A stretch of 64,000 nt of DNA from sequence record DRR723986_1863. One strand, 5' to 3'. The position numbers were made by a program, and so were the translations under genes. Below, piece by piece: positions 1 through 64,000 of the stretch (position 1 is the stretch's first letter; every line of letters begins with the position of its first letter). The notes below the pieces were generated by a model, which was not told the DNA's origin, searched no databases, and saw only the letters and a list, made by a program, of their open reading frames with translations.

Positions 1-979
1 CGCTTGGGTCGAGCATGTGTTGGTGAATGCCGGTGACCCAGCCACGCCCGGAAATTTCCGGAACAATTCCGGCCCGGTCGCCCGCCATCTGTTGTGAAAC
101 GATCCGGCCGGTGAAGGTGGACCCGATGATGGATACGGCTTCGAAGGTGTCGCCGACGTTCATTTGCCCCCTCGCCGCCATCAGCGCCATCCGGGCAGAA
201 ACGGCCGTACCCGTTGGGGAGCGGTCGACCTTGCCCGGCTGGATGGCAACAGCCGACCGTCCGGAGAGGCCAGTCGGCGTCTTCGACAGCGGGCCGCAGA
301 AGGCGCAGAAGGAGATGTGGTTCCAGTCGGCATTTTCCGGATGGGAAAAGCCGAGCTGTTCGTTGGCTGCATTGGTGATCCGGACACCCAGGCGGGCAAT
401 GTCCTTGGCCTCGTCTTCGACGATCCCGAACCCGAGCGCCTCGGCGTCGACGACCACGAAACTGTCGCCACCATAGGCGGTGTCGACCGTCAGCGTGCCG
501 ATGCCTTCCACTTCCAGCGGCACCGACAGCTTGTCGGCAAAGCTGGTGACGTTCTGGACGAAGATGCGCTCCGCCTTGCCATTCCGGCATTCGGCCTTCA
601 CCCGCACCAGTCCGCCGGGTGCTTCCAGAACCATCTCCGTGACCGGCTCGAGCATCGGAACAATACCGCCGTCAAGCAGCACCGTGGAGACACAGATGGA
701 GTTGGATCCTGACATCGGCGGCGTGTCTTCCGGCTCCATGATGATGAAGGCGGCATCCGCCTCCGGATGTTTGGGCGGGACAAGCAGGTTCACATGACGG
801 AACACACCGCCGCGCGGTTCGTTCAGCACGAAATTGCGCAGCGTCTGGTCCTTCGCAATAAAACTTCTCTGTTCCCAGAGCGTTTCGCCCGGCGGTGGAG
901 TAACGCCGCCGACGATCACGTCGCCGACCTCGCCTTCCGCGTGGCAGGAAATCACATGGATGGTCTTGCTGCTGCGCAT
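1..979 (-). CDS. Proline racemase-family protein, Ser/Thr catalytic pair, probable trans-3-hydroxy-L-proline dehydratase (3' end runs off the window)
   Basis: Not in the ORF track because it has no stop in the window. Manual translation from ATG 979: [21 protein letters not shown]...EPRGG...[11 protein letters not shown]...DRSPTGT...GRGWVTG. Ser and Thr replace the two catalytic Cys. Confidence 0.85.
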
Positions 980-1004
980 GTCTCTGCCCTTGAGGTCAGC
1001 CGGT

Positions 1005-2108
1005 TCAGGAATAGCGAGCGACAGGTTCGCCCAAAGCATCGAAGATCGGCGTGATGCCGAGGCCCGGCAGCTCGGAAGCCGTCATGCGGCCATTGACACG
1101 CTTGGGTGCGCCTTCCGCGATATCGACCGTGCCGTAGCTGTTGAAGTCCGTTGCCGAGAAGGTGAAATCCGATGGGGTCGAGCGCGCCAGATGGGCGATC
1201 GCCGCCGTGACAATGTCCCCGCCCCAGGTGTCTTCGATCGTCATCGGAATACCGTGGGCAATGCAGAGATCACGCATCAGCTTGGCCTTGGTCAGGCCAC
1301 CGACCTTCGAGATCTTCAGGTTGATGCAATCCATCGCGTCTTCGGAAATGCCGCGCACCAGCGTGTTCGGCCCGTCGATCACCTCGTCCAGAACGAAGGG
1401 CAGCGCCGTCCGGCGGCGAATGGAGACGCTTTCCTCATATGTGAGGCAGGGTTGCTCGATATAGACATCAAGCGAGGACACTGCCCCGACGACGCGCGCG
1501 GCTTCATGCCGGGTCCAGCCGGTGTTGGCGTCGGCCACCAGCAGATCCGATTTCTTCAAAACTTCGCGGGTGGCGTGGATGCGGTCGATATCGTCATTGG
1601 CATCGCCGCCGACCTTCAGCTGGAACTTGGTATAGCCTTCGGCCGCATACCCCTCGATCTTCTTTGCCATGATCTCCGGCGCTTCCTGGCTGATTGCCCG
1701 GTAAAGCACCACGTCGTCCTGGGCTGCACCGCCAAGCAACGTATAAAGCGGCTGGCCCGTCGCCTTGCCCAGCAGGTCCCAGCAGGCGATGTCGATCGGC
1801 GCCTTGGCATAGGGATGACCGCGCAGCGCAGCATCCATCACCCGGTTGATTTCACCGATATTGAGCGGATCCTTCCCGATCAGGTGGGGCGCCAATTCCT
1901 GAAGGCCGGACCGCACCCCAAGGGCATAACTCGGCAGATAGGCAGACCCGAGCGGGCAGCATTCGGCATAGCCCTTGAGGCCTTCGTCGGTCTCGATCTC
2001 GACTACGGTGCTGTCGAAGACTTCCACGAAATTGCCGTTGGACCAGCTGTAACGCCCTTCTTTCAGGGGAAGGTCGACCTGAAAGACGTTGATGGCCGTA
2101 ATTTTCAT
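1005..2108 (-). CDS. cis-3-hydroxy-L-proline dehydratase (enolase superfamily, MLE subgroup)
   Basis: Q-x-K (FQLKVG) in place of the K-x-K motif, metal ligands [16 protein letters not shown]; Hyp cluster context; resembles the characterised Labrenzia enzyme (from recall). Confidence 0.85.
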
Positions 2109-2130
2109 GAAGTTCCTCCTCCAAAAGAGT

Positions 2131-3381
2131 TTAGAAGCGCCGCGCGGAAAAGGCGGCCATATCGACGGGGTTTTGTGTGTCGGATACGAGATTGGCGACC
2201 AGTTCCGCCGTCCCTGCGGACTGCGTCAGGCCGAGGTGACCATGCCCGAAGGCATAGACGATCCGGCGGTCACCGGGTGAGCGGTCGATGACGGGCAGGC
2301 TGTCGGGCATGGAGGGCCGGAAGCCCATCCATTTCTTGCCGCCGTCCGTTTTCAGGGCAGGCAGGAACCGCCGGGCCTTGTCCAGCAGGATGTCGGCGCG
2401 CCTGAAATTCGGCGGAAGCGTCAGCCCGCCCAATTCGACGGCCCCACCGACACGGACGCCGCCATTGATCTTGGTAACGACGAAGCCGTGACCGGAAAAG
2501 GTCAGGTGGGTTTTCAGGTCAAAGGAGCCTTCCGGCAGCGTCGTGTTGTAGCCGCGTTCGGTCTCAAGAGGGATGCGGTCGCCGATCGTCTTTGCAAGGC
2601 GGTGCGACCAGGCACCTGCGGTCACGACGACCTGTTTCGCCATCCAGGCCTTATCGGAAGCTTCGATCTGAACTCTGTCTTCACTTGGCTTCAGACCTGA
2701 TACGTCAGCGCTTTCGATCCGTCCGCCCCGCTGCAGGAAGACAGACGTCAGATGCGCCAGCCAGCGGGCGGGATCACAAGTGTTGGTCCAGTCCGGCGTG
2801 AAGGCGGCATGAGTGAAACGCCGGTCAAGACCCGGCTGAATGGCGGCTACGGCATCCGGGCTCTCAAGCAGTTCAAAGCGGATGTCATGTTGCTTGCGCA
2901 GCTCCCAGCCGGGCAGGCTGGCACGGAATTCCGCTTCGCCTTCATAAAGCTGCAGCTGCCCTTCGGCCTGGATCAGGGAGGCTGCCCCGGTGTCCGAAAC
3001 CTGCCGGGCAAGCGCCTCCTGCGCCAGCTTCATCAAGGCGGCCTGTGCCGACATCGACGCCTGGTAGCGATCCGGCCAGCTTGCCCGCCAGAACCGCAGC
3101 ATCCAGGGTGCGATCTTGAGGGCATAGGCCGGCGGAACGGAGAGCGGACCCAGCGGATCGAGCAACCATTTCGGTGCCTTGCGCATGATGCCGGGCGTTG
3201 CCAGCGGGACGATATCGGTAAAGGCGAAAGCTCCGGCGTTCATCTCCGATGCGCGCGCTGTTTCCGCCTGCCGATCCAGCACAAGCACCTGCCGCCCCCT
3301 TGCCTGCAGGGCAAGCGCGGAACTGATGCCGATGATGCCGGCGCCGATCACGATGATATCCTGGACGGTCTCGTCCGCCAT
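2131..3381 (-). CDS. FAD-dependent D-amino acid oxidoreductase, probable D-hydroxyproline dehydrogenase
   Basis: GAGIIG FAD motif, [19 protein letters not shown]-terminal DadA-family motif; ATG at 3381; cluster context. Confidence 0.8.
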
Positions 3382-3395
3382 TTTCAAAGTCTTTC

Positions 3396-3434
3396 AAAAA
3401 AGGCCTGCGAGGCAGGGCGAAGTGCCCCGCAGGC
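3396..3434 (-). terminator. Intrinsic terminator-like hairpin within the Hyp operon
   Basis: GCCTGCG(G)GGCA...TGCC(T)CGCAGGC stem followed by TTTTTT on the minus strand. Confidence 0.6.
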
Positions 3435-3458
3435 AGTTTGCTGCCCGTTGGCCACACT

Positions 3459-4889
3459 TTAGGGGAGCGTGTAGGCAGTCTTGACCGAAGTGCAGAATTC
3501 AGCGGCGTAACGGCCTTGCTCGCGCGAGCCGAAGCTGGACCCTTTGGTGCCGCCAAAAGGCACGTGATAATCGACACCTGCCGTCGGCAGATTGACCATC
3601 ACCATGCCGGCCTCGGCATTGGCCTTGAAGTGGCTGGCATGTTTCAGCGACGTGGTACAGATACCAGCGCTCAACCCGAATTCCGTATCGTTGGCGACAG
3701 CCAGCGCTTCCTCGTAATCCTTCACGCGAATAACGGATGCGACCGGGCCGAAGACCTCTTCGGTGTTGATCCGCATGGCGTTGTCGGTTTCGCTCACCAG
3801 GGCCGGCGCCATGTAGAAACCTTCCGTGTCGCGGTTGAGCCGTTCCCCGCCCTGCACCTTGCCGCCTTCCTTTGCCGCGATATCGACATAGGAAAGGTTC
3901 TGCTGCAGTTGCCGCTCATCAACCACCGGCCCCATCTGCACGCCATCTTCCAGGGCGTTGCCGACTTTCAGCGCCTGCATGCGCTCGGCAAGGACTTCGA
4001 CGAACCGGTCGTGAATGCCCTCGGTCACGACCAGCCGCGAGCTTGCGGTGCAGCGCTGACCGGTCGAGAAGAAGGCACCGTTGAGCGAAGCTTCGGCGGC
4101 GGTGGCAAGGTCGGCATCGTCCAGAACCACCATCGGGTTCTTGCCGCCCATTTCCAGCTGCACCTTCTTCAGGTGCTGACCACAGGCCGCAGCGATTCCC
4201 CGCCCTGTCGGCACCGAGCCGGTAAAGGAAATCGCCTTCACCTTCGCACTTTCCACCAGGCGCGGACCAATCTGCGAGCCACGTCCCATCACGAGGTTGA
4301 CCACGCCTTCCGGCAAGCCGGACCGGGACAGGATCTCGATGAGCGCATGCGCGCAACCCGGCACCAGCTCAGCCGGTTTCAAGATGACTGCGTTGCCGTA
4401 GCAAAGTGCCGGAGCAATCTTCCAGGCAGGGATCGCAATCGGGAAGTTCCAAGGTGTAATCAGTCCGACAACCCCGATCGGAAACCGGGTGACGTCAACT
4501 TCGATACCGGGCCTGACGGATGCCAGTCTGTCGCCAGCGAGGCGCAATGCTTCGCCGGCAAAGAATTTGAAAATCTGCCCGGCGCGCGCCACCTCGCCAA
4601 TACCTTCCGGCAGTGTCTTGCCTTCCTCACGCGAAAGCAGACGGCCTAATTCGGCCTTGCGAGCCAGAAGCTCCGTCCCGACAAAATCCAGCACATCAAA
4701 ACGCTGCTGCGGCGTCGACGCCGCCCAGCCGGGTGCCGCCTGATGCGCTGCATCGATGGCCTGGTCCAGCTGATCGACACCGGCCTTCGCCGCGTAGCCG
4801 AGGATATCGCTGATATCGGACGGGTTGACGTTGGGCGTGCTGTCGGTTGTTTCGAGCCACTGCCCGCCGACAAAATTCCTGTAATCCAT
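3459..4889 (-). CDS. Aldehyde dehydrogenase, probable alpha-ketoglutarate semialdehyde dehydrogenase
   Basis: ITPWNFP, FTGS, LEMGGKNP, GQRCTA, EEVFGP motifs; start placed at ATG 4889 (MDYRN). Confidence 0.85.
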   Translation of the reverse strand: MDYRNFVGGQWLETTDSTPNVNPSDISDILGYAAKAGVDQLDQAIDAAHQAAPGWAASTPQQRFDVLDFVGTELLARKAELGRLLSREEGKTLPEGIGEVARAGQIFKFFAGEALRLAGDRLASVRPGIEVDVTRFPIGVVGLITPWNFPIAIPAWKIAPALCYGNAVILKPAELVPGCAHALIEILSRSGLPEGVVNLVMGRGSQIGPRLVESAKVKAISFTGSVPTGRGIAAACGQHLKKVQLEMGGKNPMVVLDDADLATAAEASLNGAFFSTGQRCTASSRLVVTEGIHDRFVEVLAERMQALKVGNALEDGVQMGPVVDERQLQQNLSYVDIAAKEGGKVQGGERLNRDTEGFYMAPALVSETDNAMRINTEEVFGPVASVIRVKDYEEALAVANDTEFGLSAGICTTSLKHASHFKANAEAGMVMVNLPTAGVDYHVPFGGTKGSSFGSREQGRYAAEFCTSVKTAYTLP

Positions 4890-4908
4890 AACTGGGCTTA
4901 TCCGGGGC

Positions 4909-5841
4909 TTAAAGGCGTATCCCTGCACGGTAGGGGTCCGCCGGATTGAAAATCAGATTGGCATCGGACGTGACGAAGGCCTGTCCGGTGATGGTCGGAA
5001 TAACGCCGCCGCCCGGGCCGGGCTGGTAGCTGATCTTGTAGGTGCTGCCGATGACGCTTTCCTGCAGATAGTCCTCACCCGGTGCCAGCGCACCATCGGC
5101 GGCAAGGCAGGCCAGCTTGGCCGAACAGCCTGTTCCGCAGGGCGAGCGGTCATACGCACCACCCGGGCAAAGCACGAAGTTGCGGCTTTGCGCGGACGGG
5201 TCTTCGGCCGGGCCGAACAGCTCGATATGGTCGATCCAGGCACCGTCCTTACCGGCAACACCGGCCTTTTCCAGCGCATCGCGGATCTTCAGCGTGAGGT
5301 CGGTCAGCGGGCGGATATTGGCACCCGTCAGGGCAACCGGGCTGTTCTTGGCCAGGAAGAACCAGTTGCCGCCCCAGGCGACATCACCGGTGACCGGACC
5401 AATGCCTTCGACCTCGACCGTGACATCCTTCGCCAGCCGGTAGCTCTCGATGTTGACCACCGACACCGTGTTGGCGTCGATCAGATCGATCTCGACCACG
5501 CCCACCGGCGTTTCGAACTTGTGCCGTCCCGGCCCGATCCGGCCGAGGTGCGCCAGGGTGACACCAAGGCCGATGGTGGCGTGGCCGCACATGCCAAGGT
5601 TCTGCAGGTTGTTGAAGTAGATCACCCCGGCAACGCAATCCGGATCGGACGGCGGCACCAGCAGCGCACCGATAATGGCATCGTGACCGCGCGGTTCCAG
5701 AACGACGGAAGCGCAGAAATCGAGATGCTCGGCTTCCAGCCGGCCGGCGCGTTCCGCCAGTGTCCCCGATCCGAGATCGGGGCCACCATCGAGCACGACG
5801 CGGGTCGGTTCACCCGCGGTATGGCTGTCGATTACGCGCAT
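4909..5841 (-). CDS. lhpA: 4-hydroxyproline 2-epimerase (proline racemase family, Cys/Cys pair)
   Basis: MRVIDSHTAGEPTR, GMCGH and DRSPCGTG motifs. Confidence 0.9.
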   Translation of the reverse strand: MRVIDSHTAGEPTRVVLDGGPDLGSGTLAERAGRLEAEHLDFCASVVLEPRGHDAIIGALLVPPSDPDCVAGVIYFNNLQNLGMCGHATIGLGVTLAHLGRIGPGRHKFETPVGVVEIDLIDANTVSVVNIESYRLAKDVTVEVEGIGPVTGDVAWGGNWFFLAKNSPVALTGANIRPLTDLTLKIRDALEKAGVAGKDGAWIDHIELFGPAEDPSAQSRNFVLCPGGAYDRSPCGTGCSAKLACLAADGALAPGEDYLQESVIGSTYKISYQPGPGGGVIPTITGQAFVTSDANLIFNPADPYRAGIRL

Positions 5842-6794
5842 TCGGCGATCACGCCGCCTTGCGTGCTCCAGTCGGCGTACCAGGTCTTGAACAGCTTGTA
5901 CTGCGCTTCGACATAGTTGCGCTGCGCATCGTTGAGGGCATCGGTCTCGTTGAAGTGCAGCGTGTATTCGGTGTCGCCGTTCAACACCATCAGGTGCTTG
6001 TAGTAGAGCACCAGGTCCGGGCCTTCATCGAAACTGGACAGAACAGCCAGCGCCTCTTCCAGTTCCTTTGCCCGCAGGCGCGCTTCCGCATGGCCTTCTG
6101 CGGCCTTCTTGCAAAGCGCCACCAGATGCAGGACTTCCTTGGGAATGGCATTGCCGATACCGGTGATCGCACCGGTCGCACCACAGTTGATGAAGCCGTG
6201 ATAGACAGCGGTGTCGACACCGACCATCAGCGTCACCTGGTCGTCCTGCGAGGTGATGTTTTCAGCCGCATAGCGCAGGTCTGCAAGGCCACCGAATTCC
6301 TTGAAGCCGATCAGGTTCGGGAATTCCCGGCGCAGGTCGAAGAACAGGTCGGCGCGGGTGGCGAAACCGTAATAGGGGCTGTTGTAGATCACCGCCGGCA
6401 GGTTCGGAGCCGCTTTCAGGATATCGCTGAAATGGTTGCGCTGCGCCGACACGGAGATGCCGCGAGACAGAACGCGCGGGATGACCATGAGACCATGTGC
6501 GCCAACCTTTGCCGCATGGGCGGCATGGGCAACGGCGGATTTGGTGTTGACCGCACCGGTTCCAACGACCACCGGTACACCTGCCTTCACCAGACGCTCG
6601 ACGCCTTCCATGCGCTGCTCGTCCGTCAGGAGAGGCCAGTCGCCCATGGAGCCGCAATAGACGACGGCGGACATGCCGGCTTCGATCAGTTCCTTGCCCT
6701 TCTTCACGAGGGCATCGAAATCGGGCGAACGGTCGGCCTTGCACGGGGTCATCAGGGCAGGCATGCAGCCGGAAAAGATATTGGACGTCATCAT
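5832..6794 (-). CDS. lhpC: DapA-family protein, probable delta1-pyrroline-4-hydroxy-2-carboxylate deaminase
   Basis: GCMPALMTP, GSMGDW, IYNSP, GFKEFGG Schiff-base lysine; overlaps the epimerase start. Confidence 0.85.
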   Translation of the reverse strand: MMTSNIFSGCMPALMTPCKADRSPDFDALVKKGKELIEAGMSAVVYCGSMGDWPLLTDEQRMEGVERLVKAGVPVVVGTGAVNTKSAVAHAAHAAKVGAHGLMVIPRVLSRGISVSAQRNHFSDILKAAPNLPAVIYNSPYYGFATRADLFFDLRREFPNLIGFKEFGGLADLRYAAENITSQDDQVTLMVGVDTAVYHGFINCGATGAITGIGNAIPKEVLHLVALCKKAAEGHAEARLRAKELEEALAVLSSFDEGPDLVLYYKHLMVLNGDTEYTLHFNETDALNDAQRNYVEAQYKLFKTWYADWSTQGGVIAECA

Positions 6795-6883
6795 TCACTC
6801 CTGGATGGGTCGGGCCTGTCGGTTGGCTCCCACGTGCGAAGCACGGGCCTTGAGGCCTGACGGTAAGGTCTAGTTGCGCCGGG

Positions 6884-7606
6884 TCAGCGCACGTTAGCAA
6901 GAAATTTTCGGGTGTTCTCGGATTCAGCTTGACCGAAGATCTGGGCCGGAGGGCCGATCTCCTCCATTACGCCCTTGTGGAAGAAGGCGACCCGGTCGGA
7001 GACGTCCCGGGCAAAGCCCATTTCGTGGGTAACGCAGATCATCGTCATGCCTTCCTCGGCCAGCAGGCGCATCGTATCCAGCACTTCGCCGACCAGCTCC
7101 GGATCGAGAGCGGATGTCGCCTCGTCGAAGAGCATGTAGGTTGGCTCCATGGCCAGTGCCCGCGCAATCGCGAGACGCTGCTGCTGCCCGCCCGACAGAT
7201 TGTTCGGATACACTTTCAGCTTGTCCGCAAGTCCGACATGGCGAAGCTGCTTTTCCGCAATCGCCTCGGCTTCCGCTTTCGATTTGCCTTTCACGATCCT
7301 CGGCGCCAGCGCAACATTTTCCAACGCGGTCAGATGCGGAAAGCTGTTCCATTGCTGGAACACCATGCCGAGCTTCTGGCGCAGCTTGTTGATGTCCGTC
7401 GCCTTGGCGTGAACGTCGGTGCCGTCGACCACCACCGATCCCTTCTGGATCGGCTCCAGGCCGTTGATGCAATAAAGCAGTGTCGACTTGCCCGACCCGG
7501 ACGCGCCGATGACGGAAAGCACTTCGCCCTTTTCGACATCAAGGTCGATACCCTTGAGCACTTGAAGAGCGCCGAAATATTTCTCAAGGCCGCGTATCTC
7601 GATCAT
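6884..7606 (-). CDS. Polar amino acid ABC transporter ATP-binding protein
   Basis: GASGSGKST, LSGGQQQR, LFDEATSALD; ATG 7606 overlaps the permease stop (ATGA). Confidence 0.92.
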   Translation of the reverse strand: MIEIRGLEKYFGALQVLKGIDLDVEKGEVLSVIGASGSGKSTLLYCINGLEPIQKGSVVVDGTDVHAKATDINKLRQKLGMVFQQWNSFPHLTALENVALAPRIVKGKSKAEAEAIAEKQLRHVGLADKLKVYPNNLSGGQQQRLAIARALAMEPTYMLFDEATSALDPELVGEVLDTMRLLAEEGMTMICVTHEMGFARDVSDRVAFFHKGVMEEIGPPAQIFGQAESENTRKFLANVR

Positions 7607-8265
7607 TGGGCCCACCTTTTTTCCAGTTTTGCGGCATAGCGCGAGATCGGGAAGGACAGCGCGAAGTAGAACGCGCCGGCGAGGGAGAGGATCAGGAAGG
7701 GTTCCTGTGTCCGCGTGATCAGGATCTGGCTGGCCTTGAGCAGCTCGACATAGCCGAGCACGGACACCAGCGCGGAATCCTTCATGACGCCGAGCGCAAC
7801 ACCGACCCAGGCCGGAAAGACCGCCCGCCCGCCGATGGGCAACACCACGTAGCGCATATCCTGCCAGTAGCTGAGCCCCAGCGAACGCGCCGCCCGGCGC
7901 ATCGGCTTGCCGACAGCCTCGATGCCGCCGCGGGCGACGTTGGCTACCAGAGAAGCGGTGTAGGCGGTCAGGATCACCACGCCCGACGCAAACGGATCGA
8001 AATCCAGACCGACGATGGGCGCAAAATTGTAAAACAGCACTAGCTGGATAATCAGCGGCACGGAGCGGAACACATCCAGCACCGGCCCCAGCAGCAGTGT
8101 CGCCGCCAGCCGGCCCTCGTAAAGCATCCAGCCGAACAGACCGCCGAGCACGGTCCCGATGGTAATCGAAACAGCCGAGATCCAGAGGGTCCGGAGTGCA
8201 GCTTCACCGAGGAACCAGAAATCGTGAATGTTGAAGCCTGAAAAGAAGCTGATGGATTCTTTCAT
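7603..8265 (-). CDS. Amino acid ABC transporter permease
   Basis: HisM-type hydrophobic profile, RSVPLIIQL, AARSLGLS (EAA loop). Confidence 0.9.
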   Translation of the reverse strand: MKESISFFSGFNIHDFWFLGEAALRTLWISAVSITIGTVLGGLFGWMLYEGRLAATLLLGPVLDVFRSVPLIIQLVLFYNFAPIVGLDFDPFASGVVILTAYTASLVANVARGGIEAVGKPMRRAARSLGLSYWQDMRYVVLPIGGRAVFPAWVGVALGVMKDSALVSVLGYVELLKASQILITRTQEPFLILSLAGAFYFALSFPISRYAAKLEKRWAQ

Positions 8266-8274
8266 GTCAGCCCC

Positions 8275-8937
8275 TCAGTACCGGAACAGGCGCATGGCAA
8301 GGAGCCGGGACGCCGCCAGGATGAATTTGACGATCACGTAGTAGATGACGGCCGTGACTGCGAAATATTCGAAGATGCGGAAGGTACGGCTGGCAAAGAA
8401 CTGGGTCTCGCCTGACAGTTCGCGGAACCCGACCAGCATGCCGAGTGAAGACATCAACACCGCCCAGACCATCTGGTTGGTGACCGGGTGATAGACGATG
8501 CGAAAAACCTGCGGGATGACGATGCGGGTATAGGCCTGCCAGGAGGTCATTCCCAACGACCGTGCCGCCCGCAGCTGAGTCTCGGGCACAGCCTGAAAGC
8601 CGCCGCGAAAATTCTCCGCCAGATAGCCGGCACAGTTGAAGCTGAGCCCGGCAAGTACGATGAAAAACGGCGTCAGGTGAATGCCGAAGGCGCCGAGCCC
8701 GAAGCCGAAGAAGAACAGCTGGAACAGCGCTGGCGTATTGCGCGCCAGCTCCACCCACGTTGTCGCAAGCCAGTAGAGCGGCCCCTTCAGCTTCAGCCGG
8801 ATCAGCGCCAGCGCAAGACCGACCGCGATGCCGATCACCATCGACAGGGTCGCGACTTCAAGCGTCAGCAACCCGGCCTCCAGCAGATCGGGCAGGCTTT
8901 TCAGCACCGGCCGCCAATGGAAATTATAGTCGAACAT
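8275..8937 (-). CDS. Amino acid ABC transporter permease
   Basis: RNTPALFQL, AENFRGG, AARSLGMT. Confidence 0.9.
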   Translation of the reverse strand: MFDYNFHWRPVLKSLPDLLEAGLLTLEVATLSMVIGIAVGLALALIRLKLKGPLYWLATTWVELARNTPALFQLFFFGFGLGAFGIHLTPFFIVLAGLSFNCAGYLAENFRGGFQAVPETQLRAARSLGMTSWQAYTRIVIPQVFRIVYHPVTNQMVWAVLMSSLGMLVGFRELSGETQFFASRTFRIFEYFAVTAVIYYVIVKFILAASRLLAMRLFRY

Positions 8938-9038
8938 TTGTTACGAATTGCTCCGGCTATCCCGCCTTATCGGGGCAAGGCATACGCATTCGTGAGATCC
9001 CGTCAGACAAGAGCACTGCCGAGGTTGGTATTCCGGGT

Positions 9039-9187
9039 GTCACCCCGGAAAGCGCGGCGCAGATCCGGGGTCTACTCTTGGTGAAACTTGCTGAAGCCGC
9101 GGATCTCTTCGCCGAGGATCAGCACACGCTTCAAACTTTCCGGGGGTGAGTGAGCCCCGGGTCTCCCTTCGGTCGCCCGGGGTGGCA
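9039..9187. repeat. REP/REPIN-like composite palindromic element
   Basis: GTCACCCCGG..CCGGGGTCTACTC, about 70-nt spacer, GAGTGAGCCCCGG..CCGGGGTGGC: two inverted hairpin units. Confidence 0.7.
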
Positions 9188-9261
9188 CTGTATTTGTCGC
9201 AAGTTGCAGGTGACCCCGCGTTCCTCCGAGGAGGATAGGATCACCCGTCACGGCATCACCC

Positions 9262-10062
9262 TCAGTACATCACGCCCGGGATACGCAGTTCGGGAGCTTC
9301 GCCACCGACATATTTGCCCCACAGCTCGGCATAGCGGCCGGAGCGAACCTGGTGGGTGACGAAGAGGTTGAGAAAGTTCAGCCAGGTCACGTCTTCGCGC
9401 TTGGCGACAACGGAAGTGTAATCCGTGGTCCAAGGCATGCGCGGGCCGGGCTCCAGCGTTTCATACTGGTCGGTGACCGGCTTGACGGCGGTGTTGGTGG
9501 TCAGGCCGATATCGGCCTTGCCCTGGGCAACAGCAAGAAACACTTCGTTTTCGGACTGATAACCCTGGTAGAGATGTTCTTCACCCCATTCGGCCGCAAT
9601 CTTGAGCCACTCCTGCTCCGGCACGGTACCGATAGCAGCAGCAACGCGCTTGCCGCGGATATCTTCAAATGCGTTGATCCCGCTTTCCGTGTTGACGACG
9701 CCCTGCGCGTAATAGATCGCGTAGGGAATGGTGAAACCGACGGTACGGGCACGGGCGAGACTGTCGGAAGTTGCGCCGAACACCACATCCGCGCGGCCGG
9801 TCACGATCACCGGCAGGCGCTCGGCCCAGGTTACCGGATAGATGATCGGCTCGACTTCAAGCGCTGCGGCGAGGTCATTGCAATATTCCACATCGAAACC
9901 GGCCGGCTCGTTGTTCTCGTCCCGATAGCCGATTGGCGGAAAGTCCAGCACGACGCCGCATTTCAGCTGACCGCGATCGACAACATCGTCCAGCGTGTCG
10001 GCTTTGACCGGCAGCGCGGCGGCGAATGAAAGGGCTGCGGCAGCCACAAATTTCCTGATCAT
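9262..10062 (-). CDS. Amino acid ABC transporter substrate-binding protein (probably hydroxyproline)
   Basis: Signal peptide MIRKFVAAAALSFAAALPVKA, SBP_bac_3 motifs (GFDVE, GRADV); RBS GAGGGG before ATG 10062. Confidence 0.88.
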   Translation of the reverse strand: MIRKFVAAAALSFAAALPVKADTLDDVVDRGQLKCGVVLDFPPIGYRDENNEPAGFDVEYCNDLAAALEVEPIIYPVTWAERLPVIVTGRADVVFGATSDSLARARTVGFTIPYAIYYAQGVVNTESGINAFEDIRGKRVAAAIGTVPEQEWLKIAAEWGEEHLYQGYQSENEVFLAVAQGKADIGLTTNTAVKPVTDQYETLEPGPRMPWTTDYTSVVAKREDVTWLNFLNLFVTHQVRSGRYAELWGKYVGGEAPELRIPGVMY

Positions 10063-10358
10063 GAGTTCCCCTCTTCCTTCTGAAGCATTCTGGCCCCAGC
10101 GCTTGCACGCGCCGGGTTTTTTCTTGCCCGGCCGGCAGGTTTCCCGCTCGATCCGGACCAGGTCTTTGCCCGACAGCCTCCCGAGCTGTCGGGTATTCCG
10201 GCTCATCCGCCGGACGGCAGATGCCCGTCCCGTCGGTCTTCGCTCTTCGTGCGCCGGGCCTTCCGACCCACGGCGCACCGCCCCAGGACCTCGCAGCACC
10301 AGCTGTTCCATCAACTGCTGCCTGCTGCGTTCCCTTGGGCCCGAGATTGATAAAGCAG

Positions 10359-10370
10359 ATTGGATCCAAT
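10359..10370. promoter_or_regulatory. Probable GntR/FadR operator ATTGGATCCAAT
   Basis: Perfect 12-bp palindrome in the AT-rich spacer between the divergent Hyp operon and GntR; adjacent AATATTCAA direct repeats. Confidence 0.65.
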
Positions 10371-10455
10371 ATTCAATATAAAATATTCAAAATCATTTTC
10401 GCTTCACCAATCAAGGGCGATCCCGTAAAAGGTGGCTTCAGGGAGAATTGGTCCT

Positions 10456-11115
10456 ATGAAACTGAAAACGATGGATATTTCCGCGACTGCTTCGGCATCG
10501 TCGATTGTGTTCGACGCGCTGCGGAAAGCCATTATCGAGGGCCAGCTTGAAGAAGGCGAACCTCTCCGCCAGGACGAAATCGCCCGCCTGTTCAACACCA
10601 GCCGCATTCCGGTACGCGAAGCGATCTCACGCCTCGAGGAACAGGGCCTCGTCAAGACCCAGCGCTACAAGGGGGCTGTCGTCGCCGGTCTATCACCCAG
10701 GGAAACGGCGGAAATCTTTGACCTGCGCGCACTGGTCGAACCGGAAATCATCCGCAACGCCGTTCCGCTGATGTCCAAGGAATTGCTGGCAGACGCACGG
10801 GAAAAATGCGCGGCGTTCTCCTCGGCCACCGATCCGATGGCCTATGGCGACCTCAACCGCGATTTTCACGAAACGCTCTACAGCGCCAGCGATCTGAAGT
10901 TCTTTCAGGAGATTGCCGACAACGCCATCGACCGGGTGGAACGGCAGATCCGAGCCCAGCTGGTCATGTCCAACGGCATGGAACGGGCGGGACGCGAACA
11001 TTTCGCCATTCTGGAAGCCTGCGAAAAAGGCGACGCGGACCTCGCCTCCAACCTCACCCGGGAACATATCCACGGGGCCAAGGCTTCACTCTTGAAGCAT
11101 CTGCCGGAGGCCTGA
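10456..11115 (+). CDS. GntR/FCD-family transcriptional regulator (probable Hyp regulator)
   Basis: wHTH SRIPVREA, FCD domain (NRDFH, EHFAIL); divergent from the Hyp operon. Confidence 0.9.
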   Translation: MKLKTMDISATASASSIVFDALRKAIIEGQLEEGEPLRQDEIARLFNTSRIPVREAISRLEEQGLVKTQRYKGAVVAGLSPRETAEIFDLRALVEPEIIRNAVPLMSKELLADAREKCAAFSSATDPMAYGDLNRDFHETLYSASDLKFFQEIADNAIDRVERQIRAQLVMSNGMERAGREHFAILEACEKGDADLASNLTREHIHGAKASLLKHLPEA

Positions 11116-11132
11116 AGCCGCCCGGCTCTTCC

Positions 11133-11459
11133 TTAAACGCGATTGATCGACTGAACGGTGCCGGCTTCGTCAATGACGCAAACCGCCTGCCCGCCATCGA
11201 AGGTCAGGTTGACCTGATAGGCGTTTTCGCCCGAAGGCATGGAGCTGACGGGCAGAACATTGCCGCCGGTAACCTGCAGCTCTTCGGCGGCCTTCGAGGC
11301 ACAAAGCAATTGCAGGTCGGTTGGTGCGGTTTCGCCGGACGAACGCACGGCACCGGCCGTCGGTCTCTGGTTGGAGCTGGTGTTGCAGCCCGCGACGACG
11401 GAAAGACAAAGACCGGCAGCCAGTCCCGCAGCAAGCCTGTTCGATACCCTGATTTTCAT
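11133..11459 (-). CDS. Small lipoprotein of unknown function
   Basis: Lipobox VVAGC and two further Cys. Confidence 0.75.
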   Translation of the reverse strand: MKIRVSNRLAAGLAAGLCLSVVAGCNTSSNQRPTAGAVRSSGETAPTDLQLLCASKAAEELQVTGGNVLPVSSMPSGENAYQVNLTFDGGQAVCVIDEAGTVQSINRV

Positions 11460-11491
11460 TTCAAGTTTCTCCCACCCTTCACCGACAGGTC

Positions 11492-12172
11492 TCAGACGCC
11501 CTTGTAAAGGGCAGCCCCCTGCATCAGCACAATCACCTTCGCGCCAACTTCCACGCGGCTGTAGAGATCCGCGACATCTTCATTGTTCAGGCGAATACAG
11601 CCCGATGAGATATTGAGACCGATCGTCCAGGGCTGGTTGGTGCCATGGATGCGGTAGATGGAATCCTTGTTGCCGATATAAAGATACATCGCACGGGCGC
11701 CGAGCGGATTGTCGGGCCCGCCTGGCATGCCGCCCGCCCACTGGGCAGATTCAGGATCACGGGCAATCATTTCCGGTGGCGGTGTCCAGGTCGGCCATTC
11801 CTGCATGCGGCCGATCTTGACGATGCCGGCCCAGCCGAAGCCGTCGCGGCCCACGCCAATCCCGTATCGGATCGCCTGAAAGTTGGGCTGAACTAGGTAA
11901 AGGAAGTGCCTGTCTCCATCGATGATGATGGTACCGGGCTTTTCAGCCGTTCGGAACGGAACCACCTGCCGCCGGAATTCCTCAGGCGACTGGCCATGCC
12001 GGTTATAGAACTTCGCCGCTGCGCGCGGGGTGTAGTCCACCCATTTGCGTGTCGTCGGATCGTAGATCTGCGTCTGGAAGGATTGCGCCAGCGCCACGCC
12101 GGCAAAGGCCAACACCGCAATGGCCGGCAACCAGTTCAAGACAGTGCGAAATGCGCTCGGCAGCCTGATCAT
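11492..12172 (-). CDS. L,D-transpeptidase (YkuD/ErfK family)
   Basis: RYGIGVG, NPLGARAMYL, IHGT...SSGCIRL catalytic motif; ATG 12172 overlaps the upstream stop. Confidence 0.92.
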   Translation of the reverse strand: MIRLPSAFRTVLNWLPAIAVLAFAGVALAQSFQTQIYDPTTRKWVDYTPRAAAKFYNRHGQSPEEFRRQVVPFRTAEKPGTIIIDGDRHFLYLVQPNFQAIRYGIGVGRDGFGWAGIVKIGRMQEWPTWTPPPEMIARDPESAQWAGGMPGGPDNPLGARAMYLYIGNKDSIYRIHGTNQPWTIGLNISSGCIRLNNEDVADLYSRVEVGAKVIVLMQGAALYKGV

Positions 12173-13116
12173 TTGGTCCACTCCCCGATCCTGTCCGCAT
12201 TCGCGGCAATCCAGTCCCTTGCAACATCTTCTGCCGGCTTGCCCTCGACAACGACGGCATAGCTCATCCCGGTCACATCGGCCGGTGTCAGCTCCATGGC
12301 TGACAGGAACGAAGCCACTTCGGGCATGCCGCTTTCAAGGGATGTTGCAAAGGCAATCTTGAAACTGGATGCGTCCCAGGCGGTGTCGGCGTGCGACTTT
12401 TCCAGCCAGTCGTTGTCCTGGGCACGGGTGACGATTGTCCAGCGTGCCGGGTCGTACGCTGGCTCTTCCAGCTTCACGATGTCATGAAGTTCAAAAACAT
12501 GGTGCGGTCCGTAGCAATAGAAGACCACGGGCTTGCCGAAGGATACGGCCGCATCAACGGCGGCCATGGCGACATCTTCCGGCATTTCCAGAAGCGTCAT
12601 TGTCTGGTCGTAGCCATAGGAATGCGCCCTGATCTTTTCGATCTCCGTTGACGACCAGCTCGGGGCGCCAATCCAGATCTCGCCCTTGCCATCGCCGTCA
12701 CTGTCGAATTGCGCGGCCATCTCGGGCTTCACGAGGTCGGCGACCGCCTTGATGCCGGTTTGTTCAACCGTTGCGCGTGTCGCGCAGATATTCTGCGTCG
12801 CGGCGACGCTCTTGGGGCTGAGCGACAGAACATGCTTTTCCTCGCTCAACCGCCCTGCCATTGCAGACAGGTTGGGGAACCAGACTTCCGGATGTACCTG
12901 GACCTCGCCCCGGCCGATATCGGAGAGAATTGTCAGGGTTCCTCGATCACGCAGTTCCGTCTCTACACCGAGGCGCTCTTTGAGAATATCATCGATGATG
13001 TAGGCGGTGACCTGTGCCGAGGGCCAGGCGGGTACGCCGATTACAACGGCATCGGCCTTGGCAGACGTGACGGCGGCAACCGCCATGATCGAGGACATGA
13101 GAACAGAACGCCACAC
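12169..13116 (-). CDS. Glycine betaine/OpuAC-type substrate-binding protein (no cognate permease nearby)
   Basis: Signal peptide, W-x-S, HPEVW, FDSDGDGKGEIWIG, VFYCYGPH. Confidence 0.82.
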   Translation of the reverse strand: MWRSVLMSSIMAVAAVTSAKADAVVIGVPAWPSAQVTAYIIDDILKERLGVETELRDRGTLTILSDIGRGEVQVHPEVWFPNLSAMAGRLSEEKHVLSLSPKSVAATQNICATRATVEQTGIKAVADLVKPEMAAQFDSDGDGKGEIWIGAPSWSSTEIEKIRAHSYGYDQTMTLLEMPEDVAMAAVDAAVSFGKPVVFYCYGPHHVFELHDIVKLEEPAYDPARWTIVTRAQDNDWLEKSHADTAWDASSFKIAFATSLESGMPEVASFLSAMELTPADVTGMSYAVVVEGKPAEDVARDWIAANADRIGEWTK

Positions 13117-13277
13117 AGCCAGTACTCCCTACACACCTTCGCCCCTACCTTAAACACTGCGACAATTCTGACGCAACGGCAAATAGCAGAAACAATTATT
13201 TCCAGTGCCTTGCAGGTTTCGATACCGGCATTCATTTCTGCTGTACGGAAGCTGGGAGAAGGAGCGCTTGGCGATCG

Positions 13278-14642
13278 TTATTCCAGTTCAACGTCTTCCC
13301 GGTAGTCCGGCAGCCAGCACGGCCAATCCAGCTCGCTCTCGATCCTGTAGCGCAGGGCGTCGGCGGCATCCGGTTCGCCATGCGTGATGTAGGTCATCTT
13401 TGGCGGCCGCTCGAAGTTTCCCAGCCACCGCATGATTTCGTCCGCATCCGCATGCGCTGACAGCATGTGCAGGTTGCCGACCTCAGCCCGGATCGGCACG
13501 TCGGAGCCATGGATCCGGACACTTGCCGCACCGGACGTTATCGCCGCGCCTCTCGTTCCTCCCGCCTGAAACCCCGCGAACAGGATCATGTTGCGATGGT
13601 CGGGCGCATAGTGTTTCAGGTGATGCAGCACCCGGCCGCCGGTCGCCATGCCGCTGGCCGAAACGATGACCTTGGGCATGCGATTGCGATCGAGATCCTT
13701 GGATTCCTCCACATCGGCCACGTAATGCGCCGCCCCGTTGGACCAGTCGCATTCTTCCGCCGTCAACCGGTGGTCGCCCGGGTGTTTGCCATAGATGTTG
13801 GAGGCGCTGACGGCCATGGGACTGTCGAGAAAGACCGGCAGGTCGGGAATTCGGCCGTCTTCCTTCAGGCTCTGTATGTGGAACAGCAGTGATTGCGCCC
13901 GGCCGACCGCAAAGGAGGGGATGACAACGGTGCCACCGCGCCGTGCGGTCTTGGTAATGGCTTCGGCCAGGATGTCCTCCGCATCAAGGTTTTCGTGCCG
14001 GCGGTTGCCATAGGTGGATTCGACCAGCAGGTAATCCGCCTCGCGGATCGGCGACGGATCGAACATCGTCGCGTCACCGTAGCGCCCGAGGTCTCCGGAA
14101 AAGACGATCCTTGTGCCACCCCAGGTCAGCTCCACAATTGCCGCCCCCAGAATATGCCCGGCCTTGCGGAAGGTGACGCTGAAAGCGCCCAGCATTTCAT
14201 GCACGTCATCGAAGTCCACTGGCCGGAACCGGTCCAGCGACACTTCCGCATCCTTTTTCGTATAGAGCGGCAGCGCCGGACGGTGCTTCGAGAACCCGTG
14301 ACGATTGGCGAATTCCGCGTCCTTTTCCTGCAAGAACCCACTGTCCGGCAGGAGGATCGAGCACAGATCCCGCGTCGCCCTTGTGCAGACAACCGGCCCC
14401 TTGAAGCCGTTGCGAACCAGGAGGGGCAGATAGCCGGAGTGATCCAGATGGGCGTGCGTCAGGATGACCGCGTCGATTGTTTTCGGATCGACAGGCAAAG
14501 GCGCCCAGTTCTTGAGTCGCAATTGCTTGTAACCTTGGAACAGGCCGCAATCGACCAGCACGCGCGTGCCGTCTTTCTCCAGCAGGTATTTCGAACCTGT
14601 AACAGTGCCGACGCCTCCGAGAAAAGTCAGTTTCACGCTCAT
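13278..14642 (-). CDS. MBL-fold beta-CASP ribonuclease (YSH1/TTHA0252-like)
   Basis: THAHLDH, AGHILG, SGDLG, ESTYG, SAHAD, HGE motifs; start MSVKLTFLGG. Confidence 0.9.
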   Translation of the reverse strand: MSVKLTFLGGVGTVTGSKYLLEKDGTRVLVDCGLFQGYKQLRLKNWAPLPVDPKTIDAVILTHAHLDHSGYLPLLVRNGFKGPVVCTRATRDLCSILLPDSGFLQEKDAEFANRHGFSKHRPALPLYTKKDAEVSLDRFRPVDFDDVHEMLGAFSVTFRKAGHILGAAIVELTWGGTRIVFSGDLGRYGDATMFDPSPIREADYLLVESTYGNRRHENLDAEDILAEAITKTARRGGTVVIPSFAVGRAQSLLFHIQSLKEDGRIPDLPVFLDSPMAVSASNIYGKHPGDHRLTAEECDWSNGAAHYVADVEESKDLDRNRMPKVIVSASGMATGGRVLHHLKHYAPDHRNMILFAGFQAGGTRGAAITSGAASVRIHGSDVPIRAEVGNLHMLSAHADADEIMRWLGNFERPPKMTYITHGEPDAADALRYRIESELDWPCWLPDYREDVELE

Positions 14643-14867
14643 TGCGCTGCATCCTCCCGATCGTCTGCACAAAGTTTCAGCCAAAATGACATCACCTGCC
14701 CGTGCATTCCGGGAAGGCATCTGAATTCAGACATGGAATCAGGAACTTGCGCAAGCCTCCCTTTTGTCACGCAGACTTCGAAACATCGCATCGCAGCAGT
14801 ATTTTCCCGCGGAAGGCTGCCGTTTCTCACCGTAAAAGCCTGTCGAAACGCGTGCATGCATTGAAAG

Positions 14868-14884
14868 ATGCTGCATTGCAGCAT
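14868..14884. promoter_or_regulatory. PhaR/AniA-type operator ATGCTGCATTGCAGCAT
   Basis: Perfect 8-1-8 palindrome containing CTGC-N3-GCAG, upstream of the patatin gene. Confidence 0.6.
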
Positions 14885-15031
14885 ATCTTAGTCTTTCGAT
14901 GCACCGGCAGGCCGTAAAATGGTTTACCGCCGAAATCCGCTCACCAGCGGCCGGGCACGAAACTCAAGCAAAAAATATCACGAGGAAACGTTTCGGGGCT
15001 GGACACTACTTCGTGGAAAGGAACCCGGACC

Positions 15032-16174
15032 TTGAAACATACTGTTTCACATAGCGCCAAAGGAGCGCGCAGGACACGTGTGAACCTGGCGCTCCAGGGT
15101 GGCGGTGCCCATGGCGCCTTCACCTGGGGCGTATTGGACCGTCTCCTGGAGGAAGAGACACTCGAGATCAACGCCCTTTCGGGCACATCCGCCGGCGCGA
15201 TGAATGCGGCGGCTCTGCTGACCGGCCTTATGAAAGGCGGGCGCGAAGAAGCGCGAACGTCACTGGAGGGCTTCTGGAAAACGGTTTCCAAACGAAGTCG
15301 GTTTACCCCCTTCAACATGACGACATCGAGAGCAGTGCTCGGTGGATTGGGAATAGATTTCGAAAGCCTGCCGTTTCTCTTCGGCGCGGGAATGAACTTC
15401 CTGTCGCCCTACGATCTCAACCCGGCAGGCTTCAACCCTTTACGGGAAATCATAGACGAAACGATTGACATCGACGCCATTGCCCGCTCGGCCATACCGC
15501 TGCATGTGACTGCGACCCATGTCGGTTCGGGTGAAGCCCGCATCTTTTCCAACGACGCCGTCAGCACCGATGTGCTTCTGGCATCGGCCTGTCTCCCGTC
15601 TCTCTTTCACGCGGTCGAAATCGACGGCGAGCACTACTGGGACGGCGGCTATACCGGCAACCCCAGCCTGATGCCTCTGGTTCTGGAGCCGGGTGATGCG
15701 GATCTGTTGCTGGTCCAGACGAGCCCTACCGAACGAGCTGCCCTGCCGCAGGATGCCCAGCAGATCGCCGCGCGCGAAAAGGAGATCTCCTTCAATGCGC
15801 CTTTGATCAAGGAACTGCGGTTGCTGGCGGAATTGCAACATCAAGCTGGCGCTGGCACACAGTCGTCCCGGCAAGGTTTCCTGCCGAGCCTGACAGGCCT
15901 CAACGCCAATCGTGCCGCCAGCCCGGCTTCCAATCCGGTCGCCAACCTGCGGATCCACCGGATTGCAGGTGCGGGCATGAACGGCCGCAGCGGTCAATCC
16001 AAACTCAACTCCACCTGGCCGTTCCTGGAGGAACTGCGCGAGGAAGGCCGCACTGCTGCCGATGAGTTTCTTGAAAAGAACCGTGCAGAACTTGGTCAGC
16101 GGTCGACGCTGGATCTCGGTCACTGGCTGCAAAGAGCCGATCCCGCCCCTCTTCGCAAGGCCAAGGCATCCTGA
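15032..16174 (+). CDS. Patatin-like hydrolase, possible PHB depolymerase
   Basis: GGGAHG, GTSAG nucleophile elbow, DGG motif; TTG start. Confidence 0.85.
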   Translation: MKHTVSHSAKGARRTRVNLALQGGGAHGAFTWGVLDRLLEEETLEINALSGTSAGAMNAAALLTGLMKGGREEARTSLEGFWKTVSKRSRFTPFNMTTSRAVLGGLGIDFESLPFLFGAGMNFLSPYDLNPAGFNPLREIIDETIDIDAIARSAIPLHVTATHVGSGEARIFSNDAVSTDVLLASACLPSLFHAVEIDGEHYWDGGYTGNPSLMPLVLEPGDADLLLVQTSPTERAALPQDAQQIAAREKEISFNAPLIKELRLLAELQHQAGAGTQSSRQGFLPSLTGLNANRAASPASNPVANLRIHRIAGAGMNGRSGQSKLNSTWPFLEELREEGRTAADEFLEKNRAELGQRSTLDLGHWLQRADPAPLRKAKAS

Positions 16175-16192
16175 CGCATCCCTCCTGAACGG

Positions 16193-16879
16193 TCAGCGTG
16201 GCAGCAGGCCGTTCAGGATGAGCTGGATCGTGTGATTGAGGTAGGTGCGAATATCCGACAGGCCCGTGATCATGTCGGGTGTCTTCGGGCGGAACAGCCG
16301 AGCCGCAATGAGGACATCCAGAAGATACTTTGCCGTGTCGCGCGAAGACTGGACCACGATCCGGCCTTTTTCGACCTCGTCCTCCACCCAGGCAGTCACC
16401 ACATCATGCAGTTCGCTGCCGCAGTGTTTCCTCAAAAGCATGCCCAGCTCTTCGTTCGCGACCGCCTCCACATAGAACAGACGCATTTCGGCAGCCTGCT
16501 GATTGTGTTTTTCATCGCTCTGGTCAACCTTGAAGACCGCCCTCAGGGCTTCTTCAAGGGTTTCGGCCTTTCGGCCTGCCGGCACATCAAGAAGATTGGC
16601 ACGGTGGCGTATCGCGAGTTCCGCGAAGAGCTCGATTTTCGACGGAAACAACTCGTAAAGCGTCCGCTTGGAAATCCCGGCATTCTTGGCGACCAGTGCC
16701 ATGGTCGTGCCGTTGTAGGAATGCTTCTGGAACGTGCCGAAGGCGACCTCGACTACGCGCGCCTTCAGCGTCGCCTCGTCATGGACCTTCTGCCGTCCGC
16801 GTTGCCGCTGCTCGTTACAGTCATCAAGTCCGCCTGGACAGGAACCCGTTTGCACAATTTTTGTTCTTGAAGAGCTCAT
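16193..16879 (-). CDS. TetR/AcrR-family regulator
   Basis: HTH VAKNAGISKRTLYELFPSK; divergent from the RND operon. Confidence 0.9.
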   Translation of the reverse strand: MSSSRTKIVQTGSCPGGLDDCNEQRQRGRQKVHDEATLKARVVEVAFGTFQKHSYNGTTMALVAKNAGISKRTLYELFPSKIELFAELAIRHRANLLDVPAGRKAETLEEALRAVFKVDQSDEKHNQQAAEMRLFYVEAVANEELGMLLRKHCGSELHDVVTAWVEDEVEKGRIVVQSSRDTAKYLLDVLIAARLFRPKTPDMITGLSDIRTYLNHTIQLILNGLLPR

Positions 16880-17006
16880 TTTGTCTCCTCCCCGTTACGA
16901 ACTGATACCGAAATTCGATTGACGAGGGAACCTTGAAGCGAATAATGGTACCCGAGAGTTTTCTAATACTCCACAGCATTCGCTTCCAAAGAGGTTCCTC
17001 CCGGAA

Positions 17007-18251
17007 ATGACGTGTACCCCTCTCGGTTCGAGCACTGCATACCTGTGCTCTACGAAGAAGCCGTTCCGTGCTTTTCTCTTCGCTTTCCTGATTTCCACCA
17101 GCCTGGGGTCCGGCATTGCTCAGGCCCAGCAGATGCGAGGCGCCGCGCCCAAACCGGAAGTCGGCGTTGTCGAACTTGAGCCCGAGTCGGTCGCGATCAC
17201 GGCCAAGCTTTCGGGCAGGATCGCAGCGTCCCTGGATGCGGAAGTCCGGCCCGAGGTCGGCGGCATCATCAAGGAACGCCTGTTCAAGGAAGGCACGGAG
17301 GTCACCGCCGGAGACGTGCTCTACCGGATCGAGGACGATCTCTACAAGGCAGCACACGACAGCGCCCAGGCAGCTCTCCAGAAAGCCGAAGCGGCCCTGC
17401 CAAGCGCCCAGACCAAGGTTGAGCGCTACGAGGAACTGATCACGCAGAACGCCGTGGCCAAGCAGGAGCTGGACGACGCCAAGGCGGCGCTCGCCCAGGC
17501 AAAGGCGGACATCGCCTCCGCAAAGGCCAGCGTGCAGACTGCAAGGATCAATCTCGACAACACCGTCATCAAGGCACCGATTTCGGGCCGCATCGAAGCC
17601 TCGACGCTGAACGTCGGCGCATTGGTGACCGCCAGCCAGTCGGCCCCGCTGACCATCATCCGTCAGCTTGACCCGATCAATGTCGACGTCACCCAGTCGA
17701 GCACCAACCTGCTGAAGCTGCGAAAGGCCGTGCGCGAAGGCCGGATCAAGTTGTCCGGCGATAACGTGCAAGTGCGCCTGCTACTGGAAACAGGGGAAGA
17801 ATACTCCGAAACCGGCAAGCTGGAATTTTCGGAAGCCCACGTTGACCCGACAACCGGCACCTACACGCTGCGCGCCGAATTCCCGAACCCCGATCGTTTG
17901 CTCCTGCCGGGCATGTACGTCCAGGCGATCGTCGAGGAAGGCATTGCGCAGAACTCGTTCCTCGTGCCGCAGCGCGCCGTATCGCGCAACGCCAGGGGCG
18001 AACCGACGGCATTGTTCCTCGACCAGGACGGCAAGGTGGAAGAGCGCGTCCTGAGGGTCGAAGGCGACATCGGCAACAACTGGCTGGTCAACGAAGGCAT
18101 CTCGGAGGGAGACCGGGTCATCGTTGAAGGCTCGCTGTTCGTACGGGCCGGCCAGGAGGCAACAGGCACTCTGGTGACCATTGACGAAGCGACGGGGGAG
18201 GTGGAAAGCCGCGGTGAGGCGGTGTCGAACACAAGTGAGACTTCCGACTGA
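17007..18251 (+). CDS. RND efflux periplasmic adaptor (AcrA-like)
   Basis: [29 protein letters not shown]; start codon uncertain. Confidence 0.9.
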
Positions 18252-21200
18252 TGTCAGCTTTCTTCATCGACAGGCCGATCTTTGCCTGGGTCATTGCCAT
18301 TGTCACGATGCTGGCAGGCGCACTGGCCATCACGACCCTTTCCGTTTCGCAATATCCGCAAATTGCACCGACCACCGTCAACATCAGCGCCAATTATCCG
18401 GGCGCCGATGCGGCGACGGTCGAAAACTCGATTACCAAGGTGATCGAACAGGGCATGTCCGGGATCGATTACCTGGACTACATGACCGCGACGTCTTCGA
18501 ACTCCGGTTCAGCCCAGATTTCGCTGACGTTCTCCTCCAAGGCGGATCCGGACGTTGCCCAGATGCAGGTGCAGAACAAGCTGCAGCTCGTCTCCAGCCA
18601 GCTGCCGCAGATCGTCCAGAACACGGGCATCACCGTCACCAAGTCGACTTCCGGCTTCCTGATGGTGCTCGGCTTCGTTTCGACGGACGGACGCCTGACT
18701 TCCACTGACATCGCCGACTACGTCGACAACACGCTCAACGACACGCTGAAACGCGTCGAGGGTGTCGGTGAAACCCGGTTGTTCGGCTCCGGCTATGCCA
18801 TGCGCATCTGGCTAGACCCGACGAAACTGCTGAAATACAACCTGATGCCGAGCGATGTCAGTTCCGCCATCCAGGCCCAGAACACCCAGGTTTCCGCCGG
18901 CCAGCTTGGCGGTCTGCCACAGACCGAGGGTCAGCAGCTCAACGCAACCATCACCGCCTCCAGCCGCCTGCAGACTGCACAGCAGTTCCGCGACATCATT
19001 CTGAAGAGCTCCGAAGACGGCTCTGTCGTTCGCCTCAACGATGTCGCCCGGGTGGAAGTTGCCAACGAAAGCTACAGCACTTCTGCCTTCTACAACGGCA
19101 TGCCGGCGTCCGGCCTTGCGGTCTCGCTTGCGACCGGCGCAAACGCCATCGACACAGCTCAACGGGTACGCGACACCATCGACCGGCTCTCCTCGACGCT
19201 GCCTGCCGGGGTCGACGTGGTCTATCCCTATGACACCACCCCTTTCGTGAAGCTCTCCATTGAGAAGGTGGTCCACACACTTCTGGAAGCTGTCGTGCTG
19301 GTGTTCCTGGTGATGTATCTCTTCCTGCAGAACCTGCGCGCGACCATCATTCCGACACTTGCCGTGCCCGTGGTTCTGCTCGGCACCTTCGGGGTGCTTG
19401 CGCTGTTCGGCTATTCGATCAACACGCTAACGATGTTCGCCATGGTGCTCGCCATCGGGCTATTGGTGGATGACGCCATCGTCGTGGTGGAAAACGTCGA
19501 ACGCGTGATGGCGGAGGAAGGTTTGCCGCCGCGTGAGGCGACCCGCAAATCCATGAACGAGATCACCGGCGCCTTGATCGGCATCGCGGTGGTGCTGTCC
19601 GCCGTCTTCGTGCCGATGGCGTTTTTCGGCGGCTCCGTCGGGATCATTTACCGCCAGTTCTCGATCACCATCGTTTCGGCCATGGTGCTGTCGGTATTCG
19701 TTGCGCTCATCCTGACGCCAGCGCTGTGCGCCACCATGCTGAAGCAGGGTGACCACGGCCACAAGCGTGGTCCTTTCGCCTGGTTCAACAAGGGTTTCGA
19801 CGCAAGCGCAAACGGCTACAGGGCGGCAAATGGCGGCATCCTGAAGCGCGGCAAGCGCTTCCTTGTGCTGTTCATTGCAATCGGCGTTGCCATGGGCTGG
19901 ATGTTCAATCGCCTGCCAAGCTCCTTCCTGCCGCAGGAAGACCAGGGCATTCTGATTGCCATGGTCAACCTGCCCGTTGGCGCGACCCAGGGCCGGACAC
20001 TGACCGTGCTCGACAAGGTACGCACCCACTTCATGGAGAACGAGCCGGATGCGGTCGACAGCGTCTTCACCGTCGCCGGCTTCGGTTTCGGCGGTCAGGG
20101 ACAGAATGTCGGCCTCGCCTTCATCCGCATGAAGGACTTCACCGAGCGCGAAGACCCGCGGCTTGCCGCCCAGGCAGTTGCAGGCCGTGCCATGGGAGCC
20201 TTCTCGCAGTTCAAGGACGCCCGTGTGTTCGCCCTTGCCCCGCCTGCCATTCAGGGCATGGGCAACACCAACGGCTTTTCGTTCTACCTGCAGGACATCA
20301 ATGGCGCTGGTCATGACCGGCTTATGGAGGTTCGCAACCAGTTGCTGGGCATGGCGGCACAATCCGGCAAACTGGCGGCGACACGGCCCAACGGCCAGGA
20401 AGACCAGCCACAGTTCAAGGTCGACATCGACACGCAGAAAGCGCGCCTGCTCGACCTCGGCATCCCGGACATCAACGACACCCTGTCGATTGCCTGGGGG
20501 TCCGACTACGTCAATGACTTCATGGACCGTGGCCGCATCAAGCCGGTCTATGTGCAGGCCGATGCCCCGTTCCGCATGCAGCCTTCCGATCTGGACCTGT
20601 GGCACGTGCGCAATTCCAATGGCGACATGGTGCCCTTCAGCGCTTTCGCCTCATCGCGCTGGACCTATGGTTCCCCGCGGCTCGAGCGCTTCAACGGCGC
20701 GTCGGCTGTGGAACTGCAGGGCCAGGCGGCTCCCGGGATCAGCTCGGGTGACGCGATGGCGGAAATCGATGCGCTCGTGGCCCAGCTTCCGGCAGGCTTC
20801 GTTCATGAATGGACCGGCCTTTCCTATCAGGAACGGCTTTCGGGCGATCAGGCCGCATCGCTTTATGCGATCTCGATCCTGATCGTGTTCCTGTGCCTTG
20901 CCGCCCTTTATGAAAGCTGGTCGATCCCCTTCGCGGTGATGCTGTCGGTCCCAATCGGCGTCTTCGGCGCCCTGGCGGCGGCCCTGATTTTCGGGCAAAC
21001 CAACGACGTCTACTTCAAGGTCGGCCTGCTGACGACCATCGGCCTGGCGGCGAAGAATGCCATCCTGATCGTGGAGTTCGCCATCGAACAACAACGACAG
21101 GGCAAGGACCTGCTGCAGGCGACACTGGACGCCGCTCGCCAGCGGCTCCGGCCGATCCTGATGACGTCCTTCGCCTTCATCCTGGGTGTGACGCCACTGG

Positions 21201-21388
21201 CGATTGCCACCGGGGCAGGTTCGGGTGCGCAGAACTCCATCGGCATCGGCGTCATGGGCGGCATGATCGCCTCCACCGTGCTCGGCATCTTCTTCGTGCC
21301 GCTTCTGTTCGTCACCGTGCGGCGCATCTTCAGCCGCAAGCAGACGAACGAAGCAGCCCCCGACACTTCAGGCAGCAAAGCCCATTGA
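18251..21388 (+). CDS. RND efflux transporter (AcrB/HAE1 family)
   Basis: [47 protein letters not shown]. Confidence 0.95.
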
Positions 21389-21398
21389 GAGAGTTTCG

Positions 21399-22904
21399 AT
21401 GACCCTTTTCAAACCTGAGACCGGCTCTGCCTGCGCCGTCCCCTCTCAACGCCGCAAGACCTGGTTGCGGCTGGGTGCGGGCCTGATGGCGGCGACCCTG
21501 CTGGGTGCCTGTTCCGTCGGCCCCGACTACCAGCGCCCGGATGTCTCCGTGCCCGGCAAGTGGCGCAACACGACAGGCGAAACGCCTGCCTCCGTGCCGC
21601 AACTTGCCAACTGGTGGACGCAGCTGGGCGATGCCCAGCTCAACAGCCTGATCTCGCTCGCGGTTCAGAACAACCTGGATGTCCGCACCGCCAAGGCCAA
21701 GGTGCGTGAAGCCCGGGCCAGTTACAAACAGGCCTCCTCATCGCTCTTTCCGAGCCTTGACGGTGCGGGCGGCGTGACCCGCTCCAAATCGAGTGGGTCC
21801 GACAGCGTCGGCACGCTCTGGAACGGTGGTTTCGATGCCGCCTGGGAGATCGACATCTTCGGCGCCAACCGCCGAGCAAAGGAAGCAGCCAAATACGGTC
21901 TTGATGCTGCCGAGGAAGAGCTGCGGGCAAGCTTGCTGACCCTGATTGGTGACCTTGCCACCAACTATGTCGAAGCGCGCGGCTTTCAGCAGCGGCTGAA
22001 ACTGGCGCAGGACACCGCGAAATCGCAGCAGTCCTCGGCCGATCTCATCCGCAAGCGTTTCCAGGCCGGCTCTTCCTCCGGTCTCGACGTTGCCAACGCG
22101 GAAGGTCAGGCGGCGTCGACAGAGGCCAATATTCCGGCCCTGAAGACAGCTCTTGCCGCTTCCATGCACCGGCTGAGCGTTTTGACCGGTCAACAGCCGA
22201 CTGCCCTTACCGACCGGTTGCTGGCAAGCAGCCGAATTCCGACACCGAAACTGCCGATCCCTGTCGGGATTCCGGCAAGCATCCTGCTGACCCGCCCGGA
22301 CGTTCGCCTGGCTGAACGCCAACTTGCGGAGGCAACCGCGAAAATCGGTCAGGCAACGGCAGCGCGTTATCCCTCCGTCAGCCTGACAGGTTCCATCGGC
22401 ACCGCCGCAGCCGACATTGGCGATCTCGGCAAGAATTCCTCGATCAGCTGGGCCTTCGGCCCGTCGCTGTCCGTGCCGATCTTCAATGCAGGCAAACTGG
22501 CGGCAGGCGTCGAGATTGCCGAAGCCCAGCGCGATCAGTATTTCCTCGCCTACCAGGCATCGGTGCTGACAGCACTGGAAGATGTCGAGAACGCTCTTGT
22601 CGGCTTCACCCAGGAACGCAAGCGTGTCGCCAGTCAGCGGCGTTCGGCGGAAAGCTATAAGTCGGCCGCCGAGCTTTCCAGATCGCTCTACCAGACCGGT
22701 GCCGCCAGCTTCCTCGATGCCCTCGATGCTGAACGCTCGACCTACTCCGCCGAAGACACGCTCATCCAGAGCCGTGTCCGCCTGACCACCTATTACATCG
22801 CCCTGCAAAAGGCGCTTGGCGGCGGCTGGACCGGCAAGGTGGAAACCGACAAGCCGGAAGTGGTCGACAAGAACACCGGCCCGCATTTGTCGGTTGCGTA
22901 CTGA
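21399..22904 (+). CDS. NodT/OprM-family outer membrane efflux lipoprotein
   Basis: Lipobox LLGAC, WEIDIFG, RPDVRLAE, ALGGGW. Confidence 0.93.
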   Translation: MTLFKPETGSACAVPSQRRKTWLRLGAGLMAATLLGACSVGPDYQRPDVSVPGKWRNTTGETPASVPQLANWWTQLGDAQLNSLISLAVQNNLDVRTAKAKVREARASYKQASSSLFPSLDGAGGVTRSKSSGSDSVGTLWNGGFDAAWEIDIFGANRRAKEAAKYGLDAAEEELRASLLTLIGDLATNYVEARGFQQRLKLAQDTAKSQQSSADLIRKRFQAGSSSGLDVANAEGQAASTEANIPALKTALAASMHRLSVLTGQQPTALTDRLLASSRIPTPKLPIPVGIPASILLTRPDVRLAERQLAEATAKIGQATAARYPSVSLTGSIGTAAADIGDLGKNSSISWAFGPSLSVPIFNAGKLAAGVEIAEAQRDQYFLAYQASVLTALEDVENALVGFTQERKRVASQRRSAESYKSAAELSRSLYQTGAASFLDALDAERSTYSAEDTLIQSRVRLTTYYIALQKALGGGWTGKVETDKPEVVDKNTGPHLSVAY

Positions 22905-22954
22905 CGCGACCTCGGTACCACGTTTCGGACTGGGCAAAGGCTTGAAACCCTTGC

Positions 22955-23839
22955 TCAGTCCGTCTTGTTTTTGAAAGCCTGAAGCAAGTCGGCGACCAGC
23001 GGGTTCGGGAAGCGCCGGTGCAGCGTGACGGCGAAGAACTCCTCCTTGAGCCCTTCCAGCCTGCCCAGTTCGATCAGCCGTCCCGAAGCAAGCTCGTCCC
23101 TCACGACGATCGGCGGAATGACGGCAAGCCCCGCGTGCGCGCGCGCAAGCAAGCGGATCATCGCCATGTCGTCGGCTTCCGCGGCAACTTTGGTGACGAC
23201 ACCCAGTTGCTCGACCATCGCGTCGAAAGATGCCCTCAGGGCCGATTCCGGCGTCGGCAGGATCAGCGGCTGCGAAGACAGAAGCTCCGGCAAGGGCAGC
23301 CCCGCCAGATCGGCTGCGGTTGCGGGTCCGATCAGACTGACCGGCTGTTCGGAAAGTCCATGTACGAGATAGGGACTGGAGGCATCCCGGGCTGGCACAA
23401 GGTTCGTCAGGACCACGTCGATCGCCAGTGCTTCCAGGGCCCTCAAAAGGTCTGCCTGCGCTCCGGAGCGCAGCACCACTTCGACGTCCGATCGTCCGAT
23501 CAGGGGTTCCAGGAAGCCGATCTGGAAATTTCGCGAAAGCGTTGCGAGTGCTCCCACCCGCAAAGCCTTGCGCTCGGTGCCCGTGTTGCGCAGGGTCGCC
23601 GTCAGGTCCTCGGCGGTCCGAAAGATCGCTTCCGCGTGATCAAGAGCGATCCGCCCGGCCTCCGTCAGCACCAGACCACGTCCGCGTCGTTCAAACAGAT
23701 CGTGTCCAAGGGAGGCTTCCAGCGTCTTGATCTGCGAGGATAGCGCCGACTGCGACAGGTTCAGCACCCTGGCAGCCCCCGTCAGTGTTCCATCCCGCGC
23801 AACTGCCCGGAAAAGCCGCAGATGATGAAGGTTCAGCAC
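22955..23839 (-). CDS. LysR-family regulator (NhaR-like)
   Basis: LNLHHLRLF...SQSALSSQIKTLE HTH; GTG start; divergent from dabBA. Confidence 0.9.
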   Translation of the reverse strand: MLNLHHLRLFRAVARDGTLTGAARVLNLSQSALSSQIKTLEASLGHDLFERRGRGLVLTEAGRIALDHAEAIFRTAEDLTATLRNTGTERKALRVGALATLSRNFQIGFLEPLIGRSDVEVVLRSGAQADLLRALEALAIDVVLTNLVPARDASSPYLVHGLSEQPVSLIGPATAADLAGLPLPELLSSQPLILPTPESALRASFDAMVEQLGVVTKVAAEADDMAMIRLLARAHAGLAVIPPIVVRDELASGRLIELGRLEGLKEEFFAVTLHRRFPNPLVADLLQAFKNKTD

Positions 23840-23847
23840 GAGAATAC

Positions 23848-23878
23848 TTCCAAATTATAGAACGATTTCGATTATAAT
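23848..23878. promoter_or_regulatory. Probable LysR box region
   Basis: TTC-N9-GAA (T-N11-A) overlapping an ATTATA-N13-TATAAT dyad between lysR and dabB. Confidence 0.45.
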
Positions 23879-23944
23879 ATGTAATTTTTTGCAAGAAAAC
23901 GAGACGGTATATCCACGGCGTCTTTCAGCGTTCGTGAGGTTCCC

Positions 23945-25507
23945 ATGCCGTACCTGTTCCCCCTGCCCCTTCTTGCGCCGGTGCTGTTGCTGGCTTCAGC
24001 GGCCGTTTCAACAATGTGTCCGGGCCGCCGCCCAGGGCTCTATCCCAAGGCTTCGGAAGCAAGTGCATTTATCGCCCTTGTGCTTGCCCTTGCCGGTCTG
24101 GTGCAGCTTCTGGTCTTGGGAGCAACGGAAGCAACCTTGTTCGAAGGTCCGTTTACGCTTGTTGTGCGGCTCGACCCCATCAGCGTGACGATGACCCTGT
24201 TGGTCGCCTTCATCGGCTGGGTGGTGATGCGTTACTCCCGGACCTACCTCGACGGTGAAGCGCGAGAAGGGGCCTTCCACGGCTTGATGCTCACGGCACT
24301 TGCGGCCGTACTGGTGGTCGTCCAGTCGGGCAGCCTGTTCCTGCTTGTCCTCGGCTTTGCCGGGATCGGCCTCTGCCTGCGCAGGCTTCTGCTGTTTTAC
24401 CCGCAGCGCGCCGCCGCCCAACGAGCCGCCACCAAATTTGCGCTTGTCTGGCATGCAGGTGACATCTCGCTGCTGCTGGCCGCGGGGCTGTTCATGGCAA
24501 GCACCGGCACCGCACAGCTTGGACAGCTTTCTGAAACTGTCGGGCCTGATCTCTCCTTCGCCGAACATCTGGCTGTGGTGTTCCTGGTGCTGGCAGCCGT
24601 GCTGAAAACGGCCGCCTTCCCCCTGCACGGCTGGCTGACGGAAGTCATGGAGGCGCCGACCCCGGTTTCCGCCCTGCTTCATGCAGGCATCATCAATGCC
24701 GGCGGGTTTCTTCTGATCAGGACGGCAGATCTGGTTCAGGCCAGTCCTGGCGCCATGGGCACGCTCGTGGCTCTTGGTGGCCTGACCGCTCTCTTCGGGG
24801 CAGTGGTCATGCTGACCCAAAGCGCGGTGAAGACAGCCCTTGCCTGGTCAACGATTTCCCAGATGGGTTTCATGCTGTTGCAGTGTGGTCTCGGTCTTTG
24901 GCCACTCGCGCTGCTCCATGTGGTCGCGCACTCCCTCTACAAGGCACATGCCTTCCTGTCCTCGGGTGGAGCGGTTCTGGCCGTGGCCAAGCTGCGGCGT
25001 CCCGGCCCGATCGCAATCCCCAGCGTTGCCAACGTGCTCCGGTCCTTCGCGATCGCCTTGTTTCTCTACGCGATAGTCTCCTTCGCCTTCTCGATGATCG
25101 CAGGCCCGAAAACCCCTCAGGCGCTTGCCATTGGGGCAATGCTCATCTTCGGTGTGGCCTATCTGGTGGCGCAAGGTCTTGCAGATGCGGCCCCCGCTGA
25201 ACTGACGTATCGCACCTCGCTGGCCGCAGTCATCGTTGCCTTTGCCTATTTCGGCTTCCAGCAGCTTGCCAACCTTCTGTGGGGCGCAGCTCTGCCGCAG
25301 GCACCTGTCGCCGGCCCCCTCGAATGGGCACTGATCGTCCTGGCAGTGCTTTCCTTCGGCATCGTTGCCGTTGCGCAGACGCTTTTCCCGCTCTGGTCAC
25401 ACCATCCGTCGACCGCCGGCTTGCGCGTTCACATCGCCAACGGCCTTTACCTCAACGCCCTCCTCGACCGCTTTATCGGCGGATACCGGGTTGCAAACTC
25501 CAAGTAA
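23945..25507 (+). CDS. dabB: DAB inorganic carbon pump membrane subunit (NuoL/ND5-like)
   Basis: PLHGWLTEVMEAPTPVSALLHAG, STISQMGFM, HSLYKA; immediately upstream of a DUF2309 gene. Confidence 0.88.
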   Translation: MPYLFPLPLLAPVLLLASAAVSTMCPGRRPGLYPKASEASAFIALVLALAGLVQLLVLGATEATLFEGPFTLVVRLDPISVTMTLLVAFIGWVVMRYSRTYLDGEAREGAFHGLMLTALAAVLVVVQSGSLFLLVLGFAGIGLCLRRLLLFYPQRAAAQRAATKFALVWHAGDISLLLAAGLFMASTGTAQLGQLSETVGPDLSFAEHLAVVFLVLAAVLKTAAFPLHGWLTEVMEAPTPVSALLHAGIINAGGFLLIRTADLVQASPGAMGTLVALGGLTALFGAVVMLTQSAVKTALAWSTISQMGFMLLQCGLGLWPLALLHVVAHSLYKAHAFLSSGGAVLAVAKLRRPGPIAIPSVANVLRSFAIALFLYAIVSFAFSMIAGPKTPQALAIGAMLIFGVAYLVAQGLADAAPAELTYRTSLAAVIVAFAYFGFQQLANLLWGAALPQAPVAGPLEWALIVLAVLSFGIVAVAQTLFPLWSHHPSTAGLRVHIANGLYLNALLDRFIGGYRVANSK

Positions 25508-25522
25508 GACGAGGCACTTCAG

Positions 25523-27901
25523 ATGTTTATCAAGCACACCCAATTCAGCTCGCTACGGGTTTCGGGCATCCTCGAGGCAGGCACGTCAGCCATAAGGGCC
25601 ATCCCGCCCGCCTTTCCGCTGGATGCAACCGTTGCCGTCAATCCCTTCCTCGGCCAGGTTGGAGAAGGCCTCGCGGAAGCATCCACGCGCCTTGCCAGAA
25701 CGAGCGGCATCAGCCTGACCCGGCCCAGAAGCAGCTACGGCGCCGAGATCGCCTGTGGCCGCATCTTGGATGAAGACCTGACGGCCGCCCTTGAGGCAAG
25801 CAACGCCGGCAACAAGCCGGCGGATGTCGCGCAGCTCAAGGCATTCGCCCAAATGGATGGACCGGCACCGACAGCCGTACCAACCATTGCCGAACTCGCA
25901 GCTTCTGTATCCGGCATCGACTGGCCGTCGGTTATCGAAAAAACCGTTGGTCTGTGGGCCGCCGGTTACTTCGACCGCGGCCAGGCGCTTTGGTCTCCAG
26001 CCCCGGGTGAGGGCGCTTATGCTGCCTGGCGGTCCTGGGCGAGCCGTGACCTGACACCCGAAATTGCCGGACTGACGGGGTTCTGCTCCCATGTAACCAC
26101 GTCTCCGGACACTTCCGAACAGGCAATCCTGCGGGTAACCGACCGGCTGGGCATCAGCGTTCCGGCTGCCGAAACCCTGTTTCACCGGCTGCTGATGGAC
26201 CTGGGAGGCTGGGCGCAGCATGCACGCTGGCTGCTGTGGCAGGCAGAACAGGACGGCACCACGGACGGCACGCTCGGCGACCTGCTGGCCGTCCGGTTGA
26301 TCTGGGAAGAGGCGCTTTTCAACCGCTTCCCGGCTGTCGCCGACCAATGGCAGGCCACGCTTCAGCTTCACGCTGCACCTCTTGTTCCGGATCGGGGCCA
26401 GGTTATCGATGCCATATTGCAGGACGCGGCAGAGCGGGCATACCAGCGGTCTCTCGGCCAACAGTTGAAGGCGCAGACAAAGAACACCGGGGAGCGCCCT
26501 GCCCTTCAGGCGGCGTTCTGCATCGACGTGCGCTCGGAAGTCTTCCGGCGGGCGCTGGAAAACCAGAGCCCATCGATCGAAACACTCGGGTTTGCGGGTT
26601 TCTTCGGTCTTCCTGCTGCTCACAGGGACCACGGCTCCGATGTTGAAGAAAATCACCTGCCGGTCTTGCTGAAACCGTCCATGACCTCAACTTGCCACGG
26701 TTCTCCCAATGAGGAAAAGACGGCACGCATTGGTGCGCGGGCCATACGGGCACTGGACAGGTTCCGCCAGGCCGCTGTCTCGTCCTTCGCCTATGTGGAA
26801 GCTGCCGGCCCACTGTATGTCACCAAGCTGGTGAAGGATTCTCTCGGCCGCCCCACAAGGAAGGTCTCAACGAGTGCCGCCCCCAGGCTCGACCCGGCGC
26901 TTGATGCCGAGACGAAATCAGCGACTGCCGCTGCGGTCCTGAAGGCCATGAGCCTCACGAACGATCATGCGCAGGTGGTTCTGCTTGTTGGCCACGGAGC
27001 CAATGTGAAAAACAATCCGCATGAAAGCGCTTATCATTGCGGCGCATGCGGTGGTCATTCAGGTGAAGTTTCAGCGCGGTTGCTTGCAAGCTTGCTGAAC
27101 GATGCCGAAACCCGCTCCGGCCTTGCCGCTCACGGTATCGACCTTCCTGACGACACCCGGTTTGTCGCGGCGCTCCACGACACGACAACGGACGAGATCA
27201 CCCTGTTCGACAAGGACCAATCCGGCCCGGTGGATGAATTCGAACTTCTGCAAAAATGGTTGAAACGGGCGGGAGCCGAGGCACGGGCCGAGCGCGCCTT
27301 GCGCTTGCCGGGCACGAATGCTGCCTCCATTGCTGCCAGAGCATTCAACTGGGCCGAAATCAGGCCGGAGTGGGGACTTGCAGACTGTGCCGCGTTCATC
27401 GCTGCCCCCAGACATCTGACATCGAAGGCCAATCTGGAAGGCCGGGCCTTCCTTCACAGCTACGACTGGCAATCGGACGAGGACTTCAAGACGCTTGAAC
27501 TCATCCTCACCGCCCCGGTGGTCGTGGCGAGCTGGATCAGCCTTCAATACTATGGCTCTTCAGTCGCGCCGGATGTCTTCGGTGGCGGCAACAAACTCAT
27601 TCACAATGTGGTTGGCGGCATTGGCGTTGTGGAAGGCAACGGCGGGCGCCTGCGGCCCGGCCTACCTGCACAGGCACTGCATGATGGCGAGAAAGGGATG
27701 CATACCCCTCTCCGGTTGTCGGTTCTGATCGAAGCCCCCGAAGAGGCAATATCTGCCATTCTGGATGCGCACCCGGATGTTCGGAACCTTTTCGAACACG
27801 GCTGGCTGCATCTGTTCACGCTTCGGAACGGACGTACGGCCGCGCGCTACCAGCCGGACGGTTCTTGGGCAGAGGAAGAGATGAACCGCCAGGCTGCCTG
27901 A
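25523..27901 (+). CDS. dabA: DAB inorganic carbon pump soluble subunit (DUF2309)
   Basis: VAVNPF, FCIDVRSE, GFAGFFG, GHG, CGACGG zinc ligands, RPEWGL. Confidence 0.92.
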   Translation: MFIKHTQFSSLRVSGILEAGTSAIRAIPPAFPLDATVAVNPFLGQVGEGLAEASTRLARTSGISLTRPRSSYGAEIACGRILDEDLTAALEASNAGNKPADVAQLKAFAQMDGPAPTAVPTIAELAASVSGIDWPSVIEKTVGLWAAGYFDRGQALWSPAPGEGAYAAWRSWASRDLTPEIAGLTGFCSHVTTSPDTSEQAILRVTDRLGISVPAAETLFHRLLMDLGGWAQHARWLLWQAEQDGTTDGTLGDLLAVRLIWEEALFNRFPAVADQWQATLQLHAAPLVPDRGQVIDAILQDAAERAYQRSLGQQLKAQTKNTGERPALQAAFCIDVRSEVFRRALENQSPSIETLGFAGFFGLPAAHRDHGSDVEENHLPVLLKPSMTSTCHGSPNEEKTARIGARAIRALDRFRQAAVSSFAYVEAAGPLYVTKLVKDSLGRPTRKVSTSAAPRLDPALDAETKSATAAAVLKAMSLTNDHAQVVLLVGHGANVKNNPHESAYHCGACGGHSGEVSARLLASLLNDAETRSGLAAHGIDLPDDTRFVAALHDTTTDEITLFDKDQSGPVDEFELLQKWLKRAGAEARAERALRLPGTNAASIAARAFNWAEIRPEWGLADCAAFIAAPRHLTSKANLEGRAFLHSYDWQSDEDFKTLELILTAPVVVASWISLQYYGSSVAPDVFGGGNKLIHNVVGGIGVVEGNGGRLRPGLPAQALHDGEKGMHTPLRLSVLIEAPEEAISAILDAHPDVRNLFEHGWLHLFTLRNGRTAARYQPDGSWAEEEMNRQAA

Positions 27902-27956
27902 ACCTGAAAGGGCAGGTCCGGTGACCGGTGGTCGCTGGACCTGTAGGGGGCTCCGG

Positions 27957-28640
27957 CTATCCCTCTTCCTCGCAAGGCTCGGTTGCCAGGAAAGCACGCA
28001 GTCCTCTTGTCTCGTCGTCCTCGAAAACCCTGCTTGTGACACTCAGTCTTACGACACGATCGAAACGGAAGGTGCGGAAGGCCTGCCGCATTTCGCACCA
28101 CGCACTGAACATCCACCCGTCTGTCATGTTCCAGATGACAAGCGGGCGGACGCTGCGCTCCGTGGGTTTTCCATCGGCATCCTCGTAACAAATATCGACA
28201 ACGAGCTGCATCCGGATGGCCTCGCGGACCAGACTGACGGTCGGTGGGGCGCTGTTCTTGATCTGCAGGCTGAAATACGGCGCGTCGGCCAGCTTGCGTT
28301 TATCGGGATCCGGCATGCCGGCCTGGATCATGGCCCGCACTTCATGTGCCGCCGATGCCAGCGCCGGGTCGCCCGTGCGTTCCACAAAGGAAAGGCCGAT
28401 CGCCAGCGCATCGACCTGATCATGGGTAAACGTCATGTTGGGCAGATCGAAGCCCGGACGCAGCAGATAGCCGATGCCGGCCTCCCCTTCGATGGGAAGG
28501 CCGGACGCCTGAAGGTGGGCGATGTCCCGGTAAATCGTGCTGAGGCTGACTTCGAACCGTTCGGCAAGTTCTGCGCCCCGGATTACGTCGCGGGTCCGCA
28601 TCTCGTTGATGATCCGAAACAGTCTTTCCGCGCGTCGCAT
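27957..28640 (-). CDS. HTH-WYL transcriptional regulator (YafY-like)
   Basis: MRRAERLFRII, VSLSTIYRDI, AWCEMRQAFRTFRFDR. Confidence 0.92.
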   Translation of the reverse strand: MRRAERLFRIINEMRTRDVIRGAELAERFEVSLSTIYRDIAHLQASGLPIEGEAGIGYLLRPGFDLPNMTFTHDQVDALAIGLSFVERTGDPALASAAHEVRAMIQAGMPDPDKRKLADAPYFSLQIKNSAPPTVSLVREAIRMQLVVDICYEDADGKPTERSVRPLVIWNMTDGWMFSAWCEMRQAFRTFRFDRVVRLSVTSRVFEDDETRGLRAFLATEPCEEEG

Positions 28641-28705
28641 TCCGTTTCCTCACGCTCCAGAAAACCGGATGCAGCCGCTTCGAAGCTGCGTTCAGGTGTC
28701 GGGCC

Positions 28706-29101
28706 TCAGTCGGCAGCGGTCGCTTCGATCTCGAACATGAGAGGAGGAAGCGCAAGCCGGCTCACGCCAAGTAGTGTCATTGGCGGCGCAGCGTCAAGAC
28801 GGCCGAACCGCGCTCCCAGGACGTCGAAGTTCTTCAGGGCCTCGTCCACATCCGTTGTGTAGACCTTGACCTGAATGACATTGGCCAGGGTCATCCGCGC
28901 TTCGGCCAGTACGGCTTCCAGGTTGTTCAGTGAAAGCTCGATCTGACCGCGCATATCCGCGGCATGCTGAGGATTTCCCTCCCCGTCGACAGCGGTCTGT
29001 CCGGCGCAGATCAGCTGCCTGCCCATGCCTTCAACAATTTCGGCCTGATTGTAGCCGAGCCTGAGCGACCAGGGCCAGGGATTGACGGGAGTTCTGTTCA
29101 T
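28706..29101 (-). CDS. RidA/YjgF-family protein
   Basis: CAGQTA, NLEAVL, PPMTLLGVSRLA, EIEATA. Confidence 0.88.
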   Translation of the reverse strand: MNRTPVNPWPWSLRLGYNQAEIVEGMGRQLICAGQTAVDGEGNPQHAADMRGQIELSLNNLEAVLAEARMTLANVIQVKVYTTDVDEALKNFDVLGARFGRLDAAPPMTLLGVSRLALPPLMFEIEATAAD

Positions 29102-29152
29102 GGGGCGTCCTTTCGATCTTCCAAAACAAGAGAACGCCTATCAACCACAGGC

Positions 29153-29176
29153 CTCCTGTCACCGTGGTGAGAGGAG
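29153..29176. promoter_or_regulatory. Palindrome upstream of ridA-WYL, probable WYL operator
   Basis: CTCCTGTCAC-CGTG-GTGAGAGGAG, 9 of 10 positions paired. Confidence 0.55.
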
Positions 29177-29317
29177 AGTTTGTACCCGGGCCGAATTTTT
29201 CGAGAACGGGGCCTTGCCCTGCGCAAAAAGACATCCTGCGTTCTTGCAAACGCAGGATGCTTGCGCGCCGGTTTCCCCTGCCATGCAGGCGGGAACGGCA
29301 GGCAGGGAAATGCCGGC

Positions 29318-29749
29318 TTACTTCGCGAGCTTGGGGTCGATCTGCCAGACTTCGCTTGCCAGTTTGCCGTTCCGATAGGTCAGGACGTAGCGGACCGGGA
29401 TCGTGTTCTTGCCGGAAAAGCGCACATTGGCGGTCACCGTCACGCCAGCTGGATTTGCGTTTTCCTGAACATTCGAGACATCGACCTTCAGCTTGCCCTG
29501 CGCGCCTGTGAACTTGGCCCAGACCGTGCCTATGTCTGCAGCACCGGTATAGACACCATCCAGCGGGCCACCGACCCATTCCAGCACGGCCTTGTCGGAA
29601 TAGGACGCCTTGAGGGCATCGACCTTGCCGGTTGCGATGTTGTTGAAATGGGTACGTGCCAGGTCTTCACCCGGCCCGGCCAGGGCTGCGGATGCAAACA
29701 GAACCGTACCTGCGAAGGCAGTAGCGGCAAATTGACTGATCGGCTTCAT
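29318..29749 (-). CDS. Secreted SnoaL/NTF2-like protein
   Basis: RBS GGAG, ATG 29749, signal peptide ending ALA, LEWVGGPLDG, SEVWQID. Confidence 0.8.
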   Translation of the reverse strand: MKPISQFAATAFAGTVLFASAALAGPGEDLARTHFNNIATGKVDALKASYSDKAVLEWVGGPLDGVYTGAADIGTVWAKFTGAQGKLKVDVSNVQENANPAGVTVTANVRFSGKNTIPVRYVLTYRNGKLASEVWQIDPKLAK

Positions 29750-29805
29750 TTCAGATCTCCATTCGTTCACTGTTCCAGATGCGATCGGCCGCATCCGGTG
29801 CTGTC

Positions 29806-29831
29806 CACGCAGATGGCGGTGTTTTCCTTCC
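29806..29831 (-). promoter_or_regulatory. ECF-type promoter GGAAGG-N16-CGTG
   Basis: Same spacing as the two other promoters in this module. Confidence 0.55.
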
Positions 29832-29864
29832 CGAAGGAGCCGAAATTTCTTTTTTGCCGGCGAC

Positions 29865-29890
29865 GGAATAATTCGCGCGGCACAGGCGTT
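29865..29890 (+). promoter_or_regulatory. ECF-type promoter GGAATA-N16-CGTT (sigma autoregulation)
   Basis: ECF-like -35/-10 elements 30 nt upstream of the sigma start. Confidence 0.65.
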
Positions 29891-29920
29891 GGTGTCAGTA
29901 GTGTCCACGAGGAAGAGCTC

Positions 29921-30430
29921 TTGCCCGACAATACCCAAAACCTGCTCAGGGAGACGCCGGCGCTGCATCGATACGCGGTAACGCTGACCTGCGACCAGGC
30001 GGAAGCGGAAGACCTTGTGCAGGACTGCCTGGAACGGGCCTTGCGCAAATGGAGCCTTCGCCGGTCGTCTGTACCACTGCGGCCGTGGCTCTTCCGTATG
30101 ATGCGCAATCTTCACGTCAGCCGCTGGCGGCGCTTGCGGCGCCATTCGAACCATATCGACCTGGACGATCTGGAAAACCAGCTTCAGGCGCCCGCCTCGC
30201 AGCAGGACAGCGCCGAGCTCAAGCATCTGCTGAACCGCATGCTGGCCTTGCCAGAAGACCAGCGCGAAGCACTGTTCCTGGTCGGCGTGGAAGGCTTTAC
30301 CTATGCAGAAGCCGCCGCAATCCTGAACGTTGCCGAAGGAACCATCATGTCGCGCATCAGCCGCGCCCGTGCCAGACTGAGAGAAGACCCCCGCGCCTCC
30401 GAGCGTCCCCATCTAAGGAGCGTGACATGA
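29921..30430 (+). CDS. ECF RNA polymerase sigma factor
   Basis: AEDLVQD, WLFRMMRN, GTIMSRISRAR; TTG start after GAGGAAG. Confidence 0.9.
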   Translation: MPDNTQNLLRETPALHRYAVTLTCDQAEAEDLVQDCLERALRKWSLRRSSVPLRPWLFRMMRNLHVSRWRRLRRHSNHIDLDDLENQLQAPASQQDSAELKHLLNRMLALPEDQREALFLVGVEGFTYAEAAAILNVAEGTIMSRISRARARLREDPRASERPHLRSVT

Positions 30431-31191
30431 ATTCCCAGACGGTGCCTCCCATCCGGGAGGAAGACCTCGTTCGATACGTCGACGACGAGCTGCCTGCGGA
30501 CCGCAGACGCGAGGTCGAAACCTATCTCAGAGACAATCCGGAAGCTGCCGCCCGGGTTGAGGCGGACCGCCGGATCTCGGCAAACCTGAAGACAGCCTAT
30601 TCCCGCGTCACTGCAGAACCTCCCGGCCTGACCGCGCCTTCAGGGGGCAGATGGCTGCCGCGCGCGGGCATGGCCGCCTCCATCGCTGCGGCCCTGCTGG
30701 TTGGCGTCTTTGCCGGCTGGTCCCTGAAACCGGATGCAAGCCTGCCAGCGTATCAGCCCTTCCTGACCGATGCCCTGACGGCTCACCGAACATTCACCGT
30801 TGAGGTTGCCCATCCGGTCGAGGTGGCAGCCAGCGACCAGCGGCATCTGGCAACCTGGCTCGGCAATCGGCTGAACCATCCGTTCCGCATTCCCGATCTG
30901 CGGGTTGCCGGACTGACGCTGATGGGCGGACGCCTGCTGCCCAGCGGGGCGGATCCGGCAGCACAGCTCATGTATGACGATGCGGACGGCAACCGGGTGA
31001 CCGTCTATCTGCGCCGTGGGGTCGACGGTGAACCGAAATTCCAGTTCGCGGAATCCGGCACTGAACAGGCGTTCTTCTGGAGCGACACCGGTTTCACCTA
31101 TGCGGTGACAGGCGACATGCCGCGCTCACAGCTTTTGAACCTTGCCCACCTGATCCAGACCCAGCTTGACCCGGCGCAACAATCGAACTGA
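30427..31191 (+). CDS. Transmembrane anti-sigma factor
   Basis: YVDDEL N-terminal domain, one TM helix, periplasmic HPVEV/GGRLLP/AAQLMY; ATGA overlap with sigma. Confidence 0.88.
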   Translation: MNSQTVPPIREEDLVRYVDDELPADRRREVETYLRDNPEAAARVEADRRISANLKTAYSRVTAEPPGLTAPSGGRWLPRAGMAASIAAALLVGVFAGWSLKPDASLPAYQPFLTDALTAHRTFTVEVAHPVEVAASDQRHLATWLGNRLNHPFRIPDLRVAGLTLMGGRLLPSGADPAAQLMYDDADGNRVTVYLRRGVDGEPKFQFAESGTEQAFFWSDTGFTYAVTGDMPRSQLLNLAHLIQTQLDPAQQSN

Positions 31192-31244
31192 AAGTCGCCA
31201 GATCTTTCTGAAAGAGACCTCGCGCTTTCGTGACCCAGCTCTTG

Positions 31245-31270
31245 GGAAGACCAGGCAGCCGGCCGGCGTA
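31245..31270 (+). promoter_or_regulatory. ECF-type promoter GGAAGA-N16-CGTA
   Basis: Same architecture as 29865-29890, upstream of the AcfC-like gene. Confidence 0.55.
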
Positions 31271-31345
31271 GTCAGGTGCGGGGGCGGTGCAAGACCGCCT
31301 CCGGCGCGCATGCGTCACATGCCAACAGAATTCAGGAATTCCGAT

Positions 31346-32143
31346 ATGAAAACCTCCCTTTGTGCGCTCGCGCTGCTGGTTTGCGCCGGCCCTGCACTCG
31401 CCCAGGAAAGCACACTCGCCGATCCATCCATCAAACACCGCCCCGCCGACGGAGTTGTCAGGCTTTATGGTGCGGGCGGCCCGCACACGGCGTTCCAGAA
31501 AGTTGCAAAAGCCTTTGAAGAAAAAACCGGCAACAAGGTCGAAATCACGGCCGGCCCGGAAACCACCTGGTCCGCAAAAGCCCAGGCGGATGCCGATATC
31601 CTCTGGGGCACATCCGAACAATCGATGACGGCGTTTCTGGAAACCTATGGCAATTTTGACTCTTCCCAGGTTCAGCCGATCTACATCCGGCCTGCCATCA
31701 TCGCCGTGCGCGCAGACAATCCGAAAAAGATCGAGGGCTTTGAAGACCTGCTCAAGGACGGGATCAAGATCGTCGTGACCGAGGGTGCCGGTGTCGCCAA
31801 CACATCCGGCACAGGTGTCTGGGAAGACATCGCCGGAAGGACCGGAAATCTCGGTGACGTGTCGGCGTTCAGATCGAACATCGTCGCGTTTGAAAAAGGC
31901 TCCGGTGCCAGTTTCCGGGCCTTCAAGGACCTTGAGGCCGATGCCTGGATCACCTGGCCGAACTGGCCTATCAACAACCCGGACGTTCTGAGCCTTGTCG
32001 AACTGGACGAAAACCGCCGTATCTGGCGCGATGTCAACGTCGTGCTTTCCCCCGACGCCGACCCGCAAGCCAAGGCTTTTCTGGACTTCCTCCAGACCCC
32101 GGAAGCCGCGGTCCTGATGAAAACCGAGGGTTGGAAGCGCTAA
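31346..32143 (+). CDS. AcfC/PEB3-like periplasmic binding protein
   Basis: Signal peptide, LYGAGGPH, NPKKI, TSGTGVWEDIAGR, DAWITW. Confidence 0.78.
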   Translation: MKTSLCALALLVCAGPALAQESTLADPSIKHRPADGVVRLYGAGGPHTAFQKVAKAFEEKTGNKVEITAGPETTWSAKAQADADILWGTSEQSMTAFLETYGNFDSSQVQPIYIRPAIIAVRADNPKKIEGFEDLLKDGIKIVVTEGAGVANTSGTGVWEDIAGRTGNLGDVSAFRSNIVAFEKGSGASFRAFKDLEADAWITWPNWPINNPDVLSLVELDENRRIWRDVNVVLSPDADPQAKAFLDFLQTPEAAVLMKTEGWKR

Positions 32144-32281
32144 CACCGCGCTTTCACCTTTTGGCTAAGCCCCCCTCCGCGCCCATGCCTCCCAGGGCGC
32201 GCAGAGGGGGATGCAACGCCTTTCCGAAACCCGCTGAGCCTACCTTTCCCATTTTTCCGCTTGCCAACCTCAAACCGCACT

Positions 32282-32310
32282 GTTAAACGTTTAACTGTAA
32301 AACGTTTAAC
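32282..32310. promoter_or_regulatory. Tandem LacI-type operators
   Basis: GTTAAACGTTTAAC (perfect palindrome) and GTAAAACGTTTAAC, both with the central AAACGTTT. Confidence 0.8.
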
Positions 32311-32331
32311 AGCGTTGGGAGGCGCTGGCAG

Positions 32332-33429
32332 ATGTCCCGGAAAAAACCGTCCATCAAGGAAGTCGCCGCTCTTGCGGGCGTGTCGATCGCGACGGTATCG
32401 AACGTCTTTTCCGGGCGCAAACCGGTCAACGACGAGCTGAAGGAGAGCGTGCACAAGGCTGCGCGCGAACTCGGTTACCAGCTCGACCGGGCCGCTTCCC
32501 AGCTGCGCTCGGGCCGAACCCGTATCATCGCGGTGATTGTCCCCGACCTCACCGACACCTTTTTTGCCACCATCGTCTCCAGACTGGAAACCGCCGCATC
32601 AGCGGAAGGTTACGACGTGATCGTCGCCAGCTCACACAACGACCGCGCGGTGGAATCCTCTCGTCTGAAGGCGTTGCTCGCATGGCGGCCGGAAGGGCTG
32701 ATTGCCGTGCCCTGTTCAAGCACCATGCCGCCGGAACTGAAGGAAGCAAGATCCACCTTGCCGATGGTTCTGGTCGACCGTGTTGCTGCAGAAGGGGCAA
32801 TTGCCGATACGGTGACCATCGACAACCGCGAGGCAGGCGAGATTGCCGCAAGGCATCTGCTGGAGCGTGGCCACCAGAACATTGCAATCGGCGTTTCCGA
32901 CCTGGATCACCCTCCGATCCTGGAAAGAACGGAAGGGGCTGCCGCCATCATCGAGGCGCAAACCGGCAAACGGCCGACCATTCTCAATCTGGGTTCCGAT
33001 ATCACCGCAGGCACCAGGACGCTCCTGGACTGGATGGAACGCAATCCCCTGCCGGAAGCAATCATCGCGCTTACCAACGTAACGACACTCAGCGTGTTGT
33101 CGGCCCTAGCCGAACACCGGATCGACATCCCGAGCCGCGCGTCTGTCGTCGCGTTTGACGACTATGCCTGGATGTCCGCCCGCAACACCGGACTGACGGC
33201 CATCCGACAGCCGGTCGACAAAATCGCGGAAACCGCCTGGCGCCGGCTGCTGCAGCGGATCGAGGGTGACAGCAAGGCACCCGTTACTCCGGCGGTGCTG
33301 AACGCGAGCCTGATCGTCCGTGCCTCGGTGCGCGATCTCGAAGCAGGCGAAGACATGCATTCGCAAACACACACCCCGGCACCGAGGGACAGCGCCTCGT
33401 CGGAAGGGCAGGAAAAGAAGATCCACTGA
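32332..33429 (+). CDS. LacI-family regulator
   Basis: SIKEVAALAGVSIATVS HTH, LTAIRQP. Confidence 0.93.
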   Translation: MSRKKPSIKEVAALAGVSIATVSNVFSGRKPVNDELKESVHKAARELGYQLDRAASQLRSGRTRIIAVIVPDLTDTFFATIVSRLETAASAEGYDVIVASSHNDRAVESSRLKALLAWRPEGLIAVPCSSTMPPELKEARSTLPMVLVDRVAAEGAIADTVTIDNREAGEIAARHLLERGHQNIAIGVSDLDHPPILERTEGAAAIIEAQTGKRPTILNLGSDITAGTRTLLDWMERNPLPEAIIALTNVTTLSVLSALAEHRIDIPSRASVVAFDDYAWMSARNTGLTAIRQPVDKIAETAWRRLLQRIEGDSKAPVTPAVLNASLIVRASVRDLEAGEDMHSQTHTPAPRDSASSEGQEKKIH

Positions 33430-33828
33430 TGCCATCCGCCTCAACAGGGCACGACGGCAGACAGGCGGCAAAGACCGCACGGACACATGGGAGGAAGAGG
33501 AGGAAAATCGGACTTCAGGATCAACGGACACTCAAACGCTATCAGTCCCGTTGATCCGGACGAGAAACGCGCGGAGTGCGGTGAGCAACCCCGCGCGTCG
33601 GCAAGATCGTCCTGAAATACCCACTAACCGAAGCGGCAGGTAGATCCTCTCATCCGCCGGAACCCGTAAAGACGCCCTGTGCCGTTGCACCGGCCGAAGC
33701 GTCAGGGTTTCTGCGCGGACTCGATCATGCTCGGCCAAGATTAGCAGTGGTCTTTCAGGAAACCAACCGGTCTTGAGCGCACCCGACGACGGGGCCGACG
33801 GACCGTTTTATTGATGGAGGAAACTGAA

Positions 33829-34881
33829 ATGAACCCGATGAACAAGAAACTTGCCGGCGCGGCCATCGTTGCCGCCGCCCTGCTGCAGGGAACCGCTGTC
33901 CAGGCTGCATCCGGCACCGTCGCATTCCTGATGCCAGACCAGGCATCAACCCGCTACGAGGAACATGATTTCCCGGGCTTCAAGGCGGAAATGGAGAAGC
34001 TTTGCCCGGATTGCACCGTCATCTACCAGAACGCGGATGCAGACGTGGCGCGCCAGCAGCAGCAGTTCAACTCCGTTCTGACACAAGGCGCCAAGGTGAT
34101 TGTGCTTGATCCGGTGGATTCCAGCGCGGCCGCCTCGCTCGTCGCCCTTGCCCAGAGCCAGGGCGTGAAAGTGATCGCCTACGATCGCCCGATCCCGGAC
34201 AAGACCGCCGACTACTATGTCTCCTTCGACAATGAAGGCATCGGCAAGGCAATCGCCGAGTCCCTGGTGCGCCATCTGGAAGAACAGGGCATCTCACCGG
34301 AGGCAGGCGGCCTGCTGCAGATCAACGGCTCGCCCACCGATGCCGCTGCCGGCTTGATCAAGGACGGTATTCATGCAGGTATCGCCACCGGCAAGTACGA
34401 GACCCTGGCCGAATTCGACACGCCGGACTGGGCACCGCCCAAAGCCCAGGAATGGGCCAGCGGCCAGATCACCCGCTTCGGCGATCAGATCGTCGGCATC
34501 GTAGCGGCCAATGACGGCACCGGCGGCGGCGCCATTGCCGCTCTGAAGGCTGCTGGCGTCGACCCGCTTCCGCCTGTAACCGGCAACGATGCCACCATCG
34601 CGGCCCTGCAGCTGATCATTGCCGGCGACCAGTACAACACGATCTCCAAGCCTTCTGAAATCGTTGCCGCGGCGGCTGCCAAGGTTGCCGTGCAGTTCCT
34701 GAACGGGGAAACGCCGGAAGCCAAGACAACGCTCTACGAAACACCTTCCGAGCTGTTCGTTCCGGCCGTGGTCACGCGCGAGAACCTGAAGGAAGAGATC
34801 ATCGACATGGGCATCCAGACGGCTGAGGAACTGTGCACGGGCCGCTATGCCGAAGGCTGCAAGGAACTCGGCATCCAATAA
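33829..34881 (+). CDS. Sugar/polyol ABC transporter substrate-binding protein
   Basis: Signal peptide, IAYDR, AANDG, VTGND; RBS GGAGG. Confidence 0.9.
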   Translation: MNPMNKKLAGAAIVAAALLQGTAVQAASGTVAFLMPDQASTRYEEHDFPGFKAEMEKLCPDCTVIYQNADADVARQQQQFNSVLTQGAKVIVLDPVDSSAAASLVALAQSQGVKVIAYDRPIPDKTADYYVSFDNEGIGKAIAESLVRHLEEQGISPEAGGLLQINGSPTDAAAGLIKDGIHAGIATGKYETLAEFDTPDWAPPKAQEWASGQITRFGDQIVGIVAANDGTGGGAIAALKAAGVDPLPPVTGNDATIAALQLIIAGDQYNTISKPSEIVAAAAAKVAVQFLNGETPEAKTTLYETPSELFVPAVVTRENLKEEIIDMGIQTAEELCTGRYAEGCKELGIQ

Positions 34882-34976
34882 CTCCTCCTCCCAAGCAGGC
34901 CGCCCGACCCCAAGGGTCGACACCCGGAAGGCCGGGCGGCCATCCAGAGGACCCAGAAAACCATGAGCCGGACAAG

Positions 34977-35783
34977 ATGACCGCCACTTCTCCCCAATCC
35001 GCCACGGATCGGCAGCCGATCCTGAGCCTCAAGGGCATTTCGAAGAACTTCGGCGCGGTGTCGGCATTGACCGATATCGAGCTGGACGTCCATCCAGGTG
35101 AAGTCGTTGCCCTTGTCGGTGACAACGGCGCCGGAAAATCGACCCTCATCAAGGTGCTCTCCGGCGTCCACGCGCCGACTTCCGGCACCATTCACTTCGA
35201 AGGCAAGCCGGTGACGATGCACGGGCCGAGCGACGCCCTGCACCTTGGCATCGCAACCGTGTTCCAGGATCTCGCCCTGTGCGAGAACCTCGACGTCGTT
35301 GCCAACATCTTCCTGGGCCAGGAACGCAGTCCCTGGCATCTGGATGAAGTGGCCATGGAAGTCCGCTCCTGGGAGCTGCTCAACGAGCTGGCGGCCCGCA
35401 TTCCAAGCGTGCGCGAACCGATCGCATCGCTGTCCGGCGGCCAGCGCCAGACCGTCGCCATTGCCCGATCCCTGCTGCTCAACCCGAAGATCATCATGCT
35501 GGACGAACCCACCGCCGCCCTTGGCGTTGCCCAGACGGCGGAAGTTCTCAACCTGGTGGAGCGGGTTCGCGACAAGGGCCTCGGCGTCATCATGATCTCC
35601 CACAACATGGAAGACGTGCGCGCGGTCGCAGACCGCATCGTGGTGCTGCGGCTTGGTCGCAACAACGGTGTGTTCTCGCCGCAATCGTCCAACGAGGAAC
35701 TGGTCGGAGCCATTACCGGCGCAACCGACAATGCCGTCACCCGCCGCGCCAGCAAACGGGCGGCCGCAGGCGCCACGGCATAA
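34977..35783 (+). CDS. Sugar ABC transporter ATP-binding protein
   Basis: GDNGAGKST, LSGGQRQ, LDEPTAALG. Confidence 0.9.
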   Translation: MTATSPQSATDRQPILSLKGISKNFGAVSALTDIELDVHPGEVVALVGDNGAGKSTLIKVLSGVHAPTSGTIHFEGKPVTMHGPSDALHLGIATVFQDLALCENLDVVANIFLGQERSPWHLDEVAMEVRSWELLNELAARIPSVREPIASLSGGQRQTVAIARSLLLNPKIIMLDEPTAALGVAQTAEVLNLVERVRDKGLGVIMISHNMEDVRAVADRIVVLRLGRNNGVFSPQSSNEELVGAITGATDNAVTRRASKRAAAGATA

Positions 35784-35797
35784 ACAAGGAAACCACC

Positions 35798-37045
35798 ATG
35801 AACGGCTCCGCTCCCGAACCCCGGCTGCTCGACCGCAGCGATACGCGCGTCAAGCATGCCAGCAGCCTGACCGACGTCATCAGCGCCTTCATAGATCGTG
35901 TGAAGGCAGGCGACCTCGGCTCCCTGCCCGTCATCGTCGGCCTCATCGTCATCTGGACGGTCTTCACCATTCTCAATCCGCTGTTCGTTACGCCGAACAA
36001 CCTTGTGAATCTCTTGTTCGACTGCTCGACAGTCGGCGTCATCGCGCTCGGCATCGTCTGCGTGCTGATGCTCGGCGAAATCGACCTGTCCGTCGGCTCC
36101 ATGAGCGGCGTCGGCTCGGCCCTGATCGGCGTGCTCTGGGTCAATCAGGGTGTTCCCCTGCCGCTGGCAATCCTGGCGGCGCTCAGCACCGGCGCGGTCA
36201 TCGGCTCGGTCTATGCACTGCTGCGCACTCAGCTTGGCATGCCCAGCTTCGTCTCGACCCTCGCCGGTCTGCTGGCGCTTCTCGGCCTGCAGCTCTACAT
36301 GCTCGGCTCCACCGGCTCCATCAACCTGCCCTACGGCTCCTGGATGGTGAACTTCGGCCAGCTACTGATGATGCCGGCCTGGGCCTCTCAAGCAGTCGCA
36401 CTGTTGCCTGGCGTCGCCATTCTCGTGATGGGAATTCGCAACCGGCGCCAGCGCCAGGCAGCCAATCTCTCCGTTGGCTCTGTTGGCGGGCTTGTGTTCA
36501 AGGCGCTGTTCACCACCATCGCCTTCGAAGCCGCTGTCTTCTATCTGAACCTCGGTCGCGGCGTGCCCTGGATGTTCGGCCTCTTCGCCCTGCTCGTCGT
36601 TGTCATGAACTATGTCTTCACACGCACCCAGTGGGGGCGGTCCGTGAAGGCCGTCGGCGGCAACGCGGAGGCTGCGCGCAGAGCCGGCATCAATGTCACC
36701 TTCACCTACCTCACGTCCTTTGCGCTATGCTCGCTGCTGGCGGCCCTCGGCGGTGTCCTGTCTTCCGCACGGCTTGCCTCCGCCAGTCAGCAGGCGGGCA
36801 CCGGTGACGTCAACCTCAACGCTATCGCAGCCGCCGTTATCGGTGGAACCAGCCTGTTCGGCGGACGCGGGTCGGCATGGTCGGCGCTGCTCGGCATCAT
36901 CGTCATCCAGTCAATCTCCAACGGGCTGACGCTTTTGAACATGTCGTCCTCGCTCCGCTACATGATCACCGGCTGCGTGCTCGCCATCGCCGTCATCGTC
37001 GACAGTCTCGCCCGCCAGAGCCGCGTCTCTCACGGCCGCGCCTGA
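35798..37045 (+). CDS. Sugar ABC transporter permease
   Basis: GEIDLSVGS, AVGGNAEAARRAGI, IGGTSLFGGRG. Confidence 0.92.
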   Translation: MNGSAPEPRLLDRSDTRVKHASSLTDVISAFIDRVKAGDLGSLPVIVGLIVIWTVFTILNPLFVTPNNLVNLLFDCSTVGVIALGIVCVLMLGEIDLSVGSMSGVGSALIGVLWVNQGVPLPLAILAALSTGAVIGSVYALLRTQLGMPSFVSTLAGLLALLGLQLYMLGSTGSINLPYGSWMVNFGQLLMMPAWASQAVALLPGVAILVMGIRNRRQRQAANLSVGSVGGLVFKALFTTIAFEAAVFYLNLGRGVPWMFGLFALLVVVMNYVFTRTQWGRSVKAVGGNAEAARRAGINVTFTYLTSFALCSLLAALGGVLSSARLASASQQAGTGDVNLNAIAAAVIGGTSLFGGRGSAWSALLGIIVIQSISNGLTLLNMSSSLRYMITGCVLAIAVIVDSLARQSRVSHGRA

Positions 37046-37072
37046 CCGGATTTCAATTCAAGGATTTCGAAC

Positions 37073-37801
37073 ATGACCGATGAACTCAAAGGCAAGGTCG
37101 CGGCCATTACCGGTGCCGCGTCCGGGATCGGCCTGGAATGCGCCAGGAGCCTGCTTGCAGCCGGCTGCCGGGTGGTCCTGATCGACCGAGCCGAAGACAG
37201 ACTGAACGCGATCTGCCAGGAGCTCGGGCCGGACGCCATTCCACTGGTGGTCGACCTCATGGACGGGCCCGCTGTCGATGGCATGCTGGACCGGATCGTG
37301 GAAAAGACCGGACACCTCGACATCTTCCACGCCAATGCAGGAGCCTACGTCGGCGGCAGCGTCATCGACGGCGACCCGGACCAGTGGGACAAGGTGCTCA
37401 ATCTCAACATCAATGCCGCGTTCCGCTCCATTCGCGCCGTGTTGCCGCATATGGTGGAACGCAAGACCGGCGACATCATCGTCACCAGTTCCATCGCCGG
37501 CCTTGTGCCGGTCGTCTGGGAGCCGATCTATACCGCCTCGAAATTTGCCGTGCAGGCCTTCGTTCACACGGTACGGCGCCAGGTCGCCGAACACGGGGTG
37601 CGCGTTGGAGCGGTCGCGCCGGGACCTGTGGTTACAGCCCTTCTCGATGACTGGCCCAAGGCAAAGATGGACGAAGCCCTTGCCAACGGCAGCCTGATGC
37701 AGCCCCGGGAAGTCGCTGATGCCGTCCTGTTCATGCTCAGCCGCCCGCGCGGCGTCACCATCAGGGACCTTGTCATTCTGCCGCAAAGTGTGGACCTTTG
37801 A
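37073..37801 (+). CDS. rbtD: Ribitol 2-dehydrogenase (SDR)
   Basis: [40 protein letters not shown], as in RbtD. Confidence 0.85.
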
Positions 37802-37804
37802 GGC

Positions 37805-39421
37805 ATGAGCAAATTTCTGATTGGTATTGATGTCGGCACAGGCAGTGCCAGGGCTGGTCTGTTCGACCAGTCCGGCAATCTGGTTGCATCGGCAAAACGT
37901 GACATCGCCCTCTTCAACCGGGGGCCAAACCTTTACGAACAGTCATCCAACGACATCTGGCAAGCCGTGGCCGCCACCGTACGCGAAGCGGTTGGCACGG
38001 CCGGGATCGATCCGGGCGATGTGGCCGGGATCGGCATGGACGCCACCTGTTCGCTGGTGGTCATCGGCCCGCAAGGCAGCCCGCTGCCGGTAGGCGATAC
38101 GGACCATCCGGAGCGCAACATAATCGTCTGGATGGATCACCGCGCCCTTGACCAGGCCGAACGCATCAACGCCGGTGGCCACGACGTGCTGCGCTATGTC
38201 GGTAGCCAGATTTCACCGGAAATGGAAACTCCGAAGCTGCTCTGGCTGAAAGAGAACCGGCCAGAGATCTTCGGCAAAGCCGAGCATTTTTTCGACCTGA
38301 CCGATTTCCTGACATGGCGGGCGACCGGCAGCCTTGCCCGGTCCATCTGCACGGTTACCTGCAAATGGACCTACCTTGGTCATGAGCGCCGCTGGGACGC
38401 CGATTATTTCCAGTCCATCGGTCTTGCCGAACTCTGCGCGAATGATTTTGGCCGCATCGGCACCACCATTGTCGATGCGGGAACGGCTCTGGGCAGCGGA
38501 CTGACGGCAGAAGCGGCGGCAGACCTGGGTCTGCGTGAAGGGACACCCGTTGCTGCCGGGCTGATCGATGCACATGCGGGCGGTGTCGGCACGGTCGGGT
38601 GGCAGGACCAGACAGAGGCGGGATCGGCGACAAGCCGGATGGCCTATGTCTTCGGCACCTCCGCCTGCACCATGACCTCGACAACAGAACCTGCCTTCGT
38701 GCCAGGCGTCTGGGGACCTTATTTCTCCGCGATGGTTCCAGGCCTCTGGCTGAACGAGGCGGGCCAGTCGGCCGCAGGTGCCGCCATCGACCATCTGGTC
38801 CGTTTCCACCCGGCCTCCACTGATGCCCTCAGGCAGGCAAAGGAAGCAGGTCTCGGCCTCAACCAGTGGCTTGCTGCTGAAGCCGAGCGGCTTGCACCGG
38901 AGGGGACAGACATTTCAAGGCTGGCAGACGGTCTGCATGTGGTCCCTGAATTTCTCGGCAACCGTGCACCGTTTGCGGATCCGGAAGCCAAGGCCGTCAT
39001 TGCAGGCCTCGATATGGACACATCCGTCGCCGCTCTCGTCAGGCTCTATGTCGCGGGCATCTGCGGTCTCGGATACGGCCTCAGACAGATTGTCGAGGCG
39101 CAGTCCGCAAAGGGCATCCGGACGGACACCATCGTCGTCAGTGGCGGTGCAGGCCAGAGCCCTTTGGTGCGCCAGCTTCTGGCGGATGCCACGGGCCTCG
39201 TGATCGCCGCTCCCAAAACCGCGGAACCGGTCCTTCTCGGCTCGGCCATGCTCGGCGCTGTCGCTGGTGGCCTGCAAAAGGACATTCCGGCCGCCATGGC
39301 CGCCATGTCGGCAGCCGGCGAAACCTATGCACCCGGCGGCGCCGATGCCACATCCTACCACAACAAGCGGTACGAGGCTTTCGAGTTGCTCCAGCAGGCC
39401 GCCCGGAAGGTTCGCGGGTAA
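37805..39421 (+). CDS. rbtK: D-ribulokinase (FGGY family)
   Basis: [37 protein letters not shown]; follows rbtD. Confidence 0.85.
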
Positions 39422-39453
39422 CGCTGCCCGCCATTCCAAACGGAAAGAGAGAC

Positions 39454-40107
39454 ATGAAGTTTTTTGTCGACACGGCGGATGTCAGCGACATCCGCGACCT
39501 CACAGAACTCGGCCTTATCGATGGTGTTACCACCAACCCGTCCCTGATCCTCAAGTCCGGCCGGGACATCACCGAAGTGACCCGCGAGATCTGCTCCATT
39601 GTCGAAGGTCCGGTTTCGGCCGAAGTGACGGCGACCGAGTTCGAGGCAATGGTGCGGGAAGGCAAGACGCTTGCAAGGATCGCCCCCAACATCTGCATCA
39701 AGCTGCCGCTGACGCTGGATGGTCTAAGAGCCTGCCGTGCACTGACTGCCGAAGGGTTCAAGACCAACGTCACCTTGTGCTTTTCCGCCAATCAGGCGTT
39801 GCTGGCGGCCAAGGCCGGAGCAACCTTCATTTCCCCGTTCATTGGCCGACTGGACGATATGGCCATGGACGGAATGGAGCTGATCCGCGAGATCCGGCAG
39901 ATCTACGACAATTACGGCTTTGAGACCGAAATTCTTGCCGCCTCGATCCGAACGGTCAATCACGTCAAGGAAGCCGCGTTGATCGGCGCCGATGTGGCAA
40001 CCGTGCCGCCGGCAACGATCAAGGCGCTGGTCAAGCACCCGTTGACCGACAAGGGACTGGAGCAGTTCCTTGCGGATTGGGCAAAGACCGGCCAGACCAT
40101 CGCCTGA
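39454..40107 (+). CDS. tal: Transaldolase (short TalC/FSA family)
   Basis: [13 protein letters not shown] (Glu), IKLP, SPFIGR (Phe): transaldolase-type rather than FSA-type residues. Confidence 0.85.
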
Positions 40108-40133
40108 TCGACTGAAGAGTACGTACAAGCAAC

Positions 40134-40165
40134 TTGCCGGTTCCACCCATGGGCGGAGCCGGTAA
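40134..40165 (+). terminator. Hairpin after the ribitol operon
   Basis: TTGCCGGTTCC...GGAGCCGGTAA stem; no clear U-tract. Confidence 0.45.
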
Positions 40166-40233
40166 ATCCACTCGAATTGAACCCGATGACGGTTCGGGCG
40201 TTTCCAATGGAGAGACATCCATTGGAGGATAGT

Positions 40234-40527
40234 ATGCGCCCGCATGAAAATGTCCGGACGATTGCAGCCCTAGCCACCGCACTGACCCTTGTGTGCGGCA
40301 CCGCTCTTGCAGACGACAAGAGTGGCGACTGCCAGGTTGAACCCGGCGCAAAGTCGCAAGACAGGGTACCCACCGATACTGAAGAAACTGCCAGCCTCTC
40401 TGACTGCGACGGTGTTTTGACGCCAGCTCCGGTCGGAGACCGCGAGCTTGTCGAACCTGCCCCCGATGTCGGTGAAACGCCGGTCATCACTCCGGAGGAG
40501 ATCCCGGATCAGCAGCCGGCGGACTGA
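40234..40527 (+). CDS. Small secreted acidic, Pro-rich hypothetical protein
   Basis: RBS GGAGG, signal peptide ending ALA, two Cys in the mature part. Confidence 0.7.
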   Translation: MRPHENVRTIAALATALTLVCGTALADDKSGDCQVEPGAKSQDRVPTDTEETASLSDCDGVLTPAPVGDRELVEPAPDVGETPVITPEEIPDQQPAD

Positions 40528-40554
40528 GGCGACCGCCAGCCAGGTCGATGAGAC

Positions 40555-41238
40555 TTAAGACCGAAGCAAACGCTTGGTGGACCCGACAGCGGTTGCGATC
40601 TGGGAATAATGCGTCTTGCGCTTTTCCGAGTTTCCGGCCGAACGCAGCAGCTTGGTGACGCTCTCGTCGATGGCTTCCGATGCTTCACGGCGAGCCTGCT
40701 CGAGATTGGCCGTGGAAACGGCCCGGTAGGTACGCTGACCCACGGCCGCGCGCGGAGCGCTTCGGTCCTGGTATTTTGAGACAATGCCATCAAGCTTTCG
40801 GGAAAGGCTCCGCAATTCCCGCGCCGCGTCGCGATAGTTTGGCCGGTTTTCAATTGTCGAGGCGGCGCGCCCCAGAACATTCCTCAAACAGTCGAAGCGG
40901 TATTCGGGCCGGATGGAATTGCGGCACTCGTTGCTGCCGTTCTGGATTATCCAGATGACACCGCGGGTGACCCTTTCATCGAGATCATAGGATGCGCTGA
41001 GCTTCGGGTCGCGTTCCTGCCGATCGACATCATAGGAAGGGCCAGACGGTTCGCTGCTCATGGAAGAGCTGTACTGGGCAAGCAGAAGCTCCTCCAGAAC
41101 CGAACCCAATGGATCTGCCGGCGCAAGCGACTGGGCACCCGGCACGGCGACCGCATAAGCAGGCACACTGGCAGCCGTCACGACTTGTCCGGCGAGCACG
41201 GCAACCGCCACACCTGCGCAAAACCTGTTTCCAAACAT
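40555..41238 (-). CDS. Secreted hypothetical protein
   Basis: RBS GGAGG before ATG 41238, signal-like N-terminus, basic helical C-terminal half with two Cys. Confidence 0.72.
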   Translation of the reverse strand: MFGNRFCAGVAVAVLAGQVVTAASVPAYAVAVPGAQSLAPADPLGSVLEELLLAQYSSSMSSEPSGPSYDVDRQERDPKLSASYDLDERVTRGVIWIIQNGSNECRNSIRPEYRFDCLRNVLGRAASTIENRPNYRDAARELRSLSRKLDGIVSKYQDRSAPRAAVGQRTYRAVSTANLEQARREASEAIDESVTKLLRSAGNSEKRKTHYSQIATAVGSTKRLLRS

Positions 41239-41556
41239 GACTTCCTCCAATCAACTATTCAAACACATCGAACAAATCACCAGAGACAACTGATCGAACC
41301 GGGCAGCAATCACGATTGGCGCGACAACTGCTATCGGAAAAGCAGCAAAAACCTGCAATATGACTTAGAAAAACGTCTGCACTGTCTACTTTGAAATCAG
41401 GGATTGATATTTCCCGAAATGTTTCTTTTGATTGTTCTTTTTCAATTTTAACCCCTTGGAATAAAAGAACAAGTCAAAAATTACCTTGCGTCACGCAACA
41501 CGCAACAAAGGCTTGGGAAGGCGGAAATCGATCTCAGCCGGAAAACGCTTTGGCCC

Positions 41557-43092
41557 CTATTCGGAAAGCCCGTAAGCTTTGCGCAGACCTCTCTGGGTCT
41601 GCGGGCCGAACTGGCCGTCGATGGTCCCGGTATAGAAAGAGCGTTCTGAAAGTTTCCGTTGAAGGGAGCGCCGTGTCGTGGCCTTGAACATCTTCGGGTT
41701 TTCCGAGAGCTGGCTCAAAACTTCCTCGTTGCCGGATCTCAAGGCGCGATAAAGATATTCTGCCGCATCGTCCGGTTTCTTGCCATCGACCACGCCGTCA
41801 TCGATCAGAGCTGCGTAATTGAACATTGCTTCCGGGTGCCGCTGATCGGCAGCCTTTCCGAACAGCTCGATTGCCTTTTTCGGATCACGCGCGATCCCCA
41901 GGCCGCCCTGATAATAAAGGAACCCGAGATCGTTGATGGCATCCGCAAAGCCCTCGTCTGCGGACTTGCGAAACAGTTCCAATGCCTTTTCGACATCCTG
42001 TTCGACGCCAATGCCGCGCTCATACATGCGGGCAAGCTCGAACATGGCTTCAGGATCACCCGCTTCCGATGCAGTTTCCAGAAATGCTGCCGCGCGGGAG
42101 GGATCGTAGCGGTCCTCGCTCGGGTTGAGGCGCATGTAGGCAAGGCCTTTAAGCGCCCTGCTGTCGCCCTCCCTTGCCGCCACCTGCAACTGCTCTTCCT
42201 GGCTGACTTCAAGGCGCCCCCAGGCGTTAAGACGGTCTGCCGCGGCAAGCACGTTGACCTCCTGGCTGCCGCCCGCAAGGAAGTAGGGTTTGCCGGACAG
42301 TGAACCGTAGGTGTGCGGCTCCTGCGCGTTGGCGGTGGCTTTCAGCACGGAATCGCGCACCTGCCGGAAGGCAAGGCCTATTTCCAGATCCCTGATCTTC
42401 AAGGTCTGGGCCAGTGCCGATGCAAACGGACTGTTTTCACCTGCCCCATCAAGTGCAACGGCTCCTGCTTCGGCGGCGTAGGCCACCAGCGTGCCGCGTT
42501 CGGGAGAAGGTGCTGCCAGCCCGCGGCCGTAAGCCCCCTGATTTACGGTGAGCGTTTCCTGCCCGCCCACATCGGCAAACGGATCGTTCCGGCAGGAATC
42601 CAGGATCACGATCCTGAGCTGCCGCGCCTTGTCGACCGCTTCCAGAATGTCATCGAGAGAAATCGAGGTATCGGCAACCTGCTGCCGGCTGCCGGCCTTG
42701 GCGTCGGAGGGAACCAGGAAATTGCGCCCGCCGACTTCGATCCCGTGTCCGGCAAAATAGACGAGAGCCACATCCGCCGTTTCCGCCTCGAAGGCGAAAC
42801 GGTCCAGCAGTTCCCGGAACTCCGCAAGCCCGATGTTGAAATGTTCGGACACTTCGAAATTCAGTTCGTTCAAGGTATCCGAAATCAGCTTGCCGTCATT
42901 GGTGGTGTTGCTCAGATCGGGAGCGTTCTCATAGCCCGCAATGCCGACCACAAGCGCCATGCGCCGTTCCGCGAACGGGTCCGTCGCCGCGTGAGCTGAC
43001 AGGCCCGTCAGCACCAGAAACACCACAACAGACCAGACAGCCAATCCGTTGATTTTAAAAGTCTTCAACAGCAGTTCGACCCGGTTTCGCAT
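41557..43092 (-). CDS. Caspase-family (C14) peptidase with Sel1 repeats and C-terminal peptidoglycan-binding domain
   Basis: Signal peptide, YFAGHG (His) and ILDSCRND (Cys) dyad, Sel1 repeats (AMFELARMYERGIGVEQD), YTGTIDGQFGPQT; start uncertain. Confidence 0.88.
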   Translation of the reverse strand: MRNRVELLLKTFKINGLAVWSVVVFLVLTGLSAHAATDPFAERRMALVVGIAGYENAPDLSNTTNDGKLISDTLNELNFEVSEHFNIGLAEFRELLDRFAFEAETADVALVYFAGHGIEVGGRNFLVPSDAKAGSRQQVADTSISLDDILEAVDKARQLRIVILDSCRNDPFADVGGQETLTVNQGAYGRGLAAPSPERGTLVAYAAEAGAVALDGAGENSPFASALAQTLKIRDLEIGLAFRQVRDSVLKATANAQEPHTYGSLSGKPYFLAGGSQEVNVLAAADRLNAWGRLEVSQEEQLQVAAREGDSRALKGLAYMRLNPSEDRYDPSRAAAFLETASEAGDPEAMFELARMYERGIGVEQDVEKALELFRKSADEGFADAINDLGFLYYQGGLGIARDPKKAIELFGKAADQRHPEAMFNYAALIDDGVVDGKKPDDAAEYLYRALRSGNEEVLSQLSENPKMFKATTRRSLQRKLSERSFYTGTIDGQFGPQTQRGLRKAYGLSE

Positions 43093-43392
43093 TGGCGCAA
43101 TCACATGAAAACCCTGTTTCCGGCTTGGTACAAGTCCTGGAAACACCGCTTTCATAATTGGCGGATTACCTTGCGAAAACAACCCCTCTTTTCGCAGCGT
43201 CACCTGACTGCTGCTGTGCCCCTCCGACCGGTACAATCCCAAAAAAGCGGCCGGTCCGCGACTAACGAACCGGCCAAGGCGGACATTGCCTGAAGACCAC
43301 ATCAGACAATCCGGGTTGATCAGCCACCGCATGCAATCCCGCGCAATCTTGCGCTGAAAAGCGGCCGCGGACCGTAAAATGCGTCCAGTTGC

Positions 43393-44733
43393 CTACTCCT
43401 CCCGGAAGGCACGTGACATGCTGTCGACGATCGGCTTGGTCAGATACTGCATGAAGGTTCGCTCGGCCGTCTGGATCATGATTTCCGCGGGCATGCCCGG
43501 GGTCGGAACGAAGTTAAGCACCCTTGTCAGTTCGCCCGGTGAGATATCGATGCGAGTGACGTAAACCTCACGCATGATGCCCGTGCTGTTGTCGGTGATT
43601 GCATCTGCAGACACATATTGCACTTCGCCTTCCAGCACCGGAGTGGTGCGTTGATTGAGGGCGGACAGGCGAACAGTGGCCTGCTGGCCGATATGGACGC
43701 TGTCGATATCGGTTCGCGAAATCAGTGCCTCGATGATCAGCGGTGCGTCGGACGGCAGAATCTCGACAATCGTCTTGCCGCTTTCGATAACCCCACCGGC
43801 TGTGTGGTAGTGCATGCGTACGATGGTGCCCGAAACCGGTGCCTGAATGACGGCACGTTCAAGAACGTTGCGCGCCTTGCGGGACTGCTCTCTTGCCGCA
43901 TCCAGCTCGGCCTCGATCGATTGCAGGTCATCAAGCACCTTCTCGTTATAGGCAGCCCGTGTCTGCTTGACCTGTTCCTGGTGTTGCAGGACCTGGGCAT
44001 TGGCTTCCTGCATGGACGATGCCAGCCTTCCGATCTGCCCTTCCGCTTCTGCGATCGCTCTTTCCAGTGCATTCAGGGTCGGCTTCAGAAGAAGGCCTTT
44101 TTCGAAGAGAAGTTTCTTGCCCGTGTGTTCTTCCTCCAAGATCGCAAGCTGCCTGATCATGGCATCATGCTGTTCACGGTAGCCGTCGCGGCGGTGCTGA
44201 AGGGATTCGATCGTGCTCTCCAGAATCCTGATATCGCTCGTCAGCTTGGCCTGGGATCCGATGAAACTTAGCTTCTGGCCGGCGATGATGGTGGCAATTT
44301 CCTCATCGTCCTTCAGGTCCAGCAATGTTTGCGGGAATTCCACCTCCTTCAGCCAGAGATATTCGGCGCGCAGACGGGCGTTGATCGCTTCCAGCCGCGC
44401 CAGCTTGAGACCCAGCTGTCGCTCGTTTGCGGATGCGACGGTTTCGTCGAGACGAACAATCGGATCGCCTTTTTGAACGCGCTCGCCCTCCTGCACCAGG
44501 ATCTCCTTCACGATCCCGCCTTCGTAGTGCTGAATCTGCTTGTTCTGTCCGGTTGCGACAAAGGTTCCGCTTGAAATCACGGCGGCTGCCAACGGCGCGG
44601 TAAAGGACCAGGCGGCAAAGCCTCCTATGAAGAAGACCAGCATGAAAACGCCGATCAGCGTGTGCCAGAAAATCGATCTCGGCACTGCCGAATACCAGTC
44701 CATCGGTTCGTGATGTGTCAGAGCGTTGCTCAT
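43393..44733 (-). CDS. Type I secretion HlyD/PrtE-family adaptor
   Basis: N-terminal TM helix, IQHYEGGIVKEILV, APVSGTI, PGMPAE, YLTKPIVDSMSRAFRE. Confidence 0.93.
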   Translation of the reverse strand: MSNALTHHEPMDWYSAVPRSIFWHTLIGVFMLVFFIGGFAAWSFTAPLAAAVISSGTFVATGQNKQIQHYEGGIVKEILVQEGERVQKGDPIVRLDETVASANERQLGLKLARLEAINARLRAEYLWLKEVEFPQTLLDLKDDEEIATIIAGQKLSFIGSQAKLTSDIRILESTIESLQHRRDGYREQHDAMIRQLAILEEEHTGKKLLFEKGLLLKPTLNALERAIAEAEGQIGRLASSMQEANAQVLQHQEQVKQTRAAYNEKVLDDLQSIEAELDAAREQSRKARNVLERAVIQAPVSGTIVRMHYHTAGGVIESGKTIVEILPSDAPLIIEALISRTDIDSVHIGQQATVRLSALNQRTTPVLEGEVQYVSADAITDNSTGIMREVYVTRIDISPGELTRVLNFVPTPGMPAEIMIQTAERTFMQYLTKPIVDSMSRAFREE

Positions 44734-44775
44734 CTTTTCCCCCTGGCTTGAGCCGTCCCTGGCGGCTGCCAACGC

Positions 44776-46737
44776 TTATCCTTGTTGCTGAACCGCTCTT
44801 TGTTTCTTCCGGTCGGCAAGGAGTTCCAGCACCTCGTTGCGGAAGCCGAACATGCTGATGGAGCCGTCGGCCAGAACGAGGATCCGGTCGACACATTTCA
44901 GCAGGGATGGCTTTTGCGTGATCGCGACGACGGTGATGCCTTCGGCCTTGGCATGTGCCATTGCCCGTGCAAGTGCCTCGTCGCCATTGGTGTCCAGATT
45001 TGAGTTGGGTTCGTCCAGAACGACGAAACGTGGATTACCGAAGAACGCCCTGGCAAGCGCGATACGCTGCTTCTGACCGCCTGACAGCGGCGCACCGTCA
45101 GCCGCGACGACCGTTTCGTAGCCGTGGGCCAATTCGGAAATCATGGCGTGCACGTCGGCCAGACAGGCAGCTTCGTAGATCTGCTCGTCCGAAGCATCTT
45201 CGCGCATGCGGCCGATGTTCTGCTTGATCGTGCCCGGGAAGAGCTGAACGTCCTGCGGCAGATAACCGATGTTCTCACCCAGCTGCCGCTGGTTCCAGTT
45301 GCGCAGGTCCATCAGGTCCAGACGCACCGCGCCCGATGTCGGCAGGATGGACCCCACCAGCATCTTGCCGAGTGTGGTTTTGCCGGCTCCCGAGTTGCCG
45401 ATGATCGCAAGAGAGTCCCCGGCTTTCAGCGAAAAGGTGATGCTGTTGAGCACGACCCGCTTGGTCCCCTGGGGCACGTAAAGCAGGCGTTCGACATCAA
45501 GCCGGCCTTGCGGCTTGGGCAGAACGAGACGTTCGGAATTGAGCGGCGAGGATTTCAGCAGTGTCGAGATCCGGCCATAGGAATTGCGCGACAGCAGATA
45601 CTGGTTCCAGCCTTCGATCGCGCCCTCGATGGGCGACAGAGCCCGGCCGCCGATAATGGAGGCGGCAATCACCATGCCCCCGGTCAGTTCACCCTGGATG
45701 GCAAGGAATGACCCCCACCCGAGCATCGCCACCTGCGTCAGAAGCCGGACCGCCTTGGTGATGGAGGCCGAAACAATGTTTCTGTCCTGCGCACTGACCT
45801 GCGCGCGCAGCGAAGCAGCCGTATCGCGCCCCCACAGGTGAACCGCTTCCGGGATCATGGCCAGTGCGTTGATGATCTGCGAATTCCTGGACATGGCATC
45901 CAGATGCAGGTTCGCCTTGCTCTGGTTCTGGTTGGCATCGCTGAAATGCCGGGACGTGATCTTCTGGTTGATCACCGCGATCACGAGCAGGATCACACAG
46001 GTGCCACCGACGATCATCCCGAGGTGCGGATGAATGAGGTAGATCGCGACCAGGAAAAGCGGCGCGAAGGGACCGTCCAGAAATGCCATCATGGTGCCGG
46101 ACACCAGAAAACCCCGCAATTGCTGCAGGTCGTTCAGGATCTGGTACTCCTTGCCGTTGCTGTTGAGCGAAGCTCGTGCGGCGGCTGCGAGGATGGGTGA
46201 ACCCAGTTGCGATGCGAGTTCGACCGCCGTGCGCATAAGAATGAAGCGGCGGATGGCATCGAAGGCTGCCTGCAGCAGGACCGCCCCGACGATCACGCCT
46301 GTCAGCATGACCAGCGTGTCCAGCGAGCGGCTGGTCAGGACCCGGTCCGAGATCTGGAACAGATAGACCGGAATTGACAGCACAAGCACATTGATGACGC
46401 AGGAAAACATCAGCACGATGAGTAGATTGCGCCGAACGGCGGCGACGCCGTTTTCGAGTGCCTTGGAAAGATCGGGCGGTGTCGTCCGTTGGTGGAACTC
46501 GGGCTTTTCAGCCTTGGCTTTGCCTGTGCCTGTGCCAGTGCCTGTCCGGGCGGACTTGCCGCCGTCCGCCGGTTTCGCTCTTGCGTCTCCCGACTTCAGG
46601 GTTGGTCCGCCTGCAACGGCTGCTGCCTCTGCGCCGACAAGTCGTGCATCACCCTTTTTCGCATCGGGGCCTAGCACCTGCGGCTCACCCGCCCGGCTCG
46701 TCCGCTGCCCATCGGCAACATCATATGAAATGGTCAT
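44776..46737 (-). CDS. Type I secretion ABC transporter (PrtD/AprD-like, no C39 domain)
   Basis: DRVLTSRS, GNSGAGKT, GYLPQDVQLF, LSGGQKQRIALARA, LDEPNSNLD; low-complexity N-terminal extension. Confidence 0.93.
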   Translation of the reverse strand: MTISYDVADGQRTSRAGEPQVLGPDAKKGDARLVGAEAAAVAGGPTLKSGDARAKPADGGKSARTGTGTGTGKAKAEKPEFHQRTTPPDLSKALENGVAAVRRNLLIVLMFSCVINVLVLSIPVYLFQISDRVLTSRSLDTLVMLTGVIVGAVLLQAAFDAIRRFILMRTAVELASQLGSPILAAAARASLNSNGKEYQILNDLQQLRGFLVSGTMMAFLDGPFAPLFLVAIYLIHPHLGMIVGGTCVILLVIAVINQKITSRHFSDANQNQSKANLHLDAMSRNSQIINALAMIPEAVHLWGRDTAASLRAQVSAQDRNIVSASITKAVRLLTQVAMLGWGSFLAIQGELTGGMVIAASIIGGRALSPIEGAIEGWNQYLLSRNSYGRISTLLKSSPLNSERLVLPKPQGRLDVERLLYVPQGTKRVVLNSITFSLKAGDSLAIIGNSGAGKTTLGKMLVGSILPTSGAVRLDLMDLRNWNQRQLGENIGYLPQDVQLFPGTIKQNIGRMREDASDEQIYEAACLADVHAMISELAHGYETVVAADGAPLSGGQKQRIALARAFFGNPRFVVLDEPNSNLDTNGDEALARAMAHAKAEGITVVAITQKPSLLKCVDRILVLADGSISMFGFRNEVLELLADRKKQRAVQQQG

Positions 46738-46749
46738 GAGCTGCCTCCC

Positions 46750-48774
46750 CTAAGCGACCATTGTCGCCATCGGATCGACACAGACCTCGTCCGGCACCTG
46801 GTTCAGGTTGACGGTTTCAAGATCGTTGTCACCATTGGTCAGCATGCCGTCGGCCAGGAAGACAACGGCCTCCGACGCAAGACCCGCCCCGCCGTGACCA
46901 GGTTGCTCGACATCTGCGGTCAGGATCTCCGCCTGGTAAAGCAAAGCTTCCGAATAGGTGTCGCCACCGACGCGAATAACATTGTCCACGCTGGCTTCCT
47001 GGATCACCGCGGCATTGTAGAGAAGGTTTGAATCGCCGTTGATGCTGGTGCCTTCGCTTGAGACATCGACCCCAAGCGTGGCGATGCTGTCGCTGTCGCC
47101 CAGGATATTGACCTGTTCGAGGTAATTGATGTCGTAGACATCACCGGAGATATAAAGAACGTTCAGCTGGTTGAAAGGCGAGGTTTCCCCGCTGAAGAGC
47201 CCGGCCAGGAAGTCATCGCCGAGATCCTCTTCACCTGCCGTTGCGAGCCGGTTCGCGCTTGCCGGATCCAGGTCGACGACGGAACTGTTGTAGTTGGAAA
47301 CGATATAGGCCTCGTTCCAGAGCAGATTGTCGATCTGCCCGTCAGGCATCGGCATGGAAGCGTCTTGTGTACCTTCGGCAATGACCTGATCGAAATTGAC
47401 CATGACGTTGGTCTGGCTGATCACATTGGCCGAGTAATAGTCGCCTCCGATCAGGATCAGATCGAAAAAGGTGCTCAGCTCCGTAAGGTTGAGAGCATTT
47501 GTCAGAATATTGCCACCGGACATGATCGTCGTGCCCGAGCCGTCTTCCTGGTAGACGATGGTGTCGTTGTCGACCAGGTAGTTCTTCTGGGTCAGCCAGT
47601 TCACGAAGGTCATGTCACCGTCGTGGAAGGTGACATCCCAGAGAGAATGATTACCGACCGGAGCAACATCCATGGGCAGATCCGAACCGGTGTTCATGAT
47701 CGATGCGATGTTGTAGCTGCCGGTACTCGGATCCGTCGCCCACTCGCCAAGACCCGCCAGATGCGGCGCTGCCAGAACATTTGTCTGGCTGATAATGTCG
47801 AGATCGTAATAATCGCCGGCCACAGCTATGGTCGCGGCCTTGCCCCAGACGTCCGCCAGAATGGCCTGATTGATCAGTGTGTTGTTGCCGGCACTGATTT
47901 GCAGCGAAGCGGAGGTTCCGGCGGTGTCCACCAGCGAAGCCAACTCGCCTGAGGCGCTTTGCGGTCCCTCGAGCACCACGTCATCGGAGTTCGCTTCGGC
48001 GTCATCGTCCGGAGCACGACCCCTCAAATGCTTGATGACTTCATCAAGACGGGCGGCTTCCTCGACAACGATACCGTTCTGATAGAGCTGCCCGGTGTCA
48101 TCTCCGGTTGCCAGAACCTGTTGCCCGACACCGGGAGCGCCGGTTTGCATGGTTTGGGCTGTTTCCGTCCAGGCTGCGACGGTCGCGCTCAGATTGCCAG
48201 CCGGATTGTCTGCTTCCGTAAAGCTGAACCTGCCGGTGATCCCGGCAGCCTCCAGCGCATCGAGGAAGGAGATGAGTGATGGTGCTTCGTAATCGAAATG
48301 ATAGTGGAGACCCGTGTTGGACAGATAGTCGTTGTCCTCCAGCACGTTTTCGGACCGGGACACAACGGCGAAGCTGTTGGGCAGCACTTCGTGCTGGAAC
48401 GTTATGAAGCGGACACCGCCTGTCAGCGCGATGGTGTAGGGATTGAAAGTCCCCTCAACCGGCGGCGGCATCAGATGTGCCCGCATGCCAATGCCATCCC
48501 ACTCATAAAAGTTCAGGGCGGCGGGAACGTCGTCGTAGTAGCTGTAACCATCGAATTCGTAATGGATATTCGGATTGAGGTCGAGCAGCTGATAGTCCGG
48601 CCAGACTGTCGGCAGCGCCTCCATCGTCTCACCTTGCTCTGCCTGTTCGGCAGCAAGCTGTGCCGCGCGGAATTCAAGATACTCAAGGCGGGCGCGGGCC
48701 TCCTCGAGTGACATGGAAAAGCTTCCTACAAAATGCGAAATCGCTTCACGCGTAAGGTCATCATAAAAAAACAT
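46750..48774 (-). CDS. Large acidic protein with about five internal repeats, probable T1SS substrate
   Basis: 674-aa ORF directly upstream of the ABC gene, no signal peptide, recurring QxNxL / NxLxNxAxI / GGDxY motifs. Confidence 0.8.
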   Translation of the reverse strand: MFFYDDLTREAISHFVGSFSMSLEEARARLEYLEFRAAQLAAEQAEQGETMEALPTVWPDYQLLDLNPNIHYEFDGYSYYDDVPAALNFYEWDGIGMRAHLMPPPVEGTFNPYTIALTGGVRFITFQHEVLPNSFAVVSRSENVLEDNDYLSNTGLHYHFDYEAPSLISFLDALEAAGITGRFSFTEADNPAGNLSATVAAWTETAQTMQTGAPGVGQQVLATGDDTGQLYQNGIVVEEAARLDEVIKHLRGRAPDDDAEANSDDVVLEGPQSASGELASLVDTAGTSASLQISAGNNTLINQAILADVWGKAATIAVAGDYYDLDIISQTNVLAAPHLAGLGEWATDPSTGSYNIASIMNTGSDLPMDVAPVGNHSLWDVTFHDGDMTFVNWLTQKNYLVDNDTIVYQEDGSGTTIMSGGNILTNALNLTELSTFFDLILIGGDYYSANVISQTNVMVNFDQVIAEGTQDASMPMPDGQIDNLLWNEAYIVSNYNSSVVDLDPASANRLATAGEEDLGDDFLAGLFSGETSPFNQLNVLYISGDVYDINYLEQVNILGDSDSIATLGVDVSSEGTSINGDSNLLYNAAVIQEASVDNVIRVGGDTYSEALLYQAEILTADVEQPGHGGAGLASEAVVFLADGMLTNGDNDLETVNLNQVPDEVCVDPMATMVA

Positions 48775-48849
48775 GTCAGCCCCCTAATCTGAATGAAGGG
48801 TCGTTTTCGCGGTCAAACTCGCGCGAATCTAATAACGAGAGGCCGCGTT

Positions 48850-48885
48850 CAGCAGGCGCGGAGCAAGTGAGCTCCGCGCCTGCTG
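48850..48885. terminator. Perfect 15-bp intercistronic hairpin (mRNA stabiliser or attenuator)
   Basis: CAGCAGGCGCGGAGC-AAGTGA-GCTCCGCGCCTGCTG; no U-tract on the coding (minus) strand. Confidence 0.7.
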
Positions 48886-48926
48886 CTGTTTTCCGGAATT
48901 GAAAATCAATTCAGGAACAAACCGGA

Positions 48927-49679
48927 TCAGCTCAGGGAGCCGAGATCTTCACCGGTCATCAGGCTGTCCATGTTGCCGCCGACAATGGTCATGTCGACAG
49001 AGTTGTTCAGGATGTTTTCGCCCTGCACAAGCGTGTTGGTGAATGCCGATGCATCGTTGGAAGCGGATGCTTCAGCCGCATTCATGCCCTGGACGAGCGC
49101 ATCGTCATCAGCAATGACGCTGACGCTGCCGGAACCGAGGTCATCGATTTCCAGATTGCCTTCCAGGTCGACCGACATGCCATGGAAACCGGCATGACCG
49201 AACCAGGTGCCGACATGGCCACCGAATGCCTGCATGTCAGCATCGACATATGCCGACCCGCTGGAGCCGCCTGCCGAAATACCGTCATCGGTTTCGGCAT
49301 CGCCACCCTTGGCACTCAGGGTCTGGTTGAAGCCGGCGTTGTTGGTTGCCGTCGTACCGTTGGCCCAGTCGTTGTCTTCCAGCTGGTTGCTGTTGTTGAG
49401 CACGACACCGGCATCATTGCCGCCACCATTGAGGGCTTCGTTCAAAATGTCTTCAACGGTGATGTCGTCGCCCGGGCTGTAGTCGATGCCGCCGTTGACG
49501 CTCACGAGCATCTCGTCGACTTCAGCGCATTCTTCCAGGTCGATGTCCACGACATCGTCGTCGTCATAAACAAAACCTTCTTCGAAGTTCATCACGACTT
49601 CGGCCTTGTTGATGATCTTCGAGTCATCGACTGCATCGAAATCAGAGTAATTGAATTGAGTTCCACGCTTACCAGACAT
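48927..49679 (-). CDS. Acidic Asp/Asn/Gly-rich protein B, probable T1SS substrate
   Basis: RBS AAGGA, no signal peptide, paralog of 49817-50542. Confidence 0.82.
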   Translation of the reverse strand: MSGKRGTQFNYSDFDAVDDSKIINKAEVVMNFEEGFVYDDDDVVDIDLEECAEVDEMLVSVNGGIDYSPGDDITVEDILNEALNGGGNDAGVVLNNSNQLEDNDWANGTTATNNAGFNQTLSAKGGDAETDDGISAGGSSGSAYVDADMQAFGGHVGTWFGHAGFHGMSVDLEGNLEIDDLGSGSVSVIADDDALVQGMNAAEASASNDASAFTNTLVQGENILNNSVDMTIVGGNMDSLMTGEDLGSLS

Positions 49680-49816
49680 GATAATAGTCCTTGTTCATCG
49701 CGGCGAGCCAGGTCTCGCAAGACCGGCGTTCACACCGCATTCTGACTTGGAAACGGGCGCAGCTGGCGTTTCGGAAACAGGTTCGAAACAGAAAACCGCG
49801 GCGCCGATCGAACATC

Positions 49817-50542
49817 TTAGAGCTCGTCCTCACCAACGCTGTCGGTGTAGAGATCACCGCCGACAATCGTCGTGTCGACCGAGTTGTTGAGAATGTTCGC
49901 ACCCTGCACCAGCTCGTTGACGAACGCTTCGGTTGCGTTGGCGGCATTGGCAGCAGCCATCACTTCACCAATCACCGTCGCATCATCAAGGGCATCCACG
50001 GTCATGGACGACCCACCGAAAGCCAGACCGTCATCAGCTTCCGCCGAACCGCCGTTGGCAGTCAGCTTCTGCGTGAAGGACCCTTCATTGGCGACAAAGG
50101 TGTCTTTTGCCCAGTCATTGTCTTCCAGCTGGTTGCTGTTGTTGATTGCAATGCCGGTATCGTTCCCAAGGCCGTTCAGCGCATCATTGAGGACGTCTTC
50201 GACCTTGATATCGTCGCCCGGGTCGAAGTCGATATTGCCTTTCGCAATCAGAATGTCCTCGACACTCGCATGGTCGCCGATGTCCAGGTCAATGTTGTCG
50301 ACGTCCGAAGGACCGTTCTCGAAATCCACATTGATGACAGGATCGAAATCACTGTCGACATACTTGAACACCTGGTTGTTCACATCCTGGGTGTTGTCGT
50401 CGTCCGAGTATTCCCACTCGTAGCTCTTCGAATTGTCGATGTTTATTTCGTGATTATAGTTGGTGTTGTACTCGCTAGAATAAGTCGGATTGAACGACTT
50501 ATCGATGTTCAGCTCGTTTTTATGCCAAACGTATTCGCTCAT
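49817..50542 (-). CDS. Acidic Asp/Asn-rich protein A, probable T1SS substrate
   Basis: RBS GAGGA, no signal peptide, no Arg or Cys, paralog of 48927-49679. Confidence 0.82.
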   Translation of the reverse strand: MSEYVWHKNELNIDKSFNPTYSSEYNTNYNHEINIDNSKSYEWEYSDDDNTQDVNNQVFKYVDSDFDPVINVDFENGPSDVDNIDLDIGDHASVEDILIAKGNIDFDPGDDIKVEDVLNDALNGLGNDTGIAINNSNQLEDNDWAKDTFVANEGSFTQKLTANGGSAEADDGLAFGGSSMTVDALDDATVIGEVMAAANAANATEAFVNELVQGANILNNSVDTTIVGGDLYTDSVGEDEL

Positions 50543-51272
50543 GGTTCTGTCCTCAGATCGGACAGCTCGGCAGATCGTCTTCTATCGATTTGCATAGGGC
50601 TGTCGTGGTTAAGAGGAGCGTTACCGCCCCAGATCAAATGGAAAATGGCAAAAACAACCACCTCAGCTAATCAAAATAGATTTAGCTGCTCCATTTACTC
50701 TTCGGCTGGAAGTCAAATTTGAGGATTGGGATCCACAAACCGAGGATTTACACAAATACGAGAATCTCCCAGCCGATGAAAACAATGACAGAACAGGGAG
50801 ATTTCAATAAGCTGGAAATCTTAACTAAACATTTACCATTCAAGTTTCGCGAATATCTAGCGACATAGGTAAATCACGCGAGGTCAAAAAAAGTATTTAA
50901 TTGCAATATCTTGAAGCAAAATCTGATCCGCGACTAAATCGAATTATTAATATAACCTAAGGTAAGTTTGTTATATACAAGTTATGGGTGAGGAGAAATT
51001 CAGACTAGGGGGTCACTGCACAAATCCCTGTTAATACTGCGATTTGGACGGCATGTTCATTTTCCGACAGCCACCCATTTCCCGCACCTATCCTTGGTCT
51101 GAACAAACAAGATAAGAAATTTTATTATTTTAAGAACCGCATGGCTAATGCCGACGGCAGAATAAGCCGGATGAATATTTACAAAAACGCTTCTCCCAGG
51201 CCCTGTTTCTGGCAATTGCAAGTGAAAGAGAGTCAAAATTAAATTTTATCTTAGTTTGTAGGGGTGACAGTA
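50543..51272. promoter_or_regulatory. Long AT-rich divergent control region
   Basis: About 730 nt with no convincing CDS; contains TTAA-N7-TTTACCAT (50821-50839), ACCTAAGGT (50955-50963) and TTGTTATATACAA (50968-50980). Confidence 0.65.
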
Positions 51273-51992
51273 ATGACTAGCGTAAATTACGAGAATAAAG
51301 GTTCAATCTATTATATTGGAGCGTCCGAAAAGTTTCCGAAGGAACTGGAAGGAGTAATCGACCGGGAAATAGAAGATGGACGTTTTATCCGTATCACTCA
51401 GAAAATCGATCTTTATCGCTCGGAGCGCCGTGGGGAATTTTCAAAACGCCTTTTCCTGATTGACGAAGGCTTCAGCGCGGAGCGCAAGGAAGCTATTGCC
51501 TGCCTGCGGAAAAACTTCCCCGAAGCAAACCTCTGCATGCTGATCAATGACGATCTGTCGTTCCCCTCTATCATCAGCGATTATTTCCAGGAAGGCCTGA
51601 TCAAGAGCGTGCTGCCGATGAACCTTCGGATCGATCTCTGGCTAGGCGCTATCCGTCTCATGCTCAACGGCGGCCATTATCTGCCGGCTGATGCCATCAA
51701 GTACATGGGAATGGAAAGGCCTTACGGCGCAGCCCCGGCCATGCATCAGCGCAGGCACCGCAGCCGTACCAGGAACCGCTTCGGCAAGCTGACGAAACGG
51801 GAAACCGAAGTTCTGTGCCTCATCTCAGAGGGATATCAGAACAAGAACATCGCCGAAAAATTGTCCCTGTCGGAGCACACCATCAAGCTCCATATCCATC
51901 ACATCATTTCAAAGCTCGGCGTTTCAAACAGAACGGAAGCAGCCGCGATCTACATTCAGACGGAACAACGACCACCCAATCTAGAGGCCTGA
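51273..51992 (+). CDS. LuxR/NarL-type regulator with degenerate receiver domain
   Basis: LTKRETEVL...GYQNKNIAEKLSLSEHTIKLHIHHIISKLGVSNRTEAA HTH; start may be GTG 51264. Confidence 0.88.
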   Translation: MTSVNYENKGSIYYIGASEKFPKELEGVIDREIEDGRFIRITQKIDLYRSERRGEFSKRLFLIDEGFSAERKEAIACLRKNFPEANLCMLINDDLSFPSIISDYFQEGLIKSVLPMNLRIDLWLGAIRLMLNGGHYLPADAIKYMGMERPYGAAPAMHQRRHRSRTRNRFGKLTKRETEVLCLISEGYQNKNIAEKLSLSEHTIKLHIHHIISKLGVSNRTEAAAIYIQTEQRPPNLEA

Positions 51993-51994
51993 AG

Positions 51995-52504
51995 ATGAGC
52001 GCGGCAGATGCGCCCACAATGGCGGACGAATTCCAGACGTTTCTCGCCCTCATGGGCCGGCTGAACTATACGTGGACCAACACGGAGAGCTTGCTGATCC
52101 ACATGATCGCAGGCCTAGCCGGCGTCACCAAGGAAGTCGCGACGGTGATCTTCCTGACCCTCAACACGTCGCGTGCCCGGATTGATCTGGTCGAACGGCT
52201 GGCCAAGCTCGATACGCAGAAACCGGACTTGAGGGAAGAGGTGCTGAGCCTCACACGGGACATGCACAAGACCTTGAAATTGAAAAACAAATACAATCAC
52301 TGCATCTATTCGTTCGACAACGAGGGGCGCAATGCCTCAACCATTTTGATGCGCATCAGCGACCAGAAACACAAGATCGAATACGGCAAGTCCAGCCCGA
52401 TCAATTCCCGGGAAATCACGCTCGTCAGGGAAACGATCCAGAAGACACAGACGCTGAACAAGGCGCTCTGGGAGTTCTTCAAGCAGCGCAAGTTTCCGGT
52501 GTGA
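51995..52504 (+). CDS. Hypothetical helical protein with HEPN-like pattern
   Basis: Starts 2 nt after the luxR stop; N-terminal helix with ESLL, KNKYNH motif. Confidence 0.75.
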   Translation: MSAADAPTMADEFQTFLALMGRLNYTWTNTESLLIHMIAGLAGVTKEVATVIFLTLNTSRARIDLVERLAKLDTQKPDLREEVLSLTRDMHKTLKLKNKYNHCIYSFDNEGRNASTILMRISDQKHKIEYGKSSPINSREITLVRETIQKTQTLNKALWEFFKQRKFPV

Positions 52505-52532
52505 GATCCTCCCGCGCTGCACGCAGCCTCAA

Positions 52533-52622
52533 CAAAAAAGAGGCCGGATCGGTAAACCGAACCGGCCTTTCAGGGGAGGTAACAGGATGTTTGAGCAGGT
52601 ACGGATCGCTCTGATCCGGCTG
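52533..52622 (-). ncRNA. Candidate sRNA (5' hairpin, anti-SD CCUCCCC linker, intrinsic terminator)
   Basis: CGGATC/GATCCG stem, CAUCCUGUUACCUCCCC linker, AGGCCGG..CCGGCCU stem plus U-tract; upstream TTGGAC-N16-CAGAGT. Confidence 0.5.
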
Positions 52623-52726
52623 ACTGAACTCTGCCCTGGAGCGTGCCGCGTCCAACTAAAAAGATCTTGCGTCGAAATCCCCCAATTCAGGCAGTGAGAA
52701 GCGATTCCGATGAAACGCGACAAGTT

Positions 52727-54220
52727 CTAGCCGATCCTTGCGGCAATGCTTTTGGTCTTGCAGTAGCTCTTGAGACCCTCGAGACCTTTTTCGCGGCCGA
52801 AACCGGATTTCTTGTTGCCACCGAACGGCACCTCGATCCCGCCGGCGAAATACTCGTTGATGTAGATCTGGCCGGCATCGATCTTGCGCGCGAGCTGATG
52901 GGCTTTTGCGAAATTCGACGTGTAGATGCCTGCGACCAGGCCGTACTGGCAATCGTTGGCAAGTGCCAGGGCATGATCGGCATCATCAGCCACCTGCACC
53001 GTCAGCACCGGCCCGAAGATTTCCTCCTGCGCCAACTCGTCACTCGCAGAAACGCTATCGACGATTGTCGGCTCATAGAACCAGCCCTTGCCGGTTTTCG
53101 GGTCGGCGGCTATGGCGCCACCCGTCACGATATCAGCTCCCCGAGCCCTTGCGCGGTCGACAAAACCGGCAACCTTTGCAAGATGTCCCGCAGAATTGAC
53201 CGGCCCGACATCCGGGTTACCAAGACCGTGCCCGAGTGTCAGCGATTTTGTGCGTTTCACCAGTTCCGCAACGAAGTCCGCGTGAATGTTCTTCTCGATC
53301 ACGAGACGAGATCCAGCGGAACAGATCTGGCCGGCATTCTCGTAGATCGCACCGAGAACACCGGATAGCGCCTGTTCCCGGTCACAATCGCCAAGCACCA
53401 CCACGGGCGATTTACCACCAAGCTCCAGCACCACGCGGGTAATCTCGTCGGCTGCCGCCTTCATCACCGCCTTGCCCGTCTGGACCGAACCGGTGAACGT
53501 GATGTGGTCGACATCCGGATGGGATGTCAGTGGAGCCCCGGTTTCGGCGCCGGTTCCGGTCACGACATTGCACACGCCTGCCGGCAATCCGGCATCATGC
53601 AGGATCTTCGCGAGCAGCAACGCGGTGAACGGCGTTTGTTCGGCAGGCTTGGCCACAACCGTGCAGCCAGCTGCAAGCGCCGGCGCAAATCCGCGCGCAG
53701 CGGTGGAGATCGGAAAGTTCCACGGAATGATGTGGGCCGTGACCCCGACCGGCTCGTGAATGGCGTAACCGACATAATTTGGCCCAAGGGGAAAGCTGTC
53801 TCCCTGCAGCTTGTCGCAAGCGCCCGCGTAATACTCGAACGTACGTGCAGCACCGCGCACATCGCCTTGAGCTTCCTGCAGTGCCTTGCCGCTGTCCAGC
53901 GTTTCGGCAACGGCCAGAAGATCGAGATTTTCCAGGATAAGCCTGGACGCTTGCAGAAGGATGCGAGACCGCTCCACCGGCGCCATGTCTCGCCAGACCG
54001 TCTCAAAAGCAACCTTTGACGACTTTACCGCCTGATCGACATCTTCGGCGGTTCCCGCCGTGAAGCGGGCGAAGGCTTCACCCCGGCCCGGATCGAAACT
54101 TTCCATGGTGCGGTTATGGGACGGCTGCGTGAAGCTGCCGTCGATGAAATGGCCGAGGGGCAACGCCTTCAGCGTGTCCGTAGCCTGATATTCCGCGATG
54201 AGTTCGCTTGCTCCGGACAT
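52727..54220 (-). CDS. Aldehyde dehydrogenase
   Basis: IIPWNFP, FTGS, LELGGKSP, GQICSAG, EEIFGP; ATG 54220. Confidence 0.92.
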   Translation of the reverse strand: MSGASELIAEYQATDTLKALPLGHFIDGSFTQPSHNRTMESFDPGRGEAFARFTAGTAEDVDQAVKSSKVAFETVWRDMAPVERSRILLQASRLILENLDLLAVAETLDSGKALQEAQGDVRGAARTFEYYAGACDKLQGDSFPLGPNYVGYAIHEPVGVTAHIIPWNFPISTAARGFAPALAAGCTVVAKPAEQTPFTALLLAKILHDAGLPAGVCNVVTGTGAETGAPLTSHPDVDHITFTGSVQTGKAVMKAAADEITRVVLELGGKSPVVVLGDCDREQALSGVLGAIYENAGQICSAGSRLVIEKNIHADFVAELVKRTKSLTLGHGLGNPDVGPVNSAGHLAKVAGFVDRARARGADIVTGGAIAADPKTGKGWFYEPTIVDSVSASDELAQEEIFGPVLTVQVADDADHALALANDCQYGLVAGIYTSNFAKAHQLARKIDAGQIYINEYFAGGIEVPFGGNKKSGFGREKGLEGLKSYCKTKSIAARIG

Positions 54221-54222
54221 CG

Positions 54223-55329
54223 TTAGCCTTCCAGGGAACTGATCTTGTATGTGGATTTCGCCAGCCACTCCGGACTGATCTCGACACCCCACCCCGGCGC
54301 ATCTGTCACCGTGGTGTGCCCGTCGACAATCTCGTATGGCGAAGCGGTGAAGAGGCCGTATTGCCAGGGATAATAGTCGGCTTCCTCGATGGAGAATTCG
54401 AGATATTTGCCCGCATTCGGGATCGCCCGCAGCAGATGCATGGTGAACAGCGTCACCAGCGACAGGTTGGCCGCATGCGGTGTGCAGGGAATGCCTGCCT
54501 CATGCGCCATTTGTGCCACCTTCATGGTGCGGACCATACCACCGAGATAACAGACGTCCGGCTGAATGATATCGACAACCCGTTCATCGATCATCCGCTG
54601 CCAGTCCACCAGAGAGCAATCCTGCTCCCCCCCTGTCACATCGATGTCGAGAGCATCTGTCACTTGCCTGGTCTGGTCATAGTGCCAGTAGGGGCAAGGC
54701 TCCTCGTAATGAGAAATGCCGTTGGCTTCCAGGAACCGGCCGATCTCGATGGCCTTGGCTGGCGAATAGCAGGAGTTGGCATCGACCAGCAGTGCGGTGT
54801 CGTCACCAAAGGCCTTGCGCATGGTCGGCACGATTTCTTCCGTCCGGCCCGGCCATTCGTCCTGGTCGCGGCCGCATTCGGCACCAATCCGGAACTTGAA
54901 GGCGTCGAAGCCGTAAAGGTCCTGCTGCTTCTTGAGGCGATCCGCTTCGTCTTTCGCCGTGATGTCACGCTTCATCGACGACCCGTAGGCCCGCACCCTG
55001 CCCGGCGTTCCGCCGAGCAGTTCGCACACCGGCTTGCCTTCCAGCTTGCCGCGCAAGTCGAACAGGGCAGTGTCCAGTCCCCCCATCGCCCGGCGCAGAT
55101 AGGAGCCGGGAAACTTGTGCTCCCGTTCCGGGATGATCTCCATCAGGTGTTCAATGTCGAAAGCGTCCTCGCCCAGCGCATAAGGTGCAACCTGACGGTG
55201 GACGACCTCCGCCGTGATATCCGCGTAGTAAGGCGCTACCTGCCCCCATCCGGTCGCACCGTTTTCGGCGGTTACACGAACGAAGCAGACAAACTCATTG
55301 GTAAATGTTTCTATTGATTGTATTTTCAT
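54223..55329 (-). CDS. Mandelate racemase/enolase-superfamily enzyme, substrate unknown
   Basis: FKFR, VDAN, YEEP, GGEQ, QPD, TPH, EFSIE, PGWG; ATG 55329. Confidence 0.88.
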   Translation of the reverse strand: MKIQSIETFTNEFVCFVRVTAENGATGWGQVAPYYADITAEVVHRQVAPYALGEDAFDIEHLMEIIPEREHKFPGSYLRRAMGGLDTALFDLRGKLEGKPVCELLGGTPGRVRAYGSSMKRDITAKDEADRLKKQQDLYGFDAFKFRIGAECGRDQDEWPGRTEEIVPTMRKAFGDDTALLVDANSCYSPAKAIEIGRFLEANGISHYEEPCPYWHYDQTRQVTDALDIDVTGGEQDCSLVDWQRMIDERVVDIIQPDVCYLGGMVRTMKVAQMAHEAGIPCTPHAANLSLVTLFTMHLLRAIPNAGKYLEFSIEEADYYPWQYGLFTASPYEIVDGHTTVTDAPGWGVEISPEWLAKSTYKISSLEG

Positions 55330-55399
55330 TGTCTTATCCGGTCCTCGGACGGACGGTCCCGATGGATAGGGGTTGGCTCGTGAACCGACCCTTATCCAG

Positions 55400-55447
55400 A
55401 ATTGGACTTGATAGAAGGTCCGTTTTGCGCAAACTCTCATACCAATT
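55400..55447 (-). promoter_or_regulatory. MocR-type tripartite operator 1
   Basis: AATTGG-N17-AACGGA-N13-CCAATT on the minus strand; same spacing as 56963-57010. Confidence 0.72.
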
Positions 55448-55459
55448 TGGGAGAACGCG

Positions 55460-56947
55460 ATGAAACGGCATGCCGGCGCTGTGCTCTCGTCGATCAAGAT
55501 CGACAAGACGGCCGAAAAGAAAATTTCGATCCAGCTCTACATGGCGCTGCGCGACCTGCTGCTGACGGGGGCATTGACCCCAGGTGACCGGATGCCGGCC
55601 ACACGCACCCTGGCGCAGGAGATCGGCGTCTCCCGCACGACGGTAATCGATGCGACCGACCGCCTGATTTCCGAGGGTCTTCTGGAGGCAAGGGTAGGCG
55701 CTGGCACGTTCGTGAGTGAAGCTCTGAATGCCCGCCTTGCACCGAAGCCGTCACAGGAGGCCAGCGACATCACCCCCGTCGTGCCGCGCCTTTCCCACGC
55801 GACCCGGCATGCCATCCCGGATTTCACCTTGCGCTCGCGCCTGCCGCACAAATCGCAGGCCTTTGTCACAGCCTTGCCGGCGCTCGACGCCTTTCCGATG
55901 GCGCAATGGGCAAAACTCTCCGCACGGCACTGGCGCAAGGACCGCGACCACATTGCCGGCTATGGCGAACCCTTCGGCTACATGCCGCTGCGCCGGGCGA
56001 TTGCCCGTCAGCTTAATGCCTCCCGCGGAATCAAGTGCGATCCCGAACAGATATTCATCACCAACGGCGCCCAGCGCGCTTTTTCCCTGGTCGGCGGCAT
56101 GCTGGTCAATCCAGGCGAGCCGATCTGGTTTGAAAATCCTGGTGCAATTGGTGCGCGCAACGCTTTTGTTGCCATTGGCGCAAGGCCAATTCCTGTCGCC
56201 GTTGACGAGGAAGGTCTTTGCATCGAGGACGGCCTTGCCAAGGCGCCCTACTTTCGGCTCGCCTTCGTAACGCCATCCCACCAGCAGCCGCTTGGCCACG
56301 TCATGAGCCTTTCCCGCCGCCTGGCGCTTCTGACAGCCGCCAATGAAGCCGACGCCATGATCGTGGAGGACGACTACGACGGCGAATTCTATTTCGGCGA
56401 CCAGCCACCACCAACGCTCAAGAGCATCGATACCCACGGCCGGGTAATCTATGTCGGCACCTTCTCCAAGTCCCTGTTTCCGGCCCTCAGGCTCGGCTTC
56501 GTTCTGGTGCCGGAAGGCCTGGTGGAAAGCTTCGAGCGGGTCTGCCTGACCTGGCTTGCCGGTGTTCCGACCGTCACCCAGGCGATCGTTGCCGAATTCA
56601 TGGATGAAGGCATGTTCGCAACGCACATCCGCACCATGCGCCAACTCTACAAGCACCGTCACGATACCTTGATGGCAGAAAGCGCCAGTCTTGCAGGAGA
56701 CATAGACCTGCAGCCAACCAGCAGCGGCTTTCACGCTGTCGGCCTTTTGTCGAACCGATACGACGAAGACAGGATCGTCGCTGAAGCGGCCAAACACGGC
56801 ATCACCACCGCTCCCCTGTCTCGCTACGCTCTCGGCCGGATACCGCAGCGCGGCATTGTCCTCGGCTTCGGCAGCTCCGCGCAGGATGACATCCGCAAAG
56901 GCATGAAGGTTCTCAAGAAAATCCTGCCTGTTTGCTGCACCAGCTAA
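55460..56947 (+). CDS. MocR/GabR-family PLP-dependent regulator
   Basis: wHTH ATRTLAQEIGVSRTTV, VTPSHQ, EDDYD, GTFSKSLFPALRLG. Confidence 0.93.
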   Translation: MKRHAGAVLSSIKIDKTAEKKISIQLYMALRDLLLTGALTPGDRMPATRTLAQEIGVSRTTVIDATDRLISEGLLEARVGAGTFVSEALNARLAPKPSQEASDITPVVPRLSHATRHAIPDFTLRSRLPHKSQAFVTALPALDAFPMAQWAKLSARHWRKDRDHIAGYGEPFGYMPLRRAIARQLNASRGIKCDPEQIFITNGAQRAFSLVGGMLVNPGEPIWFENPGAIGARNAFVAIGARPIPVAVDEEGLCIEDGLAKAPYFRLAFVTPSHQQPLGHVMSLSRRLALLTAANEADAMIVEDDYDGEFYFGDQPPPTLKSIDTHGRVIYVGTFSKSLFPALRLGFVLVPEGLVESFERVCLTWLAGVPTVTQAIVAEFMDEGMFATHIRTMRQLYKHRHDTLMAESASLAGDIDLQPTSSGFHAVGLLSNRYDEDRIVAEAAKHGITTAPLSRYALGRIPQRGIVLGFGSSAQDDIRKGMKVLKKILPVCCTS

Positions 56948-56962
56948 GGTGCACCCTCGGTC

Positions 56963-57010
56963 AATTGGACTGCTAAATTATCTGCAATGGATATATTTGG
57001 CAGGCCAATT
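56963..57010 (+). promoter_or_regulatory. MocR-type tripartite operator 2
   Basis: AATTGG-N17-AATGGA-N13-CCAATT upstream of the ABC operon. Confidence 0.72.
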
Positions 57011-57062
57011 CCAACCTAGGCTTTTTTCCGGTTAGTACGCTGAGTGCATTCAGGAGGACGTC

Positions 57063-58139
57063 ATGCATTTGAAAACAACACTAACCGGCCTGTTGGCCGC
57101 AACCATGCTTGCCGGTGCCGGCTCTGCCCAGGCAGAGACCCTGCGCCTGTTGACCTGGGGGTCTTACGCTCCCGACGAACTGGTCCAAAAATTTGAAGAA
57201 GAATATCCGGACATTGATGTTGAAGTCACCTTCTCCAACAACGAGGAAATGATTGCCAAGCTGCGCGCCACTGGTGGTGCCGGCTTCGACCTTGCCCAGC
57301 CAAGCCACGACCGCATCTACGCGGCCCAGCTGGAATATGACATCTACAAGCCGCTGGATCTTTCAAAGATCGACACCGGCGCGATGGAAGCCAAGCTGCT
57401 TGACGGCGTGAAGGCAAACACGACGATCGAGGGTGAAGTCTACGCGGTTCCCCACCAGTGGGGCACATCCGGCCTGATGGCCGACAAGACAAAGGCCCCG
57501 GACCTTTCGAGCTGGGCCGACTTGTGCGACCCGGCCTACAAGGGCAAGACCTCGATGCGCCTGAAGCGCACGATCCTGCTCGGCACGGCCTTCTCGATGG
57601 GCGAAGATCCGTTCGCGGCCTATGCGGACCTTGAGAAATACCAGGGCATCCTGGACAAGGTCGCCGACAAGCTGATCGAGTGCAAAGACAACATCAAGGC
57701 CTACTGGAAAGGCGGCGACGACCTGTCCGCCATGATGCTGTCAGGTGAAATCGTGGCATCCGAAACCTGGGATTCCACCGCTTACAAGCTCTACGACCAG
57801 AACCAGAACATCGTCTTCGTTCCGCCGAAGGAAGGCGCGCTAGCCTGGATCGACACCTTCGCCCTGCCGCGCAAGGGCAAGGCGGATGATGCCGCCTACA
57901 AGTGGATCAACTTCGTGCTGCGGCCGGAAAACGTGACCATCATGTCCGGTAGCACCGGCGCGATTGCCGCGGTCAAGGGTGGTACCGACCTGCTGCCGGA
58001 AGACAAGAAGGCAGCCGTGAATGCGGCCTTCACCGCAGCCGACATCGACAATCTCAAGTTCTTTGCCAACATTCCTCCCGGCGTGGAAGACATGGAAGGC
58101 AAGACTCTCGAGAAGATCAAGGCAGCCACAGGCGGCTGA
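57063..58139 (+). CDS. PotD/PotF-family substrate-binding protein
   Basis: Signal peptide, LLTWGSY, SNNEEMIAKL, PKEGALAWID. Confidence 0.9.
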   Translation: MHLKTTLTGLLAATMLAGAGSAQAETLRLLTWGSYAPDELVQKFEEEYPDIDVEVTFSNNEEMIAKLRATGGAGFDLAQPSHDRIYAAQLEYDIYKPLDLSKIDTGAMEAKLLDGVKANTTIEGEVYAVPHQWGTSGLMADKTKAPDLSSWADLCDPAYKGKTSMRLKRTILLGTAFSMGEDPFAAYADLEKYQGILDKVADKLIECKDNIKAYWKGGDDLSAMMLSGEIVASETWDSTAYKLYDQNQNIVFVPPKEGALAWIDTFALPRKGKADDAAYKWINFVLRPENVTIMSGSTGAIAAVKGGTDLLPEDKKAAVNAAFTAADIDNLKFFANIPPGVEDMEGKTLEKIKAATGG

Positions 58140-58147
58140 TCAGGTTC

Positions 58148-58187
58148 AGGGCTGCCGGAACCATTCCGGCAGCCCTTTCCTTTTTTT
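58148..58187 (+). terminator. Terminator-like hairpin after the SBP gene
   Basis: AGGGCTGCCGGAA-CCA-TTCCGGCAGCCCT followed by a T-rich tract. Confidence 0.75.
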
Positions 58188-58269
58188 GAAAAAATCAAAA
58201 CACCGGAGAGAAGCAACCGGACACAACCCGGCGCTCCAAACCCCGATCCCTTCCAGTTGGCCCGCATTG

Positions 58270-59394
58270 ATGAAACACACCTCACCCGCCTACGATCTTG
58301 AATGCCTCGACCTTGCCAAGAGTTTTGGAGGATTTCGCGCCGTCAAAGGCGTCTCCTTCGAGATCCCGAGCGGTTCGTTCTTCTCCATTCTCGGTCCGTC
58401 GGGCTGTGGCAAGACAACCCTGATGCGCATGATCGCGGGTTTCGAGGACCCGACCTCCGGCGATATCAAGATCAAGGGCAAGTCGGTACTCGGCGTGCCG
58501 CCCAACCGGCGCAACGTCAAGATGGTGTTCCAGCATCTGGCGCTGTTCCCGATGATGAACGTCTACGAGAACATTGCCTATGGCCTCAGGTGTGCAGGCG
58601 TGAACAATGCCGACATCAAACGCAAGGTTCAGGACGTGCTGGAGCGGATCGCCCTGCCCGACGTCGGCGAGCGGGAAATCCACCAGTTGTCCGGCGGCCA
58701 GAAACAGCGCATCGCCATTGCTCGCTGCATGGTGCTCGATCCGGATGTGCTGCTGCTCGATGAACCGCTCGGCGCGCTCGATCTGAAGCTGCGCGAAGCG
58801 ATGAAGATCGAGCTGAAGCTGTTGCAGCACCAGTTCAACACGACCTTTATCTACATCACCCACGATCAGTCGGAAGCACTGGTGATGTCCGATAACGTCG
58901 CCATCATGAACCAGGGCATTTTCGAACAGATCGGCACGCCGCAGGATCTCTATCATCATCCCAAGACCGCCTTCGTCGCCGGTTTTGTCGGCGATAGCAA
59001 CCGCTGGTCCGGCACGGTGAAATCCGCAGATGGCACAGGTGGCAAGGTGGAAACGGACCAGGGCCTTTCGATGAGTTTCAGTGCCGGCGCGGGTCAGACC
59101 ATTCGTGATGGCGACAAGGTGGAGATTTTCGTGCGGCCGGAATTCATCCGCACGGTGCGCTCATCCGAAGCGGACCAGGCCGTGACAGAAGGTGACAACC
59201 AGATGAGTGGTGTCATCGACAGCCTGCTCTTCAACGGTGCCAACAGCCGTGTTCTCGTACGGACCGGCAGCGGCGAGCTTATCGAATCCGACGTAACGGT
59301 AACCGGCAACAACGACCTGAAACCCGGAGAAGACGTGCGCCTGATCTGGTCGTCTCGTCAGGCCATGTGTTTTGCCCGCGCGGAGAGCGCATGA
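58270..59394 (+). CDS. PotA-family ABC ATP-binding protein
   Basis: GPSGCGKT, LSGGQKQR, LLDEPLGALD, TOBE-like C-terminus. Confidence 0.92.
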   Translation: MKHTSPAYDLECLDLAKSFGGFRAVKGVSFEIPSGSFFSILGPSGCGKTTLMRMIAGFEDPTSGDIKIKGKSVLGVPPNRRNVKMVFQHLALFPMMNVYENIAYGLRCAGVNNADIKRKVQDVLERIALPDVGEREIHQLSGGQKQRIAIARCMVLDPDVLLLDEPLGALDLKLREAMKIELKLLQHQFNTTFIYITHDQSEALVMSDNVAIMNQGIFEQIGTPQDLYHHPKTAFVAGFVGDSNRWSGTVKSADGTGGKVETDQGLSMSFSAGAGQTIRDGDKVEIFVRPEFIRTVRSSEADQAVTEGDNQMSGVIDSLLFNGANSRVLVRTGSGELIESDVTVTGNNDLKPGEDVRLIWSSRQAMCFARAESA

Positions 59395-60263
59395 TGCAGA
59401 ACAAGGACATCAAACGGCTGTCGCTGATCCTGCTGTTTTCGCCTTTCGCGCTCTGGATCCTGCTGCTGATCATTCTGCCGCACATCGGCATGGTGCTCCT
59501 CTCCTTCCGCGAGAAAGTGGCACCGCGCGTCTATGAGTACAGCTTCGCCAACTATCTGGATTTCATAAACGAACCGATCTACTGGAACACCCTACTTCGA
59601 ACCGGATCCATGTCCCTGCTGGTCACAGCACTGGCGCTGCTGATCGGCTTTCCCATTGCCTACTACATCGCCAAGATCGCCGGCCCCAGGGCGCGCGGTG
59701 GTCTGTTCCTGCTCTGCCTGATCCCGCTCTGGGTCAGCGACCTGATCCGTTCCTTCGGCTGGATCCTGCTGTTGCGCGAAACCGGTGTGATTTCGAATTT
59801 CCTGCTCTGGACCGGACTGGTCGGCCAGCCTGTCGAGTTTCTCTACAACGACATCGCGGTCATCATCGGCCTCGTCTACACCGTGATCCTGTTCATGATC
59901 GTGCCACTGGTTTCGACGCTGGACGGCATGGACAATTCAATGATCGAGGCCGGGTACAATCTGGGCGGCAGCGGCTTCACCGTGCTGCGCCGGATCATCA
60001 TTCCTTACGCGATGCCGGGCATCGTGGCCGGCTGTATCGTCACCTTCATGCTGACGGCAGGTTCCTACCTGACGCCGATCCTGCTCGGCGGCAAGAATTC
60101 GAGCTGGTTTACCGAACAGATCTACAATCAGTTCATCACCCGCTTCAACTGGGAAGGAGGCGCGGCCTTCGGCATGCTGCTCCTTATTTTTACCTCCGTC
60201 GTGATCTGGCTCGGCCTGAAACTCTCCGGTCAGACCCTCGCCAACACCGTGGCCAAGAGCTGA
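59391..60263 (+). CDS. PotB-family ABC permease
   Basis: Hydrophobic profile, IEAGYNLGG EAA loop; ATGA overlap. Confidence 0.9.
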   Translation: MMQNKDIKRLSLILLFSPFALWILLLIILPHIGMVLLSFREKVAPRVYEYSFANYLDFINEPIYWNTLLRTGSMSLLVTALALLIGFPIAYYIAKIAGPRARGGLFLLCLIPLWVSDLIRSFGWILLLRETGVISNFLLWTGLVGQPVEFLYNDIAVIIGLVYTVILFMIVPLVSTLDGMDNSMIEAGYNLGGSGFTVLRRIIIPYAMPGIVAGCIVTFMLTAGSYLTPILLGGKNSSWFTEQIYNQFITRFNWEGGAAFGMLLLIFTSVVIWLGLKLSGQTLANTVAKS

Positions 60264-60275
60264 GGAGGACAGACG

Positions 60276-61136
60276 ATGCTTGCGCAAAAGAACTCCTCTC
60301 CGTTCCTGATGGGCTACCGGCTCTATGTCGTTGCCTTCTTCATCTTCCTGGCAGCGCCGCTGATTTCAGCCGGAGCCTTCGCCTTCAACGACAGTCTGTT
60401 CCCGGCACTGCCCTGGCAAGGTTTCACGCTGGACTGGTTCTTCAGCGACACCGAGCCAAAACTCGGCATGTTCCATGACCGGCGTTTGCTGCAAGGGCTT
60501 TATTATTCCTTCGTCATCGCAATCTTCGTGGCGGCACTCTCCGTCTTCGTCGGCACGACCAATGCGTTCCTGTTCGTGCGCGGCGAGTTTCCGGGCAAGA
60601 ACTTCTTCTACATTCTGATGGTGGTACCGCTGGTGATCCCGGGTGTCATCCTCGGCATCTCCATCCTGGTCCTGGCCAGCGACACCGCGAACTACATGGA
60701 AAACAGATTCGATCTGGAGCTTGAGTTCCTGAGGCCTGGCCTTCTGCTTGTCGTGTTCGGGCAGTTTTCCTTCATCACCACCATCACCTCGCTGGTGATC
60801 ACAGCCCGGCTGAAGAAATTCGACGCCACGATGGAAGAAGCCGCCTTCAACCTGGGGGCAAGCCGGGTCCGCGTGTTGCGCACCGTCACGCTGCCCTTCC
60901 TGCGTCCGGCGATGATCGCGGCCGGCATCGTTGCGTTCCTGGTCTCGTTCGAGAACTTCAACACCACGCTATTTCTTGTCGGCTCGGAAGCGCCGCTGAC
61001 GATCACCATGTATGACCGGATGGCAAAGGTCGGCTCGACGCCGGTCCTCAATGCCGTCTCCTTCGTGCTCATGGTCGGGTCCGGACTGCTTGCGCTGCTA
61101 TCGATTGCCATCCAGCGCGACAAGACCTCTCAATAG
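60276..61136 (+). CDS. PotC-family ABC permease
   Basis: GFTLDWF, MEEAAFNLGA. Confidence 0.9.
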   Translation: MLAQKNSSPFLMGYRLYVVAFFIFLAAPLISAGAFAFNDSLFPALPWQGFTLDWFFSDTEPKLGMFHDRRLLQGLYYSFVIAIFVAALSVFVGTTNAFLFVRGEFPGKNFFYILMVVPLVIPGVILGISILVLASDTANYMENRFDLELEFLRPGLLLVVFGQFSFITTITSLVITARLKKFDATMEEAAFNLGASRVRVLRTVTLPFLRPAMIAAGIVAFLVSFENFNTTLFLVGSEAPLTITMYDRMAKVGSTPVLNAVSFVLMVGSGLLALLSIAIQRDKTSQ

Positions 61137-61144
61137 GAGCATTC

Positions 61145-62767
61145 ATGGCGGAGTTCGACTTTGTCATCGTCGGCGCGGGCTCGGCAGGCTCGGTGCTTGC
61201 CGACCGGCTGTCAGAAGACGGCAAATACACCGTCTGTCTTCTGGAGGCGGGCGGCTCGGATCTCAATTTCTGGATCTGGATGCCGATCGGCTACGGCAAG
61301 GCTTTCTATAACCGGAACATCAACTGGATGTACCACACCGAGGCGGACCCGGGGCTCAACGACCGCTCCGGCTACTGGCCGCGCGGCAAGGTGCTGGGCG
61401 GGTCCAGCTCGATCAATGCCATGGTCTATATCCGCGGTCAGCATGCGGATTTCGAGGACTGGAAGGCCCTCGGCAACACCGGCTGGGGCTGGCAGGACGT
61501 TCTGCCCTATTTCAAGCGCTCGGAAACCAATTGCAACGGTGCCGACGACTATCGCGGCGGGGATGGCCCGCTTTATGTCTCCTCCATGGACAAGGACGTC
61601 CACCCGCTGTGTCAAAACTTCCTGGCAGCCAGCGAGGAAGCCGGCTTCAGCCGCAACCCGGATTTCAATGGCAGAAGCCAGGAAGGTGTCGGCCTCTACC
61701 AGATAACCGCGAAAAACGGGTTCCGCATGTCGACGGCCCGCGCCTATCTTTCACGCGCGAAAAAACGCCAGAATGTCTCCATCCTGACCAACGCACACAC
61801 GACCCGGCTGATCCTTGAAAACGGACGGGCGACCGGTGTCGTCTACAGCCGAGGCGGCACCGAGCAGACCGTGAAGGCCCGCCGGGAAGTGATCCTCAGT
61901 GCAGGTGCCGTCAACTCGCCGCAAATCCTCATGCTGTCCGGCATTGGTGATGGTGCGGAACTGCAGGCCAAGGGCATCACCTCCACCTTGCACAGTCCTG
62001 CTGTTGGCAAGAACCTGCAGGACCATCTTGGCCTCGACTATCTCTACCGGTCCAAAGTGCCGACGCTGAACCAGCAGCTTTATCCCTGGTGGGGCAAGCT
62101 CGCCCAGGGCATCCGCTATGTCCTGACCCGCAGTGGTCCGCTATCGCTCAGCGTCAATCAGGCTGGTGGCTTCGTCAAAAGCAATCCGGATTGTGAACGG
62201 CCGAACATCCAGCTTTACTTCTCGCCCGTCAGCTACACCAAGGCGCCGAAGGGGAAACGTCCGCTGATGAACCCGGACCCTTTCCCCGGTTTCCTCCTCG
62301 GCTTCCAGCCGACACGGCCAACCAGCCGCGGCCATATCTGCCTGCGCTCCACCGATCCGTTCGACATGCCTGAGATCCACCCGAACTCGCTCAGCACCAA
62401 CCGCGATCTAACTGAGATGATCGAAGGCAGCAAGCTGATGCGCAAGATCGCCGAAAGTCCTGCCATGCAATCGGTTATCGACGAGGAGATCACACCCGGC
62501 CCGGGTGTCCAGACCGACGAGGACATGCTGGCGGATGTCCGCAGCCGCTGTTCCACCGTCTTCCACCCTGTCAGCACCTGCCGCATGGGACCGGAGGCAG
62601 GCGAAAACGTCGTCGACACGCGTCTACGAGTTTACGGGGTCGAAGGGCTTCGGGTTGTCGATGCCTCGATTTTCCCGACGGTCACCTCCGGCAACACCAA
62701 TGCACCTGCGATCATGGTCGGCGAAAAAGGCGCGGACCTTATCCTGGAAGACACGCGAGCGGCGTAA
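61145..62767 (+). CDS. GMC oxidoreductase (choline dehydrogenase-like, substrate unknown)
   Basis: GAGSAG, RGKVLGGSSSINAM, NLQDH, FHPVSTCRMG, GNTNAP. Confidence 0.92.
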   Translation: MAEFDFVIVGAGSAGSVLADRLSEDGKYTVCLLEAGGSDLNFWIWMPIGYGKAFYNRNINWMYHTEADPGLNDRSGYWPRGKVLGGSSSINAMVYIRGQHADFEDWKALGNTGWGWQDVLPYFKRSETNCNGADDYRGGDGPLYVSSMDKDVHPLCQNFLAASEEAGFSRNPDFNGRSQEGVGLYQITAKNGFRMSTARAYLSRAKKRQNVSILTNAHTTRLILENGRATGVVYSRGGTEQTVKARREVILSAGAVNSPQILMLSGIGDGAELQAKGITSTLHSPAVGKNLQDHLGLDYLYRSKVPTLNQQLYPWWGKLAQGIRYVLTRSGPLSLSVNQAGGFVKSNPDCERPNIQLYFSPVSYTKAPKGKRPLMNPDPFPGFLLGFQPTRPTSRGHICLRSTDPFDMPEIHPNSLSTNRDLTEMIEGSKLMRKIAESPAMQSVIDEEITPGPGVQTDEDMLADVRSRCSTVFHPVSTCRMGPEAGENVVDTRLRVYGVEGLRVVDASIFPTVTSGNTNAPAIMVGEKGADLILEDTRAA

Positions 62768-62775
62768 GGCACGTA

Positions 62776-64000
62776 ATGACTCAGGCTCTTTTTGCGGACA
62801 ACTACAAGACGACACCATACTGGCAGGATATCGCGCCCAAACTCGCACTGCCGGATACCGGCTTGCCGGCAGAGGTCGATGTGTTGGTGGTTGGCGGTGG
62901 CTACACCGGCCTGAACGCCGCACTGCAAACCGCCCGTGAAGGCCTCGGCACACTGGTTCTCGATGCGGAAGATCCGGGTTGGGGCTGCAGCATGCGCAAT
63001 GGCGGCCAGCTTTCGACCAGCCTCAAGCCGTCCTTTTCCAACCTGGCGGGCCGTTACGGCAGGGAGCTCGCCACCCAGCTTTGCCTGGAAGGCCAGGCGT
63101 CTCTTGACTACATGCACGCACTTTCAAGGGAAGATGGACTGGAGATGGGCCTACGGGAAACCGGCCGCTTCCACGGCGCCCACAAGTCCCATCTTTACGA
63201 GAGCCTTGCCAGAGACTGTGCCGCCGGACACCCCGTGTGGAAGACCGATGCCTTCATGGTGCCGAAAAGCGACATGGCACGGGAGCTTGGGACCGACGCC
63301 TATCATGGCGGTATCGTCAATCCGCGTCATTGCAGCATCGATGTCAGCAAATACCATCCTTCACTGTTGAACAAGGTGCTGGCGGAAGGCGCGATGGTGC
63401 GCGGCAAGTGCCGGGTGGTGTCGCTTGAACGCGAGACGTCAGGCTTCAAGGTCCTGACAAGCGACGGCTCCCTCAAGGCAGGCAAGGTCGTTCTGGCGAC
63501 CAATGGTTACTCAGCCCCCCTGTCTCCCTGGCTTCAGCGACGGCTGATCCCGATCGGCTCCTACGTGATCGCGACGGAAGAAATCCCCAGTGAAACGATT
63601 GACCGGCTGTTTCCGACGGACCGGGTCCTCTCCGACACCAGAAAACTGGTCTATTACTACCGGCTGTCCCCCGACAGGAAGCGCGTGCTGTTTGGCGGCC
63701 GGGTCTCCTTGAGCGAAACGGACCCGCGCAACAGCGCGCTCAAGCTCCACCGCGATATGACAGCCCTCTTTCCGGAACTTGGCTCCGTGCGGATCAGCCA
63801 CGCCTGGATGGGGTTTGTCGGCTACACCTTCGACACGCTCGCCCATGCTGGCGAAGACAACGGCCTGTTTCACGCGGGCGGCTATTGCGGGTCCGGGGTA
63901 GGTATGGCGAGTTATCTCGGCATGCGTATGGGCCAGAAAGCTGCCGGCCGTGAAAAATCACTCTCCGCTTTCGAGAAGATCCCCTTCCCGACCCGGCCGC
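62776..64000 (+). CDS. FAD-dependent amine oxidoreductase (PuuB/DadA family), 3' end runs off the window
   Basis: Not in the ORF track. Manual translation from ATG 62776: MTQALFADNYKTTPYW...VVGGGYTGL...GCSMRNGG...LATNGY...GGYCGSGVG. Confidence 0.88.
   Translation, partial: MTQALFADNYKTTPYWQDIAPKLALPDTGLPAEVDVLVVGGGYTGLNAALQTAREGLGTLVLDAEDPGWGCSMRNGGQLSTSLKPSFSNLAGRYGRELATQLCLEGQASLDYMHALSREDGLEMGLRETGRFHGAHKSHLYESLARDCAAGHPVWKTDAFMVPKSDMARELGTDAYHGGIVNPRHCSIDVSKYHPSLLNKVLAEGAMVRGKCRVVSLERETSGFKVLTSDGSLKAGKVVLATNGYSAPLSPWLQRRLIPIGSYVIATEEIPSETIDRLFPTDRVLSDTRKLVYYYRLSPDRKRVLFGGRVSLSETDPRNSALKLHRDMTALFPELGSVRISHAWMGFVGYTFDTLAHAGEDNGLFHAGGYCGSGVGMASYLGMRMGQKAAGREKSLSAFEKIPFPTRP

Follow-up and report, generated by a model that had tools for sequence, protein, structure and literature searches.

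Enzymes, including glycanases and epimerases, are common exports of type I secretion systems, and the Caulobacter S-layer protein RsaA is exported by such a system as well. Curli loci have a LuxR/FixJ-family regulator gene that is divergent across a long intergenic region rich in AT. There are precedents for type I systems that export surface-aggregating or matrix proteins: CdzC/D of Caulobacter crescentus (PMC5380434) and EbfG of Synechococcus elongatus (PMC11345509). The Cdz products form highly stable aggregates that remain on the surface of the producing cell (PMC5380434).

The region at 43393-52504 of the 64,000-nucleotide stretch of DNA that we analyzed (record DRR723986_1863, hereafter the window) corresponds to one copy of a six-gene secretion cassette that is self-contained and occurs in Rhodobacterales and Hyphomicrobiales. 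Like the RTX-type substrates of PrtD/HlyD exporters (proteases, lipases, NodO, RsaA), the cassette cargo is acidic, nearly Cys-free, without signal peptide and best conserved at the C-terminus, and its gene is followed by those for a peptidase-less PrtD-type ABC protein and HlyD. Unlike these substrates, the cargo proteins A and B and the large protein L have no GGxGxDxUx repeats, the cargo domains all fall outside Pfam and NCBIfam, and the cassette adds the conserved L, a pair of regulators dedicated to it and an RNA element in the 5'-UTR. Cdz (cdzABCDI) is likewise a type I system of an alphaproteobacterium, with divergent operons and, as in the window, a pair of paralogous genes for small cargo, whereas Cdz cargo is 84-86 aa long, hydrophobic, N-terminally processed and accompanied by a membrane immunity protein (PMC5380434); the cassette cargo is 241-1632 aa long and strongly acidic, and comes without an immunity gene and with L, LuxR and X169 in addition. 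Asn/Gln-rich repetitive proteins and, in the window lineage, a subunit-like paralogue pair recall curli (csgBAC/csgDEFG) and Fap, and the divergent position of the LuxR/FixJ-family regulator gene across a long AT-rich region recalls curli; however, the cassette cargo has no Curlin_rpt or Fap match and no Sec signal, export is of type I, a gene for a CsgG- or FapF-like outer-membrane channel is absent, and so is the paralogue pair in 75 of 80 cassette loci. Finally, EbfG comprises small matrix proteins, some of them amyloid-prone, whose export is type I-like with an HlyD homologue and tightly regulated but involves the cysteine peptidase PteB (PMC11345509). The cassette ABC protein has no peptidase domain, and we saw no sequence relation between EbfG and the cassette cargo.

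A conserved type I exporter and its probable acidic cargo

On the minus strand lie A, B, L, the PrtD-type ABC gene and the HlyD gene, and the LuxR gene and X169 point away from them on the other side of an AT-rich spacer of 721 bp, with open reading frames, order, coordinates and strands as given in an initial annotation made from the sequence. The arrangement goes beyond chance: from 225 pattern matches we obtained 97 confirmed genome loci and kept 80, and 66 of these directly establish the gene set by containing all six parts together, the remaining 14 ending at contig or locus edges. Among the 80 loci compared, no additional gene was common to more than 8. A/B-like genes and L always adjoin the exporter genes, bearing out the proposed linkage of their homologues to type I genes, and the conservation of the six-part set across loci lends good support to the export of A/B-like cargo by a type I system; from this context, we consider A and B probably exported by the cassette's own system. 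Our searches of the literature found no description of the cassette.

The identities of the two exporter components are directly established, as both score above curated cut-offs in agreement with the initial annotation. The HlyD-family periplasmic adaptor (459 aa; 43393-44772, minus strand) matches TIGR01843 with 390 bits (cut-off 209), has a single N-terminal hydrophobic segment and is encoded in every related locus of sufficient length. The PrtD-type ABC permease/ATPase (653 aa; 44776-46737, minus strand) matches TIGR01842 over residues 98-638 with 707 bits (cut-off 510) and also contains ABC_tran and ABC_membrane domains, while Pfam and NCBIfam profile searches found no peptidase domain. 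The maximum 19-residue hydropathy is 2.2-2.6 in ABC and HlyD. The ABC protein starts with a low-complexity extension of 97 aa; in 72 loci, for which start codons were chosen by a heuristic, this extension measures 53-730 aa (median 153).

A (241 aa; 49817-50542, minus strand) and B (250 aa; 48927-49679, minus strand) are clear paralogues that are 45% identical across 194 aligned columns (E 1e-40), B having an insertion of ~45 aa within the conserved domain. Composition, too, is a matter of direct observation: net charges are -44 for A, -44 for B and -86 for L, each protein has 0-1 Cys, and hydrophobic N-termini and membrane segments are absent from all three (19-residue hydropathy at most 1.17). 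These features, which are typical of type I substrates, confirm the strong acidity and the lack of Sec signals noted at the outset, but the description of all three proteins as Asn/Gly-rich is apt for A (N 12.4%) and B (G 13.2%) and scarcely for L (N 6.7%, G 8.3%). The initial annotation was right that a canonical RTX array is lacking, with the GGxGxD motif and canonical nonapeptides absent from A, B and L and one degenerate G-x-G-N-D apiece in A and B. Because cargo orthologues likewise have only 0-17 loose nonapeptide matches, Ca2+ binding stays putative. A, B, L and X169 had no match to Pfam, NCBIfam or PDB sequences, consistent with the suggestion that the cargo families are unrecognized ones.

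A search of 1.84 billion representatives returned 69 relatives of A at E<=1e-3. The family is defined by a two-part conserved domain (residues ~78-175 and ~160-241 of A), the halves of which in other genomes flank a hypervariable, low-complexity, Gly/Ala/Asp-rich insertion of 200-1300 residues; many of these proteins also bear Gln-rich and Asn-Gly repeat tracts, and conservation is confined to a short polar N-terminus and the two-part domain. A and B are minimal versions of this family. The related loci contain 85 cargo-like open reading frames or fragments, every one of them acidic (net -4 to -364) and with 0-1 Cys. In relatives of 1000-1600 aa, the ~120-aa C-terminal module is repeated 7-12 times in tandem, indicating that modules are able to sit side by side. 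These relatives, which end on the same module, resemble the large repetitive type I-exported adhesins of the LapA/RTX class; in contrast to that class, A and B have a single module, and the cassette has no LapG/LapD-type genes. A single cargo gene is present in 75 of the 80 loci, the paralogue pair occurring only in the window and loci L001-L005, and a curli-like pair of major and minor subunits, as first envisaged, is therefore lineage-specific rather than a general feature. The AlphaFold2 model of A (40 sequences) has no confident fold (pLDDT 47.9, pTM 0.17) and thus gives no evidence of a beta-solenoid.

Many cargo orthologues contain GxxxGxxxG-type small-hydrophobic tracts (0-12 per protein), and this raises the alternative of contact-dependent antagonism, in which surface aggregates would damage neighboring cells via glycine-zipper segments as in Cdz, itself alphaproteobacterial, type I-exported and found as SDS- and heat-stable surface aggregates (PMC5380434). 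We regard this alternative as quite improbable, given that A has 0 such tracts and B has 1, that the cassette cargo is strongly acidic and not hydrophobic, that CdzC (86 aa) and CdzD (84 aa) have N-terminal signals that are processed, and that the cassette has neither a membrane immunity gene nor a further conserved neighbor.

Protein L and the hairpin that precedes it

L (674 aa; 46750-48774, minus strand), an orthologue of which adjoins the ABC gene in all loci long enough, is conserved far more strongly than the cargo. An N-terminal helix with an invariant H-F-x-G is followed by a variable region, four beta-rich repeats of ~40-50 aa (about 290-345, 412-470, 476-510 plus 530-572, and 576-625; profile-profile probability 92-98%) and a conserved extreme C-terminus including the last eight residues; invariant N, G, Q and D residues occupy equivalent repeat positions. 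The structural model is mediocre overall (pLDDT 52.9) and moderately confident and beta-rich across 290-617, and it has no structural match in the PDB (best E 0.77); weak models of this kind do not demonstrate an amyloid-like solenoid in A or L. In Pfam and NCBIfam, L has only a sub-threshold DUF match.

That A, B and L share one sequence unit, as initially stated, is correct for the paralogues A and B, while only short motifs connect them with L. BLASTP comparisons of L with A or B reach no better than E 0.04-0.08, and profile-profile comparison gives a 34-column match at 21.6% probability. A segment test of the A C-terminus against L repeat 2 reached 87.9% (reversed control 0.6%); a second shared motif scored 76% even when reversed and is thus compositional. 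The assignment of L as nucleator or anchor, for which a short shared motif and gene order are the basis, is not supported in its initial form. A/B-like proteins have acidic, G-[DE]-D-rich C-termini whereas L ends in hydrophobic residues, and one type of secretion signal does not explain both.

Between B and L lies a strong, GC-rich hairpin of 15 pairs (48850-48885, minus strand), a structure absent from the initial annotation. Local hairpins of <= -20 kcal/mol are present in 52/52 cargo-L spacers (the window and 51 loci), with a median of -34.0 against -21.2 in dinucleotide shuffles, and 45 of the 52 lie below all 10 of their own shuffles. The RNA structure itself is shown, and it is probably an attenuator or mRNA-end stabilizer. 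L stands downstream of the hairpin and is packed against the ABC gene with a gap of 12 nt, so L is probably expressed at transporter level; this position on the low-expression side would suit a part associated with the apparatus and a minor structural component equally well.

The same position, the much stronger conservation of L than of cargo and the unusual N-terminal extension of ABC would all suit a cytoplasmic adaptor or plug that holds aggregation-prone cargo or feeds it to ABC, the variable extension of which could dock L. Nevertheless, L resembles a type I substrate in its net charge of -86, single Cys, lack of membrane segments and conserved extreme C-terminus, and two strongly acidic proteins would be expected to repel each other at low cytoplasmic Ca2+, making L as an export accessory rather than cargo unlikely in our view. 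A somewhat less unlikely reading has soluble exoproteins in place of a polymer, L being a secreted beta-helix-type enzyme, for instance one acting on glycans, and A and B soluble Ca2+-binding accessories or decoys. L is beta-rich with repeats, and its top Foldseek rows are mostly beta-helices (pectate lyases, polygalacturonases, RbmB and an antifreeze protein), but none of these matches is significant (best E 0.77, TM <0.1 throughout), the invariant N, G, Q and D form a structural rather than catalytic pattern, and neither L nor five orthologues matched an enzyme family in Pfam or NCBIfam. An acidic, nearly Cys-free, beta-rich protein of about 70 kDa with a distinct N-terminal region beside a PrtD-type exporter might also form a regulated, S-layer-like surface lattice, with A and B as cell-envelope linkers. 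This is very improbable, since S-layer proteins require the highest expression whereas L is behind an attenuating hairpin in a cassette under dedicated, apparently tight control, and solved S-layer proteins among the PDB sequences searched show no similarity to L. We marginally favor the possibility that L is cargo and exported as well.

The divergent control region

The 721-bp divergent control region (50543-51263) is AT-rich as first described, with a GC content of 40-43% compared with about 51-62% around it; across 73 loci, the spacer has a median length of 671 bp and a GC content of 0.47 vs 0.58 for the locus. In a five-species alignment, Roseibium and Stappia have conserved blocks in common; among these are a near palindrome at about 50930-50985 and, at 50615-50630, a small hairpin whose loop is 4 nt.

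Directly before the ribosome-binding site of A is a conserved 5'-UTR stem-loop (50556-50607, minus strand), an element that the initial annotation did not report and for which Rfam had no family match. Its outer and inner helices are separated by a 4-nt spacer, the loop of ~14 nt is purine-rich, and the pairing of the element is directly established by covariation: 74.1% of cells pair in the seed alignment vs 59.3% in shuffles and <=44% when slid, and the covariation score is 0.473 vs 0.218, with 0/500 shuffles as high. Following the search with the model, pairing in the inner helix stands at 94.4%, with compensatory changes in 5/5 pairs. The covariance model, R1, has 81 matches at E<=1 in 1.52 Mb, 1 in the window and 77 just upstream of cargo genes in related loci; 32 of the matching loci are outside the seed, and one seed member, L004, was not re-found. 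Altogether, the stem-loop precedes the cargo gene in 78/80 related loci and in the window, with its 3' end 13-26 nt from the cargo start codon in 73/81. The ribosome-binding site is paired in 30/73 minimum-free-energy folds vs 0.31 in controls, which leaves a simple sequestration switch unsupported.

The LuxR/FixJ-family regulator (242 aa from GTG; 51264-51992, plus strand), a conserved cassette partner, was rightly assigned, having a C-terminal GerE helix-turn-helix (E 1.1e-18); its N-terminal ~170 aa had 0 Pfam matches at E<=10, and an alternative ATG start at 51273 is preceded by a better ribosome-binding site. Translationally coupled to it, 3 nt after its stop, is X169 (169 aa, basic; 51995-52504, plus strand), most likely the real gene behind what had been labeled HEPN-like. 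That label was not confirmed: X169 has no credible Pfam or PADLOC match, nor any recognizable RNA-binding family in these databases. X169 is highly conserved and occurs in 74 loci, with 42-76% identity and 21 invariant columns across 32 aligned orthologues, and has a family consensus R-N-x-x-x-H-like motif in which K replaces R in the window copy. The nearest family-bearing Atlas cluster is MtlR (0.76), a weak lead.

A model for the cassette

We favor, with a probability of roughly 0.45, a model whereby the cassette exports acidic cargo that forms extracellular material under three levels of control. In our model, the PrtD-type ABC protein and HlyD, presumably completed by a TolC-like channel encoded elsewhere, would export the products of the adjacent upstream genes in one step. 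The cargo would be one hyper-acidic, almost cysteine-free protein, or the two proteins A and B in the window lineage, and an uncleaved type I secretion signal would most likely lie within the C-terminal ~80 residues of the two-part domain; the four-repeat, beta-rich L is probably exported too. We infer that charge repulsion keeps the cargo unfolded at low cytoplasmic Ca2+ and that, outside, in Ca2+/Mg2+-rich water, it would form a condensed coat, matrix or adhesive at or close to the surface of the cell. Self-assembly of the products into a polymer, coat or matrix is the more tentative part of this model, and we place it well below an even chance. L may act as a low-abundance partner, whether template, anchor or export helper.

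As for control, which looks unusually elaborate, the dedicated LuxR-family regulator would act on transcription from the long AT-rich divergent region, and the stem-loop abutting the cargo ribosome-binding site would provide a second level, the reader of which may be X169 as a non-DNA-binding partner; that X169 acts on this stem-loop is speculative and rather doubtful. Thirdly, the hairpin after the cargo gene should keep L and the exporter at lower expression than cargo. The cassette, hosted by many marine and soil alphaproteobacteria, is a real, widespread and apparently undescribed variant among type I secretion systems.

A six-part cassette with a PrtD-class exporter

The minus strand of the window carries genes for two acidic paralogous proteins that are predicted export cargo, A (49817-50542, 241 aa) and B (48927-49679, 250 aa), followed by the acidic four-repeat protein L (46750-48774, 674 aa), a PrtD-type ABC protein (44776-46737, 653 aa) and its HlyD adaptor (43393-44772, 459 aa). 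The gaps between them are 137 nt (A-B), 152 nt (B-L), 12 nt (L-ABC) and 3 nt (ABC-adaptor). A 721-bp spacer (50543-51263) with a GC content of 40-43%, compared to about 51-62% nearby, separates these genes from a plus-strand LuxR-family gene (51264-51992) and from the gene for X169 (51995-52504, plus), a 169-aa frame that opens 3 nt past the LuxR stop; the longer 229-aa GTG frame of the initial annotation overlaps the LuxR gene. Every cassette gene in the window has a plausible ribosome-binding site. The overall observation made in the initial annotation was largely right, in that the set of open reading frames, the exporter and the acidic non-RTX proteins were all found again. A 343-aa frame antisense to A (49691-50722, plus; third-position GC 0.55 vs 0.69 for A; no relatives) is taken as spurious.

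The ABC protein scores 707 bits on the PrtD model TIGR01842 (cut-off 510) over residues 98-638, while its scores on the LssB and HlyB subfamily models do not reach the respective cut-offs, and its Pfam matches include no peptidase family. The adaptor, encoded 3 nt past the end of the ABC gene, scores 390 bits on the type I HlyD model TIGR01843 (cut-off 209). As judged from these profiles, the exporter is a member of the PrtD class of type I secretion systems, with which the cassette also shares the placement of cargo genes next to a PrtD exporter and HlyD. Neither in the window nor in related loci does the cassette include a gene for a TolC-like outer-membrane channel; the sole OEP-family gene of the window (21399-22904) sits in an RND efflux operon. 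The N-terminal 97 residues of the ABC protein form a low-complexity extension ahead of the core. Its orthologues in 72 loci have extensions of 53-730 residues (median 153) that lack conserved sequence, and the idea that the extension is a consistently basic electrostatic dock was rejected because it is net positive in only 41 of the 72.

A locus scan with one genome per species and a query built from six close sequences returned 225 pattern matches, from which 97 loci were confirmed, all in Alphaproteobacteria. The carriers belong to the Rhodobacterales (e.g., Roseovarius, Sulfitobacter, Ruegeria, Tritonibacter, and Litoreibacter) and the Hyphomicrobiales (e.g., Roseibium, Phyllobacterium, Mesorhizobium, Devosia, and Hoeflea), such that the cassette spans two orders and at least 97 species-level genomes. 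Cultured carriers include Roseibium aggregatum IAM 12614 and Roseovarius nubinhibens ISM. In 80 of the 97 loci, we searched the open reading frames, with start codons assigned heuristically, using the window proteins. In the recurrent arrangement, the X169 and LuxR genes diverge from those for cargo, L, ABC, and HlyD; the complete six-part cassette (these two regulatory genes, cargo, L, ABC, and HlyD) is present in 66 of the 80 loci and the remaining 14 are interrupted by contig or locus ends. Any additional neighbor gene is common to at most eight loci. Because the same gene set recurs across related loci, we regard the cassette as a unit, and the gene-neighborhood check thus finds homologs of the window proteins clearly linked to type I secretion genes. 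In Pseudorhodobacter, the LuxR-X169 pair lies 3' of HlyD on the same strand (9169-10466 in L064; also in L038 and L045), and since the pair is kept even when rearranged, it travels with the cassette.

In the window, the cassette is flanked by ordinary metabolic and transport genes. Directly 3' of HlyD, a 591-aa protein (41557-43332, minus) combines a caspase domain (Peptidase_C14), Sel1 repeats and a C-terminal peptidoglycan-binding domain; apart from the closest relatives (L001-L003), no related locus has its gene beside the cassette, and the gene is therefore probably outside the system. Farther away lie two gene sets unrelated to the cassette: the RND efflux operon (17007-22904, plus; adaptor, AcrB-like pump and outer-membrane factor), with a TetR gene next to it, and a DabA/DabB-type pair for inorganic carbon transport (23945-27901, plus).

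Predicted acidic cargo and the four-repeat protein L

A, B, and L carry net charges of -44, -44, and -86, contain zero or one Cys and only 2.0-3.3% Lys plus Arg, and have no signal-peptide-like or membrane segments. A and B are paralogs (45% identity, E 1e-40) that differ by an insertion of ~45 residues in B. No credible family match was found for A, B, L, or X169 in Pfam, NCBIfam, or PADLOC, with no Pfam match for A or B even at E ≤ 0.1, and the A-family profile has no match among PDB sequences at E ≤ 10. Likewise, 13 cargo and 5 L orthologs have no Pfam match and only compositional NCBIfam matches; among these, the similarity of three long cargo orthologs to the Ser-Asp repeats of staphylococcal adhesins was dismissed as compositional and far below the cut-off. 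A scan of 1.84 billion representative proteins identified 69 relatives of A at E ≤ 1e-3; a Pfam family is lacking in 19 of the 20 that were tested. Altogether, the genomic context supports well the proposal that these proteins are type I cargo and belong to an uncharacterized family.

The cargo family combines conserved ends with a variable middle. Three parts are conserved: the N-terminus, which is short and polar, the first of two half-domains (A residues ~78-175), and the C-terminal ~80 residues. The two half-domains are separated by 0 (A), ~45 (B), or 200-1300 residues that are rich in Gly, Ala, and Asp and often have GxxxGxxxG-like tracts; many orthologs also have Gln-rich and Asn-Gly repeat tracts ahead of the conserved domain. 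All 85 cargo-like frames and fragments are acidic and nearly Cys-free. In some relatives of ~1000-1600 aa, the ~120-aa module from the C-terminus of A is repeated 7-12 times in tandem, and the giant tandem proteins P0013, P0014, P0017, P0019-P0021, P0024, and P0025 end in A's own C-terminal motif. C-terminal type I signal domains typically appear as a conserved C-terminal module with a hypervariable remainder and an adjacent exporter, and by analogy, the conserved C-terminus of the cargo resembles such a domain and may serve as one.

The absence of tandem GGxGxDxUx nonapeptides sets A, B, and L apart from RTX proteins. None of the three has a GGxGxD match, and A and B contain a single degenerate G-x-G-N-D apiece; we therefore reject an RTX identity for the cargo, and looser GGxGx[DN] matches number 0-17 in the cargo orthologs and form no regular arrays. 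A curli- or Fap-like amyloid was rejected as well, because A and B match no Curlin or Fap family in Pfam, A, B, and L have no N-terminal hydrophobic segment, and no outer-membrane secretion channel gene is among the conserved neighbors, whereas curli and Fap depend on a Sec signal and a dedicated outer-membrane channel. Bacteriocins of the Cdz type pair a small hydrophobic glycine-zipper cargo with a membrane immunity protein. In contrast, A and B are strongly acidic with zero and one zipper-like tracts, respectively, and ABC and HlyD are the only membrane proteins of the cassette, leaving none that could confer membrane immunity; this candidate was also set aside.

L contains four internal repeats of ~40-50 residues each, the third of which is split by a helical insert. 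The repeats were detected at 92-98% probability by profile comparison of segments in a 38-sequence family alignment, while a self-BLAST of L returned the identity match alone and missed them. Among the orthologs, H-F-x-G is invariant in the N-terminal helix, as are N, G, Q, and D positions of the repeats, and the last eight residues are strikingly conserved. Word-indexed protein searches returned at least 11 relatives with L alone and at least 8 with the L profile, numbers that greatly understate the family, and the L-family profile has no match among PDB sequences at E ≤ 10. In the ESM Atlas, L adjoins clusters without a Pfam family that are auto-named 'type I secretion protein', a name that reflects context-based annotation rather than functional knowledge.

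The initial annotation had A, B, and L share one sequence unit, which holds at the level of a motif and fails beyond it (BLASTP of A and B vs L, E 0.04-0.08). Comparison of the whole family profiles aligns 34 columns at 21.6% probability. The C-terminus of A matches repeat 2 of L at 87.9%, with 0.6% for the reversed control. A second A/L motif is compositional, because the reversed sequence still scores 76%. Prediction of a complex between L (285-674) and A (70-241), run without controls or family alignments, scored 0.00 in both runs and is uninformative either way.

The AlphaFold2 model of A from a 40-sequence alignment is unconfident throughout (pLDDT 47.9, pTM 0.17); it is compatible with a protein that becomes ordered only on contact with cations or partners and, equally, with a fold invisible to the method, and it gives no evidence for an amyloid-like solenoid. 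In the model of L from nine sequences (pLDDT 52.9), a long helix at the N-terminus is accompanied by a beta-rich region (290-617) of moderate confidence. A Foldseek search of this model against the PDB returned nothing at E ≤ 0.001 (best 0.77), which is not interpretable given the overall poor model.

Conserved control region and regulators

The long GC-poor divergent region is a feature of the family, with a median spacer of 671 bp and a GC content of 0.47 vs 0.58 for the locus (73 loci), and in five Roseibium/Stappia species it contains strongly conserved blocks. One of these, a highly conserved block of ~50 nt with a near-palindrome (~50930-50985), is a candidate operator or promoter. In the same five species, a small hairpin with a 4-nt loop (50615-50630, minus) has a compensatory change in one.

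Immediately 5' of the cargo ribosome-binding site lies a covarying RNA stem-loop (50556-50607, minus). RNAalifold recovers its inner helix, and each of the six predicted pairs shows compensatory changes. In a 47-sequence seed, the two-helix structure has 74.1% paired cells compared to 59.3% in shuffles and at most 44% when slid, and its covariation score of 0.473, compared to 0.218, is reached by none of 500 shuffles. R1, the covariance model built from this seed, has 81 matches at E ≤ 1 in 1.52 Mb, comprising the window's only one, 77 just 5' of cargo in related loci, and three weak strays; 32 matched loci are outside the seed. Counting the seed locus L004, which the search missed, the stem-loop is present in 78 of 80 loci. 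In the alignment fitted after the search, pairing amounts to 94.4% in the inner helix and 62% in the outer helix; the latter column count understates outer-helix pairing because of register shifts between taxa. In 73 of the 81 matches, 13-26 nt lie between the end of the stem-loop and the start codon. Rfam (4227 models, E ≤ 1, searched over 40000-54000) has no match at 50556-50607 and returned two unrelated sub-threshold matches; just past X169, a sub-threshold suhB/mmgR small-RNA match (52527-52597, minus) scores 22.1 bits (gathering score 41; E 0.75). The idea of a switch based on sequestration of the ribosome-binding site was dropped because the required pairing (30/73 vs 0.31 in controls) is not enriched. 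We therefore propose that the stem-loop is a factor-binding site rather than a simple switch.

A second RNA structure separates cargo from L. In the window, it is a hairpin of 15 pairs between B and L (48850-48885), and a local hairpin of -20 kcal/mol or lower is found in all 52 cargo-L spacers (the window and 51 loci). The median is -34.0 kcal/mol compared to -21.2 kcal/mol in dinucleotide shuffles; 39 of 52 hairpins reach -30 kcal/mol or lower, compared to 36 of 520 shuffles, and 45 of 52 beat all ten of their own shuffles. The hairpin sequences are unrelated between taxa. Attenuators are known between the substrate and transporter genes of other type I operons, and by analogy the hairpin should raise cargo abundance above that of L and the exporter.

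LuxR has a GerE domain (PF00196, residues 176-228, E 1.1e-18), while residues 4-179 match no Pfam family at E ≤ 10, including no receiver or autoinducer-binding domain; by eye, this part could be a degenerate receiver. X169 is the best-conserved protein of the cassette. Its identity across orders is 42-76%, and many of its 21 invariant columns are basic; it has no recognized DNA-binding family. A HEPN relationship, suggested in the initial annotation, is kept as a candidate. The domain of HEPN proteins is helical and carries a conserved R-x(4-6)-H motif. The X169 family consensus is R-N-x-Y-N-H, in which N98 and H102 are invariant and the R is 60-90% conserved (K in the window copy); no HEPN model in Pfam or PADLOC matches X169. 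The lack of any PADLOC match also led us to reject a role as a defense-system protein. Among Atlas clusters that have a family, MtlR is the nearest, and its score of 0.76 is at chance level. In comparisons of the X169 profile with PDB sequences, the best matches are the C-terminal conserved helices of flagellin (five related entries, E 0.035-0.3), below significance and retained as no more than a lead. Co-conservation suggests that X169 may act on the 5'-UTR stem-loop.

A possible type I-exported extracellular material

The initial annotation envisaged an exported polymer with A and B as subunits and L as nucleator or anchor. Two cargo genes are present only in the Roseibium/Stappia group, and 75 of 80 loci have a single one (in two further loci, one cargo gene is split in a draft assembly). 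A polymer of major and minor subunits with a nucleator is not supported in this specific form, and we keep an exported polymer in the general sense as a hypothesis. This idea has precedent in CdzC/D of Caulobacter, which form type I-exported surface aggregates (PMC5380434), and in EbfG of Synechococcus, which are type I-exported matrix proteins (PMC11345509). They are by analogy the nearest conceptual cases, although they are unrelated to the cassette proteins in sequence and architecture. In full-text searches covering few subscription journals, we found no published account of the cassette, although an exoproteome supplementary table could still list these proteins; PMC4511512 deals with other RTX genes.

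We speculate, giving this reading a probability of roughly 15%, that the cassette specifies a new type of extracellular material in which low-complexity proteins exported by a type I system are templated by L and controlled by an RNA-protein switch of X169 and the stem-loop. In this model, silk- or prion-like low-complexity proteins would leave the cell unfolded via the type I system, and at the cell surface their conserved two-part end domain would dock on, or be templated by, the four-repeat L to form a Ca2+-set coat or fiber. X169 would read the 5'-UTR stem-loop and tie cargo synthesis to export capacity, a coupling that might keep aggregation-prone cargo from accumulating in the cytoplasm.

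Odd cargo is common among type I systems. The cassette described here, complete with cargo, partner, exporter, and regulators, recurs in two orders and has no assigned function. It brings four protein families, along with one RNA motif, that are new to the curated libraries searched. The two conserved RNA structures, the stem-loop and the cargo-L hairpin, add to its interest, and the system is a possible case of post-transcriptional control of a type I substrate. The cargo forms a natural length series from the 241-aa minimal form in the window to more than 1600 aa, and biochemical work could readily start from the minimal form. Bacteria of the Roseobacter group and rhizobia are major colonizers of algal, particle, and root surfaces, and in some of their exoproteomes type I substrates predominate. 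If the products of the cassette assemble outside the cell, they would constitute a third, unrelated case of a type I-exported matrix or aggregate beside Cdz and EbfG.
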